DNA of 64,000 bases from Candidatus Heimdallarchaeum aukensis (lineage in GTDB: Archaea > Asgardarchaeota > Heimdallarchaeia > Heimdallarchaeales > Heimdallarchaeaceae). The notes below the pieces were generated by a model. It was not told where the DNA came from. It did not search any database and was given only the letters and a program-made list of their open reading frames with translations. Shown here one piece after another: positions 1 through 64,000 of this stretch. Where the stretch lies: positions 992,001 through 1,056,000 of the forward strand of contig CP084166.1 in the NCBI GenBank assembly GCA_021513695.1, given 5' to 3'. Numbering within the stretch: position 1 is the first letter of the stretch; every line of letters starts with the position of its first letter. Made by a program: the position numbers and the translations under genes.

Positions 1-1
1 A

Positions 2-646
2 GATGTAAAGGGTCTTTCAATCTTAGATGCTGGATGTGGAAATGGATATTTAGCTAGAAAACTAGCAAAGCTAGGAGCTAAGGTTACTGGAGTAGATTTT
101 TCAAAGAATTTTATTGATTATTGCAAAAGTAGAGAAGAGCAAGAGAAACTAGGATGCAAATTCTTTACTGCTTCGTTAGATGATTTGAGTATTTTTGATG
201 AAGAGAGTTTCGATCTAGTTGTATCAAATATAGTTTTTATCGATGTAAAAAACTATGAACAATCCTTTTCAGAGATCAGCAGAGTATTAAAACAAAATGG
301 AAGGTTTATCTGGTCAAATCTTCATCCATGTTTTGGAAGAATAAACCAATTTAACATGAAATTACCTTTTGATAATCCGAGAAATGAAGATAAAATAATT
401 ATTTTTGACCGTTATTTCGATTCTAGAGCTAAACTTATCTCGTGGGGAAAAATAAAACCTATTTGGCAATTTGAAAGAACTTTGACAGAGTATTCTAAGG
501 CTTTAAAAAATGCAGGATTTGTAATAACAGAAATAGTAGAACCTAAACCAGAAATAGAAAAAATACAGAAACACCCAAAATTTCTAGCTTTTGAATATGA
601 GAGAGCTCCAACTTTTATAATCTTTGAATGTCAAAAAATTAAATAA
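2..646 (+). CDS. Class I SAM-dependent methyltransferase, 5'-partial (runs off the window start)
   Basis: The reading frame is open from position 2. Translation gives ...GLSILDAGCGNGYLARKLAKLGAKVTGVDFS..., with the glycine-rich motif I (LDAGCGNG) and acidic motif II (VTGVDFS) of Rossmann-fold SAM methyltransferases. It continues into the listed ORF 185..646. Confidence 0.75.
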   Translation, partial: DVKGLSILDAGCGNGYLARKLAKLGAKVTGVDFSKNFIDYCKSREEQEKLGCKFFTASLDDLSIFDEESFDLVVSNIVFIDVKNYEQSFSEISRVLKQNGRFIWSNLHPCFGRINQFNMKLPFDNPRNEDKIIIFDRYFDSRAKLISWGKIKPIWQFERTLTEYSKALKNAGFVITEIVEPKPEIEKIQKHPKFLAFEYERAPTFIIFECQKIK

Positions 647-807
647 TCTTAAAACAAAGTCTTTTTTCATTTTTTTAACAGTAACTTACAACTAAATCAG
701 ATATTTTCTTCAAAATGTCCTGTGTTGCACTCTGTTTCGTTATTAGTTAAACTATTGGCGGAAAAAGGTAAAAGTAACATTAAAAAAAGTTAAACATACG
801 ATAGAAA

Positions 808-1065
808 ATGAATATGAAAATGAAAATTGTAGAATGGAAATGGACTATACTTTCTGTTTTAATTACAACAATTTCCTTAATTTTAACAATAGTTTACGGC
901 TTTCCATTTTTATTTCTAATGATTTTTCCTCCCCTATTCTTAGGAAGAAAAAAATGGAAATTTTACGAAGAAGAACTAGTTGGGCAATACTGTGAGAATT
1001 GTGGATACCAATACCAAGGTTTTGAACAATACTGCCCTATATGTGGTTTTAAGAAAAATAAATGA
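808..1065 (+). CDS. Small membrane protein with a C-terminal CxxC...CxxC zinc ribbon
   Basis: A hydrophobic N-terminal half (two predicted TM helices) is followed by CENCGYQYQGFEQYCPICGF. Confidence 0.4.
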   Translation: MNMKMKIVEWKWTILSVLITTISLILTIVYGFPFLFLMIFPPLFLGRKKWKFYEEELVGQYCENCGYQYQGFEQYCPICGFKKNK

Positions 1066-1085
1066 ATAAAAAAAAGAAGGGAGAA

Positions 1086-2231
1086 TTAAAGAATTTGTGT
1101 AATGTTTTTTTCTACCCATTCAATAGGTTGATCGAACACTTCTTCTTTTCCTGCTTTCCATGATTTTGTTTCTGTATCAAAGTTTTTGTGATAAAACCAA
1201 TAGAGCATACTGTGGATATGATCCAGATGGTAATACTCAAGTTTGTCACATATCCCCCATAATAGATTGCTAAAAGCAGATGTATATACGGGAGGTAAAT
1301 TAAGTCTCCATAAAAACCCATCTTCTAGAAGAACAAATCCTGAATCAAAGGGAACCGGTGAATCATGAAGTAATTTGTAAAGTTTAAACTTGACTTCATC
1401 TGAACAATAAGCTCTAAACATTATTAGATCAACAAATTGAACTTTAGCTCTCCTATAGCCTAATCTGTATTCTTTGATTACATTATCGTTGAGAAATTTT
1501 ATTCTGCGAGTAATTGTAGCAGGAGAAACAGAAAATTTATTTGCTAATTCAATTTTTGAAAATTCTCTAGCATCCTTTGTTAACTGACGTAGTAATAAAA
1601 GGTCGATTTCAGTTAGTTTTTCCATCACATTTTTACATTGGTGAGGTTGATAGTTGTTTTCAAAAGACATGGTTAAGAAGTGCTTAAACCAAGAACCTAG
1701 GTTTATTTTTCCATCTTCAATTTGCCAGACCCATTCTCCTTTGTCATTGTCATAAAAAGTGAAATCAGGAAAATTGCTGTGGTGATAATCTAGTGAAGGA
1801 AGAGTATTGAAGCTGTCAATTATATTGAGTTTCATTAGTTCTGTAAAAAGATCTTCCAAATATCTGTATGCAGACTGAGGAATGTTGAATTGCAAAAAAA
1901 GTCCTTGTCTACTACCAATAACCCTGTTTCTGTAACTTGTGAAATTATGAAAATCGGCAAGTTTTTCCAAGAATTTTATATTAGATAATTTATTTGATTC
2001 GACAAAAACACTGTAGGTTTTAAGACCTATTGAATCCACACAAATTCTGGCTTGAACACTTTCTAACCCAGCTTTATTTCCAACTTTTTTACCAATATAC
2101 CCTTCAGAGACTAAAATATTATAATGTGCTTTAGCTGTTTTATCTGTAATTCCTAATGCACTAGCTATTTCAGTGAAACTAGCTAATGGATTCTTCTGTA
2201 AATACTGAAATTCTTTGAAGTACGGAATCAT
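1086..2231 (-). CDS. Transcriptional regulator with two winged-HTH domains (Lrp/TrmB-like)
   Basis: There are two HTH-like segments: FTEIASALGITDKTAKAHYNILVSEGYI and LLRQLTKDAREFSKIELANKFSVSPATITRRIKFL. The ATG at 2229-2231 was checked against the sequence. Confidence 0.55.
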   Translation of the reverse strand: MIPYFKEFQYLQKNPLASFTEIASALGITDKTAKAHYNILVSEGYIGKKVGNKAGLESVQARICVDSIGLKTYSVFVESNKLSNIKFLEKLADFHNFTSYRNRVIGSRQGLFLQFNIPQSAYRYLEDLFTELMKLNIIDSFNTLPSLDYHHSNFPDFTFYDNDKGEWVWQIEDGKINLGSWFKHFLTMSFENNYQPHQCKNVMEKLTEIDLLLLRQLTKDAREFSKIELANKFSVSPATITRRIKFLNDNVIKEYRLGYRRAKVQFVDLIMFRAYCSDEVKFKLYKLLHDSPVPFDSGFVLLEDGFLWRLNLPPVYTSAFSNLLWGICDKLEYYHLDHIHSMLYWFYHKNFDTETKSWKAGKEEVFDQPIEWVEKNITQIL

Positions 2232-2281
2232 CTATTTTGTCTCCTAACAAGGTTAATAATAAAGTTGAGAAAAATTAATTT

Positions 2282-2740
2282 TTAAATAACTCTTATACCA
2301 ACGTATGGATCTCCTTCACTTCCTCCAGGGGGGTCAAAAATCATTATGTCAGTTACCGATAACCATCCATTGTTATTGGTTATGATAGAAGCTTCAACTA
2401 TATAGTCTCCAGAAACAGTAGCATGATTATAGAAAATAACTTCAAATCTTAATGATTTCAAGGAAGTAAATACGTGATACATAACTGTACTTTCTTCATT
2501 AATGGGGTTAGTTAGCGTCACTACTAAATAGTATTTTTCAGTGGTTGAACTTGTATCTACATTAACTGTTAAGTAAGTATAAATGTCAGTATCGATATAA
2601 TACGCGTCATCAATTATAATTTCATGTACATCAACAGAAAGTGTTCTCACAGATGCTGCATCTACTGCAGCGATTTGAGAAATAAAAAATAAACTAGAGA
2701 TCAAAAGCAAATATGAGAGCAATTTATATTTACTATTCAT
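2282..2740 (-). CDS. Secreted hypothetical protein (signal peptide)
   Basis: N-terminal MNSKYKLLSYLLLISSLFFISQIAAVDAAS has signal-peptide character. No recognisable catalytic motif. Confidence 0.4.
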   Translation of the reverse strand: MNSKYKLLSYLLLISSLFFISQIAAVDAASVRTLSVDVHEIIIDDAYYIDTDIYTYLTVNVDTSSTTEKYYLVVTLTNPINEESTVMYHVFTSLKSLRFEVIFYNHATVSGDYIVEASIITNNNGWLSVTDIMIFDPPGGSEGDPYVGIRVI

Positions 2741-2824
2741 ATGAAAAAGAAAGTTTTTTATTATAAAAATTTTTCCGAAAAATTTACTTTCAATTGAATA
2801 AGAAAAAAAGAAATTTCTATCTCG

Positions 2825-3625
2825 TTAGAGATAGAAGAAAACTCCGGTATCGCCATCAAATTCTTGAGGTGTATCTCCACCGTCATAAGGATAAACGGAT
2901 AGAGCACTATCAAAAGTCTCTTCCATTGAAGCTGAACCACCATATATTCCAATAAGAGTGTATTCTAAGAAGTAATAGGTCCAAGCTCCATTTTGATGAG
3001 TAGGATCATCATATCCGTATCCATCGTCGGTGCAGGTTGTGGTCATATACACCTTAGCAGCATTAGCGTTTTCCATAACTTCATTCATACCGCCACTGAA
3101 GCAGTGATCAAGGAAAATGAAGGTGTTACTTACAGATGGGGCCATCATATCTTTAAGTTCTGAGTCATAAATTAGACCATCTTCTCCATTTTGACCAGCA
3201 CTTGTGTCCCACATGCATAATGCTTGAACATAGACACGAGTCCATCTGCTTCTTCCACCAATGTTGACCTCTGTTCCATGACCTGAACTTATGAATGCTA
3301 CGATATCGTTTTCGTCAGCTTGTGCAAGTATGTTTGCCCAAGCAGTTTTTACGTTATATTCTGTGGCTAATCCATCATATTGTGGATAATTTGCAGGATT
3401 GCTATCTCCTAATAATACTATTTGATAGCCTAATCCATTTAAGTAATTATACCAATCGGTAGCATCTTCATCGCAGTATGATAAGTCGCTAATTACGTCA
3501 TAGTCGCTTATACCGATAATAAGAGCATATTTGTCAACAGGATCAACTACAGCTTTTGCTGCTGTTATTGATGTAAACAATACCATCAAACCGATAAAAC
3601 CCATAAGGATTGTTTTTCTTTTCAT
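2825..3625 (-). CDS. Secreted caspase-like (clan CD) cysteine peptidase
   Basis: A signal peptide is followed by YALIIGISDY...SSGHG...FLDHCFSGG, the His-Gly and Cys dyad arrangement typical of caspase/legumain/gingipain-type peptidases. Confidence 0.5.
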   Translation of the reverse strand: MKRKTILMGFIGLMVLFTSITAAKAVVDPVDKYALIIGISDYDVISDLSYCDEDATDWYNYLNGLGYQIVLLGDSNPANYPQYDGLATEYNVKTAWANILAQADENDIVAFISSGHGTEVNIGGRSRWTRVYVQALCMWDTSAGQNGEDGLIYDSELKDMMAPSVSNTFIFLDHCFSGGMNEVMENANAAKVYMTTTCTDDGYGYDDPTHQNGAWTYYFLEYTLIGIYGGSASMEETFDSALSVYPYDGGDTPQEFDGDTGVFFYL

Positions 3626-4033
3626 TTGTTATCACTTGGGTTAAACCCAATTAAATTCGATTTTTTTAATTAATAAAGGTTATGAAAAAAATCAGAAAAA
3701 GCAAATTAAAAATTCCGAAAAATATTATATATCTTTCTTTTTTCAATATTCTGAAGAAAATAATAAAAAAAGGTAAAGTAAGGCAAAAAAATAGAAAAAA
3801 GAAGGAAAAGTGATGTCAGAAAAAACAGAAATTAACAAATTTACATAGAAATTTTCTTATTTAGTGTAAGTAATGCAAATGAGAATTGAAATGAAACGAA
3901 GTTAAATTGTTAAATTAGCTTAAAGAACATATTTGTAAATTAATGAAGAAAGGTGTATCCGAAAAATAAAACTTTTGAAATAGTGCAAAAACGTACAGAT
4001 AAACTATTTAAACAGATTTTTTAATATTAATTT

Positions 4034-4765
4034 ATGTCTCATAATTTTCAGTTTTTAACTTGGGAAGATGTAAAGAATCTAGATAAAGAGAAAACAGTTA
4101 TACTTCTTCCTTTAGGAAGCATTGAACAACATGGACCTCAAAATCCTATAGGGACTGATTATCTTATTTCTTCATATATTGCAGAAAAGTCTTCAGAAAA
4201 AAACCCGATGGCTTACTGTTTACCTCCAATACCTGTAGGTGTTTCTTCACATCACCGTAACTTTCCTGGAACTTTATGGTTCAGTCCAGAAGTGTTTAGA
4301 TCTATAATTAAAGAAATATTTCTGGCTCTTAAACACCACGGATTCAAGAAAATTATCGTTGTAAATGGACATGGAGGAAATACTGCTTCAATAATGGAAG
4401 TTATTGGAGAATTTAATGATAAACATGATTTTGTCTCCCTATTGTTTGAGTGGTGGAAAGATGAAAAGATATTAGAAGAAGTTATAGGTCATTCACAAGT
4501 TATCCATGCAGATGAGGTAGAAACTTCTGTAATCTGGGCTGTTAATGAGGAATACGTGAAGAAAGAGAAATTTGAAAATTTGACTTCATCTCCAAAGTGG
4601 GGAAGATATATTGGTGATCTATTTCTTTCTTCTCGGACAGACCAATTCACAGAGAGTGGTATTGCTGGGGCTTTAAATAACATTTCTCGTGAGAATGGTT
4701 TGAAAATATTAGAAGAATGTATAAAGAAACTTGATAGACACATTGATCTTTTAAGTAAGTACTAA
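4034..4765 (+). CDS. Creatininase-family amidohydrolase (ArfB-like formamide hydrolase family)
   Basis: Motifs LPLGSIEQHGPQNP, VVNGHGGN and HADEVETS match the creatinine amidohydrolase fold and its metal ligands. Confidence 0.7.
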   Translation: MSHNFQFLTWEDVKNLDKEKTVILLPLGSIEQHGPQNPIGTDYLISSYIAEKSSEKNPMAYCLPPIPVGVSSHHRNFPGTLWFSPEVFRSIIKEIFLALKHHGFKKIIVVNGHGGNTASIMEVIGEFNDKHDFVSLLFEWWKDEKILEEVIGHSQVIHADEVETSVIWAVNEEYVKKEKFENLTSSPKWGRYIGDLFLSSRTDQFTESGIAGALNNISRENGLKILEECIKKLDRHIDLLSKY

Positions 4766-4912
4766 TTTTTTACTTTTTTTTAAAGGTAAATAGGATGATT
4801 CTCTTTTTCCGAAATTCGAAATTATAGGAAAAGGGGAAAAAAGAAGAGAAGAGGAAAAAAAGAAGAAGAAAGGAGAGGGGAGGAGAGAAGAGGAGTGGAG
4901 TGAAGATGAGGG

Positions 4913-4921
4913 TTTTAAATA
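4913..4921 (+). promoter_or_regulatory. Archaeal TATA box of the tnpB promoter
   Basis: ttttaaata lies about 30 bp upstream of the tnpB ATG (4951) and is preceded by a G-rich BRE-like stretch (gatgaggg). The same box, as ctataaaaacccc, sits upstream of the second tnpB. Confidence 0.4.
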
Positions 4922-4950
4922 GGGAAAAAAAGTAAGATAAATGAAAAAAA

Positions 4951-6208
4951 ATGAGGAAAAAGGTGTGGCGAACTGAGGAAATATGGGTGAAAGATTCGAT
5001 CACTCTAAAACAGTTAGCACACAAGGTAAAAAACTTGTATAATCAAGCAAATTACATTATTAAGTATCAGTTAAGAAGAAGTAAATATTTCACAAAAGAG
5101 TTTGAACTAATGAATATTTTAAGGTATCACCCCGACTTACACAGCTTTACCTGGTCATACGGCACAACAGACGATAAAGTTTCTATGTTTAGCGTGGAAA
5201 GGGTATTTTAGGTCTTTAGAAGAATGGAAAAAGGAACCAGAAAAGTTTAACGGTAAACCTCGTCCTCCAAGATATAAGAAGAAAGAGGGACTAGGTATAA
5301 TCTATTTTACTAACTCTCAAGTGAAAATTAAAGAAGAAAAAGAAAAAGAAAAGAAAAGTAAAGGTAAATTCTTTATCTCTTTTCCTAAACGTGTAGGACT
5401 AAAGATAGTTACAAGACTCGACCCTTCAACTAAAGTGAAGTTTGCCCGGCTCATACCTATGGGAACGAAGTTTAAATTAGAGATAGTTTACGAGAAAGAG
5501 ATAGAAGAGCTAAAAGAACGACCAGCAGAAAGAGTTTTAGCTCTTGTTCTGGGAGTGAATAACCTTGTAGCTGGTTTGACCACTATTCCTGGTGAAAAAG
5601 GCTTCCTGATAAATGGTCGGCCCATTAAAGCTGTTAATCAGTGGTTCAACAAACGTAAAGCAAAATTACAGTCAATCTATGACAGACAAGGGTTAACCAC
5701 TTGGGGAAGAAAAATGCTCACCCTCCAGTTAGAGCGAATGTGTAAAATAGCTGACTATTTCCATAAAGCAAGTAGAAAAATAGTAGACTACTGTTTAGAA
5801 AAAAACATTGATACAATAGTTATAGGTTATAACCCCCGATGGAAACAGAAGGTTGATATGGGTAAAAAAAATAACCAAAACTTCGTTTTTATCCCCTTCA
5901 AAACCCTCATTGATAAAATCACTTACAAAGCAGAAGAAAAAGGAATAAAAGTTATTCCTACCAAAGAATATTACACTTCTGTCTGCAGTTTCTTGGATAA
6001 TGAAGAGATAGCTTTTCACACTCATTATGCTGGTAAAAGGATCCACCGTGGACTGTTTATCAGTGCCCAAGGATTAAGAATTAACGCTGATATCAACTCT
6101 GCAGGTAATATCGGTCGCAAAGTATTCCCCACGTTATTCTCTGTTATGTCTAACTACGGGATAGTCTGGGGTGCCGTGGTTCACCCTGTCCGTTGGAAAA
6201 TAAGTTAG
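4951..6208 (+). pseudogene. tnpB: tnpB (IS605 OrfB / RNA-guided nuclease family), frameshifted and catalytically degenerate
   Basis: The N-terminal 86 aa (frame 1, 4951-5211) and the remainder (frame 2, open from 5123 to 6208) join as ...YHPDLHS|LPGHTAQQTIKFLCLAWKGYFRSLEEWKK..., which matches the TnpB region around the conserved ...lpsqsaQq...afk.ff... segment. A +1/-1 shift therefore lies near 5125-5150. The RuvC-I segment reads ALVLGVNNL where GIDLG is expected, so the Asp is lost. The RuvC-III segment NADINSAGNI is retained. Only one Cys remains in the zinc-finger region. Confidence 0.65.
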
Positions 6209-6375
6209 CAAGTTAAGTTAGTCCAGCTCTTACGCTGTTCTTTCTCTTTCTTTATTTTTCGACCGACTAAACTTACTACTTCTTCCGATTTTTAATCAAA
6301 ATCGGAATTTGGGAAAAGGTAAACCATAAAACTTAAAACACCCTTTTTTTTGCTTGCTTATCTTAAGGTGTTTAA

Positions 6376-7662
6376 ATGACTGAACAGTTGGATCTCTCTT
6401 TGGTATATACTCCTAAAGAACAATATCTTACTCTAATTGGGGTAGTTATGGCTTGGATGTTTGATGCAGCAGATTTTTTGCTGTTGACATTCTTAATTAT
6501 ACAAATTGGAGAAGATTTTGGGATAGACTCTCATACAAAGAGCTGGTTATTAGGATTGCAGTTACTGGGTACAGGATTAGGAGGATTACTTTTTGGTTAC
6601 TTAGGTGATATTTTAGGAAGAAAAAGAACTTTGATTTTTGTTATTAGTATATATAGTATTTGTACAGCAGCAACAGCTTTCGTATGGACTATTGAAGCTT
6701 TATTTGTAGTTCGGATATTAACTGGATTTGGTGTAGGAGGAGTATGGGCTTTAGGTTCAAGTCTTATTTCAGAAATATGGCCAAAAGAAAAAAGAAATGT
6801 AGGAATAGCAATAACACAAGCAGGATGGCCTTTAGGTGAACTGATCGCTGCTTTAATTGTATCATTTATTGTTCCAGTTTTTGATGCTTCACATGTTGTT
6901 GTAGGCTCAAAAGTATTGCATGGATGGAGAATGGCTTTTCTCTTTGGGGGTTTAGCACTTTTTAGTGCATTATTTATTCACCTTTTTGTTCCAGAATCAA
7001 AGGGGTGGAAGAAAAAACAATCCTTAAAATTGAAAGACAGAGGAGAAAATAATCTAGAAATAAGAGTTTTCAGGGAACTTTTCTCTAAAAGATTGTTCAA
7101 AACGTTTCTTTTAGGTTTATTATTTGGTATTACTGGAATGATGACTTTCTATTCAATAAATTCATGGCTACCTGAATATTTCCAAAGAAATGGTTTAAAA
7201 CTGAAAGATTCTGCTTTAATGATCGGTTTATTTTGGGGAACCTCTGGATATATTGGACATGTGCTTTTTGGATTTATATCAAATAAAATAGGTAGAAAAC
7301 CTACTTTTATTGGTTATACTTCTTTGGTTGTATCTTCTGGAATCATAATGTATCTCTGGGTAACTGAAACATGGGCAAAATATTTAGGTTTGGCCTTATT
7401 TACATTTGGTTGTGGATACTTCTCAAGTTTTGGTGCAGTGTTCAGCGAGATTTATCCAACTGAGGTGAGAAGCACAGCTTCATCAATCTCATATAATGGA
7501 GCTAGAGGTTTTTCATTAGTTGCACCTCCATTGGTCATTTGGGTAGGAGACGTCTTTAATAACATGGGTGCAGGCTTAATGGTTGGTGGATTCTTTGTTA
7601 TTTTAAGTTCTATAATATTGTTCTTTCTTCCAACAAAAGAAGGACAAGATATTATAGACTAA
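6376..7662 (+). CDS. MFS transporter
   Basis: About 12 predicted TM helices and the MFS loop motif GYLGDILGRKRTLIF between TM2 and TM3. Confidence 0.8.
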   Translation: MTEQLDLSLVYTPKEQYLTLIGVVMAWMFDAADFLLLTFLIIQIGEDFGIDSHTKSWLLGLQLLGTGLGGLLFGYLGDILGRKRTLIFVISIYSICTAATAFVWTIEALFVVRILTGFGVGGVWALGSSLISEIWPKEKRNVGIAITQAGWPLGELIAALIVSFIVPVFDASHVVVGSKVLHGWRMAFLFGGLALFSALFIHLFVPESKGWKKKQSLKLKDRGENNLEIRVFRELFSKRLFKTFLLGLLFGITGMMTFYSINSWLPEYFQRNGLKLKDSALMIGLFWGTSGYIGHVLFGFISNKIGRKPTFIGYTSLVVSSGIIMYLWVTETWAKYLGLALFTFGCGYFSSFGAVFSEIYPTEVRSTASSISYNGARGFSLVAPPLVIWVGDVFNNMGAGLMVGGFFVILSSIILFFLPTKEGQDIID

Positions 7663-7826
7663 TTTTTTATTTTTTAAATAACTATTAAGAGACTGTTAGG
7701 AATAATTGTATTAACTTTTTGGCATATTCGTTTAAATAGATTATTTAAGTTCAATTTAATCTCTTTTTCAAAAAACTTTGCTTAATTCAAACGAAAAAAT
7801 TCTTAAATACTTCATAGATTTTAGTC

Positions 7827-9539
7827 TTGTTGAATATGAGTACGCTAGATGAAGTTCCACAAGAATTAATTGAACAAAGATTAAGATATGAAGCATTAGG
7901 ATTAAGTATCAATACAGGAAATAAAATTGCAAGCTGGTTGAAAGTTTTGTATACTTTTTGCTTGATTATACTTTTGCCTACTTTACTATTACTATCTGAT
8001 CCATTAAAGGATAATGTCACATACATGTACCAGGCACTAGGTATTGGATTCAGAATCTTGTTAGCTTCAATGATTATTTATTTTATTTCAAAAATAGCTC
8101 CACTTCTTTATGCAGCTAAAAATGATTATAATAAATTGTTAAGTACAGTAGGCTACAATGACCCTGAAAAAAATACTAAAGATGAGGTTCAATTAGTTAG
8201 AAGGAAGTTTGTTATCGATTACATTTACTTAATATCTTTAATATCTGTTCTTCTAAGCGTGTTTGTAGTTAATAACAGAAACAATATTGCTTTTATTATA
8301 GGTCATGAAGTAATTGTTTTTGTTATTCTTGTTGGATTAATTCTAATTTGGAAATTTTGGTTGTATAAAGATTCTACAAAAGTGCCCTTTTTAGGAGGAC
8401 GGTTACTCGTTTTGTCTTTCATTCCTTTAGTAACCGTTTGGGGAATTGAAATATTTATAGAATTTTTCAGTACTCTATCAAAACCAAGATTTGATTTTAA
8501 CAGGCTACAATTAACTTATTCATTAGTTTATCCAATTGTCTTCATTTTGATATCAGTTGCTGTTTTAATTTCTACAAAGAAAACAAAAAGAGAAAAGCTA
8601 GCATTAAGAAAAGAGAAAGATTATGAAATTACTCGTAAGTCAAAGTTTATTGAAGATAAAAATGTATTAAGCAAAGCCTTTTTCAAAATTGAAACAACAA
8701 TATACAAGATAAAGTCAACTTTTCGAAAAGAAATGGACGAACAGAAACTTGAGAAAAAACTGGATAAAAAACCAAGTTATATACTAGTCCAAAGTATTTG
8801 GATTGCATTGATTCTTTCCTTTATACCTCTTTCAATTCTGATATCATGGAACCTTTTCCCGCATGATGGAATCTTTATGATTGTTTCTGTTATAACAGCA
8901 TATGTTTATTCAATGGTTAAATATCATCGCTATGACATAGATGTAATAGGATATATAGAGAAAAAAGCAGAAAAAGAACCTCCATTACTCAGAAAACCAG
9001 AAATTTCTTCACAACTATTTCAATCTCTCTCATTAGTTAGTGTAGTATTTATTGTAGCAATTATGATCGTAGGACCTATTATTACAAAAGGAGATTACTC
9101 TGGTTTTAACGGAATGATTGTTACTGCATTCTCCTGGATCAGTGTTATTCTTTCGTTTCCTCTTTCTATTAGACTTATGTACTTCTTGAAACAAGGATTT
9201 GATGAAACTAGAAGAAAAGAAGATACTGCACTTCCTCTACAAACTCTTCTACCTATATTAATAATGGAACTTGCATTAGTAATCGGAATGTTTGCAGCAC
9301 ACATTTATGTGCCAAATTTTGGGATACAATTTCTAGCTAACATCTCTTTCTACTTGATTTTATTAATTATATTCTTAGTTCTAGTTATTCCTATTTCATA
9401 CATTCTTGTAGTACCATTTGCAAAAGATGATAAACAATACCAAATTATTACAATAGGTTTCTATGCTTTGCTATTCTGTTCTATTATGGGTTCATTTGTT
9501 TGGTTTATTTTTGATGTTATAATAGGACAATTTTCTTAA
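7827..9539 (+). CDS. Polytopic membrane protein, function unknown
   Basis: Hydrophobic segments run along the whole 570 aa. No catalytic motif recognised. Confidence 0.45.
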   Translation: MLNMSTLDEVPQELIEQRLRYEALGLSINTGNKIASWLKVLYTFCLIILLPTLLLLSDPLKDNVTYMYQALGIGFRILLASMIIYFISKIAPLLYAAKNDYNKLLSTVGYNDPEKNTKDEVQLVRRKFVIDYIYLISLISVLLSVFVVNNRNNIAFIIGHEVIVFVILVGLILIWKFWLYKDSTKVPFLGGRLLVLSFIPLVTVWGIEIFIEFFSTLSKPRFDFNRLQLTYSLVYPIVFILISVAVLISTKKTKREKLALRKEKDYEITRKSKFIEDKNVLSKAFFKIETTIYKIKSTFRKEMDEQKLEKKLDKKPSYILVQSIWIALILSFIPLSILISWNLFPHDGIFMIVSVITAYVYSMVKYHRYDIDVIGYIEKKAEKEPPLLRKPEISSQLFQSLSLVSVVFIVAIMIVGPIITKGDYSGFNGMIVTAFSWISVILSFPLSIRLMYFLKQGFDETRRKEDTALPLQTLLPILIMELALVIGMFAAHIYVPNFGIQFLANISFYLILLIIFLVLVIPISYILVVPFAKDDKQYQIITIGFYALLFCSIMGSFVWFIFDVIIGQFS

Positions 9540-9563
9540 CTTTCTCTTTTTTTTGTGATTTGA

Positions 9564-10313
9564 ATGACCTATATGATAAAGACACTAAATTTGACAAAAT
9601 CATTCAAAGAAAAAGTAGCTGTAAATAACATGAACTTACTTGTACCAAAAGGTACTATATATGCTCTTCTTGGACCTAATGGGGCAGGAAAAACAACCAC
9701 TATTCGTTTACTTTTAGGTTTGTTAAAACCTGATTATGGAAAAATCGAAATAAATAACATTGATGTTGTATCACAACCTAAGGAAATAAGAGGAAAAATA
9801 GCCCTATTGCCCCAAATATCTGCTGCATACCATGATCTGACTCCAATGCAAAATATAAAATTCATACTTGAGTTAAATAATATTCAGTTTGATGAGGTAA
9901 AAGCGGAATTAAACTATTATTTGAGAAGGTTAGAAATAACAGCTGATCTTCTTCTAAAACCTTTCTCCAAACTATCAGGAGGAGAACAAAGAGCTATTTC
10001 TTTTATCATGACCATTATACTAAATAAAGACTTTCTTATCCTAGATGAACCTACAAGTGGGCTCGATATCTCTAGAGGAAAATATGTTCGCGAAATAATT
10101 CTTGATCTCGCGAAAAAAGGAAAAACGATAATGTTATCTTCCCATATTATCTCAGATTTGGAAGAACTGGCAGAGTATTGCGGTATAATGAAAAATGGTT
10201 TTCTCACTTTCCAAGATAAAAAAGAGAAGCTTATAGAGAAGTATGCTCCGAACACTGAAGATTTCGAAGAAGCTATTATACAAGCATTTAGAGCTCCTAT
10301 AAACGGTGAATAA
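9564..10313 (+). CDS. ABC transporter ATP-binding protein
   Basis: Walker A LLGPNGAGKTTT, ABC signature LSGGEQRA, Walker B ILDEPTSGLD and an H-loop SSH. Confidence 0.85.
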   Translation: MTYMIKTLNLTKSFKEKVAVNNMNLLVPKGTIYALLGPNGAGKTTTIRLLLGLLKPDYGKIEINNIDVVSQPKEIRGKIALLPQISAAYHDLTPMQNIKFILELNNIQFDEVKAELNYYLRRLEITADLLLKPFSKLSGGEQRAISFIMTIILNKDFLILDEPTSGLDISRGKYVREIILDLAKKGKTIMLSSHIISDLEELAEYCGIMKNGFLTFQDKKEKLIEKYAPNTEDFEEAIIQAFRAPINGE

Positions 10314-11541
10314 GATGAAAGAAACTAAAAAGACTTTGAAGAAAAAATTAAACTTACAACAATTTAAGGCAATTTTAAAGAAAGATTTATCCTTACTATT
10401 TAGAAAAAAAATAGCTTTCTTCATATTTGGAGGACCGTTCTTATTAATGTTTTTTATGTTTATAATCCCAACTCTTTTTTCGACTTCTACTCAATTGAAT
10501 CTTCTGATATATAATGAAGATCAAGGATACATGGATCAAAATATAGGGGACTTAATAGTTCAATCATTAAATCTATATTATTCATCAAATGATTCTCTTG
10601 TATCAGTAATTTTGGTCGATAATTACTCTGCAATTTTAAAAACAGAAGACCTGGGATTATATATTCCCTCGAATTTTTCTACTCTCGCATTTTCTTCATC
10701 ACCAAGTTTGTACATAGTTGATACCCTACAAACAATCACTTCTCAAACGCAAATATCAATTATCTACAATATTTGTCAGAAAGTCATGACCACTGCTATA
10801 GCAAATAGATCTATTCCTGACATTCAAACTGTTCAAGTTTCTCCAGTTTCAGGAACAGGAGAACAAAGTCTAAGCGTTAAAGCTTCAATTGTCGCGTATC
10901 CTCTGGGATATATGATCTTTTTACTGATTGCATTGAACTCTTCATCAAATAGTCTAATAGGTTTTGCAAGAGAAAAAAGAATGCGAACTATGGAAATAAT
11001 GCTAGCATATACAATAAACCATCGTTCTCTCATTATCTCAAAAGTAATTACTGGCGTAGTAGCTTCTGTAGGGTCAACACTCTCTTATTTTCTAGGAGTA
11101 GGAGCTGCAGCATTAATTATTAATAGAAACTCTGAAACTAATTTCTTTGATATCTTTTCTTTAAATCTTAACTTGCTCAATTTTTGGGATATTCTTTTGG
11201 TAATATTGAGTGTAATTGTTGCTCTATTTCTTTCTACTTTAATGACTATGGCCGTTGACTGTAATTTAACAAGAGAAGCTAGTGAAAGATTAAGCCCTTT
11301 GATATCAATAGGCTTTAGTTTCTTCTTCTATTTCTTGATAATTGTAAATCCTTTTGCTTTTTCAACAGCGTTGATGATTAATCCTTTTTATTGGCCATAT
11401 AGACTTGTACTACTAGTAGTATCAAAGAAATTCACCATAGAGGTGATAATATATATAATTGAAATCATATCATTAACTTTCATACTAATATATTTTGCAA
11501 CAAGAGGAATTGAAAAAGAGAAAAACTTATACTTAGAATAA
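10306..11541 (+). CDS. ABC-2 type transporter permease
   Basis: Overlaps the upstream ABC ATPase by 8 nt, suggesting an operon. It has an N-terminal TM helix, a large extracytoplasmic loop and then about 5 TM helices, which is ABC-2 permease topology. Confidence 0.6.
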   Translation: MNKMKETKKTLKKKLNLQQFKAILKKDLSLLFRKKIAFFIFGGPFLLMFFMFIIPTLFSTSTQLNLLIYNEDQGYMDQNIGDLIVQSLNLYYSSNDSLVSVILVDNYSAILKTEDLGLYIPSNFSTLAFSSSPSLYIVDTLQTITSQTQISIIYNICQKVMTTAIANRSIPDIQTVQVSPVSGTGEQSLSVKASIVAYPLGYMIFLLIALNSSSNSLIGFAREKRMRTMEIMLAYTINHRSLIISKVITGVVASVGSTLSYFLGVGAAALIINRNSETNFFDIFSLNLNLLNFWDILLVILSVIVALFLSTLMTMAVDCNLTREASERLSPLISIGFSFFFYFLIIVNPFAFSTALMINPFYWPYRLVLLVVSKKFTIEVIIYIIEIISLTFILIYFATRGIEKEKNLYLE

Positions 11542-11547
11542 GAAAAG

Positions 11548-12024
11548 TTACTGAATATTTTTCCAAATAATCCAAATTAGGCCATTTAAAGCTGAAACCA
11601 TTGCAAAGCTGACAAATATGATGAAAAGAACATCAATAAATTGCTTCCTGAAAATCGATAGTTTACCTATAGAATTATCCTCCTTTTCTGGGGGAGTAAC
11701 CTTTTTTCTGTTTGTAGAAGCATAGAGTTCTACTAAACCACCAAAGATAGTATTACTAATTGCAATGAATATGTCAACACTCTCTTTAATGCCTTGAGAA
11801 AAACGTAATAGAGAGTAGATAACAGCAAACATGAAAAATGCACTAGACGCAATCATAGGAATGATATAGAACCTGGGGTATTCATACCAATATGAAACTA
11901 GTTCATTTGAACAGACAGGACAATCATGCTTTTCAACAATGTCTTTTTTTCTTGTAAATAGTTTGAATAGAAAAACCTCTTTTTTGCAACTAGTACAGTA
12001 GTGTTTTCGTTCAAGGAAAATCAT
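11548..12024 (-). CDS. Membrane protein with an N-terminal zinc ribbon
   Basis: CTSCKK...CPVCSN is followed by three hydrophobic helices. Confidence 0.4.
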   Translation of the reverse strand: MIFLERKHYCTSCKKEVFLFKLFTRKKDIVEKHDCPVCSNELVSYWYEYPRFYIIPMIASSAFFMFAVIYSLLRFSQGIKESVDIFIAISNTIFGGLVELYASTNRKKVTPPEKEDNSIGKLSIFRKQFIDVLFIIFVSFAMVSALNGLIWIIWKNIQ

Positions 12025-12146
12025 TATAATTCTGCTTAAAATTGAATATAAAAATTCATCGATTTTAAGTTTAATTTGCTTTGCAAAACTTTTTAAATGT
12101 TCTTAAGTCGATGTTTTCAGTATTGTATACGTAAGAGGTTTAATAG

Positions 12147-14624
12147 ATGAAATTTACAAATCGGTTACAAGTACTGATTAATTCTGTAATAATTTTAAGT
12201 TTAATAACAGTAGGAATGGTTACATCTTCTGCAATTCAGATCAATTCAGAAGAGAATTCTTCTGTTAGAGAAACAATTACTGAGGATACAGTCTGGGAAG
12301 GTATAACAATCTACATTAATGAATCAATGCTTTTCAATGCCAAATTAACAATATCTAACTCAATTGTAATTTTTAAAGCAAATGCTACAAATGAGGTTAT
12401 TTTAGAAATAGGGGATACTTTAAACATAACTGACAGTCAAATATTAGCAGATGATCCTGATTACAACGGAAAAATCAAAAGTTTGCTCGGAGAAGAAATA
12501 ATTATAAGTAATTCTGAAATAAAGAATATAGATATTAGCGTCAATAGTGCAGAAGTGACTATAATTGACTCAGTTTTTGACAACTGCTATGAAGTAAAAT
12601 TCTTGACATTGCCAGAAACAAGTATTATAGCAAGAAACACTTTCAAGAATAATGAAACAGGATTATCACTTACTTACTCTCCAATAGAGTTAATAAATAA
12701 TACTTTCGAGAACTTAGATATAGGTGTATCAGTATCCTCTAGCGAAGGTATTTTGATTAAAGGAAATTCCTTTACCAACATTGCAGAAACTGCTATTTAC
12801 CAAACAAAACAGGGTGCAACAATAGAAAATAATGAGTTTACTGATGTTAATCGTGGAATAACCATTCAACAATCCAAAGCTGTATTAATTAAAGAAAATA
12901 CTTTTGAAAAATCTTATACAGCTATCATGACTCTAGACTCAAGCTATGTTACTATATCTACAAACAGTTTCGCAAACAATGAATTTAGTATTGACATGTC
13001 TGAAACTTATTATTCTGAAGTTTCAGATAACACAATAGAAAACACAACTGAAATAGCAATGCAAATACTAGAGTCAGATTATGTTGATATTCTAAATAAT
13101 GAGATAACTAATAGTTCAATTGGAATAAAATTAAATGAAAATAGAGCTTCTGCAATTCAATATAACACAATTACAGATGCTTTACTTTCCATTGATATCG
13201 AACATTCAAGATCCATCGATGTGATAGCAAATACAATTATAAACTCTGAAACAGCAATGTATATCGAAGATTCAGACAAAGCAACTTTAACTGCAAATGA
13301 TATCTTGACTTCCAATATTGGTATATCCATTTGGTCTTCAACTTCTCCTGCATTATCAAGTAACAAAATACTTGATACTAATATAGGAACAGAGTTGATA
13401 CTTGTTTCAGAAGGGTTATTACTAGGAAATGAATTTACTAACTCTCAAATGGGTATTTATGTTGTAGATACCAGTGAAACAAAGGTTGTAGATGGAACAT
13501 TAGTTAATGTTGCAGATGGTATAAAAATAGTCGAAAGTCCTAATTTTGAAGTAAGTGGAAACACTTTTGAAGACATTTCTGGAGATGCAGTAATTTTTGA
13601 TGATAGCAATGACTCTGTTGTTTATCATAATAACTTTTACAATATTACTGGTAAATATGGTAGCATAATTGATTGTATTGTTAACTTTGAATACGAAGTT
13701 TCTAATGGAACAATTCACGGTAACTACTATGAAGGAGTAGACGAAACATCAGTCTATATTGACACAGTCACTTATGAAGGAAAAGAAATTGAAATCTATG
13801 ACAATCATCCATTGACAGAAAAATACACTGTTCCTCCAGCAATAAGTGTTGTAGAAAGAGATGTACAAGATCCTGATGACACAATGATCGTAAATGTCAC
13901 AGCACAAATCTATAAACCATCAGAACTTTCAATTTCAGCATACTTAGATTACATGTCAAACTTTGATGATGATTGGACATCAGTTGAAATGACAATTGTA
14001 TCTTCTGTTGGTCAAATATACATCTATCAATCTTCTATACCTAAATTAGACTACGGACTTGAAATAACCTACAGGATTAGAGTAGTTTATGAATCTGAGT
14101 CTACTATATCAAGCAATTATACATATGTTGTCGAATACTCTGATGAAACACCTATCATCATTAATAATCCAACAGTAGTCGTAAGAGCTGAAGGTTCAGA
14201 TAAATTTACTTACACAAGTGTATACTATGATCTATACTATATAGTTGTGCAAGTTAGAGTAAAGAATCAAACAGCTAATCTCGCAAAAATAGATGGAAGA
14301 GATTATGTCAATATCTCATGGACATTAATAACAAATGAAGGAAATGAAACACATGATAACATAATGTTCTACAACACCACTACAGGAGTGTTCGAACTAG
14401 AATTAGGAAAGTTTACAGCCAATTCTAACATTACTTATCGAATATATGCAGAAGACGAACTAGGTAATTCAAGATGGACATTAGAAACCTATGAAATACA
14501 CATCACCTCTGAAACTACTGAAGAAACAGGTTTCGATAGCGTTACATTAATAGGAATAACAGCAAGTTTATTCATAATTCAAACTATAGTTGTTATTCAA
14601 AGAAGAAAAAGACAAGAAAACTAA
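12147..14624 (+). CDS. Cell-surface protein with right-handed parallel beta-helix (PbH1-like) repeats and a C-terminal TM anchor
   Basis: A signal peptide is followed by many ~22-aa repeats (N..I.N..I.....GI.L..S..N.I) and a C-terminal TM plus basic tail: VTLIGITASLFIIQTIVVIQRRKRQEN. Confidence 0.6.
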   Translation: MKFTNRLQVLINSVIILSLITVGMVTSSAIQINSEENSSVRETITEDTVWEGITIYINESMLFNAKLTISNSIVIFKANATNEVILEIGDTLNITDSQILADDPDYNGKIKSLLGEEIIISNSEIKNIDISVNSAEVTIIDSVFDNCYEVKFLTLPETSIIARNTFKNNETGLSLTYSPIELINNTFENLDIGVSVSSSEGILIKGNSFTNIAETAIYQTKQGATIENNEFTDVNRGITIQQSKAVLIKENTFEKSYTAIMTLDSSYVTISTNSFANNEFSIDMSETYYSEVSDNTIENTTEIAMQILESDYVDILNNEITNSSIGIKLNENRASAIQYNTITDALLSIDIEHSRSIDVIANTIINSETAMYIEDSDKATLTANDILTSNIGISIWSSTSPALSSNKILDTNIGTELILVSEGLLLGNEFTNSQMGIYVVDTSETKVVDGTLVNVADGIKIVESPNFEVSGNTFEDISGDAVIFDDSNDSVVYHNNFYNITGKYGSIIDCIVNFEYEVSNGTIHGNYYEGVDETSVYIDTVTYEGKEIEIYDNHPLTEKYTVPPAISVVERDVQDPDDTMIVNVTAQIYKPSELSISAYLDYMSNFDDDWTSVEMTIVSSVGQIYIYQSSIPKLDYGLEITYRIRVVYESESTISSNYTYVVEYSDETPIIINNPTVVVRAEGSDKFTYTSVYYDLYYIVVQVRVKNQTANLAKIDGRDYVNISWTLITNEGNETHDNIMFYNTTTGVFELELGKFTANSNITYRIYAEDELGNSRWTLETYEIHITSETTEETGFDSVTLIGITASLFIIQTIVVIQRRKRQEN

Positions 14625-14734
14625 AAAGTCTCTCTTTTACTTTTTATTTCTTTTTTATGTTTTTGAAAAAGTTTTATATTTATTTCAAACTCTTTAAATA
14701 AAACAGTTTATAAACAACACCGACATTTTTAATA

Positions 14735-15448
14735 TTGAAACTTCAAAAATTAAATAAGAAAAGAGGAAAAGTAATGAAAAAAAAATTTATTATGATTTTT
14801 TTGTTTATAGCTATTATATTTAGTTCAGTTCCCTTTTTGGCAAAAGGAGAAACGAAAACCGAAACTGTATTGGAAGAATATAATATAATTTTTGATTGGG
14901 GATATGTTTATTATTTTACAGAAACAACTCCTGCAAAGCAAACCGAAGTTACTCTTGAAATAAGTAGTGATCAATCTCTCATTTTCTTTGTATGCAATAA
15001 GGAAGACGCAGAAAACTACGCAAATGGTGAAGAAATAGATGTATATTATGTTAACTATGATGTGTCAGTTACAACATTAACTTTTGTTTTGGATGAAAAA
15101 AGAACCTATGACTTTGCTTTTGATAATACAAACTCAGAAAATGCTGCAGCTAACATCGATTATGTTATTATTACCTTTACTTATGAAACATCAAGCAGTG
15201 GATGGATAGTATGGGTTATTATCCTTGCAGCAGTAATTGGTTTTGTAATCTTAATTGTTAAAAAACGCAGCAAACCTACTGCAGAAGGGTACATTCAACC
15301 TTCACAATATACTGCCTATGAACCTCCTTCAACAGTTCAACAAACCTATCAACAACCAGTGACGCCGTCTAATTATTGTACAAATTGTGGAGCAACAAAT
15401 GAAGAAAACGCAATGTTTTGTACTAACTGTGGAGCAAAACTAGTTTGA
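14735..15448 (+). CDS. Membrane protein with a C-terminal double-CxxC zinc ribbon
   Basis: Signal/TM segment, a central TM helix, a Q/P-rich linker, then CTNCGATNEENAMFCTNCGAKLV. Confidence 0.45.
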   Translation: MKLQKLNKKRGKVMKKKFIMIFLFIAIIFSSVPFLAKGETKTETVLEEYNIIFDWGYVYYFTETTPAKQTEVTLEISSDQSLIFFVCNKEDAENYANGEEIDVYYVNYDVSVTTLTFVLDEKRTYDFAFDNTNSENAAANIDYVIITFTYETSSSGWIVWVIILAAVIGFVILIVKKRSKPTAEGYIQPSQYTAYEPPSTVQQTYQQPVTPSNYCTNCGATNEENAMFCTNCGAKLV

Positions 15449-15573
15449 TTGTTGTAAGAAAGTGATGAATAATGTTTCCACTTTTTCTTTTTCTTGAACT
15501 AAAAATTTCTAGTAAAATAAAAATAGATTTTATTACTATACAAAACTCTTTAAATGTTTAAATAATTCAAGGG

Positions 15574-16323
15574 ATGAGGAAAATGGGTCATTATGTACCA
15601 AAAAGAAGAAAATTCATCGATCGTAGGAATTTAGTTCAAAATATAGTTTTAGGAGTAGTATTAACAGCATCGGTTGTATTAGGTTTTATTTCAGGAAATC
15701 CCCTTTTTAAAATAATCGGATTTATTATTATTGCAATACTCACGGGGACATTCTTCTCTGGAGTTATGATCCGCTTTTTGACAGGAAGAGGATATGCTAT
15801 AGCTAGTGCTATAAATGAACTATTGTATATTTTTGTAGCTATACCAATAATTGTGATGGCTGCGACATACTTACCTGTTAGTATATATCTAACCTTTTTC
15901 GGAACTCAATGGTCATCACAAATCTTGATTGGAATATTTTTTATTACTGGAATGTTAATGTTAGGTTCCATTCTCTATCTAATTAAAGGTCATCTTAGAG
16001 ATAAGAAAATGGGTTTATTTAGCTACATAGCCTATTTATTTGATTTTGAAAAAAGAGCTCAAGAAAGAATAAAACAAAAAGAAAGAGTGAAAAGAATTGA
16101 TGAATTCTATGCTGGATTTCATCAAATAGAATCTGCTGTAGCTGCTAAAATGGAAAAAAGAATGACTGGTTTCCAAGAGTTTGATTGGAAAGCAAGATTG
16201 AACGAGACTCCAGAATGGATGAAAGAACAAGAGCAGGAACAAGAGCAAGAGCAAGAGCAAGAACAAGAGCAGGAACAAGAGCAAGAGCAAGAGCAAGAAC
16301 AAGAGCAGGAACAAGAAAATTAG
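15574..16323 (+). CDS. Membrane protein with a C-terminal (Glu-Gln)n low-complexity tail
   Basis: Four or five TM helices are followed by a charged domain ending in EQ repeated about 30 times. Confidence 0.5.
   Translation: MRKMGHYVPKRRKFIDRRNLVQNIVLGVVLTASVVLGFISGNPLFKIIGFIIIAILTGTFFSGVMIRFLTGRGYAIASAINELLYIFVAIPIIVMAATYLPVSIYLTFFGTQWSSQILIGIFFITGMLMLGSILYLIKGHLRDKKMGLFSYIAYLFDFEKRAQERIKQKERVKRIDEFYAGFHQIESAVAAKMEKRMTGFQEFDWKARLNETPEWMKEQEQEQEQEQEQEQEQEQEQEQEQEQEQEQEN
16225..16314 (+). repeat. Hexanucleotide (GAR-CAR)n microsatellite that encodes the EQ tail
   Basis: gaacaagagcaggaacaagagcaagagcaa... repeats for about 90 nt. The antisense strand yields a spurious poly-Leu ORF (16036..16314). 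Confidence 0.8.
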
Positions 16324-16393
16324 ATATACTTAAGCTTAAAGCAGTTCTAAAAAAATAGTATAAAAATATACTTTATAAACTAAATTAATTTTT

Positions 16394-17050
16394 TTGATTA
16401 AAATGATTAAAGTTGTTATTTTTGATTTTGATGGGGTAATTTCTGATTCAAAAAGAGCATACGCTCTGCAAATGCAAGAAACAATAAAAAAGATTTCAGG
16501 AAAAGATATCTCTATTTCAGAGTTTGATAAAAGGGGAGGAAATACTGATCAAATAGACGATTTCAAGCATTTGTTACAAACAGAAGATAGAAGTGTTCTT
16601 GATAAAGCGTCAAAAATATATCAAGAATTAACTGTAAAATATAAAAACATGCGTAAACTTTATCCTGGAGTGAAAGAAACTCTGAAGAAAGTTAGAGAAA
16701 TGTGTAAAATAGCAATTGTGTCAAGAAAAGAACAAAATAGGTTAATTGAATGGATCAATTTTTATTCTATTGGTGAACTCATAGATAAAGCAATAGGAAC
16801 ACTTGACCATTCTAAAGCTCCAGCAATTAAAAGAGTTCTTGAAGAGTTCAATTGCCAACCAGAAGAAGCTCTAATGGTGGGAGATACTGCATTTGATATT
16901 GTAAGTGCAAAAGAAGCAAAGGTTAGAAGCGTTTTAGCAAAGTATGGAACAACAATGTATGAAGAAGCTGTTGAACAAAAACCAGACTTTATTATTGACT
17001 CAATAAGCGAAATTATAACATTAATAAATCAGCTAAATAATGAAGAGTGA
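16394..17050 (+). CDS. HAD-superfamily hydrolase (phosphatase-like)
   Basis: Motif I VVIFDFDGVISDS (DxDG) and motif IV MVGDTAFDI. Confidence 0.7.
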   Translation: MIKMIKVVIFDFDGVISDSKRAYALQMQETIKKISGKDISISEFDKRGGNTDQIDDFKHLLQTEDRSVLDKASKIYQELTVKYKNMRKLYPGVKETLKKVREMCKIAIVSRKEQNRLIEWINFYSIGELIDKAIGTLDHSKAPAIKRVLEEFNCQPEEALMVGDTAFDIVSAKEAKVRSVLAKYGTTMYEEAVEQKPDFIIDSISEIITLINQLNNEE

Positions 17051-17093
17051 ATTCCAAAAGTAACTTTTTAAATATCCCAATACATTTCTTTTT

Positions 17094-17891
17094 ATGAAAA
17101 TTGGCTTCTTTCAATTTGAACCTAAATTTTTAGATGTAGAAGAAAATATAAACCAGATTATATCTGAATTAGAAAAATCTCAAACTTTTGATTTGATAGT
17201 TTTACCAGAGTTAGCTAATTCAGGTTACCTCTTTAAGAAAAAGGAAGAGTTAGAACAAGTAGCTGAAGAAATACCTGGGGGAACATTTGTTTCACATTTA
17301 GAAAGCATTTGCAAGAGTAAGAATGCATATATTGTTGCTGGAGTTGCAGAAAAAAAAGGTTCAATATTCTTTAATTCTTCAGTGTTAGTTGGTCCTGAAG
17401 GGTATGTTTCTACTTATAGGAAGTTACATCTGTTTGATAGAGAGAAACTGTTTTTTGAACCAGGTAATAAACCGTTAGAAGTCTATGATATTGGAAAAGC
17501 CAAAGTGGGATTAATGATTTGTTTTGATTGGATATTCCCTGAAACAGTTAGAGTCCTTGCTCTAAAAGGTGCTGAAATCATATGTCACTCTGCAAATCTT
17601 GTTTTACCGTACAGTCAAACAGCAATGTTAGCACGATCAGTAGAAAATGCAGTCTTTACAATAACAGCAAATAGGATTGGAACAGAAAAAAATGATGAAC
17701 TTATCTTAAGTTTTACAGGACAAAGCCAGATTACATCTCCAAAAATGAAAACTCTAGCTAAAGCAGAAAAAGATACAATAGAAATAAAAATTGTTGAAAT
17801 AGACCCTGAATTGGCAAAAAATAAGTGGATAAATGAAAGAAATAATTTATTCGAGGATAGAAGAGTAGATTATTACGCAATTTTAACCTAA
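17094..17891 (+). CDS. Carbon-nitrogen hydrolase (nitrilase superfamily)
   Basis: MKIGFFQFEP followed by an E...K...C triad, with the Cys in GLMICFDWIFPE. Confidence 0.8.
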   Translation: MKIGFFQFEPKFLDVEENINQIISELEKSQTFDLIVLPELANSGYLFKKKEELEQVAEEIPGGTFVSHLESICKSKNAYIVAGVAEKKGSIFFNSSVLVGPEGYVSTYRKLHLFDREKLFFEPGNKPLEVYDIGKAKVGLMICFDWIFPETVRVLALKGAEIICHSANLVLPYSQTAMLARSVENAVFTITANRIGTEKNDELILSFTGQSQITSPKMKTLAKAEKDTIEIKIVEIDPELAKNKWINERNNLFEDRRVDYYAILT

Positions 17892-17947
17892 AAATAATAA
17901 AAAAAACATCAAAACCTTTTTTAAATTTTAGTAGATTATAATTAGTT

Positions 17948-18841
17948 GTGAGGATTATGAGTGTTGAAGAGTATTCAGGTAAAGACAGAGTTAATTTGGA
18001 GTACCTTGTGAAAGTGATTGATGATTTAATTAAAAAAACAAATCTTATTGAGAAAATGTTAACTGATGAAAAAGAGGGTAGAATTAATCAATATAAAGAA
18101 TTAACAAAGAAAATTGAAAAAAGTGAAAAAGAAACTAAAAGTATTAACACTCAACTGTCAAATTTAAAAACAAAACAACTGTCAAGCCTTTCTAAAGAAA
18201 TTGAAGATTCAAAGAAGGCGTTATTAATTATAAAAGAAAGAATTGATGAAAAAGATAAAGATATTGAAAATCTTGAGATGAAAATTAGTGAAGTAAACAA
18301 ACTGTTTGAACAGTTTAAATCTAATCTAAACGAAGAAAAACAGATCAGAGAAGAAAAAGAACAAGAAATACAAGAGCTAAAAGAAAAGAATAGCGAACTA
18401 AGCATAAGGTTAGAAGAAAAAGAAGAAAGACTGAAACAACTTGAGAATGAATTAACAAAATTAAAAGAACAACTAGGTTCATTGAAAGATAAAAAAGAAA
18501 ATCTTACTTCTAAAATTGAGAAATTAAAGGAAGAAAAGAAAGAACTAAACGAAAAATTGAAAGAAATCGAAAAAGAATATAAAAACTACAAAGACAATAT
18601 GGAACCAGTAATTGCTCAAAATACACATATTAAAAAACTACTTGACGAGAGTTTACAAGGAAAAATATATCTTTACTTACTAGAAAAATATCCAAAAACA
18701 TCAAATATTGATGATATAGCGAAAGAAATAGACTCTCCTGCTGTGAAAATAAAGTCAGAAATACTAGCAATGCAAGAAATGGGTGTAATAAGATACAATA
18801 CTGATACAAGAGAAGTTTTTATCACAGAAAAAAAAGTCTAA
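17948..18841 (+). CDS. Coiled-coil protein with a C-terminal winged-helix domain
   Basis: A long E/K-rich heptad region is followed by a C-terminal wHTH-like segment LLEKYPKTSNIDDIAKEIDSPAVKIKSEILAMQEMGVIRYN. Confidence 0.5.
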   Translation: MRIMSVEEYSGKDRVNLEYLVKVIDDLIKKTNLIEKMLTDEKEGRINQYKELTKKIEKSEKETKSINTQLSNLKTKQLSSLSKEIEDSKKALLIIKERIDEKDKDIENLEMKISEVNKLFEQFKSNLNEEKQIREEKEQEIQELKEKNSELSIRLEEKEERLKQLENELTKLKEQLGSLKDKKENLTSKIEKLKEEKKELNEKLKEIEKEYKNYKDNMEPVIAQNTHIKKLLDESLQGKIYLYLLEKYPKTSNIDDIAKEIDSPAVKIKSEILAMQEMGVIRYNTDTREVFITEKKV

Positions 18842-19107
18842 GATATTTTTAGTTAATTTTTTTATCATTCTTTTATTTGAAAAAATAAGTAATACAAAAA
18901 AGAAAATGTATTACGACTTGTTTTTGATTTATCAACTCTAAGCCTATTTAAAAAAATCTTTTAATTAGGAAAAACTATTTTAATGGAATAAAGTGCTTTT
19001 TCAAAAAACTATGTAGTTGAGTGTGGTGCATATAAAATAAATATTTGTGGAGTAACTTTTTACTTTTGTGCATGGTAAGGTTTATAAAAATTTAATAAAA
19101 AAATAAC

Positions 19108-19368
19108 TTGATGATGCAAACGAAGTTTCCTATTCCTTACTCAACGGACAGTGAAAGAGAAGAATTTATTGATCATATGTTTTGCCCTATTTGTAAACTG
19201 TCAAGCAAAAAAGATATTGTCTCTAAGTCCGAGTTAGAAGAGCAAAGAATTACCTATATTGTATTCACTCTTCGTTGTGATAACTGTGATAAACTGTATG
19301 AAGTAACTTTTTTTGACGAAAATCAAATAGATTCAATTGAAAAATTGAAAACTTATTCATTTTATTAA
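19108..19368 (+). CDS. Small zinc-ribbon protein
   Basis: CPICK...CDNCDK. Confidence 0.35.
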   Translation: MMMQTKFPIPYSTDSEREEFIDHMFCPICKLSSKKDIVSKSELEEQRITYIVFTLRCDNCDKLYEVTFFDENQIDSIEKLKTYSFY

Positions 19369-19613
19369 CTTCTAATTTTATTCATATCTCTAAATCTATT
19401 AAGTTGTTCTTCATCATAGAATTTCAAAGGAAAAACTACAAAAAAATAATTTCACCTGATAATGGTCAAATTAAAGGTGTAGTTCTCTTCTTCTTTCTTT
19501 TTTGTTGTAAACAACAACAATGATTACTTGTTTTACACTTTGGACAATACATTCTGATCTTTAACTATATGAATTTTTCATTTGTTCCTTTATATGTTTA
19601 AGTAAACACAAGC

Positions 19614-20264
19614 TTATCTCCAGTCAAAATAAACTGAACTAAACTTTTCTGGAATTTCGATATTGTTAAGTAAAATAATGTCGAAACTTAATTTCTTAGG
19701 GAAAAATACAAAGTTAGCTTTTTGTAAAGGCTTAGAGTTATAATACGGAATATAAGGAGATTGTAATCCAACCCATCCTTTTGCATTACTTGTTTCTGAT
19801 AAGTACAGACTTAAATCTTTTGCTTCTTGTATAGATAGGTTTTTTATGTGGATAATGTCGATCCAACCAAAGGGAATAGAATTCCCAAAACCTGCTAATT
19901 GAAATTCCCAAGCAAGCATGAATCCTTTAACTTCTTTATTTTTTTCATAAATAACACAATTAGTAATTGGTTGTTCTAGTAACCATTTAAAATCTTCAAA
20001 GTTTGGCTCTATAGATGCGTTAAAATCTTTAGTTAGATTAGTAATCAACTCAAATAAAATAGGGATATCATCTTTTCTAAATTTCCTAAGATTTGCTCTG
20101 TTTTTTATTTTCTTATTCTTTTCTTTCAATTTGAAAAAATATTTTTCGTAAAATTTTAGTTTAACAACTTTTGAAACCTTTTCTGAATTGAAAACCCTAA
20201 TGATGAACTTGTTAGTTTCATATGGACGAAAAACTTGAAAACTTTTTTCTCTAGCAACTGACAA
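19614..20264 (-). CDS. Hypothetical protein; region with ambiguous, conflicting gene models
   Basis: A 216-aa ORF with a K-rich N-terminus. It conflicts with a GNAT-like fragment on the opposite strand (see 20261..20509). Confidence 0.3.
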   Translation of the reverse strand: MSVAREKSFQVFRPYETNKFIIRVFNSEKVSKVVKLKFYEKYFFKLKEKNKKIKNRANLRKFRKDDIPILFELITNLTKDFNASIEPNFEDFKWLLEQPITNCVIYEKNKEVKGFMLAWEFQLAGFGNSIPFGWIDIIHIKNLSIQEAKDLSLYLSETSNAKGWVGLQSPYIPYYNSKPLQKANFVFFPKKLSFDIILLNNIEIPEKFSSVYFDWR

Positions 20265-20509
20265 AGCTGTATCAATTCCATGTTGTAGGTTTTTTGGGCT
20301 TAATTCCTAGAGAATTTAGGATAAAGAAAGAAACTTACAAATTTGCTATTCCTGCTTGGTTAGCTGTACATCACCAACATAGAAGAAAAGGTTTAGCAAA
20401 AATGATGGGCAAAAAGATGCTTGAGATTGCTCAACAGGAATCATTTGATGGAGGTCTTGCTTTATTTGAACCAGAACAACATCGTTTGTTTTCTTGTAAA
20501 CAGCTCTAA
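20261..20509 (+). pseudogene. GNAT acetyltransferase motif-A fragment (possible gene remnant)
   Basis: FAIPAWLAVHHQHRRKGLAKMMGKKMLEIAQQESFDGG matches the GNAT motif A (R/Q-x-x-G-x-G/A) core. No upstream N-terminal half lies in frame, since there is a stop at 20258-20260. Confidence 0.25.
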
Positions 20510-20834
20510 CAAAATAGTTTTTCTTAACTGTTGGAGAACCAAAAATTAACTTTATAGTTTTACCAGAAAAAAGAATAGAAGCTCCTTCTTCAATAGCTGC
20601 AGGGTCAGATAAGAAAGATTCAGAGAGTAGATCAGCTATTTTATTGTATTCTTTTTCTTCCAGCGTATATTGTTCTATTAGATAATCCTCATTATTCATC
20701 TGTTTCAAAAACTTGAAGTTGTTTTTATTTTTTTCTCGATTTAAGAAAAAAGAGAAGTCAAAGATTTTTACAATTGAACAGTAATAGTCTAAGTTCGACA
20801 ATAATAGTCTATATCCGATAGTAATAATAAACAC
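20346..20834 (-). CDS. Hypothetical protein, possibly only the N-terminal ~100 aa are real
   Basis: MNNEDYLIEQYTLEEKEYNKIADLL... looks protein-like. The C-terminal third overlaps the GNAT-motif fragment on the opposite strand and looks less protein-like. Confidence 0.25.
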   Translation of the reverse strand: MFIITIGYRLLLSNLDYYCSIVKIFDFSFFLNREKNKNNFKFLKQMNNEDYLIEQYTLEEKEYNKIADLLSESFLSDPAAIEEGASILFSGKTIKLIFGSPTVKKNYFVRAVYKKTNDVVLVQIKQDLHQMIPVEQSQASFCPSFLLNLFFYVGDVQLTKQE

Positions 20835-20854
20835 TTTATTAATACAACGATAAA

Positions 20855-21361
20855 TTGAAAAGTTTTATATTTGTGTGTTATTTTATTAAAGTGGCAAAGA
20901 AAAATAAAGGAAGAAGAAAAGTGATTGAGTCAGTCTATATTATTTCCCGAACAGGATTACCTTTACTTTATGTAGATTTTGTTTCACAAGAAGATGATGT
21001 AGATGCCGTAACTTTATTTTCTGGAATAATTTCAGCGATACAAGTAGCAATGGCTGAAATTGATGTAGGTGTTCCGTCATTCTTTGATACAGAAAAAAAT
21101 GAAATCTTCATGAATGTAACAGAAAAATTTGCTATTGCTGTAGTAAAAAACCAAGAACCAATAGATAGAAATGAAATGAATAAACTAATGGATCAAATTC
21201 AAACCCTAGTATCATTTGATCAAGAAGTGGAAGATTTTAGTACCATTAGTGATGAAACAAAAAATAAAATTTCCAAAAAAATAAGGGAAATAGTTAATAA
21301 CTGGGAAGACTATATTAGCGAGAGAGAAGCAACAAAAAGAATAACGGAATCATTATGGTAA
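20855..21361 (+). CDS. Roadblock/LC7 (MglB-like) domain protein
   Basis: VIESVYIISRTGLPLLYVDFVSQEDDVDAVTLFSGIISAIQVAMAEIDVGVPSFFDTEKNEIFMNVTEKFAIAVV follows the Roadblock beta-alpha-beta-beta-alpha pattern. The true start is probably an internal GTG; the track starts on an alternative codon. Confidence 0.6.
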   Translation: MKSFIFVCYFIKVAKKNKGRRKVIESVYIISRTGLPLLYVDFVSQEDDVDAVTLFSGIISAIQVAMAEIDVGVPSFFDTEKNEIFMNVTEKFAIAVVKNQEPIDRNEMNKLMDQIQTLVSFDQEVEDFSTISDETKNKISKKIREIVNNWEDYISEREATKRITESLW

Positions 21362-21378
21362 AAAGGTGAAAAATACAA

Positions 21379-22122
21379 ATGGTTGTCTGGCAAAATAAAA
21401 TTCCAATAAGTTCTATAATCTTTGAACTAGTGGTTGTTATTGCGCTAACTTTTATGGTAATAACAATTTTTGCAAGGTATTTTGCAAAAAGAAAAAAACC
21501 TGTGTTATATCTGGCTTTAGCATACCTGTTTTACGATCTTGCAACTTTAACAAGCTGTATCGGTCGGTGGTTAGGTTATTTCTCTTCAATTCCCTATACC
21601 GAGTTCTCATATACTGACTTTACAACCTTATTTGCATATGTGCTAATGGCTATAGCGAACGTATTTATTGCTGCATTTATTGACACAATATTTATTCAAA
21701 AAGGAGTAGATTTTGTCGCATTCTTTGCTATATTGAGCGGAATAATAATAGGTATGATAGTCCCTATACTGAATTTTGAATGGGGAAACATGAGATCACA
21801 TGTCTTAATAGTATCTTACCATTTAATACTTTCAATATTAATATTTCTAATACTAGCAATTGTGTCTTTAAGAGAAGCTAAAATGAATAAAAAGAAAATA
21901 GCAAAAATAGGTTTCGCTCTAATTGGAACCTATGCTATATTCATGATTCTATTATTTGTTTCATTTACATCAGATTCACTGCTTATAACTTATGTAGACG
22001 CATTTTCAAAGGGATACTCTCCTGCATATTACTTTGGATGGACACTTTTAGTTATAGGATCAATAATAGGTTATCTTGGACTAATTATGCCTAAATGGTT
22101 CGTAAAGATGCTTAAGTTATAA
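21379..22122 (+). CDS. Polytopic membrane protein (about 7 TM)
   Basis: Hydrophobic helices throughout. Starts 18 nt after the Roadblock gene. Confidence 0.5.
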   Translation: MVVWQNKIPISSIIFELVVVIALTFMVITIFARYFAKRKKPVLYLALAYLFYDLATLTSCIGRWLGYFSSIPYTEFSYTDFTTLFAYVLMAIANVFIAAFIDTIFIQKGVDFVAFFAILSGIIIGMIVPILNFEWGNMRSHVLIVSYHLILSILIFLILAIVSLREAKMNKKKIAKIGFALIGTYAIFMILLFVSFTSDSLLITYVDAFSKGYSPAYYFGWTLLVIGSIIGYLGLIMPKWFVKMLKL

Positions 22123-22207
22123 TTAAATTAAATAAAATATAAAATCACTTTTTTCTTTTTTTTTAATATTACTTCATTATTCATGAGTTGAAATTTTACT
22201 TAATTTC

Positions 22208-22412
22208 TTCAGGACTCTACCCAACCAGTCAACAAACATATCGAAAGTTGTGAGGACTGGGTTAAGAGAACATGAAAGACACAGTCTTAATTAAGTTCTC
22301 TAGGGGGTTCATCTCCTGATTCCGGGCACTCATCACTCCCACAGGGAAGACCGGGTGTCGTAGGAATGAAACCTACGTCTTTAAGCATCTAGCTCAAGAC
22401 ACTATATAAATG
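22208..22412. ncRNA. Candidate structured non-coding RNA (GC-rich island with several hairpins); class not assigned
   Basis: About 200 nt are near 50% GC inside a 470-bp intergenic gap in a ~30% GC genome. Hairpins include cgtagg-aatgaaa-cctacg, agagaac...gttctct and cagtc...gactg, plus the palindrome cttaattaag. Confidence 0.25.
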
Positions 22413-22593
22413 ATAATTGATTATATAAAGACAGCTGAAAAGTCTTGACACTCCCCCATATCGTGTAATCTTTCTAATAACTCCACAAACTAAAAATTTA
22501 GTTCTTTACGTAAAAAAGTATTTCATCTATATTTGTGTTAAGCAAAAATGGTTGATGAAACATATTCTTTATAAAAGTTAATGTGAAAGATAA

Positions 22594-23313
22594 ATGCGTA
22601 ATGTGGGTTTTATGAACAAATCATCCGTGAAAAGAAATTTAATGATTGTAAGAGAACAGGATGTTGTTGTTACTGGCGGTGTGGTTTTTATTGGAGATGG
22701 ACATACTGGCAAAACGCATACAGCTCTTAATCTTGTAAGAAATAAGGATAGATATAAGAAAACAGACTTGATCTCGAAGTCAATAAATGTAGAATTTGAC
22801 TATTTTGTTTATCAATCTAATTACCAACAGTATAAATTTACAATAAGTGCACAATTGTTTATATTTCCCGGGCAAAAAGGACGAGCGAAAAAAGGAGAAG
22901 GGTTAGCATTTGAGGATGCTCTAGACCTGTATTTTGATGTTAGAACGGTGAAAGAGGTTATTGTTCTAATACTAACTTTCAATCTTACAGATATAGCTAC
23001 ATTTCAAAACTTAGAATATTGGGTTAAAACAGCTATAGAGAATAATTTAGTCTCAGAAGCAACTAACATAATTTTGTTAGGTACTCACTACGATAAGAAA
23101 TCAAACATTGCTGTGAATGAAACAGATATTATACATGGAAAAAAATTTGTTCAAGAACAAATTGCTAATGAATTGAATATTGATTTTCCTCTGAAACAGA
23201 TCACTGAAGTGAATATATCAAATTTGACAGAAGAAGGTATCGAAAATTTAATTGGAGCGATTATAGACGCTTTTTTCAACGTTTTTAATATAGATGAGTT
23301 TAATTTAATTTAG
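22594..23313 (+). CDS. Ras-superfamily small GTPase (divergent)
   Basis: P-loop VVFIGDGHTGKTH, a switch-II-like FPGQKG and an NKxD-like LLGTHYDKK. The true start may be the internal MNKSS. Confidence 0.6.
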   Translation: MRNVGFMNKSSVKRNLMIVREQDVVVTGGVVFIGDGHTGKTHTALNLVRNKDRYKKTDLISKSINVEFDYFVYQSNYQQYKFTISAQLFIFPGQKGRAKKGEGLAFEDALDLYFDVRTVKEVIVLILTFNLTDIATFQNLEYWVKTAIENNLVSEATNIILLGTHYDKKSNIAVNETDIIHGKKFVQEQIANELNIDFPLKQITEVNISNLTEEGIENLIGAIIDAFFNVFNIDEFNLI

Positions 23314-23334
23314 AAATAAAAAAGGTAAAAAGAA

Positions 23335-26300
23335 ATGAAGTTTCAAAAGCATATAATAATCACAATAAATTTTTTATTAATTTTACAGTCATTGTTATAT
23401 ATTCAAAATATTAGCAATTCACAAAAAGATAGACAGAATATTACTCAGATTATCCCAGGAAACATTGAAAACAATCAACAAGAGAGTATTTATCATTCAG
23501 ATGTTTCCTCAACAAATGTACATACAACTCTTACTCAAGGAACAAACAAAACTTTTGGTTTCTTTACGCAAGATAGCTATGTAAATTTAGATTCTGATGG
23601 AAATGTGTTTCAATGGGAAAAGTATGATGTTGTAAAAGATACAGGTGATAATAGTGTTTATGCTGATTTTGCAATGGATTACTCTTATTCTTATACTTGG
23701 CCAAGTTCTCCTAATAGCTATGTTCCATTAATTGATATTGAAACAGGAACACAACTAGCTTCAACCTTTAGTCCTCCTTTTTCAGAGACTACTTATCTAT
23801 CAGGAAAAGTTTACTTCTTAACATATATTTCCACTTATGTATCAAGTTTTACCATTACTTTAACTCTCAGAATTCGATTGTGGTTATATAATCCTAATGA
23901 TGGAGGACTTACAGAAATTTTAACTATCGAATCTGTTCTTCCCGATAATTCTGATTTAACACAACGTGTTTATTCTTCAACTTTAGAAGATAAAGTTACC
24001 ATCCCCTCAGGTTATAGATTAAAAGTAACTTATGAAGCAAAAACGAGCAGAATAGATAGAGCTGCTTATGTTCATCTTGAAACTGGAGAATATTCAGATG
24101 GTGACCAAGTTAACTGGCAGATAAATGACGCAGAGTATTCTAACACTTATACTTTAAATGACGTTACTTCAGCTCTAGGTGTACAGTTGTATATGTATGA
24201 TGAAACATATCCTACTATTTCAATTTCTGGAGCAGAAAACAATACGATTTATTACGATACTAATGAAATAACAATCAGTACATCTGGAGCAGTAAGTAAT
24301 TCCTACAAATGGGACAGTAATTCATATACTGCTTTTGATCCTCCTGTGAATACAACTCTCCCTTCATCAACAGGTTGGCATTATTTGTATATTCAAGCAC
24401 TAGATGAATATGATAACAAAAATGAAGTAGTATACAAAATAGGCTATGAAAGTTCTAGCATAGTTTTACATAATGCAAACAATAATTCTTTAGTTCCAAA
24501 TAATTTTCTTCTTAACTTTAGTTTGTCTGGATACGATTCAGCGCAATATGCTTGGGATAGTGGAGGAAATTATACTTTTTCTGATCCTTATGACATTTCA
24601 GTACCAGATTTCTCAGGAGAGCACACACTCTATATTTATACAGTAAGCAGCTTTGGAGAAAATAAAACTGTTTATGTTTTTGAAGTTGATAACAGCCCGC
24701 CCTTAATCTCCTTAAGAGACTTAAGCAACGATACTACACAACCTACAAACAAGAAAATTGAACTGAATATTACAGATCAAACTTCAACTATTGAAGTTCT
24801 ATATAATTGGGATAATGTTGCTAATTCAACCTGGAGCCCATTAGAAGGAACAATCTACCAAACTTTTGCTCCAGATACTGATGGTTTTCATTGGCTCAAT
24901 GTATATGCAAACGATAGTTTTGGTCATATTATTGATGTACATTACAGATTTAATATTAGTTCAGACTATTTGCTGGTAGAATTAAGAACAATGATAAATG
25001 ACAGTTATTATTACGGAGGAAACACAGTTGAGGTTACGATTACAGGTACAAATGGGACAATAAAGTATCAGTGGGACTCAAATGGATTCAAAGATGGGGT
25101 AACAGTTGATTCAATCTTGTCTTTATCAGGTTCAGAATCATTACCGAAAGACCTTGGAGTGCATTATCTTACAATAATAGTTGGAGATGTAGATGACAAT
25201 CCCAAATCAACTTTGTTTAAATTTACAATTGACCAAGAAAATCCTGTAGTTTCTAATTTTGGAAATTACAATAATTCAAGATTACACAGTTCCACAATAA
25301 TTGATCTTGAAATAACAGATAATTTTACTTTAAGTAGTGAAATAGAAGCATGGGTATCAATAGATGGAGGAGGAAATATATCTTTTACGTATCCCTATGA
25401 TATTAAAATATCTTCTTTAGAAGATGGAGTTCATAATATTACTGTTTTTGCCTTTGATATTGCGCGAAATAATGTTTCTTGCTTAATAATTTTTGAAATT
25501 GATACGACAGCTCCAGAAATAGATATTGTTTCCATTCAAGGGTTAGAAGTTTCTTCTAGCGGTGTTTCATATATTCCCGGAAATGCAGCAATTGAATGCT
25601 CTTTTGTTGATGCAGACCCCGAAATTTATCACTTTTATTCATGGAATAACTCAGCTTTTACACTATTTGCTGGAAATACTTTTAATTTACCTGATACTGA
25701 TGGAAACGCAACCCTACGCATTTTAGCTAATGATACATTAGGAAATGAGAAAATTTTAACATTAGATCTTTTTATAGACACTACTCCTCCTCAATTGTCT
25801 ATACTGTTTCCTAATAACTACTCTAAAATCAATGAAGCGACACCTTTATTGTTTTTTGCTAATGATAGTGCAAGTGACACCATTTCTTCAATTTCTGCAA
25901 AATGGGACCAATTTCTAGAAGGAAAAATAGACCTTTCTCCACCTTATTTTACAATTTATTTATCAAGTCTTAAAAAACTCTATGAAGAGTTATCAGTTGC
26001 AGAGTTATATATTGATGCAAAAGATATTCTAGGAAATAATTTTACGTATATTTATTCATTTAATCTTGATTTTTCTCCGCCTTCCTACAATTTAGTAGGT
26101 GCCCAAAATAATACTTTTGTAAGAAGTGATACAATCCTTCAATTTGAAAATTTAAGTAATGACTTAATGAAGTTCGTTTATTATTGGGATTCTAATGATA
26201 TATCTATCTTAGATGATCCGTGGACTATATCAATACCAAATAATGATGGGGTACATAATCTTACAGTAATTCTTTACGATAACACAGGTGAGGGATATTA

Positions 26301-27942
26301 CCCAAATTGGGTTAAATCATTTTACACTTTTGTTGTTGATGATATTGGGATTGAAATTACTAGTCCGTCAAGTTTTTCCAATAATACAGAAGTTGGAATT
26401 GTATATAAACAATCATTTACCTTTTCTGTTGATGTCTACGATACAGCAGACAATCAAATTATAGATAATCTTAATTTTGTAATTTTAAACAATACACTGA
26501 ATCTAGAAATAGAGAATGAAACCTTAGATGGAAAAACATATACGATAACCATTCATGGTACAAATGTTGGATCAACAAGATTAATTTTTCAGTTTTCTAA
26601 GGGAAATTCGAATAAACATCAAATTGTTGTTCCTCTTACGATTGAAAAGAAAGAAGGAACAGTTTCATTGTTAGGGACAAGCGTCTTAAGCGTGATATAT
26701 GAAGAAAATTTCACTATAATACTGAATTTAGAGGATGAAAACTCTAATCTTTTAAATATTACCCGGGTGACTGTTAATGGTAGTTTAGTGAGCGATTTTA
26801 TCTATTTAGATGAATATCATGCTATACAATTTAATTATTCTTCAAGAGAAACAATAGGAAAAGGAGAATATAATCTGTTAGTTAATATTGAATCTAATTA
26901 TTACTATGGAGAAAAAATAATTGGCATTGAGGTTAAACCTATCCCTATTATTCTAAGTTTATCAGTCTCAAGTTATACTGTAATTGAAGGTTCTCAAGTT
27001 GCAATTACAGGAACTCTTACTTTTACAAATGGGACTCCGATACCTTCTATAACTCTATACTTTTCTATATATATAGTCTATAAGAATCAGTCCAATAATA
27101 ATGTCATGGCTCTGCCTTCAGAATACGGAAGTAAGGTTGTTTTCTCAGGATTAACTAATTCCTCTGGACAAGTAACGATTGCTTTTGAAATGACTTCAGA
27201 GATAGATTATATTTCAGTTGATTGTTCTTTTGGAGGGAGTAATATCTTTGACACAGTTTACTATGAAATGGAGGAATATATTTATTCTATACCTACTCCA
27301 AAACTTCCAACTTGGATATTATACACAATAATTGGTGGAAGTATTATATTGGCAGCAATAATCTCCTTTGTTGTTTATAAGCTTACTAGACCTAAACCAT
27401 TTGATGAGATATTAAATTCAATTTCTGATAATGATATCGTGATGAACATGACCCGTATCTGCCCTGGTGTTGTTCTATCAATCTTTGATCAACGCAAAGG
27501 TGCAATTCCATTAGTGTCTGATCATTCATTGGATTATAGTTACAGTGGAAGAATTAGGATAGGGCTTGAAAACTTTATGTTGAAAATTTCAGATCAAGCT
27601 TACTCTTCATTGGGCTTTGAAGAGCACCATTCTGGGCGTAGAACAGGAACAATTACTCTACCAAATGAAGGACTTGTAGGTTTTATTCATGGGATACAAT
27701 TGGAAAATAAAGCTGCGAGAGGAGGTTTTGAAAACCTTTCACTTATTGTGCTTGTAGAAAATGAGTACGGGACAATGTTACTTAGTTATCAAGAATACCT
27801 GTATCCCTTAATTGATGAGTTAATTTCCATGCTAAAAAATAAGAAACCGTTGGAGGATATTGAAGAACAATTATCGAATATACGTAGTCAAGCAACAAAA
27901 ACAGTTTTAGCTTCATTAGAATATGAAAATGCAATGTCTTAA
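23335..27942 (+). CDS. Giant receptor-like surface protein: signal peptide, repetitive Ig-like/beta-sandwich ectodomain, single TM, and a ~200-aa cytoplasmic tail
   Basis: Signal peptide MKFQKHIIITINFLLILQSLLYIQNISNS. It has many ~90-aa repeats that each contain a W-D-S-N / Y-x-W-D-S motif. The TM helix is LPTWILYTIIGGSIILAAIISFVVYKLTR, around residue 1320. The C-terminal soluble domain has Roadblock-like secondary-structure periodicity. Confidence 0.6.
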   Translation: MKFQKHIIITINFLLILQSLLYIQNISNSQKDRQNITQIIPGNIENNQQESIYHSDVSSTNVHTTLTQGTNKTFGFFTQDSYVNLDSDGNVFQWEKYDVVKDTGDNSVYADFAMDYSYSYTWPSSPNSYVPLIDIETGTQLASTFSPPFSETTYLSGKVYFLTYISTYVSSFTITLTLRIRLWLYNPNDGGLTEILTIESVLPDNSDLTQRVYSSTLEDKVTIPSGYRLKVTYEAKTSRIDRAAYVHLETGEYSDGDQVNWQINDAEYSNTYTLNDVTSALGVQLYMYDETYPTISISGAENNTIYYDTNEITISTSGAVSNSYKWDSNSYTAFDPPVNTTLPSSTGWHYLYIQALDEYDNKNEVVYKIGYESSSIVLHNANNNSLVPNNFLLNFSLSGYDSAQYAWDSGGNYTFSDPYDISVPDFSGEHTLYIYTVSSFGENKTVYVFEVDNSPPLISLRDLSNDTTQPTNKKIELNITDQTSTIEVLYNWDNVANSTWSPLEGTIYQTFAPDTDGFHWLNVYANDSFGHIIDVHYRFNISSDYLLVELRTMINDSYYYGGNTVEVTITGTNGTIKYQWDSNGFKDGVTVDSILSLSGSESLPKDLGVHYLTIIVGDVDDNPKSTLFKFTIDQENPVVSNFGNYNNSRLHSSTIIDLEITDNFTLSSEIEAWVSIDGGGNISFTYPYDIKISSLEDGVHNITVFAFDIARNNVSCLIIFEIDTTAPEIDIVSIQGLEVSSSGVSYIPGNAAIECSFVDADPEIYHFYSWNNSAFTLFAGNTFNLPDTDGNATLRILANDTLGNEKILTLDLFIDTTPPQLSILFPNNYSKINEATPLLFFANDSASDTISSISAKWDQFLEGKIDLSPPYFTIYLSSLKKLYEELSVAELYIDAKDILGNNFTYIYSFNLDFSPPSYNLVGAQNNTFVRSDTILQFENLSNDLMKFVYYWDSNDISILDDPWTISIPNNDGVHNLTVILYDNTGEGYYPNWVKSFYTFVVDDIGIEITSPSSFSNNTEVGIVYKQSFTFSVDVYDTADNQIIDNLNFVILNNTLNLEIENETLDGKTYTITIHGTNVGSTRLIFQFSKGNSNKHQIVVPLTIEKKEGTVSLLGTSVLSVIYEENFTIILNLEDENSNLLNITRVTVNGSLVSDFIYLDEYHAIQFNYSSRETIGKGEYNLLVNIESNYYYGEKIIGIEVKPIPIILSLSVSSYTVIEGSQVAITGTLTFTNGTPIPSITLYFSIYIVYKNQSNNNVMALPSEYGSKVVFSGLTNSSGQVTIAFEMTSEIDYISVDCSFGGSNIFDTVYYEMEEYIYSIPTPKLPTWILYTIIGGSIILAAIISFVVYKLTRPKPFDEILNSISDNDIVMNMTRICPGVVLSIFDQRKGAIPLVSDHSLDYSYSGRIRIGLENFMLKISDQAYSSLGFEEHHSGRRTGTITLPNEGLVGFIHGIQLENKAARGGFENLSLIVLVENEYGTMLLSYQEYLYPLIDELISMLKNKKPLEDIEEQLSNIRSQATKTVLASLEYENAMS

Positions 27943-28049
27943 CAAATTTTTTATAGAAAAATAAAACTAATGCTTTTTTTATTTTTTATTTGCACCTAGG
28001 AAAATGTTATTTATTGTTAACGAACTATTGGTATAATAGGAGAAGCAAT

Positions 28050-29462
28050 ATGTCTTATCTTTTAGATGAGTTAAAGAGGAAAAAACAAGCTGAAACCGAC
28101 GAAACCATTGATAAAATACTTCTAATGGGACTTCAAGAAGCTGGAAAAACAGCTATTAAAGATGTTGTTTTTTTTGATAAAGATCCTGAAGAAGTTGTAG
28201 AATATATGGCAACAACTCATTATCAAAGACAAATCATTGGAGACAAAAAAAAGAATTTACTTATCGATTCAGGAGGACAAGAAACTTACTGGAACGAAGC
28301 AGTAACATATTTTCGCTACTTGATTTTTTCTAATGCTAAAATCCTTATTTGGGTGGTAGATTTAACTCATCCTGAACTTTTTGATGAATCAGAAAGAAGA
28401 TTTAGCTTCACAATTAGACAATTTAAGAAAGAGAACAAAGATGGAAAGGTCTATGTTTTTTGTCATAAAGCTGATGTTGTTGAACCAGAAAAACTAGATG
28501 CAGTAGTTGAGCATGTAAAAGAACTGTTATCTGATCCCAAATTTGAGATTGAATTTAAAATTACATCAATATTCAAAAAAAATGAGTTAAAGCAAATAAT
28601 GAATAAAATTCTCGAAGAATCTTCAATTGATCAAGAACAAATAGAACTTGTCACTGATGTTGAAAAGAAAATTGAAGAAAGCCCTGAATTTGTTAAATTT
28701 CTAGAAGAACATAAAGCAGATCCACGAGTTAAAGAACTCATGGAATATATTAAACCTCAACCAAAACAATATTTACCTTCATTTGGGAAAGTAGAAGTAG
28801 ATGTGAACCTTGAAAATTATGGTATTATTGAAATCATTATACTTGATAAAGAAACATTGAAGCCAGCAATAGGAGCTTCATCACATATCATCTCTAATAA
28901 AAAACAATCATTTGAATATATTCTGGCTCTTAATTATTTTAAAAACTTAATAAAATCAAAAGAACAGAAAATTGAAGCTCTTGGAAGTACCTTTAGTTAT
29001 CCTGAAGGTGAAGTTCATGCATTGATTTTTAATTTGAAGAATAGTTACATTATAATTACCTCATTTAATGAAATAGATGAAAACATAAAAAAGGAATTAT
29101 ACAAATTTATTCTCAAATTTTCAGATGAAATGGTAAAAGAAAAATCACTCGTTAAAGAAGAAAGCATTTCTAAACCCCCTAGTATAGCAACTGAACAAAG
29201 CGTTGAAATAGAACAATCAATAGCCCAAGAAGTGAAAAAAGATGAAAAGAAGGTTTTTGCAGAAGAAGTTTCTTCAACGCAAAAAGAAACTTTAGTCAAA
29301 GAAGATGAAGAACAAAAACAAATGATAAAACAAGTCTCCTCTGAAAAAGCTAAATTAGAAGAAAAGAAAAATGGAGTAGGTTTAGATATTACAGAGAGAG
29401 ACATAACTAAAATAGCTAAATTTCTATATGATCAGCTGGATAAAGAAAAAAAAGAAGAGTGA
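28050..29462 (+). CDS. Rag/Gtr-like GTPase with a C-terminal roadblock-type domain and an acidic/K-rich tail
   Basis: G1 LLMGLQEAGKTA, G3 LLIDSGGQE and G4 FCHKAD (hKxD) follow the RagA/Gtr1 pattern. The ATG at 28050 lies after aggagaagcaat. The track ORF starts at 27990 on an alternative codon. Confidence 0.7.
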   Translation: MSYLLDELKRKKQAETDETIDKILLMGLQEAGKTAIKDVVFFDKDPEEVVEYMATTHYQRQIIGDKKKNLLIDSGGQETYWNEAVTYFRYLIFSNAKILIWVVDLTHPELFDESERRFSFTIRQFKKENKDGKVYVFCHKADVVEPEKLDAVVEHVKELLSDPKFEIEFKITSIFKKNELKQIMNKILEESSIDQEQIELVTDVEKKIEESPEFVKFLEEHKADPRVKELMEYIKPQPKQYLPSFGKVEVDVNLENYGIIEIIILDKETLKPAIGASSHIISNKKQSFEYILALNYFKNLIKSKEQKIEALGSTFSYPEGEVHALIFNLKNSYIIITSFNEIDENIKKELYKFILKFSDEMVKEKSLVKEESISKPPSIATEQSVEIEQSIAQEVKKDEKKVFAEEVSSTQKETLVKEDEEQKQMIKQVSSEKAKLEEKKNGVGLDITERDITKIAKFLYDQLDKEKKEE

Positions 29463-30686
29463 TTAAACTGGTCTACTTTTTCCAATACTTCTGTATTCAC
29501 AGTTATTGTCAAGAAGAATTGGAATCTCTCTCATTTCAGTTATACATTCATGAATTGGGTATAATTCTATAGTTGTAGTACCAAATCCTTTCTTAATTTG
29601 AATTGCATGCTCAAAATTATCAGCATTCTCTAAAGCTACCTCTAATATTGATTTATGTAATTCTCTTCCACAAATGTCACATTTAAAGTAAATTTGCTTA
29701 TTGATCTTGGTTTCTAATTGTTCTTTGTTTAATATGTTATGAGATTCGAAAAAGGTAATCAATTTATCTTTAACCTTTATTTTAGCAACAGAGATGACTT
29801 CTTCTGTTTTGAACATTTTTCTCATTTGATCACAAATTTCATGAAAAGTAGAAATCTGCTGATTTAACTGTTCTTGCGAAGAAAAAACTGAAGTAATGAC
29901 AAGGTCTTCTTCGATTTCTCTAATAAATATCCTTGAGTCACTCAAAGAAAAGACAATATAATTCAAATCAAGACTAGGTGAGTAGATCTTAACTAGTTCA
30001 GAGCGTAATCTGGAAAGATTGAGATTAACTTCTTTTTCTGGTTCAGAGTATAAAACCAAACCTTTGGAAGTTGATAGGGTTAGAAGATTTAGATTATATT
30101 CTGATACTATCTCTTGAATGTTAGAAGCTTTTGTTAGGTCTCTAGGATAAACAACAGAAAAAATTCTTTGCATTGCATCCCATATATTCTCTTCAAAGAT
30201 AGAAGTTTCATAGATTTCAGAATTGGGATACTTGCTCAACTCAAAAATATCTTTAATTGAACGTGTAATAGCAGCCCTTTTGTCAACAGGAACAACATCC
30301 ATTTTATGGGCGAAAACATAGATTCTAGCGCTAGAACCAATTTTTTTAAGATTATCCAAAGTAAGATCAAAATAATATTTAGAACGCATGATGTTAGAAG
30401 CATCAGAAATATCAACAACATAAATCAAAGCTTTAAGGTCACTAAAAGTTCTTTCAGTATATTTCTCAAAAAGCTCATTTAAATAAGAAGATTGACCTCC
30501 TACATCAACAAGATTAATAGAACTTCCTGCAAAATTGAAAAGCTTACGATTAATTCGAACTGTAGCAGGATTAAGAGAAGTTGCTTGAGGAGCAAAGCCT
30601 TCAAAAACAACTTGACGAATAGAAGTTTTACCAGATTGAGATAACCCCAGAATAACAATTTTTGATTGAAGTGAACGATCATTCAT
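29463..30686 (-). CDS. Rag/Gtr-like GTPase with a C-terminal roadblock-type domain and a zinc finger
   Basis: G1 VILGLSQSGKTS, G3 LVDVGGQ and G4 FAHKMD. The C-terminus carries CDICGRELH...HEC. It is convergent with, and abuts, the other Rag-like gene. Confidence 0.7.
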   Translation of the reverse strand: MNDRSLQSKIVILGLSQSGKTSIRQVVFEGFAPQATSLNPATVRINRKLFNFAGSSINLVDVGGQSSYLNELFEKYTERTFSDLKALIYVVDISDASNIMRSKYYFDLTLDNLKKIGSSARIYVFAHKMDVVPVDKRAAITRSIKDIFELSKYPNSEIYETSIFEENIWDAMQRIFSVVYPRDLTKASNIQEIVSEYNLNLLTLSTSKGLVLYSEPEKEVNLNLSRLRSELVKIYSPSLDLNYIVFSLSDSRIFIREIEEDLVITSVFSSQEQLNQQISTFHEICDQMRKMFKTEEVISVAKIKVKDKLITFFESHNILNKEQLETKINKQIYFKCDICGRELHKSILEVALENADNFEHAIQIKKGFGTTTIELYPIHECITEMREIPILLDNNCEYRSIGKSRPV

Positions 30687-31174
30687 TATATAATAATTAA
30701 ATCATACGAACTTAAAAAAGTGATTATTATCAAATTTATTTTGCAAAAAAAAGTAATTTCTATTATTCTTTATGCTAAAGGGTATTTGGAAATAAAACAT
30801 GCTTATTACACCCTATTCAAAAATTCAAACTAGTACTTAAAATAACTAAAATAATTTTAGTAAAAGTGAATTTAACATCTATCTAAATCTTAATAAAATT
30901 TTAACATTGTTTGAATTCGGTGGCAAAAAATGGGTGAATACGTTTGTCTACAAAGATTTTATGAATAATAAAGTATTCTCACTTAGCAGACCCACTAAAA
31001 AGCCACAGCAGTATTTTTCTAGCTACTTGGAGTTAATAGGTAATACACCTTTAGTTTTTTTGAATAAGGTGAGTAAAGCTATTAACCACGAACTCTATGA
31101 TTTACTTTTTTACGTAAAGTTTTTCGCGCTCTGTCTTGCAAGAGAGAAAACAAGTAAAAGTTTAATCTCTTGAA

Positions 31175-32995
31175 CTCAACCAAGCCATACAATGCTATGA
31201 AGAGGATGAGACAGACATCATACACGAATCGTGGGAATCATAAAGAAGAAAAGAACTAAAAACTCTTTTCTTCACTCCACGAGAGACAAAAAGAAAGAAA
31301 GATTTCCTCCTCCTACAGGAGAGAATTTGTCCTTTCGTTTTTGTCTACTGGGACTGCAACCAATGGCTGAGCCCTAGGCAAACAGTGAAATGGGTAGAAC
31401 TGTATCTTTGACCAGTGAGGTAATCAGTGATAGTGTTTCCTTGAGGACTGAAAAGAGCACCAAGGAACTTACGAGCGATATTCATTGCTCCTGTGAGGTC
31501 AGAGTGGAAAGTGTAATTGCAAGAAGAACAATGAACTAAACCTCTTACTGGACGGACAACTTTCCTTCCACAACGAGCACAGTGAGAAGATGTCCCTTTT
31601 TCCTCTATCGTTAATATTCGGTGAGGGTCAAAACCTCTTAATATTAGTGCCCGACGGAGAAGAGTAAGAACAAGGTAAAAATTCCACTGATGAAGTTTCC
31701 TGCGAAACTTACGAGTACTTTTACCTTTCTCTTTTCCTTTCTCCTCGCGAACATGTTTAGGGTAACCTACAACGACGAAAAGGTCATACATTCGCGCATA
31801 GGTCTCTATCGTCTGCACAACCTCACTTACAAATTGGTAAATATAGGCTCGTTTAACGTTTCTATATCTTCTTCGAAGAAGACTAAGAAAACGATAAACT
31901 TGATGTTTTTTACCCGACTGGTCGTTTAAAGCTGCTTTTCTCTGAAGACGGGAAAGTTTGACTTTATATCGATGGTTGACTCTATTCCACTGTTTGGTAT
32001 GCCAGAATTTTATCTCCTTACTTGTTAATTTCTTTTTAGGGGTTAGTAACACTCCTGCAGCAGGAATGTTTATCCCTAGATCTATTCCCAGCACAGCTGG
32101 GGGGAGAGAAGAAGAATTCTCTTCTTTAGGAGGATAAAAAGAAGAAGGAAGAACTCTTAGTTGGAAATACACCCACCATTCATGTGTAGAACGTTTATAT
32201 CTTAGTTCTAAACTTTTCACCCTCCCTTTTTTTAACTCTTTCTGGTGGAAAGTGCTCATCTCTAAAGGTAACCATAACTTCTGATGATAGGAGGTGTTTC
32301 TTCTCCACGTATCTAACGAGTCTCTTATCCCCACCCACCAACGAGTGAGAGTGTTATTCTTCTCTTTAGGTAAATGGACGAGAACGAACCTCTTTGCATT
32401 AATTAGTTGTCTTCTCACTCTCTTTATTGGAGGACGAGTAGAACTGGGTTTATAACCTTGTTCGTATAATTGCACAGCTATATCTCTACATTCTTGAAAT
32501 TCGTTGTGGGAACAATAAGGGAACATTTTCTTCAGGTCGTGAGGAACAGTCTTTCTTCTCTCTTCTTCTTTAACTTTTGAAGTCGTTAGCGTCAATTCAT
32601 CTAGTTTTCCTCTATGAACTCTTATTTTCCCTTTTTTAGTTTTAGCACATATTTTTCTTCTGTTGTGATGAATTATTCTCACATACTTCTCTATTATCCT
32701 CGTGTCTCTCCCCGTTATTCTCCTTAACCTTTCCTTTTTCCTCGTCGTCAACACCTCATTCTTTATTCTCACTTTCAAGGTTTTGACGACGTCCTCCACC
32801 ATTCTTTTCCTTCCTTCTTTTCTTTTTCTGTTTATTTTTTCTCTTGTTTTTTCTTCTTATCTTTTTTTATTCTACTTTTTTTCCCTATAAAAACCCCTCT
32901 CCTCTTTCTCCTCTCCTTTCTTCTCTTTTTTCTCTCCTTCTTCCTCAACAACTGTAAATTACGTGAAAAATAGACACATGGTGACACAGGAAAAA
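31175..32995 (-). mobile_element. IS200/IS605-family TnpB-only element: leader, tnpB and a 3' flank that may encode a guide RNA
   Basis: The upstream leader on the gene strand (32803-32990 on +) is purine-rich and carries ctataaaaacccc. That sequence is homologous to the leader of the first element (cttactttttttccctat..aaaaccc shared). The 3' flank at 31175-31345 shares tctttctttcttt and gtggagtgaaga with the first element. Confidence 0.55.
31345..32802 (-). CDS. tnpB: TnpB (IS605 OrfB-family RNA-guided nuclease homolog), apparently intact
   Basis: RuvC-I is AVLGIDLGINIPAAG, the zinc finger is HCARCGRKV...CSSCNYTF and RuvC-III is HSDLTGAMNIARKF. The RuvC-II position reads VVVGYPKHV, with no Glu at the canonical position. 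The other copy has the same change, so it may be a family feature. Confidence 0.75.
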   Translation of the reverse strand: MVEDVVKTLKVRIKNEVLTTRKKERLRRITGRDTRIIEKYVRIIHHNRRKICAKTKKGKIRVHRGKLDELTLTTSKVKEEERRKTVPHDLKKMFPYCSHNEFQECRDIAVQLYEQGYKPSSTRPPIKRVRRQLINAKRFVLVHLPKEKNNTLTRWWVGIRDSLDTWRRNTSYHQKLWLPLEMSTFHQKELKKGRVKSLELRYKRSTHEWWVYFQLRVLPSSFYPPKEENSSSLPPAVLGIDLGINIPAAGVLLTPKKKLTSKEIKFWHTKQWNRVNHRYKVKLSRLQRKAALNDQSGKKHQVYRFLSLLRRRYRNVKRAYIYQFVSEVVQTIETYARMYDLFVVVGYPKHVREEKGKEKGKSTRKFRRKLHQWNFYLVLTLLRRALILRGFDPHRILTIEEKGTSSHCARCGRKVVRPVRGLVHCSSCNYTFHSDLTGAMNIARKFLGALFSPQGNTITDYLTGQRYSSTHFTVCLGLSHWLQSQ

Positions 32996-33000
32996 TAAAA

Positions 33001-34553
33001 TGGAAATTTAAAACTGGGGGATCAATAAGAGCATCTCCAGCTCTAGGAGATCTTAACAATGATGGCTATCTGGATATAGTTATAGGGTCTTCTGATTCTT
33101 ATTACTATGCATTTAATGGAAGAACTAGGACAATCCTCTGGACACTCAAGACAGAACTAATAATAGGGGGAACTGCTCCAACATTGGCAGACGTTGATGG
33201 GGATAACGAACTAGATGTCCTACTTAATGGTAAAAATGTGTATCTTGTTGGAGGAAGAAAGGGCAATTTAATCTCTATTTATAATCAAAATGAAGAGGTT
33301 GGAACTTCTATCACTGTTGGTGATTTGGATAATGATGGCAGTTTTGAGATGATATATGGTTCCAAAAGTGGAAACGTTTTTTGTTATACGATTACTAATT
33401 CTGATAAAACAAGTTATAGGATCTATTGGCAGGGGGATGGTGGTGATTTCTTCAATTCTGGAAACAGTTTTACAATAGATAAAGATGGAGATACTGTTTC
33501 TACTTTCTCTGAAAAAATTATTGGAACAGACCCAGAAAAAAGGATACGGATGGAGATTTTCTTATAGATGGATATGAAATATCTGCTACTAAAACAGACC
33601 CCTTAGTTCAAGATTCAGATAATAATAATATCGGAGACCAGAATGAAGATTTTGATGGTGATGGGTTAACAAACCTAGAAGAATATAAGAAAAAAACAGA
33701 TCCTTTGAGTAGAGACACAGATGAAGATTTTATACCAGATAAAATTGATATTTTCCCAATTTTGTTTCCAGAAGGTTTAATTTATCTCTCTCTATTCTTT
33801 CTTTTATCAATATTAATAGTTTCTACAATAGTAAAAAAGAGAATAGAAAATAAAGGCGATAAAAATGAAAGTCTTATTCTTAAATTTAAAATGAAAAGAA
33901 ATCAAATATTATCAGAGATATCTTGGAAAGGCTCTTATAATAATTACAAAAGTGTTCATTTACAAGCTTTTAGATGGTTTGGAATTTTTGCTATTTCATC
34001 TGCAATAATGATTAATTTTATCATTTATCCACTTTTTAAAACAGAAATTGTTTACCATGATATTGTAAAAACAAGCTATTCTACAGTTATCTATGTTTTA
34101 ATTAATGTTATTTATTTTGCGTTATTTTATTTATTAGGTTCTGGTTTTTACTCGCTAGGGTTTTCAAGTAATGGAGTAACTTTTAGCTATGATTCTATTG
34201 CTACAAACTTGTTTCTTTCTTCTCTTATCATTTTAAGCATTTCTTTCGTAAAAGTATCAATAAACTTAATTTTACTTCCAATTTTAACTTATTTACTTAC
34301 ATCTGCTTTCATCACACTTTATAATATACGAAAGGAAAAGATTACTAATAGTAATAATCTCTTAAACTTTGTTTTCATCCTTTTTCCAATATCTTTTCTA
34401 TCTCTTTTATGGTATCAAACGCTTTCTTTCTATTTTGCTATTCCACAACAAATTTTGAGGATAATTTCTTTGATAACAGGAGTGTTAATGTTTCTTCTAG
34501 CACTAGAAATCTTTACATTATCTACTCTGAATTCTCGTGAAAAAACAAAATAA
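33001..34553 (+). pseudogene. FG-GAP repeat + thrombospondin-type-3-like (DxDxDG) repeat + polytopic membrane domain gene. It is interrupted by a frameshift in an A7 run and lacks an in-frame start next to the IS leader
   Basis: The frame is open from a stop at 32971 and reads WKFKTGGSIRASPALGDLNNDGYLDIVIGS... (FG-GAP). At cagaaaaaaggatacggatgg (about 33536-33556) the reading shifts. It then continues DTDGDFLIDGYEISATKTDPLVQDSDNNNIGDQNEDFDGDGLTNLEEYKKKTDPLSRDTDEDF... into the listed ORF 33705..34553, which has 7 or more TM helices. Confidence 0.5.
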
Positions 34554-34990
34554 AGAGCATTTGAAATCTAACAATTCTAGTACTCCTTTCTAATTTTTTT
34601 ATCTCACATAGATAATAGTTAGTTGTAATGTTTGAAAACAGGTTGTGAATAAAGTAATAATAGCTCCTCTGTCATTGATTATGCAATAAGTATAATCTTC
34701 CATATTCTTGACATTACATCTTATCTCTCAAATATGATTATCTATATGAACTCATTTCTTTAAACAAACTATCTTCATTTGCTTATTTTTGTAAATAGTA
34801 CATAATTTCCTATTATTAAGACAACAAAAATCTCCTAAAAAGTTCGGTAATACATGATTGAAAGAAGTCGATTGATGGAGAAATCCTGGTGATTAACTTC
34901 TTGAGAGATACTAATTAATTATTTTCGAGCAAATGCTCAAGAAAATGATTATTCTTCTTGGAACTCTTTAAACTACAAGACAGAGTAATT

Positions 34991-36031
34991 TTATGCTCTT
35001 TCACATTTATTTTTTTCATTATTTTCTACAATACATAGTTCTAGAAGTATATCATACGTTTTTATCATCTCTCTCATAGTTTTTAACATTATTGGGTAAA
35101 GACGCATAATACTATGATTCTTTGTATATTTATAATCTGAATGATAATTAGGATAACGCGAAGCACCAACATGTTTTTCCAAATTCATGCTTAAAATAAC
35201 TATATATGCAAACAGTAGTATAAGATAAAGATAACTTTCTATTTGTACTAACCAATCTTCTTTCTGAATTTGTGTGATAAATTCTTCTCTCAACATTCTT
35301 CGCTCATCAGTTTGCAATTTGATATTATATTCTTGTTCGATTGTTTGAATGACATAGTCTGTTATGCTAATGAACTCTTCTTTCACAATTTTATCAAAAT
35401 TTTCTTTTCTTATGGATTTTATTCCTTTCCTAAATAATGAAAACAGCTTGTTGTATTTAATTAATATTTCCTTTAATGTAGTGTGTTCAAGATACAGAGT
35501 TTCTTCTGATTTCCTTTTTTGCTCATAATCACTCAAATATTTATCAATTGCTTCTATAATGCTTAAAAATCCTTCTCTTTGGTTATCATTAGAATAATCA
35601 GCTAAAGATTCATAGAGATCTTTTAGTTTTTCGAAGAAGAATTTAGTAAAAGTATGTCCAACTTTTATAAGCCGTTCAGTTTGACACAGTCCAGTAAGTA
35701 GAAGTAGTGATTTTCCTAATTTCTCAACAGATTGTTGGAGGAAGAAAATAGACTGTGCATATAGTTTCTTGTGATATAGAATTTTTGAAGCTCTTAAATC
35801 CTCTTCAGCAGTATCTAACAGTCCTAAAGCTGATATTAAATCTCTCTTTTCTGGTGGGATCTCATACTGTGATCCATATTTTAATTGCCATATTAATTGC
35901 CTTTTGATATCTTCTATATCTGTTTCTTGTAATGCAATTTTGTCATTATTATCATTCATTAAATAGCACTGATGGTTAATATTTAAATAATTAATGGCAA
36001 CTATTATCATAATGCAATAAAAATCGAGCAT
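34991..36031 (-). CDS. HEPN-domain protein
   Basis: ASKILYHKKLYAQSIFFLQQSVEKLGKSLL is a HEPN N-terminal helix, and ERLIKVGH is an Rx5H motif. The likely true start is the internal MNDNNDK at about 35959. There is a C-terminal hydrophobic segment. Confidence 0.5.
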   Translation of the reverse strand: MLDFYCIMIIVAINYLNINHQCYLMNDNNDKIALQETDIEDIKRQLIWQLKYGSQYEIPPEKRDLISALGLLDTAEEDLRASKILYHKKLYAQSIFFLQQSVEKLGKSLLLLTGLCQTERLIKVGHTFTKFFFEKLKDLYESLADYSNDNQREGFLSIIEAIDKYLSDYEQKRKSEETLYLEHTTLKEILIKYNKLFSLFRKGIKSIRKENFDKIVKEEFISITDYVIQTIEQEYNIKLQTDERRMLREEFITQIQKEDWLVQIESYLYLILLFAYIVILSMNLEKHVGASRYPNYHSDYKYTKNHSIMRLYPIMLKTMREMIKTYDILLELCIVENNEKNKCERA

Positions 36032-36183
36032 CTGCTCTTTAAAATGAGAAACTATTTTATATTAAAAACTCTTAATTGGTTTTAAAACATGATAATTAAA
36101 GAAAAAAGAATAATTAAATCCTTCTATTTAACTATAAGGAGGAGTAAATAAACATAAAAAAATTGTGAGTAGAAGGGAAATAT

Positions 36184-37419
36184 ATGTCATTTAATTTTGA
36201 AGTTAAAAATACAATTGCATCCTTAAGGCAATCAAGGTTGAAGCTTGGCAATGTAGAAATAGAAACACCAAATTATATAATGACACATATTGAAACTAGA
36301 CGACTTACTACAGGGTATAATCTTGTTGGGAGTCGTGAGCCTAACCCAAAACTGAATGAATTAATTAGTGATCATATACCTGATAGATTAACTGCACAAA
36401 AAATATTTGAAAACTCCGATGAAATAGAAAAATTATGTAACAAGCTAGATAACTTGACTAAATCTGATCGGATGAATTTTGTTCAATTTCGTTTGAAGGC
36501 TGGAAATGAAATTAGCAAATATGAATTATGTCAAATTGTTAGGTTGCAGTCTGATATGAACAAATTTTCCATTATAACAATACCTGATCCTACTTGTTCA
36601 TATAATAACTCTTGGATTGATTCTATGGAAGCAGCTCTCTATGAGGCTAAGGTTTCACAAGAAGTTGGAACATCGGAACTATTTATGCCTACTGTTTCGC
36701 TTGCTCAGCCTTTATTGGATGTGGAAAAGAAAATTTCGTGGTTAATAGATAAGCAAGTTCCATCCATTGGATTAAGAGCACACGGGCCACATTTTCCAGC
36801 TACTTTGCACAAATCAACAAATCTGATTACACAATCAGATAATCCGATTTGGATTCATCTGTTTGACTTATCCAAAAAATATAAGAATGTGTCCCAACTG
36901 CATTTGGCACCTTTGACAAGTGTTGATACTATTTCCTTGAAAAAAAAACATGGGTATAGCAGCAGCAAGAAAAATATTATGGATGGTTTATTGCCAACAC
37001 CAGAGAATATATCTTTAGAACCAACTGCTAGGGAAATAGAAGAACAAAAGGTCAGAGAGATAAAGCGTAGTCAACGGTTTTTGTTTGAGCAATTAGCTTT
37101 AGGTTACATTTCTATAAATGAGCGGACTAAATGGATTGGTCATGAACTTTCTTGTACTTGTCCCATTTGTAAAAAGACAAAAGATATAGATACCTTTAGG
37201 ATTTATCTCTCAACACATGATAAAAACTCACTTCTACAAGTGCATGAATATACTGGTTTTAACCAGGAAATGTTGGCAATTAGAAAAAATATTAGGGATA
37301 ATGATATCTCAGAGTATTTTAGACAAAAAATATTAGTAAAACGACATAGACGCAAACTATCTAAAAGATATCCTGAGCTTGAAAGGTTTATTAATCCGCC
37401 TTTAGATAGTTACTTCTGA
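36184..37419 (+). CDS. Divergent tRNA-guanine transglycosylase (TGT) family protein (ArcTGT/DpdA-like)
   Basis: The N-terminus MSFNFEVKNTIASLRQSRLKLGNVEIETPNYIMT parallels archaeal TGT (FEIK..GR.G.L....IETP..MPV). Candidate catalytic Asp residues sit in QSDMNKF and HLFDLS. The zinc site is ELSCTCPICKKT...H, followed by LLQVHEY. About 100 aa of C-terminal extension are basic. Confidence 0.6.
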   Translation: MSFNFEVKNTIASLRQSRLKLGNVEIETPNYIMTHIETRRLTTGYNLVGSREPNPKLNELISDHIPDRLTAQKIFENSDEIEKLCNKLDNLTKSDRMNFVQFRLKAGNEISKYELCQIVRLQSDMNKFSIITIPDPTCSYNNSWIDSMEAALYEAKVSQEVGTSELFMPTVSLAQPLLDVEKKISWLIDKQVPSIGLRAHGPHFPATLHKSTNLITQSDNPIWIHLFDLSKKYKNVSQLHLAPLTSVDTISLKKKHGYSSSKKNIMDGLLPTPENISLEPTAREIEEQKVREIKRSQRFLFEQLALGYISINERTKWIGHELSCTCPICKKTKDIDTFRIYLSTHDKNSLLQVHEYTGFNQEMLAIRKNIRDNDISEYFRQKILVKRHRRKLSKRYPELERFINPPLDSYF

Positions 37420-37447
37420 GATATTTATCCAAGAAAAGGTGATATAA

Positions 37448-38059
37448 ATGAATCAAAAAGCGACAAAAAATATGTCGGAAGAAGAAAATAAAATGATAAA
37501 AAAATGGATCTATTTAATGTTAGCTGCAGATAACAATAGTTCAATCAAAGGAAAAGTTAGAATAACTAAAGAATTCTTTTTGATTACCAAGCAGTTAGCT
37601 CCTGAAGTATTTAAGGCAGCTCAATTCTATCCTTATCACTTTGGGCCTTATAGTACTCGTTTTGCTGTTTGTGTTAACGAACTGATTAAAAGTAATCATA
37701 TTAATATATTGTATAAAAGTGGAGATTATCATTATGAGTTGTCAAAAAAAGGTTTAGTTGAAGCTAAAAAATATTTGAAAACAATCCCTAAGAAAGAAAA
37801 ACAAGTAATTGATGATATTAAGAAAAAAAGTAAGTCTCAATCTTTAAAATCAATGTTAAAAGAAATTTACGAAAAATATCCTAAGTATACAGTTCGTTCT
37901 GTTATTAAAGCAGATCTTGATACTAAAAAAGTAAACTTAGATTCTGTAGAAAAAGTAGATGATAGTTCAGGGTTTGTTTCAAGTGATATGAAACATGAAC
38001 GTGACATCGTCTTGAAAGGTGAAGCTGCAAAAAGATTTCTAGAAATAATCTCAAAGTGA
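37448..38059 (+). CDS. Hypothetical protein, candidate antitoxin for the downstream GNAT toxin
   Basis: It ends 7 nt before the GNAT toxin. Its C-terminus ERDIVLKGEAAKRFLEIISK resembles the toxin-binding C-terminal helix of DUF1778 (TacA/AtaR) antitoxins. At 203 aa it is much longer than typical. Confidence 0.4.
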   Translation: MNQKATKNMSEEENKMIKKWIYLMLAADNNSSIKGKVRITKEFFLITKQLAPEVFKAAQFYPYHFGPYSTRFAVCVNELIKSNHINILYKSGDYHYELSKKGLVEAKKYLKTIPKKEKQVIDDIKKKSKSQSLKSMLKEIYEKYPKYTVRSVIKADLDTKKVNLDSVEKVDDSSGFVSSDMKHERDIVLKGEAAKRFLEIISK

Positions 38060-38066
38060 TACATCA

Positions 38067-38570
38067 ATGACTAGTCATGAAGTAGAGTATAAAATTGAGA
38101 AACTAAATATATCTCATACTCTATTAGACTTTGATTGTGGTGATGAAAACGTTAATGAGTATTTTAATCAGAGAAGCTATGAAGAAGTTGAATTAGGTAA
38201 TGCTCAAATTTATGTGTTTATACTTGTGAATACAAATGACCTCATAGGTTTCTATACGCTTTCAATGAAATCTGTTCGTTTTAACTATGAAGGAAGAGAA
38301 TATGATCAACCTGTGTGTTTGCTTGGGCAAATTGGAGTAAATAAAATTTTCCAAAATAAAGGTTGGGGAACAATATTAATTAAAGATGCAAAGAAGAGAT
38401 GTAAAAAAATCTCAGAAGATATTGGAAGCATTGGTTTATTATTGGAAACATATAAAGAAGAATTAGTGAACGGGTTTTTCAAGAAACTTGGTTTCGAATA
38501 TGTTGAACATCACAAAATGAAAAACCGAGGTACAAGATATAGATTGTTTTGCAAACATGAACATGAATAG
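38067..38570 (+). CDS. GNAT-family toxin of the AtaT/TacT/KacT type (aminoacyl-tRNA acetyltransferase toxin family)
   Basis: LLDFDCGDENVNEYFNQRSYEEVELGNAQIYVFILVNTNDLIGFYTLSMKSVRF, then LLGQIGVNKIFQNKGWGTILIKDA, then IGLLLETYKEELVNGFFKKLGFEYV. These align block by block with AtaT (F.CG.e.Ln.fL / vGyYtL / QGqGwG / LGF). Confidence 0.7.
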   Translation: MTSHEVEYKIEKLNISHTLLDFDCGDENVNEYFNQRSYEEVELGNAQIYVFILVNTNDLIGFYTLSMKSVRFNYEGREYDQPVCLLGQIGVNKIFQNKGWGTILIKDAKKRCKKISEDIGSIGLLLETYKEELVNGFFKKLGFEYVEHHKMKNRGTRYRLFCKHEHE

Positions 38571-38625
38571 AAAAAGGAGAAATGGATATAAAACAGCTTA
38601 CTCTATTTAAAGCTTAAAGCTATTT

Positions 38626-38666
38626 TTGAATATTATTCTTTACTTTTTTCTAGCTCTAATCCTCTC
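38626..38666. repeat. Copy A of a 41-bp dispersed repeat (IS/tnpB-leader-related)
   Basis: ttgaatattattctttacttttttctagctctaatcctctc differs from copy B at 41085-41125 by three transitions. The core tattctttacttttttc also appears in both tnpB leaders. Confidence 0.7.
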
Positions 38667-38901
38667 TTCTTGTTTAATTACTGTAAGTATAATTACTTGT
38701 TCGAGTGTAAGATTGTTGAAGTTCAGTTCAGTACCTAAATCATCCAAAAAAATAGTTATTTAATAGGAATTTATATTTAACTCGAAAAAATCCCATTTTT
38801 AATATTTCTTTATGAAAGTATTTTCAATAAACGGAAAGTTTGCTACAAGAACTCGAAGAGTTTTCTATTACTATTGCAATCCTTCTTTTTTAAAATGTAA
38901 T

Positions 38902-39354
38902 TTATTGTATAGAATCTATGAACCTCTTTAAATCCTCTTCTGGTAAATCAGTATATTTCTTATATCTCTTGAATTTTTTACTGAAGAATTTTATATCAAC
39001 ATAAATTTGTATTTTCTCTTTGCCTTCAATTTGTTTTCTGTCTGTTACAGGAAAAGTTGCCCAATATAACTTGTATTCTTTTGAATGCTTAAGTTCATAT
39101 TGTTGTTGTTTTGGTCTTATCTTTCCTTGATACTCAACACTATCAATTATCATTTTTATGTCCAACAGAAACATGAGTGTAGAAGCAGTTCCAGCATTAA
39201 TTATGTAAAGTCCCCATTCTTTTGCTTGTGGGTTGAATATTGGTCCAGATAAGTTTAGCGAAGCTCTTTTTGGTCTAAAGAAGGATAGGTATACTGTTAC
39301 AACTGACAGAAAAATAGATATTGTAGAGAATATTAATGAGACTACTTCTGTCAT
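38902..39354 (-). CDS. Small membrane-anchored hypothetical protein
   Basis: An N-terminal TM helix MTEVVSLIFSTISIFLSVVTVYLSFF, a second hydrophobic stretch, and a charged C-terminus. Confidence 0.4.
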   Translation of the reverse strand: MTEVVSLIFSTISIFLSVVTVYLSFFRPKRASLNLSGPIFNPQAKEWGLYIINAGTASTLMFLLDIKMIIDSVEYQGKIRPKQQQYELKHSKEYKLYWATFPVTDRKQIEGKEKIQIYVDIKFFSKKFKRYKKYTDLPEEDLKRFIDSIQ

Positions 39355-39589
39355 AAATACTAATACACATTATCAATTAATTAACAGTTCGGTATATTGT
39401 TTCACCCATGGCACATTCACCCCAAGATAAAATACTGAACCATTAGATGTTGGATCAATTGGTAAGGAGATCCTAAAGATTAAAGAGTAGTTTGATTTAG
39501 AGATTATTACTATAAATAATACTTATGTTGCTTTGTTTTGTAATGTTAAAAAACAAGTGATAAGCCAAATTTAAGGTTACTAAGTCTAA

Positions 39590-40933
39590 TTATTCCTCAT
39601 GAAGTAAAGGTGTTTCTAAAAGGACATTTGTTAAGTCGATATTGTTAGGGTTTATTTTTTTTGGATAAACAAAAGAGAAGTGGCAGACGTAAGATTTGTT
39701 GTTTCTTATTATTTTGATCCAAACATTTTCTGGTTTTTCCATTATTATTCTTAACATCCATGATGTATTTTCTTCTGATACTCTAAGCAAGGCATAAAGA
39801 GTTCTTTTTTTTAATTCTAGTGTCTTATACTTTTCGAATTTTTCTTTTAACTGTTCTGCGTTCCCCCAAAAAAGGTTGGGAAAAACTTTTTCATCTTTAT
39901 CAAATACTATTGTTATCTCTTTTATTTTATTGTACTCTGAAATATCTTTCAAGATTTCCTTCTTTTCATCAATAGGGATTCTTTGTTGAATACCTCTAGA
40001 TTTTCTTAAAATTTGATCGAGGAGAAACCATATTGAATTGTCCATATATTTAATAAACGAATTAATTTCCATTTTAAATGCAACTTCTGTTTTTTGTATT
40101 TCTACATTACCTTTTTTATTTATCCAACCGTTTATTTTAAAATAAGAAAAACGAGGATCGACATATTCGAAAGATTGTTTGGGTGGAAAGGTTTTTCCAT
40201 TTTTTCTTGCCAAAGTTATTGCATCTTCTATCCATAATTTGAAATTGGTATTTGCTGACCTTGCGGGAATTTTGTCAATAATAACCCATATCTCATCGTT
40301 ATTGAAATCCAGAACTTTTTTACCACTATGTGTAACAGTATTACGTAAGTATAGAAACACACTGAATGCAAGTGATGGATTGATATATTTATCTGAATAG
40401 GGCTCGTAATGTCTAATTAGTTCATCAAAAATACGTTCATACCTATATCGTTTTAATTCGGGAAGATTATTTAAATACGCTTCTGTGAATCTTGAAGTTA
40501 GTTCCAAAAGTTCCAGACCAGCTGAAACATATGTTTCAAAGAGACATATAAAAAGGAACTTTATAGTTGGTATTTTAGTCCAATCAAATCGTATTTGATA
40601 ATACTCTATTTGGTCTCTTACTAATTGGAAGTACGCAAGTCTATATTTAATGCTGTTTAATGTTTCAATATACCTTCCTTTTTTCACTAATTCATTAATA
40701 TGAAAAACTAGTAAACTGTAGTCTCTTGATTCGTTATGTGCTTCCAGATAGTATGAAAACATACTCAAAACGCCAAGACTTGTATCAAGAACATGCCGAG
40801 AAATACTAATTTCTTTTTTTTCTTTTTTTTCTTTTAACGAATTAAAAAACTCATATTCGTTAAGCAAAATTTTTAACAAAAGTTCATGAGATTCTTTACT
40901 TTCTATTTCTTGCTTATCCTTATTTTGATTCAT
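39590..40933 (-). CDS. Hypothetical 447-aa protein, no recognised domain
   Basis: A long ORF whose 5' end faces repeat copy B and its pyrimidine-rich leader-like tract. Confidence 0.45.
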   Translation of the reverse strand: MNQNKDKQEIESKESHELLLKILLNEYEFFNSLKEKKEKKEISISRHVLDTSLGVLSMFSYYLEAHNESRDYSLLVFHINELVKKGRYIETLNSIKYRLAYFQLVRDQIEYYQIRFDWTKIPTIKFLFICLFETYVSAGLELLELTSRFTEAYLNNLPELKRYRYERIFDELIRHYEPYSDKYINPSLAFSVFLYLRNTVTHSGKKVLDFNNDEIWVIIDKIPARSANTNFKLWIEDAITLARKNGKTFPPKQSFEYVDPRFSYFKINGWINKKGNVEIQKTEVAFKMEINSFIKYMDNSIWFLLDQILRKSRGIQQRIPIDEKKEILKDISEYNKIKEITIVFDKDEKVFPNLFWGNAEQLKEKFEKYKTLELKKRTLYALLRVSEENTSWMLRIIMEKPENVWIKIIRNNKSYVCHFSFVYPKKINPNNIDLTNVLLETPLLHEE

Positions 40934-41084
40934 TTGTTATTAATATTATTTTATAACAAAATAAAAAAGTTTAGTTAAATATTACTGTGCAATTCTTCCT
41001 CTATTTTGATAAATAAATGAACTAGAATAATTTTCTTTCCAAGAATAAACTGCCTTTAAGGATAGTTAATAAGTAGTTAAAGGT

Positions 41085-41280
41085 TTGAATATTATCCTTT
41101 ACTTTTTTCCAGCTCTAACCCTCTCCCCTCTCCCATCTTTACAATCCTTCTTTCCCCTGAAATTATTTTTTTTGTTTCCTTTTTCTATATTCTCTTTTCT
41201 TTCTAACCAACCTTATACTCTTTTTCTTTACCTTTGTTCTTGTTATTGCTTTTGTTACTGTTTTTAGTCCTAGTTCTGTA
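41085..41280. repeat. Copy B of the 41-bp repeat, followed by a pyrimidine-rich leader-like tract
   Basis: ttgaatattatcctttacttttttccagctctaaccctctc is followed by about 150 nt of C/T-rich low complexity, like the leader region 5' of tnpB-2. Confidence 0.65.
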
Positions 41281-41500
41281 CTATTAGTTCAGTCTCTTTT
41301 TTAGGATAATCTGTGGATAGTAATTCTTCAAGAAATTAGAGGAAAAATATGAAATCAATAATAAACTTTCTCTAAATTGTCTTAAGGTCTTCTTCTAGTT
41401 ATAACCTCCTTACAAGAAGATGCTTTACTTTGCAACAAAATGAAAAATAAACTAAAGAAACTATTCATAGGGTTTAAATACTTATTTCTCGTATAGGCTA

Positions 41501-42637
41501 ATGATGGAAATAAACAAAATTTATCTTAAAGATTGTATAGAAGGTATGAAGGAACTTCCTGAAGATAGCATAGATTTAATATTTGCAGATCCACCATATA
41601 ATCTTCAATTGAAAAATGAATTATATCGACCTAATCAGTCATTAGTGGATGCTGTAAATGATGAATGGGATAAATTTTCATCATTTGAAGAGTACGATGA
41701 TTTTACAAAAAAGTGGTTATCAGAATGTAGGAGGGTGTTAAAAAAAACAGGTTCTATATGGGTAATAGGGTCGTATCACAATATATTTAGAATCGGAAAA
41801 ATAATGCAAGATTTAGGTTTCTGGATATTAAATGATATCATTTGGATAAAAACAAACCCTATGCCAAATTTTAGAGGTACTAGATTTAATAATGCACATG
41901 AAACTCTGATTTGGGCTTCGAAAAATGAAAAAGCTAAACCTACTTTTCATTATAAAGCTATGAAGGTATTTAATAATGATAAACAAATGCGAAGTGATTG
42001 GTATATTCCAATTTGTATAGGAAAAGAAAGGTTGAAATTAAACGGAAAAAAATTACATTCTACACAAAAACCTGAAGCATTGCTATATAGAATAATAATA
42101 TCAACATCAAATGTAAATGATATAGTGCTTGATCCTTTTATGGGTTCAGGTACTACAGCTGCAGTAGCAAAGAAACTAAGAAGGAATTTTATTGGTTTTG
42201 AAACAAATGAAATATATGTAAAAGCAGCAAGAGAGAGAGTTGTTAAAGTCATACCCATGGATCCTGACATTTTGGATTATAAAGTGGAAAAAAAACCACC
42301 AAAAGTTCCTTTTGGTACTTTAGTAGAACATAATTATATTAAAGCTGGAGATTGGCTTTATTCAAAAGATATGAGATATAAAGCAATAATAAAAGCAAAT
42401 GGGTCAATTGAATATCAAGGTAAAAACGGTTCTATTCATAAAATTAGTGCTCAAATTTTAAATAAAAAAGCAAATAATGGATGGGATTTTTGGTATGTAA
42501 AAGAAAACGATAATCTTGTATCGATTGATACTATTAGAAGAAATTATGCAAGTAAAAACATGAATTATATGAATGATGAAATAGATATGAGAAATAAAAA
42601 AGTAACAGACAAACTTTTAACTAATTACTTGGAATAA
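41501..42637 (+). CDS. DNA methyltransferase, beta-class (N6-adenine or N4-cytosine), part of a Type II R-M pair
   Basis: Motif IV IFADPPYNL lies near the N-terminus and motif I LDPFMGSGTTAAVA lies downstream, which is the beta-class order. About 130 aa of C-terminal extension follow. Confidence 0.85.
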   Translation: MMEINKIYLKDCIEGMKELPEDSIDLIFADPPYNLQLKNELYRPNQSLVDAVNDEWDKFSSFEEYDDFTKKWLSECRRVLKKTGSIWVIGSYHNIFRIGKIMQDLGFWILNDIIWIKTNPMPNFRGTRFNNAHETLIWASKNEKAKPTFHYKAMKVFNNDKQMRSDWYIPICIGKERLKLNGKKLHSTQKPEALLYRIIISTSNVNDIVLDPFMGSGTTAAVAKKLRRNFIGFETNEIYVKAARERVVKVIPMDPDILDYKVEKKPPKVPFGTLVEHNYIKAGDWLYSKDMRYKAIIKANGSIEYQGKNGSIHKISAQILNKKANNGWDFWYVKENDNLVSIDTIRRNYASKNMNYMNDEIDMRNKKVTDKLLTNYLE

Positions 42638-42642
42638 TCTTC

Positions 42643-43512
42643 GTGCTTACTAATTATCTTCCCTATGAAGTTTTTAAAAGAATATTAACAAAGACAATCT
42701 TTCAAAATGCTAAAATAAGTTTATTAGAAAAAGTTGCTAAATATCCTTCAAGATATACAGGTTTATTTAGGCCTACCAAACCTAAATTAAAATTAATCCA
42801 GAACATTACTCAATCAAATGAAATTCTATTTGGCGATGCTTTTGAGATCATAATTAATGAATATTTGAATAGATTAGGTTTCTCTCCAATTAAAAAAAAT
42901 TATTCCTATAATGGAAATGACTTAATGTTTGATCAGATTGTAGGAAAAGAAAATACTATTATTTACATAGAACAAAAAATAAGAGATGATCATGATTCAA
43001 CAAAAAAAAGAGGTCAAATAGAAAATTTTGAGAAAAAGGGTGAATTATTATTGAAACTATATCCTGATTTCAAAATTACTGGTATAATGTATTTTATAGA
43101 CCCAAATTTAAAGAAAAATCGAAGATATTATATGCAAGAATTACAAAGAATAAGTACTCAATTTAATTTTGAAACTCATCTCTTTTATGGAAAAGAGTTT
43201 TTTGAATGGATAGGAAAAGATGAAATCTGGTTAGAAATAACAAGCTATTTATCAAAGTGGAAAGAAGAGATACCTGATTTTCCCACAATTAATTTTGATG
43301 AAAATCCCGAAGAATCTTTTGAGGAAATCAAGCATCTACAACCTAATTTACTGATAAAGCTTCTAAGAAATGATGCAATATGTAAGGAGATTTTTCCCGA
43401 ATTGTTCCCGGAAAAAACGACATTAAATCTACTTCTGGAATACTATATTCATGAAAGAGAAAAAAATAAGACTAATACAATGGTTATTGAACATTTAAAA
43501 AAAGTGTTGTGA
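42643..43512 (+). CDS. Putative Type II restriction endonuclease, cognate to the methyltransferase
   Basis: It starts 5 nt after the methyltransferase stop. A PD-(D/E)xK-like arrangement is present: ...DAFEIII... D..MFDQIV... IIYIEQKIRDD (D...ExK). Confidence 0.45.
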   Translation: MLTNYLPYEVFKRILTKTIFQNAKISLLEKVAKYPSRYTGLFRPTKPKLKLIQNITQSNEILFGDAFEIIINEYLNRLGFSPIKKNYSYNGNDLMFDQIVGKENTIIYIEQKIRDDHDSTKKRGQIENFEKKGELLLKLYPDFKITGIMYFIDPNLKKNRRYYMQELQRISTQFNFETHLFYGKEFFEWIGKDEIWLEITSYLSKWKEEIPDFPTINFDENPEESFEEIKHLQPNLLIKLLRNDAICKEIFPELFPEKTTLNLLLEYYIHEREKNKTNTMVIEHLKKVL

Positions 43513-44322
43513 AAAAAAATCTAAAATCACAAAAAAGATCTATATAATTGTACGATTTTTTGTTCAAAAAAAAACTATCACCGTTTGATTGACATGTTAT
43601 AAAAATAGTTTCTGAAGAAAAACCTTTACATCCATTAACTCTCAGATGCTTTATACCATTATTTTGAAATAGATACTACATGCTTGAATTAAAATGAATT
43701 TCTGGACTAGTTGATTTTCCTTTCTTAATTATAAATTATATAATTTTCCTAATTGAATTGAGAGATAATTTTTCTTTTTCAAACCAAGCATGATCTATTA
43801 TAGGAGGTTTTAAACGGAGAAGATTCAAACTTTGGATATATATTCTACATATATTATAAATATTGTTTGATATTCATCATTTGAGTTTCTCAATAAAAGA
43901 TTATTCCATATTTTAGTTTCTAGTTTGAAGATTATGAATTATTTAATAAATGTCTTAAATTCGGGATACCTTTCTTTCATATTTTCCTCAGAATCATGTA
44001 ATGGAATTTGTAGTGTTCCTTTTACTAATATTCTATATTCCTCAAGTTTAAGAATATGATTTGATTATAGCAGTGTGCCATTACTTGTTATGTTTGTTGT
44101 TATTTTTTTCGATAAATGTAGAGATTCTGGTAAAGAAATAATGTTTTCAGTTATGAATTGTATATTATCATGAAATCTAACCTTCTTAATTTAACTCAAA
44201 TTAATTAAGTAGTAAAGATAATAAAAGAAGGTATCTAAATGTTTATTGCGGAGATTTATTATAGGGTTTTTAATTTTCATCTCCCACATCGAATAATACG
44301 CATTTATCAATAAATCCTTATA

Positions 44323-45342
44323 TTAATTAGAGCAATATGAAGTTTTATTTGTGAAAATTTCAGGATCATCTAGTTCTCTCAATCTTTTAAGTGTAACACT
44401 TTTCCATTTATCATAAAAATCAACTAAAATACCTTCTTTTTCCTTTAATGTTGGTTTTCCTGTATCATCATCCATAATAAATTCAAATCCGTAATCAATC
44501 TTAAAATTAAATTGATCTGTATGCAAAACTCTTTCATGAGGAAACTTAATATCGTTATCCAAAGATGAACAAAAATTATAATGTCGAACTTCAATATGAA
44601 TTGATGAGTTTGAATATAAACCAAGCCAGTCCATTATATTTTTCTTTGTTGATTGAGGATTATATCTATTTGCTTTCGGTGTTGTAGTACAAATAATAAA
44701 ATTGCCATTTCTTATATTCTCCTTTTCAAATTGTTTTACTAACCAATTTAATGTTTTATAGTGTCGCTTATTATTAACTAAATTTACACCAAGATATCTG
44801 TCCACAATCATTACTTCCTTTGCAAATCTGAATATCTTTTTGATAAATCTTGAATGCACTTCTGTTAAATTATTTAATTCTGCTAAGTTTAATGATGTAT
44901 TCTGTATTTTATTGTAGAAATCTATTTCTGTAATTAATTCCTCTGATACATAGCTACTACTCAATTTTCCAATTTCACACTTATTTCTACAATTATTGTA
45001 AGGAAGTATTATCCAATCTGGATTTTCTCTGCTTTGAATTTCACAATAAGCTATACATTCATCTTTTTTTTTCTTTCCTTCAATTTTAATTTCAATTATT
45101 CTTCTATTATTTTGCATATTCGAAAGCATTTCTTCTATGATGAGTCTTTCTTCTATTGGTATAAGTGAAAGGGTTTTTGATTTAATAGGTAAACTAAAAC
45201 CTTCTGGTTTTAGAAGTATACCGTTTTTTCTAAGGGAAATCAATAAAGAAACTAATATTTTAGAACGATACATAATAAGCGTAGAATTTTCAGAATTGTC
45301 ATCTAAAATTTTAGGAGATAATACAAATGTCTGTACCGTCAT
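44323..45342 (-). CDS. Hypothetical 339-aa protein, partner of the upstream ABC ATPase; candidate nuclease/effector
   Basis: Its start overlaps the stop of the ATPase gene by 4 nt. It contains an acidic cluster EFIMDDDTGKP that could be a DxD metal site. No confident domain assignment. Confidence 0.45.
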   Translation of the reverse strand: MTVQTFVLSPKILDDNSENSTLIMYRSKILVSLLISLRKNGILLKPEGFSLPIKSKTLSLIPIEERLIIEEMLSNMQNNRRIIEIKIEGKKKKDECIAYCEIQSRENPDWIILPYNNCRNKCEIGKLSSSYVSEELITEIDFYNKIQNTSLNLAELNNLTEVHSRFIKKIFRFAKEVMIVDRYLGVNLVNNKRHYKTLNWLVKQFEKENIRNGNFIICTTTPKANRYNPQSTKKNIMDWLGLYSNSSIHIEVRHYNFCSSLDNDIKFPHERVLHTDQFNFKIDYGFEFIMDDDTGKPTLKEKEGILVDFYDKWKSVTLKRLRELDDPEIFTNKTSYCSN

Positions 45343-47249
45343 TCAAATAGCTCCTTATAACTTAGATCAAAGAAATCATCTGGCCATTCATTTATAAAAT
45401 TACCATGTTTGTCAAATTCGATAGGAACTATATTAGCTCCTAGTTTTGTTTTTTCAACAAATATAATTGATATAAGTTTTGGACTTATTTTCTTTTTCCT
45501 AATGAGTTTTTTGATTCGTAGAATTAATTGTTGACTATGAGTTTCAATTATAAATTGTTTTGATAAATTCCTTTTAACATGTTCAACAAAAAATTCTCCC
45601 AATTCAGCTTGCAATCTTGGATTAAGATGTATCTCTGGTTGTTCTATTAAAAGAATTTCATTTGGTTTATTTGACATTATCGTTTGTACAAGAATGGGGA
45701 GAACCTGACTCACACCAAATCCAATATCCGGTAATGCCACCGGATATTTTGTGATATTATCTTCGAATTTCAAGGAATATACCCCTGATAGTTTGTCTTT
45801 ATCTGCTGTATATGAGACTGTGTAACCGATTTTTAGTTTTTTCAACCAATTATTTAGTTCATTTATTTTATTTTTATATGAATAGATAAAATCTGCTGTT
45901 TTTGATCCTGAAACACCTACATTAATAGGTCTACTCCCTCCAAATATGTAATATCGAGATGGTTTATCTCTAAGAGGACCAATAAAAGTAATGCTCTTCA
46001 TCAATTCAATGAATTGATTTCTATTCTCTTCAGTCACGTCATAATCAAAATATAAATTCTTTTTTCCATGTTCAAGTTTAAAAAACGTGTTGATTTTAAG
46101 TAATTCACCTTTAATTGGATTACCAACAAATTCAATAGATAAATTATGATGAATAAACTTAATTAATTTGTTAATTAGATCTGTTTCTATCTCCGATGGG
46201 TCTTTAAACATAATAATTCTAAATAATTTCTCAATTTTCATATTAATTGATTCTTCAATTAGAATCCTAAAATCATGATCGATTAAAATATCATCTTTTA
46301 TTTCATTTAAACCAATTTCAACCTTTTTGCAAATTTTTTCAATTATTTTATCTTTTTTTAACAGAAAAAATTTGTTTTTTTCTAATTCTCTTCTAATTTT
46401 TTCTACTATATTTTTAATTTCAATTTTTTTCGCTTGACTATTTTCCTGATAAATTTTCAATATAGTTTCTATAGGAACTTTAATATTAATCGTAGGAATT
46501 TTATCGTTATCAAAATGAATCTTCTTTTCAATTTTTTCTTCTATATCAAAGACATCAATTTTAAATTTCTCTTCATATGCAGAATAAGAGATTATAAATG
46601 GTGTATCAATGTTTTCAACAATTGTGATTTTCTTGTATCCTCCAGATATTGACTCTCTCAAAAACGGTAAAAGAATCATCGGTATAACTCTTTCTGTACT
46701 TATTTTTGAAAGAGAACAAGTATATTTTATCCGCTGATAAATCCTAGAATTTTCTGTTTTGCAATATACTAATTTTGCTGAAATTAATGATTTTTCAATC
46801 TTTTTGCCATAATTTCTAGATATTCCCCATATTATTTTATCTAAAAGAATGTAAGGTCTCTCTTCAATCTTTTTTGAAATGTATGTTAAGTTGATTTTGA
46901 ATTTTTTAAAAATCCTTTCCTTGTATGGTGAAATATGAAGATAATCTGAGGATCGCCACTGTAACCCAATTTCAACTCTTTTTCTAGTATCATGACCAAA
47001 AACAATTTCTTCGAAAGGTCCAATATCAACATAAGTCCCTTGATGTAGAAGAACATTATTTGGGTCATTGTCTTCTATAGTTTGTTTTAAGGCTAAAAGT
47101 GATTTCAAAATAGATGATTTTCCACTACTATTTTCTCCAAATATCAGTGTAATCGGTTTACATGGTATTCTAGAGCCCTTTTTTCCAAAGGCTTTAAAAT
47201 TTCTTAAATAAATTTCAGTTAACATGAACAAACACCAAGTTTCTTTCAT
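45339..47249 (-). CDS. ABC-type (AAA_15/AAA_21-like, OLD/AriA/LmuB-like) ATPase with a split nucleotide-binding domain
   Basis: An N-terminal IYLRNFKAF...ITLIFGENSSGKSSIL (Walker A) is followed by about 480 aa of insertion. Then comes LLIEQPEIHLNPRLQAELGEFF (Walker B/D-loop, reading E-Q where D-E is usual) and IIETHSQQ (H-loop). Confidence 0.7.
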   Translation of the reverse strand: MKETWCLFMLTEIYLRNFKAFGKKGSRIPCKPITLIFGENSSGKSSILKSLLALKQTIEDNDPNNVLLHQGTYVDIGPFEEIVFGHDTRKRVEIGLQWRSSDYLHISPYKERIFKKFKINLTYISKKIEERPYILLDKIIWGISRNYGKKIEKSLISAKLVYCKTENSRIYQRIKYTCSLSKISTERVIPMILLPFLRESISGGYKKITIVENIDTPFIISYSAYEEKFKIDVFDIEEKIEKKIHFDNDKIPTINIKVPIETILKIYQENSQAKKIEIKNIVEKIRRELEKNKFFLLKKDKIIEKICKKVEIGLNEIKDDILIDHDFRILIEESINMKIEKLFRIIMFKDPSEIETDLINKLIKFIHHNLSIEFVGNPIKGELLKINTFFKLEHGKKNLYFDYDVTEENRNQFIELMKSITFIGPLRDKPSRYYIFGGSRPINVGVSGSKTADFIYSYKNKINELNNWLKKLKIGYTVSYTADKDKLSGVYSLKFEDNITKYPVALPDIGFGVSQVLPILVQTIMSNKPNEILLIEQPEIHLNPRLQAELGEFFVEHVKRNLSKQFIIETHSQQLILRIKKLIRKKKISPKLISIIFVEKTKLGANIVPIEFDKHGNFINEWPDDFFDLSYKELFE

Positions 47250-47317
47250 TCACACTCTTGATGAATTCTTTACAAATTTATGTAATAAAAATAAAAACTT
47301 TTCTGGAATATCTATGT

Positions 47318-50300
47318 TTAATTTTCACTAAGATATTTTATTATTTTAGGAAGTAGGAAAACATTTTTTCTTAATGTTGAAAAACTTAATGCTTCTCCTA
47401 GAAGTGTGTGAACTTGTTTAGGTATTTTTCCAAACATTGGATGACTAACTACATATCCATAGGTAAATGATTTGAAATTCCCACTTTCTATTATTACACG
47501 CATTGGCTCTTCCAACAAGCTCATATCACCAAAGTAAATGCTTGATAATGGTGATGATAATGCTCTTAAACGTTCAATAGTTGCTTTTTCAATATCTTCA
47601 CTCAAAAAAATATCACTATCTTCTATTATATCAAGAGTTATTAATAAATATGAATCACCAGCAAATATAATTGGTGGACTTAAAAGTTTACTAAATTTTT
47701 TTGCTAATGAAAATGCATTATTTGTTGAGTTGATAAAATGATATAAGCTTGGATATTTTCTACTTTTTTCATCTTTTTTTACATTTCTTCCATAATAAGT
47801 TCTGACCATCTTTTCTAAGTAGTTTAATCCTTTATTTATTGTGTATAAGTTTCGAGGTTTTTCCAGATAATTAAGTATTTCTTGTTTATCTGTTTTGTCA
47901 TAAGCTTTTACTGTTACACGAAAACCTTTTGCTATTTGTTGATTAGTGACTTTATAGAATAGATAAGAAGGTATCGTCATATCATTCCATCTACCTGCTT
48001 CATTAAATGTAAGTATAAATTCAGGAGAGGGATATAATCTGAAATGGTTTAATGCTGTTTTTATAGATGGAAAATAATTTTTCAAAAAATCATCTAAATA
48101 GATATTATCAACTGAAAATGCTCTTTTACTAACTCTTCCAAATAGACTGAATTTTCTTTTAGTTCTTTCCGAAATCTTGCTTCTGCTAAAAACTGGTAGG
48201 ACATGTTCATTATTGTTGATTAGTATATCTCTAATAAAACTTCTTAACTGATGAAATTTGATATTTTGATCTTTTAGAGTGGCATTTTTGTTCAAAGCAG
48301 AAATCATAGACACTAATCTTGGCTTCAAATCTGTTTCTTCTCCTCTCATCCTTTTAATTACTTGCCTAAAATATTCTAGATTGATCATAGAATCGAAATA
48401 AGTTGTTGAGCCATAGTCTGTTTTTAAGGGGAAAGGAGGAAGGATAATTAAAATTTCATGCCATGAATATGTAGTTCCAAATGCTAATGAAGAGGTTCCT
48501 ACTATATTTTTTTTAGGTGTTTCTTCTATTAATAATGTGTCACGAGAATCGTGAGTAATAGAAACTGCATCATAATTGTTTAAATGGAGGTATTCTACTA
48601 ATGAATCTACAAACTGTTTATTGTTAACATAAAAAATTACTTTACCCTCTTGTAAATATTTTTCAAATGATTTTTTTCTATTGTCAATTCGTGATTTTTT
48701 TACAAGCTTGTCTAATATTTCAAAAATTTTTTTAAAATTTATTTCCTCTTCATATTTACCCTCACAAATAAATGATGCTGCACAATAATCAATATTGAAA
48801 TTTAAGAGATATCTCAGAAAAATACCTTTAATCGGAGTATTAATTATTTTAAATTCCTCTGGTTCTTGAATGTCTTCATTAAAATTAGTTATTTGAAATT
48901 GTGTCATCCATTTTTTTGAATTTGGATCAACTAATGTGTTCAACATGGAAATTACTAATTTCATACTTGTGATAGATGCATCAGTAATTACAAAGCGAGG
49001 AACATTTATGTTATTATTTACCATTAATCGATTCCTTGCTTCTATTAGTAAATCAATAAAATTTTTTGCAACTGTTGGTCCAGAATTAGTTAATTCATCA
49101 AAGATGAACATATATGTCTTTGTGAATAGTAATTTCCAATTGTATGATTGTTTTAGAAAATAATCTAAAGCTTGGGAAGATACTAATATAACTTTTTGTC
49201 CTTGTTTCTCTAGTGCTTTTTTCAATCGATTTCCTGTTTCACTGAAAATTGTTTCATACCCCTTAAGTGTTATTGGATCTCTTATTAACTCTTTTTCTCT
49301 TTTACCAATAATTAATTCTAAATGGACATTTTTTTCTATATCATTTTTGATTAATCTTTGAATTTTATCTTTAGTTTGTATTAAGGTTGTAATTCTTGGA
49401 CAGAAATACAGAATAGTAAAGTTTTTTTTAGTTTTTGCAAGCTTTTTAATATAATTTGCAATCACATAATTTTTTCCAACACCTTGAGATGAACCATTTA
49501 TTATTATATTATAACAATCATTGGTTAATAATTTTAGGAAGTTCTTCTCATGTTCTTTTCTTACATTTTCTATTTCGTTTCTAGTAACACTCTGTCTTTT
49601 TACGATAGAAGGTTGAATCTTCTCTTTAGTTTCAGGATAAGCTTCAATAAATTCTGTTTTTTCATCCTTCAAAATTATTTTTAACTCCTCTCCTCTAGTT
49701 CCTTCAAAAAAATACATTCTTTTATTGTTTTTTTCTTTTATTCTCATCGATATTTTTCCACTCATAAATAATTCAAAAATTCGTCTTCTTTCAAAATCTT
49801 CCAATATATATTCTTTCTTTTTACCAAATTCTGTTTCCACTATAGTACTAGGAATCAAGTTACATAGAAATCGTAATATTTTCCTTAAATCGGTTTCAGA
49901 TTTAATATGAAAAGAAGATATAGCTCCAGGTAAAACTATTTGAACTTCAATCTCACTGTTATAATTTTGAGTTTCGTTATAATATAATTGTGCATAGGAG
50001 AATACTTTTAAGTATTTCTGGAGAGCTGTTGCAATTCTGTAAAAATCTCTTGCAGGAATCTTTTTGTTCTTATGTAAATTTAGTTTTCTTAGTTTTTCCT
50101 TTGAAAAATCTTCGACAATTAATTGTTCAATATAATCTTGAAGTAATCGCTCTTTCGTCATATTTACAAAAAATATATATGATTTAATATCGCCAATACA
50201 TAAGAACTCGATTTGGTTCATTTCATAATTAAAGGCTTCCTCTTGATTGTTAGATGTTTTCTTTCTAATGATTATAAAATCAGGTTTTTTTTCCCTAAAT

Positions 50301-50779
50301 GTTGGTTCTATAAATATTTCTAATTCTGTATCTGGTTTTTTCCATTCAAGATTTGCATTTAGTAATACCGATATTGAACATTGAAATCCTGTTTTTATCA
50401 TTCTTAAGGCTGTATATCCCACTTTTTGTTCTTCCAAAATATCTGTGATTTCTCTTTCATCAATCTTTAAGTCTGTTCTAAACATTTGCCTTTTTTGAAA
50501 ATAATTTTTAAATATTAAGTACGAATCTGTGATGCTTGATTTTCTGATAAATAAATCGATTGCTTGTTCTATCTGTATTCCAATTACATTTTCAAGATAT
50601 GAATTCAACTCTATTCTATTTTCAATATCTAAAATAGGTGGTTCAATTCTTATGCCTACAAAAGGTTTAATGTTGTAGCATTTTGATTTTGACGCAATTC
50701 CAAGAAAGAATCCAAATTCAAGTGCTTCTCCATATATTAATGGTGCTATTCTATTAATTTTCTTTTCGTAATTTACCAT
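47318..50779 (-). CDS. Large (1153-aa) P-loop NTPase, possibly helicase-like
   Basis: Walker A-like INGSSQGVGKNYV sits around residue 425 and a Walker B-like hydrophobic-DE MFIFDELTNS sits about 125 aa later. There are further helicase-like stretches (VITDASIT, NIVGTSSLAFG). Flanking domains are unassigned. Confidence 0.5.
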   Translation of the reverse strand: MVNYEKKINRIAPLIYGEALEFGFFLGIASKSKCYNIKPFVGIRIEPPILDIENRIELNSYLENVIGIQIEQAIDLFIRKSSITDSYLIFKNYFQKRQMFRTDLKIDEREITDILEEQKVGYTALRMIKTGFQCSISVLLNANLEWKKPDTELEIFIEPTFREKKPDFIIIRKKTSNNQEEAFNYEMNQIEFLCIGDIKSYIFFVNMTKERLLQDYIEQLIVEDFSKEKLRKLNLHKNKKIPARDFYRIATALQKYLKVFSYAQLYYNETQNYNSEIEVQIVLPGAISSFHIKSETDLRKILRFLCNLIPSTIVETEFGKKKEYILEDFERRRIFELFMSGKISMRIKEKNNKRMYFFEGTRGEELKIILKDEKTEFIEAYPETKEKIQPSIVKRQSVTRNEIENVRKEHEKNFLKLLTNDCYNIIINGSSQGVGKNYVIANYIKKLAKTKKNFTILYFCPRITTLIQTKDKIQRLIKNDIEKNVHLELIIGKREKELIRDPITLKGYETIFSETGNRLKKALEKQGQKVILVSSQALDYFLKQSYNWKLLFTKTYMFIFDELTNSGPTVAKNFIDLLIEARNRLMVNNNINVPRFVITDASITSMKLVISMLNTLVDPNSKKWMTQFQITNFNEDIQEPEEFKIINTPIKGIFLRYLLNFNIDYCAASFICEGKYEEEINFKKIFEILDKLVKKSRIDNRKKSFEKYLQEGKVIFYVNNKQFVDSLVEYLHLNNYDAVSITHDSRDTLLIEETPKKNIVGTSSLAFGTTYSWHEILIILPPFPLKTDYGSTTYFDSMINLEYFRQVIKRMRGEETDLKPRLVSMISALNKNATLKDQNIKFHQLRSFIRDILINNNEHVLPVFSRSKISERTKRKFSLFGRVSKRAFSVDNIYLDDFLKNYFPSIKTALNHFRLYPSPEFILTFNEAGRWNDMTIPSYLFYKVTNQQIAKGFRVTVKAYDKTDKQEILNYLEKPRNLYTINKGLNYLEKMVRTYYGRNVKKDEKSRKYPSLYHFINSTNNAFSLAKKFSKLLSPPIIFAGDSYLLITLDIIEDSDIFLSEDIEKATIERLRALSSPLSSIYFGDMSLLEEPMRVIIESGNFKSFTYGYVVSHPMFGKIPKQVHTLLGEALSFSTLRKNVFLLPKIIKYLSEN

Positions 50780-50780
50780 T

Positions 50781-53702
50781 TTATATCAACTTCTCCTGAA
50801 TTTTTATTCTGTTTATCCCTTTGATGAAAATACTTGGATCTAGCAACTTTTTGGAATCAGGATATGGTAGATGAAATAACCTTTTTAAACTTTCAATACT
50901 AATTCCGCCTTTTTCATCTCCGTAAATGGTTAATATTCTTGAGAATTCTTTCAAATAAGAAATAGTTTCTTCAGACGATCTTTCATATGGTATTACAGTA
51001 AAAATAAGAGACGGTTGTAAATCTTTTTTAATTTCACCCTCAAGCTTTTCTTCTCTTCTCGAACCAAAAATCAACATTCCAACTATTTTTCTCTTATCTC
51101 TTCCATTATATTTCAAAGGTTCATTAATATATATAATTAATTGTCTATTTGATTTTGACTTTGGCAGTAATTTTCCAATTTCTCTTGAAGGAGTAAAAAT
51201 AGCTTTTTCATTAAAAACAAACAATGGAATTTTTAATTGTTTATTCTTTTCAAATATCCAGTCAATAATGGTATCTTCTTTACTAAGATCACTATCTTGT
51301 ATTTTTCTATTTACAGATTCAGATATAATGTCATAAGTGCTCTCCGTTCTTGAACTATGTTTAGCTCTTATTAAAATTAGAATATCTTCTTTTGCTAATT
51401 CTGATACTATTAGTGAGGCTAATTCAAAATTTATATCGCATCCTATGTTTCCAAATGAATCTTCTATAAAGTTTTCCTCCATTACATTAATTTCTCGTTC
51501 ATCAGTTAGGTGAGCATAAGCTGCGATATTTCTTATGTATCTTTGTTCTTCTTTAATTATTTCGACCCATTTTTCTGATGAAAGAGAAAGTAATAATATA
51601 TCTTTTGTTTTTATTAATTTATCAAGAGCTTTATCATGTAGAGTATATCCCGCTGTAGAAGTATTTTTTAAGGAGTGTGAAGTAAAATACCATTCATCCA
51701 TAAATAATCTTCCAAAAGCTTTATTTATATTATGATAATTTGATAAAAACTTGTACAAATAGATACCAGGTAAAGCAATTTTTTTCTCTTTGGAAGCTGT
51801 TTGATAAGTAAATAATTCTACTTTACCTATGTTATCAAAAGTATAAAATGAAAAAGGTCCATCGAAGTATTTTAAGATTTGATTTTTTGACCATACTACA
51901 TTCCCGTTTTTTCTAATACCATCTTTTGTCATCATTTGAACATTAATACGTCTTCTTGACCTATTGATTGTACTTTTATTTTGCCAGATTTTCTTTATTA
52001 TTTGCCTAATCTCTTTTTCTTTATATTCTTTTGATAAAGAATCAAAAGAAAAGCCTTGAGAATATTCGAAATATTTTGTTTCCCATGAGTGTACTCCTTT
52101 TAATAACATATAATAAAATTCATGAAAAAGACTTCTTTTTACTTTCTTCGATAAATATGGGATAAACCAAATGTTATCTCCTCCTTTTACAAATCTAAAT
52201 TCATGATTAAGCCTTGTTAAAGATTGTTTAATATCAGGGTCATTAATTAGGTATAGTATTGCACTATCTATAACTGCCTTTAAAGATGCAAAAAATCTAT
52301 AATTGTCGTTGTTTAGTCTTTCTCTCAAATCTGTATTAATTCTTTTGTGATATATTTCAATTTCTTCTGGAAAAAATTCAGTATTTGCTATAAGATAAGT
52401 GATAAATTCTTGTAATCCATATTCTTTATCTCCATACCAGATAGATGTTTTATTTTTTTCATCAATTCCTTCATTCTTTTTTAAATAAATATTTTCATGA
52501 ATAAAAACTATCAATCTTTTTGGATTTATTTGTTTGGGAGAGATGTTTATCTTTTGAATTCTTTCTAATTTCTCTTTTTTTGCGCATAAGTAATGATCAA
52601 ATTCTGGAAATTCACAATTTTCAACAATTTCCTTTAGTTTATCAAATAATTCTTCAAAATCTTTATAACTTATTTCGTTAAAACCTAAAAGTATTGAAAA
52701 AGCGAATAATTTATCTTTAATATCTTCAACCATTTCTAAGAATTCTTGGTCATTTGTATCCATTTGTTCCATTATCCATTCTTGAAGGTTAATGAGTAAA
52801 GGCAAGATTGTTTTTTCTTTATTCCAGCCTTCTCCATATATTCTGAAACAATAAAGGTTTTTATCATAATCTTCATGAAGATTAAGAAATTTTGGGCAGC
52901 TTCCTACAGAGATTAATCCAGGAAAAGAAGGAAATGACATACCTTTGAAACTATGATTTATTATTTTCTCAAACAGAGTTTTCTCTTCAGCTGATAATTT
53001 TTTAATAAATTTATCATTCTTAAGTAAGACGGTACATTCTTTCTTAAAATCTAAATATCTGTCGTATGCAGCATTACGAACTTCTTCATTTCTAATGTAT
53101 TTTATATAATATTTTACTAATTTTTTCTGAACTGGATTATTAATAATGTTTGAAAATTGCTCTGTAGCTTTAATGGAAACTTCTTCTGCTTTTAAAGCTG
53201 TTTTAAAAAATGAAATTGGAATCTCATTTTCATGAATTTTCTCATTTGCGTTTCTAAATCTTGATTCATTTTCTTGAATTTCAATATAAGAAAAAGTAGA
53301 ACCAACTTCTTCTGATTTCCATTCATCTCGCTTTGCTTTATCCCATAATGTTGCTGGATTTTCATACTTTTTTTCTTTTTTCATTAACTCTTCTTTAATT
53401 GTGATTATAACTTTGTCGCTTATCTCTAATAATGTAGTATTAGGACTTTGGACAATTCTAGATTTTAGCTTTTTCACCAGTAACCAATTTTGTAACGAGG
53501 GATCAGATATTTCATTAATTTCTTCTAATGTATTTTGATACGCTTTGTGAACTATTCTACAAAAATCATCAAAGGGATATGTTATAGTACAAAGCATATC
53601 AAAGAATTTTTTATCCTGAATATATTCTGAAATTAATTTTGAGAAGAATATAGACCAAAATTCTTTATCTATTCCTTCTGTTAGTTTTACTAATCTAGCC
53701 AC
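50781..53702 (-). CDS. Large (973-aa) hypothetical protein, first gene of a four-gene operon
   Basis: A long ORF with no recognisable motif. It ends 1 nt before the 1153-aa gene and is preceded by a 670-bp AT-rich non-coding region. Confidence 0.5.
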   Translation of the reverse strand: MARLVKLTEGIDKEFWSIFFSKLISEYIQDKKFFDMLCTITYPFDDFCRIVHKAYQNTLEEINEISDPSLQNWLLVKKLKSRIVQSPNTTLLEISDKVIITIKEELMKKEKKYENPATLWDKAKRDEWKSEEVGSTFSYIEIQENESRFRNANEKIHENEIPISFFKTALKAEEVSIKATEQFSNIINNPVQKKLVKYYIKYIRNEEVRNAAYDRYLDFKKECTVLLKNDKFIKKLSAEEKTLFEKIINHSFKGMSFPSFPGLISVGSCPKFLNLHEDYDKNLYCFRIYGEGWNKEKTILPLLINLQEWIMEQMDTNDQEFLEMVEDIKDKLFAFSILLGFNEISYKDFEELFDKLKEIVENCEFPEFDHYLCAKKEKLERIQKINISPKQINPKRLIVFIHENIYLKKNEGIDEKNKTSIWYGDKEYGLQEFITYLIANTEFFPEEIEIYHKRINTDLRERLNNDNYRFFASLKAVIDSAILYLINDPDIKQSLTRLNHEFRFVKGGDNIWFIPYLSKKVKRSLFHEFYYMLLKGVHSWETKYFEYSQGFSFDSLSKEYKEKEIRQIIKKIWQNKSTINRSRRRINVQMMTKDGIRKNGNVVWSKNQILKYFDGPFSFYTFDNIGKVELFTYQTASKEKKIALPGIYLYKFLSNYHNINKAFGRLFMDEWYFTSHSLKNTSTAGYTLHDKALDKLIKTKDILLLSLSSEKWVEIIKEEQRYIRNIAAYAHLTDEREINVMEENFIEDSFGNIGCDINFELASLIVSELAKEDILILIRAKHSSRTESTYDIISESVNRKIQDSDLSKEDTIIDWIFEKNKQLKIPLFVFNEKAIFTPSREIGKLLPKSKSNRQLIIYINEPLKYNGRDKRKIVGMLIFGSRREEKLEGEIKKDLQPSLIFTVIPYERSSEETISYLKEFSRILTIYGDEKGGISIESLKRLFHLPYPDSKKLLDPSIFIKGINRIKIQEKLI

Positions 53703-54374
53703 AAACTTCTCTCCTCATAGGTAATTGTACTAAAACTTATCTTGAATGTTAAACAATTTCTTTTTTTATTTATATAATTTTTGATAATAAATGTTTTCAT
53801 CTTTTATTCATTTATTATCTGTATTCAATAAATTATTCATGAGTTTAGTTTTATCTTTTTAATATTAATCAAAAATATGCTATATGTTTAACTTTGACGA
53901 CTTAGAGTAATCTCAAATTGTTGTTATAGTAGTTAGATTTATTTTTTATTTATATTCACCCACTAAAGTTTTATTTAACTCGCTTCAACTCTTTAAATTA
54001 AATATGTCTAGTTGATAGATACATTTTCATCCTCCTATACGCTTGAAAATACTAGATGATTCTCTAGTTTAAATTATATGGTTAATGTAAGAAGATATAC
54101 AAGTTTAAATGCCATAAAACGGAGACGTTGGCCATGAAACAAAAATAAATAGAATACTGTTGTTTTCTAAGTGCAAAGAAAAATATATAGAAGTATAAAA
54201 TACAAAAATTAGTGTAAGAGAAAAATAAGAAACTCAACAAGAATTTACAAAAAGTAGTTTAGCATAAAAAATAAGAAAGTATTTTATTATGGTGCAATTG
54301 CTAAGACATGACAAAATAATATGGTTGTTTGGTGATTTAATTAGAAAAATTTAATAACCAAAGTAATTAAAAAA

Positions 54375-55127
54375 TTGAGGATGGAAATAGAGCATATTTT
54401 TTTTGACGACGGAGGAGTGCTAAACAATAATAATTTAAGAGAGAAACAGTGGCAAAAACTAATTTACGAGTTTTTTAGTCCTAAATATGGGAAAACACTA
54501 GATGATTGGAGTAAAGCAAACGAATACGCATTTCAAAGGTACTTAAAAAACTATTACAACTCAATAAAGGATGATCCTGACATAGATTATAAAGAACTAA
54601 TATCTTTCTTAGAGTTCAACTGGATTAAGGATATGTTTGTTTACCTCGATTTAATGGAGAATTTTCCAGATAAACCATTGAAGCTAGCTAGAGAAGCAGT
54701 AGTTTGGATCACACAAAGAGTGCAATCTGCTGTTCCTGGAATAGTTGAAGTCGTTAAAGAGCTAGCTAACCAGGGATATAAACTATATACGGCTTCAGCT
54801 GAAAATTCTTGGGAATTGAAAGGATATTTAAAAGGAATGGGTATAGACCACCTTTTTACCGAGTTTTATGGATTAGATGTCCTAAATAGAGCAGGAAAAG
54901 ATACTATTTTTTATAAACGTATGTTTGAACATGCTGGCGTGGAACCTAAAAATTCTATAGTTATTGACGATAGACCCAACAAGTTGTATTTTGCAAAAGA
55001 AACAGGAGCAACAGTAATACAGTCTAGAGTGTTAAAAGAGCATGATGTGGCAGTGAAATACTTTTATGAAAGAGCGGAAGAACTACTACCTCTTATTGAA
55101 AAAATTAACAACACAAATAAACTATGA
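54375..55127 (+). CDS. HAD-superfamily hydrolase
   Basis: Motif I IFFDDGGVLNNN (DxDG-like) and a C-terminal VIDDRPNK (motif IV DD). Confidence 0.6.
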   Translation: MRMEIEHIFFDDGGVLNNNNLREKQWQKLIYEFFSPKYGKTLDDWSKANEYAFQRYLKNYYNSIKDDPDIDYKELISFLEFNWIKDMFVYLDLMENFPDKPLKLAREAVVWITQRVQSAVPGIVEVVKELANQGYKLYTASAENSWELKGYLKGMGIDHLFTEFYGLDVLNRAGKDTIFYKRMFEHAGVEPKNSIVIDDRPNKLYFAKETGATVIQSRVLKEHDVAVKYFYERAEELLPLIEKINNTNKL

Positions 55128-55185
55128 AAAATTAAAGTGTAGAAACTAAAACAAATAAAAAATGAAAAAAAATTCTTCAAAATTT

Positions 55186-55995
55186 CTATTCTTTTACGAA
55201 AGATTGATGGCCAAAGATAATTATTACCAATAACGCGTAGACAAAGAAAAGAACTGATCTTACTATTTCTGTTTTATCACCTAAATCAAACATTTCTCCA
55301 AAGAGGTTAACAAAAAAATGAAAGAAAATAACTGCTAAAATACTTCTGTTAGTGTTGTTAAATACCCAAGTTATTAATATAGATTGGATTATTATGTTGA
55401 ACATAAATAACCAAAATTGATAACTATTGAACCCTAACTCATTTTGATAAGTTCCTTTAATGAAAAAAAGTGGAATATGCCAAACAGCCCAAATGAGACC
55501 AAGGAATAAACTGGATAGCAAAGCGGAAAAATTAAGTTGTAATTTGTCTAAAGCATATCCTCTCCACCCTACTTCTTCGAAAAAAACAGCAACAAGGTTC
55601 AAGCTTATTGTTACAAAAATTAGACTTGGATTTGTAAAAAAATTTCTTATTCCAGTAAAATTACTCTCACCAAATTTAAAAAGATAAGCTATTAGAATTG
55701 CTAATAGTGAAGCTGATAAAGTAACAACTATTATAATGCCAAACCAAGAAAAACCAATACGACTAAAATTAATAACTCTTTTCCAAAATTCTTTTTTGTT
55801 ACTTTCTTTGTTTAAATAGAGAAGAATAAGAGAAACAACAGAAGGGCCTGTTCCTCCAAGAATATAGAAAATGACAGTAGGAAATTGAAGAGCTTCTTTT
55901 TTGGAGAATATAGCAATAAACCAAAAAGACCAGGAATAAATTAAGGTAAAAGCTAAATAAGACCAAGGAGAAAAAAAAACATTTTTTTCTAACAT
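55186..55995 (-). CDS. CPBP-family (CAAX protease / Abi) intramembrane metalloprotease
   Basis: Eight TM helices with FFEEVGWRGYA (EExxxR), AVWHIPLF (FxxxH) and FFHFFVN (second His motif). Confidence 0.75.
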   Translation of the reverse strand: MLEKNVFFSPWSYLAFTLIYSWSFWFIAIFSKKEALQFPTVIFYILGGTGPSVVSLILLYLNKESNKKEFWKRVINFSRIGFSWFGIIIVVTLSASLLAILIAYLFKFGESNFTGIRNFFTNPSLIFVTISLNLVAVFFEEVGWRGYALDKLQLNFSALLSSLFLGLIWAVWHIPLFFIKGTYQNELGFNSYQFWLFMFNIIIQSILITWVFNNTNRSILAVIFFHFFVNLFGEMFDLGDKTEIVRSVLFFVYALLVIIIFGHQSFVKE

Positions 55996-56187
55996 TTAAT
56001 GTCAATTCAAATAAATCTTATTTAATTATTACCATTTGATTTTTAGAATTAGAAAGTTTCATTGAATTACATTTTCAAAGCTCTAAAATAAGAGAATTTC
56101 TGAAAAATTAGTTTTTTAATATTACAAAAAAGAAAGGAGAAGAAAAAAAAGAAACTTATTTGGTTATAATCTAAACCTTTGTAGAAT

Positions 56188-57369
56188 TTAGAGTAAATTC
56201 AAGGATTTGTGCTTTTCTACAATAGTTTGTACTAACTGATCTAGCGCTTTGAAATCCTCTTCTTTTGGATAGCCTTTACAGTATACTGGAGTTAGAATTT
56301 CGGCACTTTTTAATTTAGGAACCATAGCAACTACTTGTTTTACAGTATTTGAAAACCAGCCGTAGGAACCTATTACAGTTATGAATTTTATTTTTGGTCT
56401 AATAGCATTCAGTAGATAGGTTGCATAAACTGCAAGAGGATGAGGACCTGCATGTACAGTGGGTGTTCCAAGAACAACAGTAGCTGCTCCCACAAGATTA
56501 ATAGCAAGTTTACCTATATCTCCTCCTACTAAATCGAATTGATAAGCTGTTATACCTTCTTCAGCTAACTTTCCTACAAGGTATTCTACCATTTTTCTAG
56601 TTGTCCCGTGCATAGAAACATAAGGAATGACAACCAGATTCTCTCTTTTGTCAGAGATCCATTCTTCATAAGCATTGAGGATAAATTCTGGTTTATCATA
56701 AATAGGCCCGTGACTCGGGCAGATAAGTTTTATGTCTAACTCTGCAATTTTAGCCATATTACGCTTTATAATGTTACTAAATGGCATCATTATTTCTGCA
56801 AAATATCTTTTGGCAGCTTCGTAGACCAACCCCTCGTCAGTGACGTAAAGATCAGTTGTTGCTATATGTGAACCAAAGAAATCACATGAAAAAAGAATTT
56901 TGTCTTCAACTAAATAACTAACCATTGTTTCAGGCCAATGAACCCAAGGAGTATGAATAAAACGTAAAGTTTTATCACCTAAGGATATTTCTTCTCCATC
57001 TTCAACTACTTTAAACTGTTCTTCTGGGATAAGAAGATGGTTTGTTAACATGTCTTTTCCTTTTTCTGTAGTAACTACAGTAGCAGAAGGAAAGAGCTCT
57101 AAAACGGCAGGAATAGCTCCTGAATGATCTTGTTCAGAGTGATGGGAGATGATGTAATCTATTTGAGAAATAGAACTTAGCTGTTCTAATAGTTTCTCTG
57201 TCATTGGTGGATCGACAGAGTCAATTAGCGCTGTTTTTTCCTTTCCTTTGATTAAGTAAGCGTTATAGCTTGTTCCATCAGGTAAAGGAATAAGGGAGTC
57301 AAAAAGCCTTCTATCCCAATCAACAGCTCCTAACCAATATACGTTTTTAATTATTTCACGCATTTTCAT
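56188..57369 (-). CDS. Flavodiiron protein (metallo-beta-lactamase-like diiron domain + flavodoxin domain)
   Basis: An N-terminal VYWLGAVDWDRRLFD, a di-iron ligand motif HHSEQDHSG, and a C-terminal flavodoxin-like VVIPYVSMHGTTRKM. Confidence 0.85.
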   Translation of the reverse strand: MKMREIIKNVYWLGAVDWDRRLFDSLIPLPDGTSYNAYLIKGKEKTALIDSVDPPMTEKLLEQLSSISQIDYIISHHSEQDHSGAIPAVLELFPSATVVTTEKGKDMLTNHLLIPEEQFKVVEDGEEISLGDKTLRFIHTPWVHWPETMVSYLVEDKILFSCDFFGSHIATTDLYVTDEGLVYEAAKRYFAEIMMPFSNIIKRNMAKIAELDIKLICPSHGPIYDKPEFILNAYEEWISDKRENLVVIPYVSMHGTTRKMVEYLVGKLAEEGITAYQFDLVGGDIGKLAINLVGAATVVLGTPTVHAGPHPLAVYATYLLNAIRPKIKFITVIGSYGWFSNTVKQVVAMVPKLKSAEILTPVYCKGYPKEEDFKALDQLVQTIVEKHKSLNLL

Positions 57370-57575
57370 AGTAAAATGAACTATTTATTATTAAAAAACA
57401 TTTCTTTTAAACAACAAATTTGAATGCTTAATTAGTCCGTCTTTTTAAATTTCTATTTTCTAAAACGTTATTTTGCCTTTCCTTTTCTCCTTTTTCTAAT
57501 CCTTTTTCACCATTTTGTTTTTGAAGCTTAGAAACGACCTTTGATTTTTTCCAGTTCTATCGTTAGTTAAGATAT

Positions 57576-58520
57576 TTATAAAATAAAATAAGTTATAACC
57601 AAGATTTCTAGTGGAAGTAGAATCAAAGCAATTAATGTTAAAATCGTTATATATCTGCTTGTTATCGTCCCATCTAAGTTAAAATAGTTAGCGTAAGCAG
57701 TATTATTTACTGCAGGAGGAGAAAGACTTTGTATTATTAAAGAAACTTGAGCAGGAATTGCTAAAGGAAAGAAAAATATGGGTATTGTTGCTAATAACCC
57801 CCCTCCAAATCTGGTGACTATTCCTCGACTAATAGCTGCTTCCTTCCATTCTTGTTTTTTTGGGAATCTGAACTTTAATCCTACTAAAGCTAACATTAAA
57901 AACATTGTTACATCTCTGAAAATATTTACTCCAATGTTATTTGGAACAACGTTTCCTAAACTAACTCTCAAGATCGCTCCGATTATTAAACCTATAGAAG
58001 GTGGAAATAAGAGCATCCCTCTCATTATTTTCCATAGAGACTTTCCTTCAGTAGAACCAAAATAAATACCAATAAAAACGCCCAAACTGTTTCTAAGGAT
58101 CACATTAACTATTAGAAAAATAGAAGCAGCGAGTAATCCATCATTACCTACTAAACCTATGATTATTGGAAAAGGGTAAAAAAGACTGTTCATAAAACTT
58201 ACTGCACTAATTTCAGCTCCTTTTTGTGTATTAGTCATATCTAGTCTGTTTCGTATCCACAACCAATCTATAATCATAGAAAAAATGCAAGTTAGAATAC
58301 CAACTAGTACAATATAACCCCAAGATATTGATGTATCATCAATTCCTAACATTACAAAAATGAGAAGAACAGGAGTAAGAATATTTAAACCAATGAAAGT
58401 CAACCATTTACTTAATTTTTCAGAGTTTTTTAAAAATTGGAGAAGAAAACCAGCTAATATTCCTCCGTAGATAGTACCTATTCTAATAGCTAGTTCAGTA
58501 ATATAATGCATTAATCTCAT
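57576..58520 (-). CDS. Membrane transporter, AEC (auxin efflux carrier/malate permease)-like family
   Basis: About 10 TM helices in two halves, about 310 aa. Family assignment rests on size and topology only. Confidence 0.45.
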   Translation of the reverse strand: MRLMHYITELAIRIGTIYGGILAGFLLQFLKNSEKLSKWLTFIGLNILTPVLLIFVMLGIDDTSISWGYIVLVGILTCIFSMIIDWLWIRNRLDMTNTQKGAEISAVSFMNSLFYPFPIIIGLVGNDGLLAASIFLIVNVILRNSLGVFIGIYFGSTEGKSLWKIMRGMLLFPPSIGLIIGAILRVSLGNVVPNNIGVNIFRDVTMFLMLALVGLKFRFPKKQEWKEAAISRGIVTRFGGGLLATIPIFFFPLAIPAQVSLIIQSLSPPAVNNTAYANYFNLDGTITSRYITILTLIALILLPLEILVITYFIL

Positions 58521-58957
58521 TTCTTTGATTTTATAGTCTTTTTTAAATTTACTTTTTAACGAAATTTTAATACAAAGAGTCTATTTTACTAATGCATAAT
58601 AAAACTATTTTTCTATAGATATTAGTGAATAACTATTAAAGCATTAAATGAACTTGCAAGTTTTAACTAGGTCATCTAAATGCGAACAGAAATAAAAAAA
58701 TTGATTCTAACGAACCAGATTTACAAACATTAACCTAAGAAAAATAATATGAAAAATCAGTAAAAGATATTCAGAAACATTTATTAAAGCTCTTAGAGCA
58801 GACAGACGAGAATAAGAACTTACTTTTGTAGAATCAATGGAAGAAGAAAAAGAAGAATTAGCTATATGAACCTATTAAGACGAGCTGCAACCGAAAGAAT
58901 TGATTTAAGTTAACTATTACGAAAACTATTAATGCTAATGAAGCTATAGTTACTATA

Positions 58958-59200
58958 GTGTATATGTCAACGACAATTCAAATAAAGAAAGAGACAAAAG
59001 AAGCTCTCTTTAATATAAAAAACAGATTAGAAAGAGAATTAGGTCGTCGTTTAAGTTATGACGAGGTTATAGAATATTTATTAGAAAAAAATGAATCCAC
59101 CTTTCCAAAAAAAGTATTAAGTGAATTTGCAGGAACGCTTGAGACTGAAGCCAAAGAAATATACGCTAATTTACGGAAGGAATATAGAGAAAATGACTAG
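58958..59200 (+). CDS. vapB: VapB-like antitoxin
   Basis: An 80-aa protein reading TIQIKKETKEALFNIKNRLERELGRRLSYDEVIEYLL. Its stop overlaps the downstream PIN gene start in an ATGACTAG arrangement. Confidence 0.45.
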   Translation: MYMSTTIQIKKETKEALFNIKNRLERELGRRLSYDEVIEYLLEKNESTFPKKVLSEFAGTLETEAKEIYANLRKEYREND

Positions 59201-59660
59201 TCGCTCCCTAAAAGCTAAAGCTGCAGTTGTGGATACTGGTGTTCTGTTGGAGTATTTGACTTTAGACAAGACAAAAAAAGATTCAAGAAAATATTTTAAT
59301 TATTTGAATTCAGAATTATTCCAAAATCATAATTATAAACAAATATTCATTTCTTTTTTGACAAAAACGGAACTTTTGTATATAAGTTGTAGAATAAAGG
59401 GCTGGAGAAAAGCAAAAGAGTATGTAAGCAGCCTTGTAAATTCTTTTATTATTGTATCTAATGATGAAATTGATGAACTTGCAGCTTTGATAAAATGCAA
59501 AATCCCTATTGCGCTACCTGATTGTTTTAATTTAGCAATAGCTAAAATCTATAAAATACCAGCTTACTTTCTAGAAGAAAAAGAATTATCATCCCAAACA
59601 CAAAGAAAAATAATAACTGAATTAAATATCGATTTACACATTATTCAAAAAAGAGTATAA
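59193..59660 (+). CDS. vapC: PIN-domain toxin (VapC-like)
   Basis: MTSRSLKAKAAVVDTGVLLEY carries the first PIN acidic residue in a VVDTgV context. The ATG at 59193 overlaps the vapB stop. Confidence 0.6.
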   Translation: MTSRSLKAKAAVVDTGVLLEYLTLDKTKKDSRKYFNYLNSELFQNHNYKQIFISFLTKTELLYISCRIKGWRKAKEYVSSLVNSFIIVSNDEIDELAALIKCKIPIALPDCFNLAIAKIYKIPAYFLEEKELSSQTQRKIITELNIDLHIIQKRV

Positions 59661-59680
59661 CAGCTTTAATTCATTTCTCT

Positions 59681-60247
59681 TTACCACTGATTAATCACTT
59701 TCTCAGCAAAACCTAATAATTTGTCTACTTTAACCTCTGTTCCATCATCTAAAATGACTTTTCCAGTAAAATATCCAAAAACTTGATGTTGAACTGATTT
59801 AAAAATCAGCAAGTTTACTTTTGAATTTCTGTCTATAATGGGTTCGAAATCCATTTCAAATCTTCCATCATTGCTTGTGAATTTCCAAGGTTTCAAGTAA
59901 TCAGATTCATCTATGTGAAAAGTAATCTGATCAAGTTTGTGTCCTTTGTTATTGTAATAGAAAATGTTCTCTGTTGCTGCAGAAGTGTCACCAAAACCAT
60001 ATCCTATATTAAAACCTACAGAAACACCATCTTGTATTCCTGAAGCTGAACCCCAGTACCAGATGTCTTTATAAGGCCAAACTCCCCTTCCCCAATCCAA
60101 TACCGCAAAACTATTCTCTTTTTTAAAGCTATACTCTTTATTACCATATTTTACTGTCCCTTCAGTAGGCATACAGTTAATTTTTTGATTATAGTAGAAG
60201 CATTTAGGTTTATTTTTCCAAGGAGTGGCGATAACCATTGTATCCAT
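59681..60247 (-). CDS. Truncated tandem paralog (C-terminal 188 aa) of the downstream 343-aa protein
   Basis: MDTMVIATPWKNKPKCFYYNQKINCMPTEG... is nearly identical to residues ~156-343 of ORF 60450..61481. Confidence 0.5.
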   Translation of the reverse strand: MDTMVIATPWKNKPKCFYYNQKINCMPTEGTVKYGNKEYSFKKENSFAVLDWGRGVWPYKDIWYWGSASGIQDGVSVGFNIGYGFGDTSAATENIFYYNNKGHKLDQITFHIDESDYLKPWKFTSNDGRFEMDFEPIIDRNSKVNLLIFKSVQHQVFGYFTGKVILDDGTEVKVDKLLGFAEKVINQW

Positions 60248-60449
60248 GCCTTTATAGATTCACAATAGTAAGCAACAGAAAAATTGATTTACGATAGCAA
60301 CTCCGAAATTTTATAACACTAGCTACGATCTATAATATTGCTTACTTTCTGAACTAAAAAAGTAATCTTGCTCAATAAAAGGAAGTTATAACTAAACTAA
60401 ATATCACTTGACATAAGAAAAAAAATTAATCAATTTTGTTTCACGTTTT

Positions 60450-61481
60450 TTACCATCGATTCATCACTTTCTCAGCAAATCCTAATAGTTTGTTTATTTT
60501 TACCTCTTTTCCATTGTCTAAGATTACTTTTCCTGTAAAATAACCAAAAACTTGGTGTTGTACTGATTTGAATATGAGAAGATTTACTTTTGAATTTCGA
60601 TCAATTATTGGCTCAAAATCCATTTCAAACCGTTCATCGTTACTAGTGAATTTCCAAGGCTTAAGGTAATCTGTTTCATCTATATGAAAAGTAACTTGAT
60701 CGAGTTTGTGTCCTTGATTATTGTAATAGAAAATATTTTCTGTAGCTGCAGAAGTATCACCAAACCCATAACCTATATTGAAGCCTACAGGAACCCCATC
60801 TTGTATTCCTGAAGCTGACCCCCAATACCAAACATCTTGGTATGGCCAAACTCCTCTACCCCAATCAAGAACTGCAAAACTGTTGTTTTTCTCAAAAATG
60901 TATTCTTTATCGCCATATTTTACTTTTCCTTCTGTAGGCATACAATTTATTTTCTGATTATAATAGAAACATTTAGGCTTATTTTTCCACGGAGTGGCAA
61001 TTACCATAGTATCCATATTTGGTTCTTGATGAAGTAAAAGTTCTCCTTTGATATCTGATTTTTTAGTAAAATTGGGAAAATTAAATCTAATTATCCTTTG
61101 TTCATTCTTCTTTTCTATATTTATACTCAGTTTTTTGCCTTTATACTTAATATCACCAAAATCAGAAGAAAGAGGTAAGTTTGTTCTACCTCTTGTGAAT
61201 AACTTCATTTCTTCTCCTGTAACAAAAGTTTTTTTCTTAAAATCTAACCAGACTATATTATATAATCCCATTATCCCTAAATCAGCTATAGTAAAGGTGA
61301 TCGCATAATCTGGATGAATAACAGCATAATAATCCCATTCTTTTATTCTGAACCATTTTTTCCTAATTTTTTCTCTATTGTATTTTAAATAAGGTTTCCT
61401 TGACCAACCTTTGTAGTTCAAGTGGCCTTTTTCATTTAGTAATTCTCCTTCTGAAATTATCTCATTTTGAGTAGACATCAC
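60450..61481 (-). CDS. Hypothetical 343-aa protein (W/Y/G-rich beta-type domain), full-length copy
   Basis: Contains WGRGVWPYQDVWYWGSASGIQDGVPVGFNIGYGFGDTSAA. No assigned family. Confidence 0.5.
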   Translation of the reverse strand: MMSTQNEIISEGELLNEKGHLNYKGWSRKPYLKYNREKIRKKWFRIKEWDYYAVIHPDYAITFTIADLGIMGLYNIVWLDFKKKTFVTGEEMKLFTRGRTNLPLSSDFGDIKYKGKKLSINIEKKNEQRIIRFNFPNFTKKSDIKGELLLHQEPNMDTMVIATPWKNKPKCFYYNQKINCMPTEGKVKYGDKEYIFEKNNSFAVLDWGRGVWPYQDVWYWGSASGIQDGVPVGFNIGYGFGDTSAATENIFYYNNQGHKLDQVTFHIDETDYLKPWKFTSNDERFEMDFEPIIDRNSKVNLLIFKSVQHQVFGYFTGKVILDNGKEVKINKLLGFAEKVMNRW

Positions 61482-61621
61482 TTTAACAATCTTTTAAAAT
61501 TCAAATATTTTTCTATAAGGGGATTCAAGATATTCAAAGATTAGAATTATAGTGTTTAATCATTTTGAATAATAAATCATCGAAAATTAAGTATATATTA
61601 GTAAACTGGAATTTTATTTAG

Positions 61622-62299
61622 ATGTTTAATGTAAGATTTCCAACTTCTCTCAATGAAGCTAGAAAATTTCAACAAATTGTATCCCAACAAATCTCCCTCA
61701 AAGATGAATTTGGAGATATTAACTATATTACCGGATTAGATATCTCTTACAAGAATAAAAGAGCTTATGGCGCAGCAATTGTTTATGATTGCAAAAATAA
61801 GAAAGTAATTGAGAAAAAAAGAGTAGAAATGTTACCAAAATTCGAATATGTCTCAGGATTTCTTTTTATGCGAGAGGTGCCAATATTTCTAAAATTAGTA
61901 GACCAACTAGTAAATCAATCTGATTTATTTCTTGTAGATGGGCACGGAATAGCTCATCCTGCTTATGCAGGGTCAGCTACCGTTTTTGGGTATTTCATAA
62001 AAAAGCCTGTAATTGGAGTAGCAAAAGCTCCAATGAATGTTTTTGAATTTGGAAGTGAAGAAAAAAGAGAAGATTTTCTTATAACAAACCTTTATGTAGG
62101 AAAAAGACTTGTTGGAAAAAAGATAGCTTACAAAGATAAAAATTGGAAACCAATTTATGTTTCACCAGGTAATAACATTTCAATTTCTTCTTCCTTAGAT
62201 GTAGTTATTAACTTGCTTGACTCAAAGCACAAGCTTCCTAAACCACTATTGCTTGCTCATCTAGCAGCAAATGAGTACAAAGAAAACATATATCATTAA
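61622..62299 (+). CDS. nfi: Endonuclease V
   Basis: ITGLDISY...AAIV...YVSGFLFMREVP...LFLVDGHGIAHPAYAGSATVFGY...VIGVAKAPM matches EndoV conserved blocks (D-x-SY, PYvPG.L.fRE, DG.G..HPR..G.A.H.G, iGvAK). Confidence 0.8.
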   Translation: MFNVRFPTSLNEARKFQQIVSQQISLKDEFGDINYITGLDISYKNKRAYGAAIVYDCKNKKVIEKKRVEMLPKFEYVSGFLFMREVPIFLKLVDQLVNQSDLFLVDGHGIAHPAYAGSATVFGYFIKKPVIGVAKAPMNVFEFGSEEKREDFLITNLYVGKRLVGKKIAYKDKNWKPIYVSPGNNISISSSLDVVINLLDSKHKLPKPLLLAHLAANEYKENIYH

Positions 62300-62460
62300 C
62301 ACAATTGTCCTTCCAAAACTAATAAATAAAATCGCGCTTTTTAAGAAGCATTATCACAAATAATTTCATTGATTCTTCAACCATAAAACTTTGTTTGCAA
62401 CACTTTAAAAAAGAAATAAAAAGGAAAAATAGTTTTAGATTTGGAGTTTAATCTTAGATT

Positions 62461-63888
62461 TTACTTTTTTAAGTTAAATACAAGGCTTTTAACAGTCATG
62501 GGATAAACTTGACCTGAATAGAGAGGTTCTCCAATATCTATCCAGTCTCCTTCTTCTAATTCTATTTCATCAAGGCACATGAAATTATTTTGAAGCGATG
62601 TTTCTCTCTTAAGAGTTAGTCCCACCGTTCCTCCTATGTCTTCTTTAAAAATCAAAATGATCAGTTTGTTGTTACTAATTGAATTAGCAAATGAAGTTTC
62701 TAGTGCTTTTGCAAAAGATTTTATGTAATATTCGCTTCGATAAATCGGTTCGTCAAAAAATAGTGCTACAATATCCTCTCCTTCTTTCATATCAAATTTC
62801 AAATAAGCTTGATGAATAGCCTTTTTTGTCTTTTCGATACTAAATTCTTTTTTGTTCAAGTTTACTTTAATTACTGGAATATTTTTTATAGGTAAGTTCA
62901 AATTTCTATCAACATAACAAGTAGATCCGGAAACAGTGAGTGAAAATGAACCCGCTCCAATAACTGTTGCTCTAATGGTATTTTCAGGTTCAATTAGGGG
63001 AATATCCTTCTCTTTAATCAGTTTTTTTATCTCTTTTGCAAGTCTTTTTCCTATATCATCATATTCTATTGTTTCTTTTCCGTAGATATATTCAGCTACT
63101 CCTCCAGAAAAGGAAAAACCATCTATTTTTACTGAATAATCTAAATCTTCAGTCATCATAAGCTTTTTTGCTATTGTACTTTTTGCTGGACCTAAAAGAA
63201 CTTCGATTAAAACTTCTGCGTAAGTTTTTACTATCTTTTGAATATCACCCTCAGATATTGTATCTCCAACTTGATAACTCAATCCTAATTGCTGCATAAT
63301 AAACTCTGTAGGCTCATCTATTCTCGTAATTTTATAATTCTTATCTACACCAAGTAATCTCCCTCCAATATTAATGCATGCAGTGCTTAACACATCTCCA
63401 CAAGAAGCTATAGCTAAGTTACTTGTTCCTCCTCCAACATCTACATTCATATATGTTTTTTGATCAATTTCTGAGCGAGAAACAATACCACTTCCCATCG
63501 CTGCTAGATAAGATTCAAAATTAGGACCCGCAGTAGCACTGACAAACTTACCTGATTCAGAAGAAAGACGTTGCACTATCTCTTCTGCATTCTTTTTCTT
63601 TGCTGTTTCTCCTGTTATAATCACTGCTCCAGAATTAACCATTTCCTTTTTTATACCAGCTCTTTTATATTCGCTTTGAAAGAAAGAGATTAATTTCTCA
63701 ATATCTATAGTAAAACGGTCAAGCAAAGGAGTATCAATTATTTTCCCTTCATAAATAATTTCTCTATTAGTGAGATGAAATCTGTTCGTCATATTAAGAA
63801 AATTTCTTTCTCTTTGATATGATAAGCGTGAAAAAAATAAATGAGAGGTAGAAGAACCCACATCTATCCCCACACTTAGCAAGGTCAT
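62461..63888 (-). CDS. EutA-like ASKHA-fold ATPase (ethanolamine-utilisation reactivase family)
   Basis: LSVGIDVGSSTSHLFFSRL, SGAVIITGETAKKKNA, VSATAGPNFESYLAAMGSG, VDVGGGTSNLAI and GDVLSTACINIGGR follow E. coli EutA block by block. Confidence 0.7.
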   Translation of the reverse strand: MTLLSVGIDVGSSTSHLFFSRLSYQRERNFLNMTNRFHLTNREIIYEGKIIDTPLLDRFTIDIEKLISFFQSEYKRAGIKKEMVNSGAVIITGETAKKKNAEEIVQRLSSESGKFVSATAGPNFESYLAAMGSGIVSRSEIDQKTYMNVDVGGGTSNLAIASCGDVLSTACINIGGRLLGVDKNYKITRIDEPTEFIMQQLGLSYQVGDTISEGDIQKIVKTYAEVLIEVLLGPAKSTIAKKLMMTEDLDYSVKIDGFSFSGGVAEYIYGKETIEYDDIGKRLAKEIKKLIKEKDIPLIEPENTIRATVIGAGSFSLTVSGSTCYVDRNLNLPIKNIPVIKVNLNKKEFSIEKTKKAIHQAYLKFDMKEGEDIVALFFDEPIYRSEYYIKSFAKALETSFANSISNNKLIILIFKEDIGGTVGLTLKRETSLQNNFMCLDEIELEEGDWIDIGEPLYSGQVYPMTVKSLVFNLKK

Positions 63889-63919
63889 ATATTCTTTCGA
63901 ATCAATTTCTGTAGAATGT

Positions 63920-64000
63920 TTAGTTTCGCTTTGCTCTTCTTTCCTTTCTTCTGAAAATGTTTTCTCTAATAACTTTATTTTTTCTGGTGCTTTCCTTATA
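63920..64000 (-). CDS. 3' end of a minus-strand gene that runs off the window
   Basis: The reverse frame reads ...YKESTRKNKVIRENIFRRKERRAKRN*, with a stop about 35 nt upstream of the EutA-like start. Too short to assign. Confidence 0.2.
   Translation of the reverse strand, partial: YKESTRKNKVIRENIFRRKERRAKRN

Follow-up and report, generated by a model that had tools for sequence, protein, structure and literature searches.

A mobile three-gene cassette in Candidatus Heimdallarchaeum aukensis combines a remote TGT-superfamily protein, a Panacea-like candidate antitoxin and a GNAT toxin-family acetyltransferase

The DNA analysed here (the window) is a stretch of 64,000 nucleotides from Candidatus Heimdallarchaeum aukensis (GCA_021513695.1, CP084166.1:992001-1056000), and positions are counted from its first letter. 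Three co-directional ORFs were found on the plus strand, to which all features described below belong. Gene A (36184..37419, 411 aa, UJG41675.1) encodes a highly divergent TGT-superfamily protein that combines a TIM barrel with a C-terminal zinc subdomain, gene B (37448..38059, 203 aa, UJG41676.1) a Panacea-like putative adaptor and candidate antitoxin, and gene C (38067..38570, 167 aa, UJG41677.1) a GNAT acetyltransferase assigned to the TacT/AtaT/KacT toxins. The spacers reported in the first-pass annotation, 28 nt between A and B (37420-37447) and 7 nt between B and C (38060-38066), were exact, and the close spacing marks the three genes as an operon-like unit. By direct reading, the AT-rich intergenic region upstream of A (36032..36183), common to A and a divergently oriented HEPN gene, includes a TATA-like TTTTATATTAAAAA near 36055-36068 and is a candidate promoter of A. 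The T-rich stretch downstream of C (38571..38660, CTATTTTTGAATATTATTCTTTACTTTTTTCT), also read directly, is a candidate archaeal oligo-T terminator. The neighbours in the window include HEPN, TnpB-like, CcrM-like methylase, AAA_15/DUF3696 ATPase and ResIII helicase genes.

Profile and fold comparisons identify A as a distant TGT-superfamily protein and not as a housekeeping ArcTGT. Its score lay under all curated thresholds: Pfam TGT (PF01702) gave 16.6 bits against a cut-off of 26.3, at residues 323-382 (the zinc region) only; TIGR00432 gave 21.6 bits against 350 (E 6e-5), again in the zinc region only; and TIGR00449 gave 13.3 bits against 47.6. Just 15 of 81 A relatives matched Pfam TGT at E<0.01. 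With an identity to ArcTGT/QueTGT of about 10-16%, the protein is as divergent as had been described. At the profile level, homology to TGTs spans the whole catalytic domain. The A family aligned with E. coli Tgt in hhalign over 320 columns (probability 82.8%, E 9.3e-6), and the best PDB sequence match of the family profile was ArcTGT (hmmsearch against 1iq8, E 3.5e-9), with both the N-terminus and the zinc region matching. Foldseek placed TGT 6ygx on top (E 3.3e-5). A shares with ArcTGT/QueTGT the TIM-barrel fold and, as detailed below, the ETP-ending N-terminal hairpin, the LQ...D block, the GxD strand and the CxCxxC..H zinc subdomain; unlike ArcTGT, it has no PUA or C-terminal ArcTGT domain.

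The TGT hallmarks initially ascribed to A were an N-terminal IETP motif, two candidate catalytic Asp and a zinc site, of which the first and the last hold. The IETP motif (residues 26-29, 36259..36270) closes the R..ETP N-terminal hairpin common to TGTs and aligns with GRIGKLEVNGKKIETP of ArcTGT and VVETP of E. coli Tgt; P29 is conserved in 77/81 family members. The predicted zinc ligands C324, C326, C329 and H354 (37153..37248), conserved in 79, 78, 73 and 80 of the 81 sequences, respectively, align with CxCxxC..H of ArcTGT, QTRT1 and Tgt. The two aspartates are themselves well conserved, but in the hhalign alignment with E. coli Tgt they correspond neither to the canonical nucleophile nor to the general acid. 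D135 belongs to the block LQ122...IITIPD135P (36541..36591) and is the hhalign counterpart of the base-recognition Asp (E. coli D143, Z. mobilis D156). Among the 81 sequences, 54 have D and 8 have E at this position (62/81 acidic), and Q122 is conserved in 77/81. D248 is located in the family-invariant motifs W223-I-H225 and S-V-D248-T-I-S251 (36850..36936; SVDTIS versus GIDMFD of Tgt), where H225 is present in 74/81 and D248 in 77/81. According to hhalign, D248 stands opposite the preceding Asp of GxDxFD in Tgt, and the nucleophile Asp (Z. mobilis D280, E. coli D264, P. horikoshii D249) falls on Ser251, at a site that is Ser in 55/81 sequences and never predominantly Asp. A local hmmsearch alternatively puts F301-E302 of A on F248-D249 of ArcTGT, and the AlphaFold model is unreliable near the nucleophile (pLDDT <50 at 234-242 and 255-281). 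For the general acid/base Asp (Z. mobilis D102, E. coli D89, in TDSGG), no conserved Asp counterpart was found in A: it aligns with residues 74-84, where the family consensus is N-G and the alignment confidence is low. Many polar residues are invariant in A (E59, Q122, D135, H225, H240, D248), and this pattern fits an enzyme better than a passive sensor. The unusual basic tail was confirmed as a KRHRRKLSKR cluster (residues 386-395, 37339..37368); the last 36 residues have a pI of 10.4, and the cluster shows just moderate conservation inside the GNAT-linked clade.

Proteins of this kind are rare. Close homologues numbered 7 among 5.8 billion proteins, and a profile search retrieved 101 among 1.84 billion. 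A pattern scan of 185,579 species, each represented by one genome, found A in Heimdallarchaeum endolithica only, and a search of phage records returned no A. The suggestion that A is a DpdA-type enzyme was not sustained, given that neither A nor its 81 relatives had a PADLOC match, and that DpdA 7ui4 was absent from the profile matches at E up to 10. Likewise, the called genes with precomputed hits in loci L001-L011 gave no Pfam match to DpdB, DpdC or the Que pathway, so that, unlike in Dpd, no dpdB, dpdC or preQ0-pathway genes are linked to A among these genes.

Based on sequence comparison, C belongs to the TacT/AtaT/KacT family of GNAT toxins. It matched Pfam Acetyltransf_1 and phrog_1758 (4e-28), and its PDB matches were 7f37 (E 9e-17), TacT 5fvj and 7ak8 (1e-12), KacT (6e-9) and AtaT (9e-8), the chains of TacT (6g96/7ak8/5fvj), KacT (5zgn) and AtaT (6gts/6ajn) ranging from 1e-12 to 5e-6. 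Residues 11-145 align with the solved TacT, KacT and AtaT, including the N-terminal FDCG and the Q/RxxGxG loop, represented in C by the putative acetyl-CoA binding motif QNKGWG (residues 96-101, 38352..38369). The order of candidate antitoxin followed by toxin-family gene, here with the 7-nt spacer, is also that of TacAT/AtaRT/KacAT/ItaRT. C had been called a clear GNAT toxin; the family assignment holds, but the catalytic Tyr position is occupied by Phe. In the segment GFF138KKLGF (38472..38495), Phe138 lies at the position of TacT Y140, and the segment aligns with NFFIHHGF of 5fvj, the crystallised Y140F mutant, and with NFYLKYAF of 7f37. TacT toxicity is abolished by Y140F (PMC4942678), and Phe138 is equivalent to this substitution; therefore, the effector may be weak or inactive in H. 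aukensis.

The middle protein, B, carries the UniRef name 'Antitoxin SocA-like Panacea domain-containing protein'. It matches PADLOC PDC-M19A (1.3e-14), phrog_24871 (1e-12) and the DarG C-terminal region of PADLOC (2.6e-4), and has weak wHTH matches (DUF4364, AspA). The Pfam SocA_Panacea profile (PF13274) left the B of the window unmatched and matched 3 of 18 relatives weakly (best E 0.022). In alignment A3 (18 sequences), B consists of a globular Panacea-like core (residues ~15-153, 37490..37906), with an invariant YHFGPYS motif and a winged-helix-like segment, followed by a C-terminal extension (residues 154-203, 37907..38056; VDDSSGFV...IVLKGEAAKRFLEIISK). The extension is present in 16/16 B proteins of GNAT-linked loci and missing from both stand-alone B' proteins of ~155 aa in A3 (L012, L014); further non-GNAT B-like ORFs were compared by size, outside the alignment. 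The first-pass annotation had recognised a TacA-like C-terminal helix in B, which was not borne out: B and 17 relatives had no DUF1778 match in Pfam up to E 10, and the tail profile retrieved no TacA, AtaR or KacA chain from the PDB. Thus, unlike in the GNAT-RHH systems, the partner of C is not a DUF1778 ribbon-helix-helix antitoxin, and the cassette invariably includes a further, larger gene. Appended neutralising tails are already on record for Panacea antitoxins: multidomain members neutralise via appended C-terminal helices, a Panacea core can itself neutralise a toxin directly, and Panacea itself was proposed as a sensor of unknown cues (PMC10440598). By analogy with the Panacea+Phd-C arrangement (PMC10440598), the B tail is a candidate GNAT-neutralising element. 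A B-like domain also occurs in fuselloviruses, where it has no A-like neighbour.

The order A-B-C was found in 20/20 loci holding all three genes, 12 of them with distinct A sequences, and most junctions measured -7 to +28 nt, being either overlaps of -7 or -4 nt or short spacers. As all related loci found repeat this gene order, the grouping is more than chance. The distance matrices of A, B and C over the 12 distinct loci were correlated with r of 0.98, 0.92 and 0.94 (Mantel p 5e-4), i.e., the three proteins co-diverge. Among the loci found, A was always linked to B-like genes, and almost every other B-like locus had an adjoining A-like gene, the exceptions being short or cut contigs (L024, L025, L037, L040, L041). 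The flanks vary by locus (SMC-like, trypsin-like, integrase, hydrolase), and in no locus did A stand in synteny apart from its partners, contrary to the refuting condition set in the first-pass annotation.

The pairing of A-like and B-like genes persists when the third gene is changed. About 12 loci, in two or three clades, represent the contexts of the distant A family. Here, A relatives of 17-20% identity adjoin stand-alone 155-aa B-like proteins, which are 29% identical to B residues 1-153 (E 1e-28) and have no tail; thus, at 17-29% identity, the A and B relatives are still adjacent, and the third gene is not a GNAT. These loci make up a second layout, and the product of their third gene is a membrane protein whose hydrophobic segments lie close to its two ends. 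In a third layout (L042 and L043), it encodes a zinc-ribbon protein, and the B-like gene comes directly before the A-like gene, their ends overlapping; L043 also encodes an HNH protein and a pair of Holliday-resolvase-like nucleases. A role of A in shielding self tRNA from the GNAT becomes less likely, because A-like and B-like genes are paired in loci with other, non-GNAT third genes as well.

Comparison of H. aukensis with H. endolithica revealed 14 differences in 2343 nt over the three genes, whereas the flanks were about 90% identical. The corresponding 6.2-kb segment is located at different chromosomal sites in the two species. The three-gene cassette is therefore mobile.

On this basis we propose, at slightly less than even confidence, that the cassette is a mobile module of toxin-antitoxin or abortive-infection type, with C as the effector, B as an adaptor-antitoxin and A as a sensor or regulator partner. 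C would be the swappable effector of the module and, acting as its toxin family does, would acetylate the amino group of aminoacyl-tRNA and stop translation. The Panacea-like core of B would serve as the conserved platform, B being both adaptor and antitoxin, and its 50-residue tail, present only with a GNAT partner, would keep C inactive. A would be a remodelled TGT-fold protein and the obligate partner of the Panacea-like core. It retains the zinc subdomain with which TGTs handle nucleic acid, together with a residue of the base-binding pocket, and may sense or bind a nucleic-acid or nucleobase cue and, via B, control the release of the effector of the locus. It should be noted that several observations speak against this proposal: Phe138 in C, the position of B under the Pfam Panacea threshold, a B tail unlike known GNAT antitoxins, the enzyme-like residue pattern of A, and the fusellovirus domain without an A-like neighbour.

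The proposed module resembles PanAT systems in its conserved globular antitoxin-side domain, served by unrelated swappable toxins including small membrane proteins, and in the linear addition of a neutralising element (e.g., Phd-C) at a terminus (PMC8832971, PMC10440598). B, with its core and GNAT-specific tail, would follow the same logic, and B-like genes adjoin varied third genes (GNAT, membrane protein, zinc-ribbon protein). In contrast to PanAT, B falls below the Pfam threshold for Panacea, and the TGT-like gene is invariant, whereas third genes are rare accessories there. GNAT and TGT are unmentioned in the main text of both PanAT papers (PMC8832971 and PMC10440598). The architecture had been considered undescribed, a claim that has to be narrowed, as both appended-tail Panacea antitoxins (PMC10440598) and the co-occurrence of GNAT and TGT in BRC (PMC12839542) are already in the literature. 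The invariant, enzyme-like partner of one Panacea-like subfamily makes the activation trigger of Panacea testable with three small genes. Tripartite toxin-antitoxin-chaperone (TAC) systems offer another parallel, in which a conserved antitoxin with a C-terminal extension, as in B, and a third protein serve different toxin families. However, the third protein of TAC is a SecB-like chaperone, addressed by the extension, whereas here it is a TGT-fold protein and the extension correlates with the toxin type.

More tentatively, and we regard this as rather doubtful, A and the Panacea-like B might form a new sensor-adaptor core of an archaeal, possibly also bacterial, abortive-infection family. A, having lost canonical base-exchange chemistry, would then detect a nucleic-acid or nucleobase cue and, via B, license exchangeable effectors (tRNA-acetylating GNATs, membrane proteins or nucleases). 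If so, a Panacea-type antitoxin would for the first time have a concrete partner that senses its trigger. More generally, the cassette would add a third immune use of the TGT fold to DNA modification by DpdA and protein handling by Cap10.

An alternative, which we consider unlikely, is that one antitoxin controls two toxins: A would be a TGT-derived toxin excising or exchanging a base in tRNA, rRNA or DNA, neutralised by the B core, and the B tail would neutralise the GNAT. The constant A-like/B-like pairing with varying third genes is what a co-evolving toxin-antitoxin pair would give, and the direct B-like to A-like succession in L042 and L043, the enzyme-like polar residues in A and the direct neutralisation described for Panacea cores (PMC10440598) point the same way. 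However, with about 400 aa, A exceeds the usual size of a type II toxin, and the nucleophile and general-acid Asp of ArcTGT/QueTGT are unconserved in its profile alignment. Furthermore, the stand-alone B-like protein of the second layout would have to handle both the A-like protein and the membrane protein without an extra element.

It is improbable that A acts like Cap10, binding or modifying the protein B or C and so keeping the system primed or off. There is a precedent in type IV CBASS, where the modified N-terminus of CdnD is the target that Cap10, a TGT-family protein, clamps and handles (bioRxiv 10.1101/2025.04.06.647259). The strict linkage of A with B and its remodelled catalytic set agree with such a role, as in both cases a TGT fold with altered catalytic and binding surfaces belongs to an immune or immune-like operon. 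On the other hand, the zinc site is missing in Cap10 and kept in 73-80 of the 81 A relatives, PADLOC had no match for A, and no Cap9/QueC, CD-NTase or Cap11 gene was present in the loci examined.

A slightly poorer prospect still is joint nucleic-acid modification by A and C, in which base exchange and acetylation would mark self DNA or RNA in a Dpd- or BRC-type manner and B would be a regulator. In BRC (BREX-related capture), archaeal and bacterial defence loci contain GNAT together with TGT homologues, in some cases as fusions, and the two are proposed to be a DNA-modification apparatus (PMC12839542); the basic tail and zinc subdomain of A would suit such a function. Unlike BRC, the present loci have a Panacea-like middle gene, and there was no Pfam match to PglZ, HerA/FtsK, DUF6079, STAND or DUF4007 in the scanned window neighbours or the called L001-L011 genes. 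Moreover, C is closest to toxins that acetylate aminoacyl-tRNA and not to GNATs that modify bases. A-like and B-like genes are also paired where a GNAT is lacking, the conserved neighbours of A-B-C in the window and in L001-L011 include no restriction partner and no DpdB, DpdC, PglZ, HerA or Que gene, and DpdA remained unmatched by the A family profile. Finally, a housekeeping ArcTGT-type tRNA modification enzyme lying by chance beside an ordinary toxin-antitoxin pair is extremely improbable: ArcTGT is the best PDB match and TIGR00432 does register, but far below its cut-off and in the zinc region only, and this reading is contradicted by the rarity of A, unlike ArcTGT/QueTGT a mobile and toxin-antitoxin-linked protein, and by its constant linkage to B-like genes in varying flanks.

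GNAT toxins that acetylate tRNA have so far been studied in bacteria; with this locus, the group would reach Asgard archaea, where its antitoxin would be of a non-RHH type. In C, Phe naturally replaces Tyr at the catalytic position, which provides a ready test of how essential that residue is. In the C family (17 aligned sequences, 16 distinct), this position is Tyr in about 11 and Phe in 5.

The genes of interest belong to the complete 3.08 Mb genome of the Asgard archaeon Candidatus Heimdallarchaeum aukensis. According to the ORF listing, gene A, encoding a tRNA-guanine transglycosylase (TGT)-like protein (36184–37419, 411 aa, UJG41675.1), gene B (37448–38059, 203 aa, UJG41676.1) and gene C (38067–38570, 167 aa, UJG41677.1) are all located on the + strand, with spacers of 28 nt between A and B and 7 nt between B and C. 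The ORFs reproduce exactly the three co-directional genes described in the first-pass annotation. The 152 bp 5′ of A are AT-rich with TATA-like runs, oligo-T runs lie 3′ of C, and the G+C content is about 30% throughout. Neither an Rfam match nor a tRNA was detected in the window.

Protein A alone had no match among PDB sequences up to an E-value of 10, and the archaeal enzyme ArcTGT was reached only with a family profile; matches of A to TGT models were sub-threshold and confined to the zinc region. The family is rare: a search of 5.8 billion proteins yielded only seven homologues, and a profile search returned 101 matches among 1.84 billion representatives. An alignment of 81 sequences combines 75 of these 101 matches with the window protein and five of its seven close homologues. 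Its near-invariant positions are P29, Q122, H225, D248, C324, C326, C329, H354, E362 and Y378, and position 135 is D or E in 62 of the 81 members. The profile of this family matched ArcTGT (1iq8) with an E-value of 3.5e-9, extending over the N-terminal hairpin as well as the zinc subdomain, while QTRT1 followed at 1e-3 and bacterial TGTs at 0.1–1. These relative E-values served to place A among QueTGT, ArcTGT and DpdA, since sequence identity is too weak to support a reliable phylogeny. DpdA was unmatched in the same search, and the PADLOC models, DpdA included, had no match in A or its 81 relatives, so that the earlier DpdA-like reading of A is not supported.

In hhalign, the A family was aligned with E. 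coli Tgt over 320 columns with 82.8% probability. Here, SVD248TIS of A corresponds to GID262MFD264 of E. coli Tgt, which places Ser251 (Ser in 55/81) on the nucleophile D264, and the non-conserved residues 74–84 of A fall on the general-acid Asp of TDSGG. The local hmmsearch alignment differs, placing F301-E302 on F248-D249 of ArcTGT, and the models of A, poor from residue 231 onward, do not decide between the two candidate nucleophile positions. Two AlphaFold runs, the second built on a shallow alignment, gave mean pLDDT values of 59.7 and 65.2 and were confident at residues ~55–230 only. Based on fold searches, A is a TIM barrel; TGTs were the sole full-length fold matches, with low Foldseek TM-scores (0.30–0.37) that fail to set TGTs apart from other barrels. 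Of the TGT hallmarks noted at first, the zinc site and P29 are kept, but the nucleophile and the general-acid Asp are not kept in hhalign. We conclude that A belongs to a clade of its own within the TGT superfamily, one that has diverged deeply. A retains the parts by which TGTs hold a base and a nucleic acid, and any canonical transglycosylase chemistry is hypothetical.

Gene B is named "Antitoxin SocA-like Panacea domain-containing protein" in UniRef. It matched the PADLOC candidate PDC-M19A (1.3e-14), the DarG C-terminal region (2.6e-4) and phrog_24871 (1e-12), and residues ~62–118 resemble a winged helix. We call B Panacea-like and not a proven member, because the Pfam Panacea model reaches just three B relatives, and these weakly. 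Comparison of B with the PDB, by the whole protein and by a profile of its tail, gave chance-level matches only. The possibility that B is a TacA-like antitoxin, raised by the C-terminal helix that the first-pass annotation had assigned to it, was rejected: a Pfam scan of B and 17 relatives gave no match of the DUF1778/TacA type up to an E-value of 10, and the profile of its last 54 residues matched no TacA, AtaR or KacA chain in the PDB. One B homologue is labelled Odinarchaeota. The hypothetical protein ORF159a of the virus SSV4, as well as proteins of SSV3 and SSV5, shares 33–34% identity with B residues 10–111.

Protein C matches Pfam Acetyltransf_1 and phrog_1758 (4e-28). Among solved GNAT toxins, the best match was 7f37 (9e-17), followed by the TacT chains 6g96, 7ak8 and 5fvj (1e-14 to 1e-12), KacT 5zgn (6e-9) and AtaT 6gts and 6ajn (~1e-7), with alignments spanning the N-terminal FDCG region through motif B. 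The segment GFF138KKLGF of C pairs with NFFIHHGF of 5fvj and NFYLKYAF of 7f37. It should be noted that 5fvj is the crystallised Y140F mutant of TacT, and that Y140F "completely abolished" toxicity in Salmonella (PMC4942678). The 17 aligned C-family sequences, of which 16 are distinct, comprise about 11 with Tyr at position 138 and five with Phe, namely the two identical Heimdallarchaeum copies and the copies at three other loci (L005, L025 and L004). Orthologues bearing Tyr include those at L016 and L008. By sequence, C is therefore a member of the GNAT toxin family, as first proposed, but Phe138 occupies the Y140-equivalent position, and the toxicity of the window copy is putative. In addition, residues 127–130 of C (38445–38456) form the segment ETYK, which is kept in nearly all C-family members (the exceptions are one DTYN and two KTYK); the TacT counterpart segment is HALTEE. 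One may speculate that the Tyr of ETYK compensates in members with Phe at the canonical catalytic Tyr.

The order A-B-C was found for every A or B homologue on a readable contig. Scanning metagenomes with the B family added 28 loci, and local HMM searches of all loci showed that an A-like gene adjoins a B-like gene wherever the contig is long enough, the exceptions being short or cut contigs (L024, L025, L037, L040 and L041). In most of the 20 three-gene loci, the genes overlap by 7 or 4 nt or are separated by short spacers. The flanks vary from locus to locus and include, for example, genes for an SMC-like protein, a trypsin-like protease, an integrase and an alpha/beta hydrolase, which indicates that the co-inherited unit comprises just A, B and C. 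For 12 distinct loci, the matrices of pairwise distances of A, B and C were strongly correlated (r = 0.98 for A-B, 0.92 for A-C and 0.94 for B-C; Mantel p 5e-4), and shared host phylogeny could account for part of this correlation. The fuselloviruses SSV3, SSV4 and SSV5 carry distant B-like domains without a TGT-like neighbour, so the A/B linkage is limited to this subfamily and does not extend to all Panacea-like proteins.

The third gene of the unit is replaceable. Two distant members of the A family (P0139 and P0124), 17% identical to A in an alignment that includes such members, lie in loci ordered B′-X-A′. Here, B′ (152–160 aa) is 29% identical to B residues 1–153 (E-value 1e-28) and does not have the last 50 residues, and X (171–217 aa), for which no Pfam family was found, carries transmembrane-like hydrophobic segments towards its two ends. 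The G+C content of these loci is 46–49%, except for L038 (35%), and that of the GNAT-type loci is 25–34%. In a third layout (L042 and L043), a zinc-ribbon gene overlaps a gene for a 197-aa B-like protein, which in turn overlaps one for an A-like protein of 407–427 aa; L043 additionally contains two PF10107 Holliday-resolvase-like nuclease genes upstream and an HNH endonuclease gene downstream (flanks 970–1952 and 4674–5705). Since the A-like/B-like pair persists with other third genes, it is the constant element, and the variable third genes look like a set of typical effectors. The C-terminal tail of B tracks the GNAT gene.

Based on the above results, the best-supported reading is a toxin–antitoxin or abortive-infection-type module with putative contacts and activities. 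C would be the effector, and B would serve as both adaptor and antitoxin, its tail neutralising C. A would be the invariant partner of the B core and may supply or process the trigger for B through its TGT-derived base and nucleic-acid binding site. This reading fits published work on Panacea, in which PanA antitoxins with several domains owe their neutralising activity to elements appended at a terminus (Phd-C against Doc toxins, for example), and the Panacea domain itself was proposed to sense unknown triggers (PMC10440598). Among the alternatives, the strongest makes A a second toxin, held in check by the B core. Ranked next, by analogy with Cap10 of type IV CBASS, is that A might act on a protein partner. 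Behind it comes a joint modification of nucleic acid by A and C, akin to the function suggested for the GNAT/TGT modules in BRC systems (PMC12839542). The weakest, a housekeeping enzyme, is contradicted by the rarity and linkage of A.

GNAT toxins, modular Panacea antitoxins, TGT folds in defence and the co-occurrence of GNAT and TGT are already known singly. The papers searched on Panacea, GNAT, TGT, DpdA and Asgard archaea, including two on Panacea, the Heimdallarchaeum genome paper and the BRC paper, describe neither such a three-gene module nor a TGT-like partner for Panacea-like proteins.

A pattern scan of one genome per species (185,579 species) found the A family in H. endolithica only. 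Scans of viral contigs with A and with B, as well as tblastn of A against phage records, gave no match. Positions 32978–39178 of the window make up a 6.2-kb segment that holds a broken beta-propeller gene, a HEPN-domain gene (34991–36031), A-B-C and a portion of a 150-aa ORF. Its counterpart on the chromosome of H. endolithica, with 97.5% identity, occupies 1796–7995 of L015. This H. endolithica segment is flanked by sequences about 90% homologous to 21414–22184 and 22182–22461 of the window, which indicates that the site of the cassette differs between the species and that its counterpart in the window is empty (uninterrupted at ~22183). The ends of the segment showed neither clear inverted repeats nor a target duplication, and the junctions share CAT/CATGAG microhomology only. 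Within A-B-C, the two copies differ at 14 of 2343 nt, none of them in C, which is too few for pN/pS to be informative. The 530-aa beta-propeller-like repeat ORF of H. endolithica (L015, 1789–3381) is split into two ORFs of 127 and 282 aa in the window (33184–34553) and may thus be disrupted in H. aukensis. The HEPN gene shows the opposite pattern (346 aa in the window, 181 aa in H. endolithica).

The genes surrounding A-B-C in the window are those expected of a variable, defence-related or mobile region. Directly left of the shared segment is a gene for a 485-aa TnpB-like protein with a Cas12f1-like TNB domain (31345–32802, − strand). On the other side lie genes for a CcrM-like N6/N4 DNA methyltransferase with a RAMA domain (41501–42637, + strand), a 636-aa AAA_15/AAA_21 and DUF3696 ATPase (45339–47249, − strand) and a 1153-aa ResIII helicase-like protein (47318–50779, − strand). 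A 289-aa ORF without a Pfam match begins 5 nt after the methylase gene (the pair spans 41501–43512, + strand) and could encode its restriction partner. Four co-directional genes for proteins of 339, 636, 1153 and 973 aa (44323–53702, − strand) probably form a separate defence operon. Finally, two adjacent convergent genes (27990–29462, + strand; 29463–30686, − strand) encode small GTPases of the Gtr1/RagA family, which are eukaryote-like signature proteins of Asgard archaea.

Follow-up and report, generated by a model that had tools for sequence, protein, structure and literature searches.

A 42-nt direct repeat at the ends of a two-gene module in a strain-variable defence island of Candidatus Heimdallarchaeum aukensis, unrelated to the local tnpB insertion sequences

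The stretch of DNA analysed (64 kb, hereafter the window) contains a strain-variable defence island, delimited by comparison with the JGI strain contigs L004 and L014 and by gene content. Both contigs match the window up to position 34662 and again from 41345, with 98.5-99.75% identity, and carry different genes in between; the island is a mosaic between strains, its content being replaced wholesale in relatives. It encodes a HEPN protein, a TGT-like protein, a PDC-M19A-like protein with a GNAT protein, and the 447-aa and 150-aa proteins, after which a type II restriction-modification system follows. The defence genes of the region comprise HinfI-like type II restriction-modification, an NsnB/AriA/GajA-like ATPase, the PDC-M19A-like and GNAT proteins, and the HEPN proteins. 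The features of the locus are the following:

34663-41344, no strand assigned: strain-variable defence island that holds the repeat
38625-38666, no strand assigned: copy A of the 42-nt direct repeat (pairwise alignment and shuffles)
38902-39354, minus strand: 150-aa gene, encoding a membrane protein with a hydrophobic N-terminus
39590-40933, minus strand: 447-aa gene, encoding a HEPN-fold protein with an invariant Rx4H (R197, H202)
40891-40934, no strand assigned: possible degenerate third copy (C), overlapping the first 14 codons of the 447-aa gene
41084-41125, no strand assigned: copy B of the 42-nt direct repeat (pairwise alignment)
41126-41280, plus strand: pyrimidine-rich tract adjoining copy B (79% Y)

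The 447-aa protein represents a new family of HEPN-fold proteins. A search for a phage or plasmid origin of its gene returned no matches, and the 61-aa ORF of L014, considered as a homologue, was rejected. The 150-aa gene is truncated in H. endolithica at 39178 by a MITE, and its homologue in contig L004 (46% identical) has no 447-aa homologue beside it. Since homologues of the two proteins occur separately (L020, L004), a conserved 447-aa/150-aa gene pair was rejected. The H. aukensis paralogue P0003 was looked up and is not on record.

Copies A and B are identical at 39 of 42 positions and lie 2459 nt apart from start to start. The three mismatches (38637/41096, 38651/41110 and 38660/41119) are each a T in copy A and a C in copy B. 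The pair of direct repeats with three T/C differences described in the initial annotation is thus confirmed, its length being 42 nt, one base more than the 41 bp given there. The Smith-Waterman score of A versus B is 69, compared with means of 18-24 and maxima of 29-46 for dinucleotide shuffles; it was reached by 0/300 and 0/1000 shuffles, and blastn-short returns E = 2e-10. Just two copies of the 42-mer are present within the 64-kb window. Comparison of the flanks of A and B on both strands gave nothing above shuffles, the edges being sharp, and a longer repeat unit was rejected on these grounds. Furthermore, folding revealed no shared RNA structure or hairpin, with predicted folds that differ between the copies, and Rfam gave no match at the gathering threshold nor at E <= 1, and a structured RNA was rejected. 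The window contains no tRNAs. A bacterial promoter/terminator scan was uninformative and applies the wrong model to an archaeon. Collectively, the 42-nt repeat is genuine, far beyond chance, sharply bounded, unstructured and unrelated to the insertion sequences (IS) discussed below.

Further copies were sought in public data with the 22-mer core CTTTACTTTTTTCYAGCTCTAA by exact matching, which misses diverged copies and does not return those of the window. In GTDB representative genomes and JGI metagenomes, a search space outside which the source genome lies, exact matching gave two chance matches only, in a Campylobacterota MAG and in a groundwater contig, both with unrelated flanks. No exact match was found in IMG/VR.

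Both copies lie in non-coding DNA. Copy A is located in the convergent spacer between the GNAT stop codon (38570, plus strand) and the stop codon of the 150-aa gene (38902, minus strand), starting 55 nt past the former. Copy B occupies the divergent spacer that separates the ATG of the 447-aa gene (40933, minus strand) from that of the methylase gene (41501/41504, plus strand). As proposed earlier, copy B lies upstream of the 5′ end of the 447-aa gene, at 151 nt from its ATG and on the opposite strand, and the pair brackets two ORFs: exactly two complete genes, those of the 447-aa and 150-aa proteins, lie between A and B together with the promoter-proximal region that belongs to them. The pyrimidine-rich tract said to continue from copy B is present as well, with 79% Y over 41126-41280, and opens with CCCTCTC x 2.9. 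Stretches of 155 nt that reach 80% purine/pyrimidine skew occur only three times in the 64-kb window, namely the B tract and both tnpB leaders. The likeness claimed between the B tract and the tnpB-2 leader holds for composition only, the alignment being not above shuffles and a profile match being absent. A homology of the B tract with the pyrimidine tract 5′ of the L014 methylase was likewise rejected (57/300 and 84/500 block shuffles for the whole tracts); a TTTCCAGCYCTA..CC core in the two tracts, with p ~0.01 over 24 nt, is a lead only.

The candidate third copy at 40891-40934 is a marginal one and is regarded as a lead. In a post-hoc search, the score of A versus this candidate was reached by 9/1000 shuffles, and that of A versus its orthologous remnant in L004, also post hoc, by 1/1000. 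The comparison of B with the candidate is not significant against shuffles, and MAFFT fails to reproduce the alignment.

The comparison with H. endolithica, whose genome-typical identity to H. aukensis is 90-94%, places copy A at a change in divergence. Copy A is kept in that species with one change (C>T at 38650) and is conserved no better than its surroundings; neither H. endolithica nor the JGI strain contigs carry copy B. H. endolithica thus retains copy A plus some of the module, and in the JGI strain the island is replaced as a whole. Divergence amounts to 4/1772 (0.23%) over 36878-38649 and to 16/529 (3.0%) from 38650 on (Fisher p = 1e-7), and the maximum-likelihood change-point is at 38648, with a 95% support interval of 38578-38698 that includes copy A. 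The same tendency is seen when intergenic DNA alone is counted (1/266 to the left of the change-point vs 8/252 to the right, p = 0.018), and third codon positions left of A are also low in divergence (6/784). Within the single GNAT/150-aa spacer the values are 0/79 vs 8/252 (p = 0.21), so that the change-point is inseparable from the end of the GNAT gene. Copy A coincides with the border of two segments that differ in evolutionary age, a border which cannot be told apart from that gene end. The two species, otherwise 6-10% apart, share 99.8% identity over the segment left of A, which points to recent exchange; this accords with the view, put forward for these genomes, of defence systems as mobile elements (PMC8813620).

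The relatives show breakpoints at window positions 34662, 39178, 40892, 41314 and 41345; none of the rearrangement breakpoints of the three related strains falls at A or B. Short pieces of the island are found again in relatives: the spacer piece 36088-36131 recurs in L004 (43/44), the piece 41314-41447 in L007 (86%), and a 5′ remnant of the 447-aa gene is present in L004. The recurrence of short pieces in unrelated island contexts indicates that exchange happens in spacers.

The initial annotation had derived the repeat from the two tnpB insertion sequences of the window, for which the relevant features are:

4795-4950, plus strand: tnpB-1 IS (frameshifted), its leader with left end, purine tract and then the GAGGGTTTTAAATAGGG promoter, unrelated to A/B
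31097-32977, minus strand: tnpB-2 IS of the IS200/IS605 type, with its leader at 32803-32977, unrelated to A/B

The core TATTCYTTACTTTTTTC, said to lie upstream of both tnpB genes, has no match at 4920-4950 (minus strand) or 32868-32895 (plus strand) with up to three mismatches allowed, and the four copies of the motif counted for the window fail in pattern search, shuffle-calibrated alignment, BLASTN and profile HMM. The Smith-Waterman scores of A or B against either tnpB leader are reached by 10-29% of shuffles (29-86/300), and BLASTN of copy A against the tnpB-1 leader gives E = 0.59, on par with about 20 noise matches. The word common to A/B and the leaders, TTACTTTTTT, occurs 11 times in the window vs 2.6 expected and is thus a generally over-represented word. 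An nhmmer leader profile, made from five tnpB-2 IS copies of independent origin, detects the leader of the second, unrelated IS family (tnpB-1) at E = 3.5e-6; run without filters and up to E <= 100, it has no match at copy A, copy B or the pyrimidine tract. The two IS elements, taken in full as BLASTN queries, give no match at A or B at E <= 1, and the terminal hairpin of the IS200/IS605 type is absent from both copies (no ACGT palindrome, no shared fold). Alignment of the five tnpB-2 IS copies identifies the tnpB leader as internal IS sequence, ordered as left-end hairpin, purine tract, archaeal BRE/TATA promoter and purine 5′UTR. Its conserved motif, GGGTTTTWAWATAGGG, is an ordinary archaeal BRE/TATA box, and a promoter of the same type (GGGTTTAAATA, 31 nt before the ATG) precedes the methylase gene, which comes close to the generic promoter consensus that the initial annotation had named as counting against its own proposal. 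At the edge of the tnpB-2 IS, collinearity with H. endolithica resumes at 32978, and one Logan contig breaks at 32870; the Logan contigs are unbroken through A and B and broken at the IS and at the MITE.

The view that A, B and the pyrimidine tract are decayed solo left-end/promoter modules of a tnpB IS appears, from these sequence comparisons, largely refuted and is highly improbable. In its favour, the B tract is one of three strongly skewed tracts in the window, the other two being IS leaders; it can be aligned collinearly with the tnpB-2 leader over 84 nt at ~70% identity; and solo IS fragments and a MITE are present in the lineage. The score of this alignment is, however, reached by 29/300 shuffles, and the 42-mer does not stand opposite the TATA motif with which it had been paired. 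The resemblance to IS200/IS605 elements (TnpB, IS1341-type; background in PMC8612924 and 10.1101/2023.03.14.532601) extends to the strand-skewed composition of the B tract and to the common word AAAAAAGTAA, and the family is active in the region, represented by two tnpB IS, a 342-nt MITE (22185-22526) and, in L004, a solo right end. In contrast, subterminal TTTACGTAA hairpins are missing from A and B, neither BLAST nor the profile shows similarity to the family, and the two copies are direct repeats, which the family does not make. An IS leader/promoter module copied without tnpB, be it a solo end, a MITE-like remnant or a recruited promoter, is thus unsupported by alignment, BLASTN or profile; A and B are not derived from TnpB insertion sequences. 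The main value of the analysis is negative in this sense, as the TnpB IS have here not seeded promoter-only copies.

A regulatory role, with the 42-mer kept twice as a cis-regulatory unit, is also unlikely. As a plus-strand archaeal core promoter, TTTGAATA at positions 1-8 would place the predicted start ~31 nt downstream, inside the repeat; the alternative function is that of an oligo-T terminator. Copy A would then either terminate the PDC-M19A-like/GNAT operon or give rise to an antisense RNA that covers the 150-aa and 447-aa genes, and copy B would initiate a CU-rich RNA towards the restriction-modification genes. Both copies open with TTTGAATA, one mismatch from TTTAWATA, and both contain a T6 run; copy A lies just past the GNAT stop, where an archaeal oligo-T terminator is expected, and its GAATATTATTC reads as a 5-1-5 palindrome. 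Typically, a TATA box stands 25-31 nt upstream of the ATG in genes of the window, which makes 42 nt about the length of a core promoter with its start site. However, a one-mismatch TATA occurs every ~33 nt in these spacers, and the match to TTTGAATA is therefore not significant, remaining at the background level of AT-rich DNA. Downstream of the predicted transcription start there is no start codon, and the position suggests no gene to drive. The convergent setting of A and the divergent one of B make it difficult to name a single role for both; upstream of B there is no plus-strand gene to terminate, the 447-aa and methylase genes have their own TATA boxes near the ATG, and the ordinary conservation of copy A in H. 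endolithica also argues against this role. A coding function is scarcely credible. The repeat would encode either the N-termini of a pair of small hydrophobic peptides (MNIILYFF..., from a TTG start), as 45-aa and 60-aa ORFs begin inside the repeats, or the C-terminus of a lost minus-strand gene (GLELEKSK-stop), a frame in which 2/3 of the A/B differences appear synonymous. The peptides are wholly divergent past residue 14, that of B being translated low-complexity sequence; in the plus frame 2/3 of the A/B differences are non-synonymous, and between species the A ORF has one synonymous and two non-synonymous changes. The minus-strand frame is shut by stop codons a few codons upstream. Both coding readings were rejected.

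The explanation favoured here, held with somewhat less than even confidence, is that A and B are duplicated junction sequence left by modular recombination. One short non-coding sequence would occur twice, at the ends of a 2.46-kb module (447-aa and 150-aa genes, both on the minus strand), and we infer that the duplication arose by insertion of this module. The intergenic sequence would have been duplicated when the module joined the island via a short shared sequence (Campbell-type), or through an equivalent modular exchange, and the copies would persist as scars, possibly as substrates for further exchange. In favour of this reading stand the defence-gene content of the island and its replacement in relatives, the bracketing of two complete genes in non-coding DNA, the step in divergence at copy A and the recurrence of short spacer pieces. 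The arrangement resembles the attL/attR sites of Campbell-type islets: a direct repeat of ~40 bp with sharp edges surrounds accessory genes in a strain-variable island, near-identical copies lie at both ends, and one of them (A) is at the boundary of segments differing in divergence. Unlike attL/attR, it has no integrase, no tRNA or gene-3′-end target, three mismatches between the copies and no observed empty site or circular form, and the two genes form no conserved unit elsewhere. The insert consists of the genes for the 447-aa HEPN-fold and 150-aa proteins only, with no recombinase, and no integrase or transposase other than tnpB is found among the window ORFs scanned, which counts against a junction. 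The separate occurrence of the two families, which makes the pair no conserved mobile unit, is a further observation on that side, as are the position of the breakpoints in relatives, away from A and B, and the lack of an empty site; with two copies only, family behaviour cannot be shown. The mobilised cassette of the initial annotation is at most a possible reading: the pair brackets two ORFs in a strain-variable island, and A lies at the divergence change-point. An empty site (a single 42-mer between the GNAT and methylase genes) was looked for in related strains and found in none of the contigs with an identical GNAT or methylase gene, and neither a target-site duplication nor a recombinase was detected. 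A neutral relic of an older and longer duplication, unconnected with the arrival of the module, is quite unlikely. The 7% divergence between A and B means that the duplication is not recent, the T/C nature of all three differences, the next 13-20 nt, alignable as mostly T/C transitions, and the CCCTCTC slippage array in which B ends hint at a longer unit, and a weak third copy is perhaps present at 40891-40934. Decay should nevertheless be gradual, whereas the flanks have no residual similarity on either side, and the putative extension falls in low-complexity pyrimidine sequence. Given a significant repeat with abrupt ends of similarity, a defined junction fits better than a decayed long duplication.

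It is improbable that A and B are an active att-like or attC-like site at which a recombinase encoded elsewhere moves the defence cassette. A repeat of this length with sharp edges around a discrete gene set in a variable island would suit such a site, and PMC9668308 reports an enrichment of integrons and of integrase-less attC clusters among Asgard archaea; the short sites around ORFs of unknown function, in a variable array of an Asgard genome, recall these clusters. Unlike attC sites, however, A and B show no hairpin or inverted-repeat symmetry, no imperfect-palindrome fold and, as read from the sequence, no conserved GTTRRRY/RYYYAAC (R′/R″) cores. IntI is missing, no tyrosine recombinase integrase is present among the window ORFs scanned, the array has no more than two sites, three mismatches apart, and the bracketed genes carry their own promoters. 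The absence of the 22-mer core, two chance matches aside, from the exact search of GTDB representatives, JGI metagenomes and IMG/VR, made outside the source genome, also counts against such a site.

Conserved boundary (linker) sequences are found at the module junctions of mosaic phage genomes and of defence islands, where exchange proceeds by short homology. The junction reading shares with these linkers a short conserved non-coding sequence between functional modules, and the pieces 36088-36131 and 41314-41447 recur beside unrelated genes in relatives; it differs from them in having two copies only and no exchange breakpoint seen inside the 42-mer. A broader proposal, to which little probability is attached, is that boundary sequences of ~42 nt such as A and B are recombination sites that swap defence modules in Asgard islands, and it extends to other spacer pieces recurring beside unrelated genes in relatives. 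Exchange would then occur without an element-encoded integrase, through recombination at short homologies or with a recombinase supplied in trans, and the sites would form a cassette system functionally like the integron, built differently. At present the repeat amounts to a minor structural feature of a single variable defence island; should the junction reading hold, it would be one more example of immunity-module shuffling among close Heimdallarchaeum genomes. The by-products of the analysis are more useful than the repeat itself: besides the HEPN-fold family, they include an IS200/IS605 family defined with exact ends, promoter and target site, and a 342-nt MITE that is active and for which an empty site is documented.

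Repeat family D6, returned by a repeat search of the window, consists of two 42-nt direct copies, A (38625-38666) and B (41084-41125), which are 93% identical and lie 2459 nt apart from start to start. They differ at three positions, each a T in A and a C in B (38637/41096, 38651/41110 and 38660/41119). Their local alignment score of 69 compares with a mean of 18-24 for dinucleotide shuffles, which reach this value in 0/300 and 0/1000 cases, and blastn-short gives E = 2e-10. Since no comparison of the flanks (left and right, in every combination and on both strands) scores above shuffles, the similarity ends abruptly. No further copy occurs in 130 kb of related loci. An exact search for the 22-nt core in GTDB representative genomes, JGI metagenomes and IMG/VR yields no relevant match; such scans miss diverged copies, and the collections did not include the source genome (the window's own copies were not returned). 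The Logan contigs of five samples are continuous across A and B but broken at the IS and at a MITE, which argues against high-copy near-identical relatives of the 42-mer. Repeats shorter than 100 bp lie outside the catalogue of the H. aukensis genome paper, in which the 42-nt repeat is unmentioned (PMC8813620). As leads, a possible degenerate third copy overlaps codons 1-14 of the 447-aa gene situated between A and B, and the 13-20 nt past the repeat are alignable between the copies, mostly through T/C transitions, with a CCCTCTC slippage array adjacent in B.

The initial annotation suggested that A and B derive from an IS leader module copied without tnpB, on the basis of a core shared with the sequences upstream (leaders) of the two tnpB genes. 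The elements concerned are as follows.

tnpB-1: ATG 4951 to 6208, + strand, frameshift near 5200
tnpB-2: 31345-32802, - strand, 485 aa, Cas12f1-like TNB domain
tnpB-2 IS: 31097-32977, - strand, exact anatomy from the window and loci L006, L015, L016 and L017

The frameshift probably makes tnpB-1 a pseudogene; its leader can still be recognised as akin to the tnpB-2 family, which is multicopy in Heimdallarchaeum (homologue clusters of 18 and 31 members). The upstream alignment comprises the window copies and four from independent sites (L006 and L015 in H. endolithica CP084167.1, L016 and L017). Flanking DNA diverges directly 5' of CAT/G, past which all copies have the order G..TCTATTTTTTACGTAATTTACAATTGTTGAGGAAG left end with hairpin, GA-rich tract, GGGGTTTTTATAGGGAAAAAAAGTAGAA, A-rich purine tract and ATG, which places the tnpB leader inside the IS. 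The motif conserved in this leader is an archaeal BRE/TATA box; in the window, GGGTTTAAATA lies 31 nt upstream of the methylase ATG, and roughly a dozen further genes show a TATA box between -25 and -31. The family inserts 3' of a CAT or GAT trinucleotide and terminates in TCAT, the hairpins of both left and right ends are based on TTTACGTAA, and the internal BRE/TATA lies 85-90 nt 5' of the ATG within a ~175-nt purine-only stretch.

An origin of A and B from such elements is rejected, as four tests fail to relate them to the leaders. The proposed core pattern (up to 3 mismatches) has no match at the tnpB leader sites claimed for it, and alignments of A or B with either leader score no higher than 10-29% of shuffles, whereas tnpB-1 against tnpB-2 leader beats all shuffles. 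BLASTN queries with either complete IS return no match at A or B (E <= 1). An nhmmer profile of five tnpB-2-family leaders recovers the tnpB-1 leader (E = 3.5e-6) and, with filters off and E <= 100, gives no match at 38625-38666 or 41084-41300. The word TTACTTTTTT, common to A/B and the leaders, has 11 occurrences across the window (2.6 expected), scattered over many unrelated sites. Thus the repeat pair itself stands and the four-copy motif does not. The pyrimidine-rich tract reported after B was accurately described and is unusual, but it resembles a tnpB leader in composition only: 41126-41280, directly after copy B, is 79% pyrimidine, and only three 155-nt stretches in the window have a purine/pyrimidine skew of at least 80%, namely this tract and both tnpB leaders. 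Separately, L004 (JGI strain) carries a 139-nt solo 3' end of the tnpB-2 IS (13347-13484, 88% identical to window 31103-31241) between two Gtr1/RagA genes that abut in the window (29462/29463). This fragment is the right end, where omega-RNA would be expected; solo IS ends therefore occur in the lineage, yet as right ends, not leaders.

The genes flanking the repeat form a defence island, in a window whose Gtr1/RagA- and Arf-type GTPases fit an Asgard archaeon.

34991-36031: HEPN protein
TGT-like protein
PDC-M19A-like protein and GNAT
Two genes bracketed by A and B: 447-aa HEPN-fold protein (39590..40933, - strand) and 150-aa protein (38902..39354, - strand)
Type II methylase and HinfI-like endonuclease
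NsnB/AriA/GajA-like ATPase

The 447-aa protein is K9W45_04240 of Candidatus Heimdallarchaeum aukensis (3.08-Mb genome), and the 150-aa protein has a hydrophobic N-terminus. Within the 447-aa gene, Logan contigs of three samples all end in a 35-nt stretch (39847-39882) near C5/A6 homopolymers; in one sample an A/T-run indel around codon 37-40, upstream of this stretch, splits the gene (41-aa product P0132). Either the strains are heterogeneous here or the homopolymers were misassembled.

JGI strain contigs L004 and L014 are 98.5-99.75% identical to the window up to 34662 and from 41345, with a different gene set between. L004 retains a 64-nt remnant of the 447-aa gene start and promoter, and has, at another position and in the other orientation, a homologue with 46% identity to the 150-aa gene. 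H. endolithica (L007) is collinear with window 32978-39178 without the tnpB-2 IS. Copy A is present there and differs by a single C>T change. A 385-nt MITE interrupts the 150-aa gene of this species at 39178 and is followed by a piece resembling 41314-41447; neither copy B nor the 447-aa gene is present. None of the breakpoints in these contigs falls within A or B. Divergence from H. endolithica changes along the window as follows.

33278-34777: 6-10%
34778-36877: about 1.5%
36878-38649: 0.23% (4/1772)
38650-39178: 3.0% (16/529), the first difference falling within copy A

The maximum-likelihood change-point is 38648 (support interval 38578-38698; Fisher p = 1e-7). Coding constraint could lie behind part of this contrast; even so, intergenic DNA alone gives 1/266 on the left and 8/252 on the right (p = 0.018), and few third codon positions differ on the left (6/784). 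Within the single spacer holding copy A the difference is not significant (0/79 vs 8/252, p = 0.21), so the boundary is placed at or just left of copy A rather than pinned to it. The HEPN/TGT-like/PDC-M19A-like/GNAT block (34778-38649) is 98.5-99.8% identical between the two species, against 90-94% for neighbouring and other shared regions, which suggests a recent interspecies exchange of this defence block.

The evidence best supports a reading of A and B as one short spacer sequence in duplicate, marking the junctions of a two-gene module; the surrounding island would be the product of repeated exchanges in the spacers between genes. Two other spacer pieces behave similarly. One, of 44 nt (CATGATAATTAAAGAAAAAAGAATAATTAAATCCTTCTATT; window 36088-36131, L004 3129-3172), is 43/44 identical in two strains and lies ~55 nt upstream of unrelated ATGs, those of a 411-aa TGT-like gene (window) and a 316-aa gene (L004). 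The other, 41314-41447, comprises 134 nt upstream of the methylase promoter and recurs in H. endolithica (L007 9483-9616, 86% identity) beside the MITE and a different gene; JGI strain identity starts inside it, at 41345 (L014 from 1035), and it looks like a recurrent junction zone. The simplest origin would be insertion of the two-gene module through a short shared sequence, which would leave sharp-edged direct repeats, and we infer that the 42-mer was duplicated in this way. The related proposal of a mobilised cassette is at most a possibility: the pair does bracket two genes, but no related contig compared holds an empty site. Around the bracket, the sequence shows neither a target-site duplication nor a terminal inverted repeat, and no integrase or TnpA occurs among the window ORFs scanned. 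Alternatively, the 42-mer could be regulatory, as a core promoter on the + strand with TTTGAATA at its start, or as an oligo-T terminator of the GNAT operon. Folding finds no RNA or DNA structure shared by A and B, and the 42-mer has no Rfam match, nearby tRNA or convincing ORF. Short repeats at the junctions of mosaic genomic islands are a known kind of feature, of which the pair is a fresh example.

Several other repeats were noted in the window and in related contigs. A 342-nt MITE with IS200/IS605-type ends (GAGTTGAAATTTTACTTAATTTC ... TTTACGTAAAAAAGTATTTCAT) is inserted 3' of TTCAT at 22185-22526, where Logan contigs break; the orthologous H. endolithica site is empty, with a single TTCAT. 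Two other copies (82% identity) occur in that species, one truncating the 150-aa gene and one inverted 5 kb away (MITE-related coordinates L007 1883-1887, 9106-9490 and 14572-14955). Upstream of the methylase in L014, an inverted pair of AGCCCTACC(T)CCCCC (345-367 and 872-895, ~515 nt apart) encloses tandem GGAACTTTA repeats, possibly a further small element. The 249-aa ORF at 15574-16323 contains a tandem array of ~9 units of 12 nt (AAGAACAAGAGC-like; 16211-16330), intragenic repeats of this kind being noted in the genome paper (PMC8813620). Finally, a partial tandem gene duplication is indicated by two adjacent DUF2804 genes (59681-60247 and 60450-61481, - strand), the first a C-terminal half copy, that match each other over 300 nt with 83% identity (repeat D2).

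Follow-up and report, generated by a model that had tools for sequence, protein, structure and literature searches.

The window, a stretch of 64,000 nt from Candidatus Heimdallarchaeum aukensis (GCA_021513695.1, CP084166.1:992001-1056000), contains four consecutive minus-strand ORFs that encode proteins of 973, 1153, 636 and 339 aa (P1 to P4) and together span 9.4 kb. The genes, taken from the ORF listing, and the two intergenic regions are located as follows (positions counted from the first nucleotide of the window):

50781..53702, minus strand: gene 1 (P1; NCBI locus K9W45_04270), 973 aa, GTG start
47318..50779, minus strand: gene 2 (P2), 1153 aa
45339..47249, minus strand: gene 3 (P3), 636 aa
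44323..45342, minus strand: gene 4 (P4; K9W45_04255), 339 aa
47250..47317, no strand: spacer between gene 2 and gene 3, 68 nt, sequence read directly
53703..54374, no strand: intergenic region 5' of gene 1, 672 nt, AT-rich, GC about 0.25

Direct reading of the sequence places a single nucleotide (position 50780) between the stop of gene 1 and the start of gene 2, and a 4-nt ATGA overlap (45339-45342) between the stop of gene 3 and the start of gene 4. The four-gene layout with gaps of 1 nt and 68 nt and a 4-nt overlap is thus exactly as described in a first-pass annotation, and the AT-rich region of 670 bp that it placed before the operon measures 672 nt at about 25% GC. The promoter of genes 1-2 presumably lies in this region; GAGGAG, a ribosome-binding-like motif, precedes the GTG start. 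A sigma-70 scan, uninformative for an archaeon, returned 66 sites versus 73.5 expected. The GC content of the four genes is 0.264-0.269, compared to 0.298 for the whole window.

The spacer between genes 2 and 3 contains TTTTTATTTTTATTA, which could serve as an oligo-T terminator of the archaeal type, as a TATA-like promoter element or in both roles. The true start of gene 3 is probably Met9 (MLTEIYLRNFKAF), because the Pfam AAA_15 alignment begins there and GGTG lies 8 nt upstream; the spacer would therefore be 92 nt. At 68-92 nt, this T-rich stretch with its TATA-like element is the only gap of any size between the four genes, and it marks the exact boundary between genes 1-2 (module A) and genes 3-4 (module B). 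The defence-gene setting claimed for the cluster was also recovered: it is surrounded by the expected type II R-M pair (MTase_II 1e-171, REase_II 7e-76) and by a GNAT operon, found here as a GNAT gene with a PDC-M19A-like partner. The window also holds a TnpB-like gene.

Profile matches identify P3 as an ABC ATPase of the DUF3696 (NsnB/HEC-03/PDC-M55) clade. In Pfam it matches AAA_21 (6e-18), AAA_15 (3e-14) and, with its C-terminal helix (residues 588-635), DUF3696 (1.3e-5); in PADLOC it matches NsnB (1.7e-58), HEC-03B, the ATPase (1.9e-52), and PDC-M55A (9.3e-51), and phrog_21420 is matched over the full length (5e-52). As the scores on the NsnB, HEC-03 and PDC-M55 models are about equal, P3 belongs to none of them specifically. 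The ATPase is split, as had been noticed, since a long insert (~460 residues) parts the Walker A motif (38-45) from the signature-like GFGVSQ (510-515) and the Walker B-like LLIEQPE (533-539), the two lying only at 510-539; an H-loop, ETHS, follows at 569-572.

P4 has no match in PADLOC or Pfam. Its low-confidence model (pLDDT 48.8) consists of an alternating beta/alpha domain in the N-terminal half and a PLD/MIT_C-like C-terminal half (residues ~160-339, nt 44323-44865), the best PDB match of the model being the PLD-like MIT_C domain of MITD1. IVDRYLG (179-185) and PHER (268-271) are conserved in the C-terminal half. The acidic DDD cluster singled out in the first-pass annotation is present (residues 292-294), but reads NDN in the only homologue and is therefore not a conserved site. 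The P3-P4 pair recurs in locus L005 with the same 4-nt overlap; the P3 homologue there is 60% identical, and the contig starts inside it.

The earlier comparison of genes 3-4 to ATPase-nuclease modules of the OLD/PARIS type holds for the broad class, with the nuclease putative, but P3 falls in the DUF3696 clade. Membership in PARIS, OLD or Gabija was rejected, as the matches to AriA (2.4e-22) and GajA (1e-9 or weaker) are far below those to the NsnB-clade models. No Toprim/AriB match was obtained for P3 or P4, and nothing points to P4 being an AriB/OLD-type Toprim, its best fold match being PLD/MIT_C-like.

Close parallels are found in Menshen (NsnA-NsnB-NsnC; Millman 2022; Li et al. NAR 2025, PMC12065111). 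P3 resembles NsnB, an ABC ATPase (AAA_15/21) that ends in a DUF3696 helix. In NsnB, GxG replaces the SGG signature, Walker B is not hhhhDE, and the dyad is EN (PMC12065111); P3 shares the GxG (GFGVSQ) and the non-DE Walker B, whereas its dyad is EQ. In both systems the partner gene lies directly downstream and overlaps the stop of the ATPase gene (by 4 nt for P4). NsnC proteins begin with an inactive PIN-like domain (inPIN), and PB-PLD1, the effector domain found in some of them, is characterised by an acidic residue after an early strand, an HDR motif and an MIT_C-like fold. According to the low-confidence model, the C-terminal half of P4 matches MITD1 MIT_C, PLD and Tdp1, as does PB-PLD1; however, P4 matches no NsnC model, and P3 is ~200-300 aa longer than a typical NsnB. 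Upstream of P3 there is no NsnA (ParB-DUF262 + ParBDB): neither genes 1 and 2 nor their homologues match DUF262 or ParB in Pfam, PADLOC or NCBIfam. The published Menshen survey (n = 1997) lists bacterial groups only in its taxonomy key (PMC12065111); P3-P4, by contrast, come from an Asgard archaeon.

HEC-03 and PDC-M55, like P3-P4, combine a DUF3696 ABC ATPase with an overlapping downstream partner and lack a DUF262 sensor. The two-gene HEC-03 defends E. coli and needs both of its genes to do so (Payne et al. 2024, bioRxiv 10.1101/2024.01.29.577857). On its ATPase model P3 scores 177 bits, versus 445 bits for a true member from an Aeromonas plasmid, and P4 has no match to the PIN model (Aeromonas partner, 2e-24; the HEC-03 PIN protein is ~160-177 aa). 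On the PDC-M55 model the scores are 171 bits for P3 and 267 bits for a Bacillus member; P4 and P0009 do not match PDC-M55B (Bacillus partner, 2.5e-26; ~315-350 aa), and a BLASTP comparison of P4 with the Bacillus partner found nothing. P3-P4 is thus a specific member of neither. Pairs of a DUF3696 ATPase and its partner also stand alone on bacterial plasmids, with no DUF262 NsnA gene. Genes 3-4 are, on these profile comparisons, not new in kind: they are a divergent archaeal copy of a known ATPase-plus-effector type and resemble Menshen NsnB-NsnC lacking NsnA, or the two-gene HEC-03.

The first-pass annotation could name no family for genes 1 and 2, and no named family was found for either by sequence. 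For P2, called there a 1153-aa P-loop protein, the P-loop is real, but the protein is described more exactly as a PD-(D/E)xK-type nuclease motif followed by an SF2 (ResIII-type) helicase core and a conserved C-terminal region, as its alignments and Pfam matches suggest. The features of P2 are:

50177..50308, minus strand: PD-(D/E)xK-type motif (residues 158-201), with E158, P166-D167 and D197-x-K199
48335..49567, minus strand: SF2 helicase core (residues ~405-815), from the invariant columns of alignment A7 and Pfam ResIII and DEAD
Residues 429-437: motif I, GSSQGVGKN (this and the following motifs from A7 invariant columns)
Residues 461-462: motif Ia, PR
Residues 560-565: motif II, FDELTN
Residues 600-605: motif III, DASITS
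Residues 761-768: motif V, GTSSLAFG
Residues 805-813: motif VI, RQVIKRMRG

Motifs I and II are the Walker A and the hydrophobic-DE box that had been claimed. ResIII matches P2 with an E value of 1.7e-6 and is present in 5/6 family members; there are also DEAD matches. The P2 homologues are full-length and collinear (25-52% identity), and across six of them P166, D167 and K199 are invariant; five of the six have D at position 197, and the sixth, from L008, has E (VELK). The presence of a PD-(D/E)xK nuclease is thus suggested by its motif. Sequence searches of PADLOC, NCBIfam and PDB gave no match for P2, and no HD domain was detected in it.

P1 defines a small family confined to archaea, in which sequence searches detect no domain. 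A search of 1.84 billion representative proteins yielded only 17 relatives; those with a name all come from archaea (Heimdallarchaeum, Lokiarchaeum, Thermococcus and Archaeoglobus), and the distribution is sporadic and accessory. At just 60% identity for the nearest homologue, a near-identical copy from a close relative is absent from the collections. None of 14 family members matches Pfam Piwi (even at E up to 10), pPIWI_RE or NurA; hhalign of the family alignment A4 against TtAgo gave a probability of only 0.06, and PADLOC, pAgo models included, has no match for P1 or P2. The description of P1 as a 973-aa protein with no motif therefore stands at the level of sequence, but not at that of the predicted fold, which is Argonaute (MID-PIWI)/NurA-like. 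The structure model is confident (pLDDT 80.7, pTM 0.82), and two independent programs, including Foldseek, assign it the Argonaute/NurA fold, with the HerA-NurA and TdpAB complexes among the Foldseek matches. The predicted structure has the MID and PIWI (RNase H-like) fold of pAgos in the following region:

50913..52595, minus strand: MID-like and PIWI/RNase H-like region of P1 (residues ~370-930), from model secondary structure, boundaries estimated

In the model, a beta-beta-beta-alpha-beta-alpha core occupies residues 702-801. Polar residues invariant in the 14 family members are N440, K475, D479, H527, Y530, Y531, N587, Q589, S677, R724, D929 and E930; the presumed MID-like region, whose counterpart in pAgos forms a pocket for the 5' end of the guide, holds K475, D479, H527, Y530, Y531 and Q589. 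Among the same 14 sequences the predicted strand beta-1 (701-715) has no conserved Asp. Active pAgo clades have a DEDX catalytic tetrad, which inactive clades have lost. In P1 and its relatives, 12 of the 14 sequences have D/E at positions 747, 788 and 832, and these semi-conserved acidic residues could still form an active site, so the reading of P1 as an inactive sensor is tentative.

Several known systems share parts of this arrangement. Compared with inactive pAgos (long-B pAgos such as RsAgo, and the short pAgo systems SPARTA and SPARSA), P1 has no detectable sequence similarity (Pfam, PADLOC, hhalign versus TtAgo), is larger (973 aa) and has a helical N-terminal third; their partner is a SIR2, TIR or simple nuclease, whereas that of P1 is a helicase-nuclease fusion. 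In pPIWI-RE operons (Burroughs, Iyer and Aravind 2013), a divergent PIWI protein is linked to an SF2 helicase and a REase-fold nuclease, which in P2 would be fused; the analogy is one of gene content only. The 14 P1-family members have no pPIWI_RE Pfam module (RNaseH_pPIWI_RE, X/Y/Z, MID_pPIWI_RE), the pPIWI-RE helicase is DinG-type whereas P2 matches ResIII and DEAD, and a characterised example, PsPIWI-RE, is from Pseudomonas (PMC10991935), as opposed to an archaeal family. The motor of HerA-NurA and TdpAB is a HerA/FtsK hexamer, unlike the SF2 helicase P2, and the module is not of the HerA-NurA type. NurA has a catalytic Asp/Glu/Asp set, of which the Asp in strand beta-1 has no conserved equivalent in P1; P1 is also three times the size of NurA and sporadic rather than core in its distribution. 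HsdR and Cas3-type proteins, like P2, combine a nuclease motif with an SF2 ResIII-type motor in ~1000-1150 aa and act with a separate recognition partner, but no HsdM/HsdS or Cascade genes accompany P2.

In 10/10 other loci recovered (L002, L003, L004, L006, L007/L008, L009, L010, L014 and L015), the homologues of P1 and P2 are adjacent and co-directional, that of P2 coming directly after that of P1, with spacings from a 26-nt overlap to 0-1 nt. A gene for an NsnB-like protein lies 3' of the P2 homologue in none of the six loci with visible downstream sequence, where the pair is followed instead by convergent PLD and Mokosh-like genes, an integrase, a TPR protein, a FRG-UDG protein, a convergent reductase or uvrB. 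The adjacency of P1 and P2 is strict, and the pair is separable from genes 3-4: in the co-occurrence check proposed with the first-pass annotation, genes 1-2 recur together, with no NsnB-like gene behind them in the six informative loci. Defence genes surround the pair in three loci, namely the H. aukensis window, L002 (viperin, Mokosh-like genes) and L009 (PDC-S15-like and NERD proteins). Housekeeping genes flank it in Thermococcus sp. EP1, an Archaeoglobus MAG and L014, where uvrB adjoins. In L003 the P1 homologue is 60% identical, and the contig ends inside the P2 homologue.

Between the two options left by the first-pass annotation, one four-component system or two stacked two-gene systems, these comparative data favour the second. 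It appears somewhat probable that the cluster comprises two independent two-gene immune modules, arranged head to tail within a Ca. Heimdallarchaeum aukensis defence island. A single system in which P1 and P2 replace the Menshen sensor NsnA and signal to P3, which controls the effector P4, is very unlikely: an NsnB-like gene follows the P2 homologue in 0/6 visible loci, DUF3696 ATPase-partner pairs function and occur alone, and the only sizeable gap falls at the module boundary. The tight packing, common strand and equal GC of the four genes and the absence of a DUF262 NsnA gene are the points in its favour. L003 and L005, alike in divergence, could also be halves of one four-gene arrangement; if they share one lineage, a conserved four-gene order among close relatives is possible.

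Genes 1-2 could instead form a DNA repair or end-processing machine in which P1 is a NurA-like nuclease with its own helicase, comparable to archaeal HerA-NurA. The Foldseek matches to HerA-NurA and TdpAB and the housekeeping surroundings of some pairs, uvrB included, agree with this; however, the family is too rare and patchy (17 relatives) with a closest homologue at 60% identity, P2 belongs to SF2 and not to the hexameric ATPases of the HerA/FtsK type, P1 has no conserved Asp in its first core strand, and three loci are defence islands, which makes such a role unlikely. Even less credence is given to genes 1-2 as part of an integrated mobile element, serving its replication or recombination rather than host defence. 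In L006, 1.4 kb separate the pair from a downstream SSV-type integrase gene; in L008, genes for ParA and RNase H-DUF3223 are close to it; in L010, the pair interrupts housekeeping genes as a two-gene insertion; and the H. aukensis window has its TnpB-like gene. Defence systems are often carried by mobile elements, so a nearby integrase does not discriminate, and against this origin no P1 relative was found in 72,556 plasmids or in IMG/VR viral contigs, and no replication initiator, capsid or conjugation genes are recognisable beside the pair in any locus.

Under the preferred reading of two immune modules, we infer a defence role, the possible use of guides and a division of labour for module A. 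P1 would most likely be a nucleic-acid-binding sensor, because no catalytic Asp is conserved across the family in the first core strand, and it is possibly guide-loaded. P2, probably translationally coupled to P1, would supply the enzymatic activities: its SF2 motor may translocate on or unwind invader DNA, which the fused PD-(D/E)xK nuclease would cut; in addition or instead, P2 may make guides. For module B we infer, by analogy with its relatives, that a P3 oligomer would hold P4 via the C-terminal DUF3696 helices and sense infection, probably through the enlarged inserts. ATP binding or hydrolysis by P3 may then release or activate P4, whose PLD/MIT_C-like phosphodiesterase domain would degrade nucleic acid. 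Genes 1-2 represent a previously undescribed, archaea-restricted, candidate Argonaute-like defence pair.

The four minus-strand open reading frames of the cluster at 44323-53702 (P1 to P4, in that order) were recovered by the ORF listing at the positions given by the first-pass annotation. Exact protein matches assign the window to the Asgard archaeon Candidatus Heimdallarchaeum aukensis, whose genome measures 3.08 Mb.

50781-53702, (-): P1, 973 aa, GTG start, locus K9W45_04270
47318-50779, (-): P2, 1153 aa
45339-47249, (-): P3, 636 aa
44323-45342, (-): P4, 339 aa, locus K9W45_04255

Read directly from the sequence, the TAA stop of P1 is followed by one base and the ATG of P2, the spacer between P2 and P3 measures 68 nt, and the end of P3 overlaps the start of P4 in an ATGA. 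As the Pfam AAA_15 alignment begins at residue 9 of P3 (MLTEIYLRNFKAF) and a GGTG is located 8 nt 5' of that Met, the true P2-P3 spacer is probably 92 nt. The TTTTTATTTTTATTA present in this spacer could be a TATA-like element, could terminate transcription in an archaeon, or could serve in both ways. P1 is preceded by 672 nt with a GC content of ~25%, and the GC content of all four genes is 26.4-26.9% versus 29.8% for the window. A scan for sigma-70 promoters and terminators yielded background level only and was set aside as irrelevant to an archaeal host.

P1 has no match in Pfam, PADLOC, NCBIfam, or PHROGs. Piwi, pPIWI_RE, and NurA are absent from all 14 P1-family members at E-values up to 10, hhalign gives no signal between the family and TtAgo (probability 0.06), and comparison of PDB sequences with five profiles (A1, A2, A3, the P1-family alignment A4, and the P2-family alignment A7) returned no meaningful match. 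Weak matches of P1 relatives to DNA_primase_lrg, MmeI_N, and DUF7207 were rejected, as each concerns a single member and falls below its cut-off. The AlphaFold2 model of P1, built from a 14-sequence family alignment, is confident (mean pLDDT 80.7, pTM 0.82). Foldseek, a method independent of the other fold comparison, places Argonautes at positions 1-14 among experimental structures: RsAgo (E-value 1.9e-5, probability 0.99, ~760 alignment columns) is followed by Aquifex Ago, MILI, SPARTA short Ago, and human Ago3, and then by NurA. Global TM scores are low (~0.2), as expected for the rigid superposition of multi-domain proteins. Our reading of the modelled fold is that P1 is an Argonaute-like (MID-PIWI) protein.

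An RNase H-like core with the order beta-beta-beta-alpha-beta-alpha is predicted at residues 702-801 of the P1 model. Across the 14 sequences no family-wide Asp is found in its first strand; 12 of them have acidic residues at positions 747, 788, and 832. The invariant polar residues N440, K475, D479, H527, Y530, Y531, N587, and Q589 cluster in a Rossmann-like region before the core, and the strongly conserved C-terminal tail holds D929-E930, R941, and D949. Judged from the model, P1 is probably no canonical slicer.

P2 has no relatives detectable by sequence in PDB, PADLOC, NCBIfam, or PHROGs. Pfam detects ResIII in five of six P2-family members, with a weak match for P2 itself. The alignment of the family (A7, 25-52% identity) contains invariant helicase motifs I (S-QG-GKN), Ia (PR), II (DE--NS), III (DAS-T-), V (N--GT---AFG), and VI (E--RQV-KR-RG). 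The N-terminal region of the alignment has invariant P166-D167 and K199, Asp (five sequences) or Glu (one) at position 197, and a mostly conserved Glu158, a pattern that corresponds at the sequence level to PD-(D/E)xK. The helicase motifs together with this pattern identify P2 as a putative fusion of a nuclease with a helicase, similar in layout to HsdR or Cas3; the nuclease fold is assigned from the motif.

Both families are very rare. A word-indexed search of 5.8 billion proteins recovered three homologues of P1 and two of P2, and HMMER, run in full with a profile against 1.84 billion representatives, recovered only 17 P1 relatives, the named ones belonging to Archaeoglobus, to three strains of Thermococcus, and to Lokiarchaeum ossiferum; no Pfam domain is found in these relatives. 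Scans of genome contigs with two P1-family alignments gave no confirmed locus. Ten further P1-P2 loci form a small sample (L002-L004, L006, L007/L008, L009, L010, L014, and L015). In every one of them a P2 homologue of ~1020-1210 aa follows the P1 homologue on the same strand, the two genes overlapping by up to 26 nt or lying next, or nearly next, to each other, and the P2 homologues are collinear over the full length at identities as low as 25-27%. The downstream sequence is informative in six loci, where the pair is followed by:

L002: convergent PLD and Mokosh-like helicase genes, and viperin
L006: an SSV-type integrase
L008: a TPR protein
L009: an FRG-UDG protein
L010: a convergent reductase among histidine-biosynthesis genes
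L014: uvrB

None of the six carries a gene resembling NsnB, the ATPase of Menshen (NsnA-NsnB-NsnC), after the pair, which argues against a single four-component system. The locus L003 ends within its P2 homologue and the P3-P4 homologue locus L005 begins within its P3 homologue, both at ~60% identity to the window, so the four-gene order may exist in close relatives. That the four genes work as one system is quite unlikely. The first-pass annotation had left room for two stacked two-gene systems, and the recurrence of genes 1 and 2 as a pair with no NsnB-like gene in six loci favors that arrangement. That genes 1 and 2 belong to a mobile element is very unlikely: plasmid and viral relatives were looked for, but neither a tblastn search of plasmids nor a scan of viral contigs matched P1. 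With P1 modelled as above, the pair is best called an Argonaute-like protein and its effector, and there is a real chance that it is more distinct than that.

The flanks of several pairs contain further genes. In L002 (JGI contig; 1556-3226, 13532-19663), two MkoA-like (Mokosh) helicases, a PLD (DrmC-like) protein, and viperin (pVip 2e-80) surround the pair; the locus is a second defence island, different in composition from that of the window. In L009 (Lokiarchaeum ossiferum CP104013; 16762-18693, 20047-23147), the FRG and UDG protein is PDC-S15-like and a 1563-aa NERD-containing protein also follows the pair, while a small HNH_3 gene is located 5' of it. The distant pair of L008 (141-5050, 12773-17439) is surrounded by an ADP-ribosylglycohydrolase, a T4-type RNA ligase, a ParA gene, the TPR protein (1180 aa), and a protein with RNase H and DUF3223. 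In L015 (Archaeoglobus MAG; 12782-15917), the P2 homologue is split into two ORFs of 739 aa and 317 aa, which may reflect a frameshift, a pseudogene, or faulty assembly close to the end of the contig.

According to Pfam, P3 consists of an ABC ATPase (AAA_21/AAA_15) and a C-terminal DUF3696 helix, with Walker A at residues 38-45 and a signature-like GFGVSQ, a Walker B-like LLIEQPE, and an ETHS H-loop within residues 510-572. Its PADLOC scores are roughly equal for NsnB (1.7e-58) and the ATPases of two two-gene systems, HEC-03 (1.9e-52) and PDC-M55 (PDC-M55A, 9.3e-51), and far weaker for AriA (2.4e-22) and GajA. The likeness to PARIS, OLD, or Lamassu proposed earlier was thus dropped, as the models of the NsnB clade score much higher and Toprim is absent. 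The GxG signature and the non-DE Walker B, described as peculiarities of NsnB (PMC12065111), are both seen in P3. The neighbours of NsnB in Menshen are NsnA, a ParB-DUF262 sensor, and NsnC, which comprises an inactive PIN-like N-domain and a variable nuclease domain; the DUF3696 helices of NsnB tetramers are predicted to clamp the N-domain of NsnC (PMC12065111). Unlike Menshen with its NsnA, the P1-P4 cluster has no DUF262 gene detectable by Pfam, PADLOC, or NCBIfam.

Stand-alone pairs are common: bacterial plasmids carry a DUF3696 ATPase with an overlapping downstream partner and no NsnA (e.g., the PDC-M55A/B pair of Bacillus pacificus and the HEC-03 pairs of Aeromonas and Azotobacter). HEC-03 protects E. 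coli and needs both genes (bioRxiv 10.1101/2024.01.29.577857). On the Azotobacter and Aeromonas plasmids, an RNA ligase family gene (L011 8927-9619, L013 6301-7002) lies directly 3' of the HEC-03-type ATPase-PIN pair, possibly adding a third component to that variant. P4 matches nothing in Pfam, PADLOC, NCBIfam, or PHROGs, its predicted structure is of low confidence, and its DDD cluster, once considered as a catalytic site, was rejected as unconserved. A scan of viral contigs found no match to P3. We conclude that genes 3 and 4 constitute a divergent archaeal member of the DUF3696 ATPase-effector systems, and no specific member of Menshen, HEC-03, or PDC-M55.

On the downstream side, the cluster is accompanied by the following genes:

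41501-43512, (+): type II R-M pair, convergent to the cluster
37448-38570, (+): PDC-M19A-like/DUF4364-like 203-aa protein, then a GNAT acetyltransferase, beyond the R-M pair
31345-32802, (-): TnpB/Cas12f-like protein, 485 aa (PADLOC Cas12f 1.9e-12)

The methylase is of the N6/N4 type with a C-terminal RAMA domain (PADLOC MTase_II 1e-171), and the endonuclease is HinfI-like (PADLOC REase_II 7e-76). The PDC-M19A-like and GNAT genes resemble a toxin-antitoxin pair in layout. The TnpB/Cas12f-like gene, probably part of an IS200/605-type element, fits the IS remnants noted before. These defence-type genes make the suggested island context real on one side; upstream of the cluster lie genes for a HAD hydrolase, an Rce1-like protease, and an ODP lactamase. 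Two island ORFs, at 39590-40933 (-, 447 aa) and 36184-37419 (+, 411 aa), have no Pfam or PADLOC match, and the largest ORF of the window encodes 1535 aa (23335-27942, +).

P1 would bind nucleic acid via its MID-PIWI-like lobe, recognizing either a guide or some end or structure specific to the invader, while translational coupling would supply P2 in stoichiometric amounts with it. P1 might then recruit or license P2, which would translocate along DNA and cut it, and may also make guides out of invader DNA. Inactive long-B and short pAgos likewise need neighbouring effectors, in bacterial pPIWI-RE operons a divergent PIWI protein is encoded together with a DinG helicase and a nuclease of the REase fold, and RecBCD is reportedly required for guide generation by some bacterial pAgos, a parallel to P2. 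By analogy with the Menshen, Septu, and PARIS models, P3 oligomers could hold P4 through DUF3696, sense infection, perhaps via their enlarged inserts, and free or activate the predicted PLD-like domain of P4 in an ATP-dependent manner.

A wider reading, which we regard as possible and advance only tentatively, is that the P1 family represents an unrecognised, deep-branching, archaea-only clade of Argonaute-like proteins (Heimdallarchaeia, Lokiarchaeia, Thermococcales, and Archaeoglobi), which no sequence profile detects and which is firmly tied to a PD-(D/E)xK-SF2 helicase of its own. If so, P1 and P2 would form a self-contained nucleic-acid-guided immune system, in which P2 processes invader DNA into guides and/or destroys the recognised target, in the role reported for RecBCD-type enzymes with some bacterial Argonautes. 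Thermococcus strains available in culture and Lokiarchaeum ossiferum have homologues, which makes the hypothesis experimentally testable.

No paper was found to mention the P1-family protein identifiers searched, the Asgard Argonaute paper describes no pair like P1-P2, and Menshen is unmentioned in two Asgard and archaeal defence surveys; the taxonomy key of the Menshen survey lists bacterial lineages only (PMC12065111). [quoted passage not shown] Genes 3 and 4 carry the DUF3696 ATPase-effector systems (Menshen/HEC-03-like) into an Asgard archaeon. Genes 1 and 2 matter more: if P1 is Argonaute-like, it would add a clade that would escape Argonaute censuses based on profiles, found in the lineage closest to eukaryotes with a built-in helicase-nuclease partner, and would bear on guide acquisition and effector recruitment by Argonaute systems.
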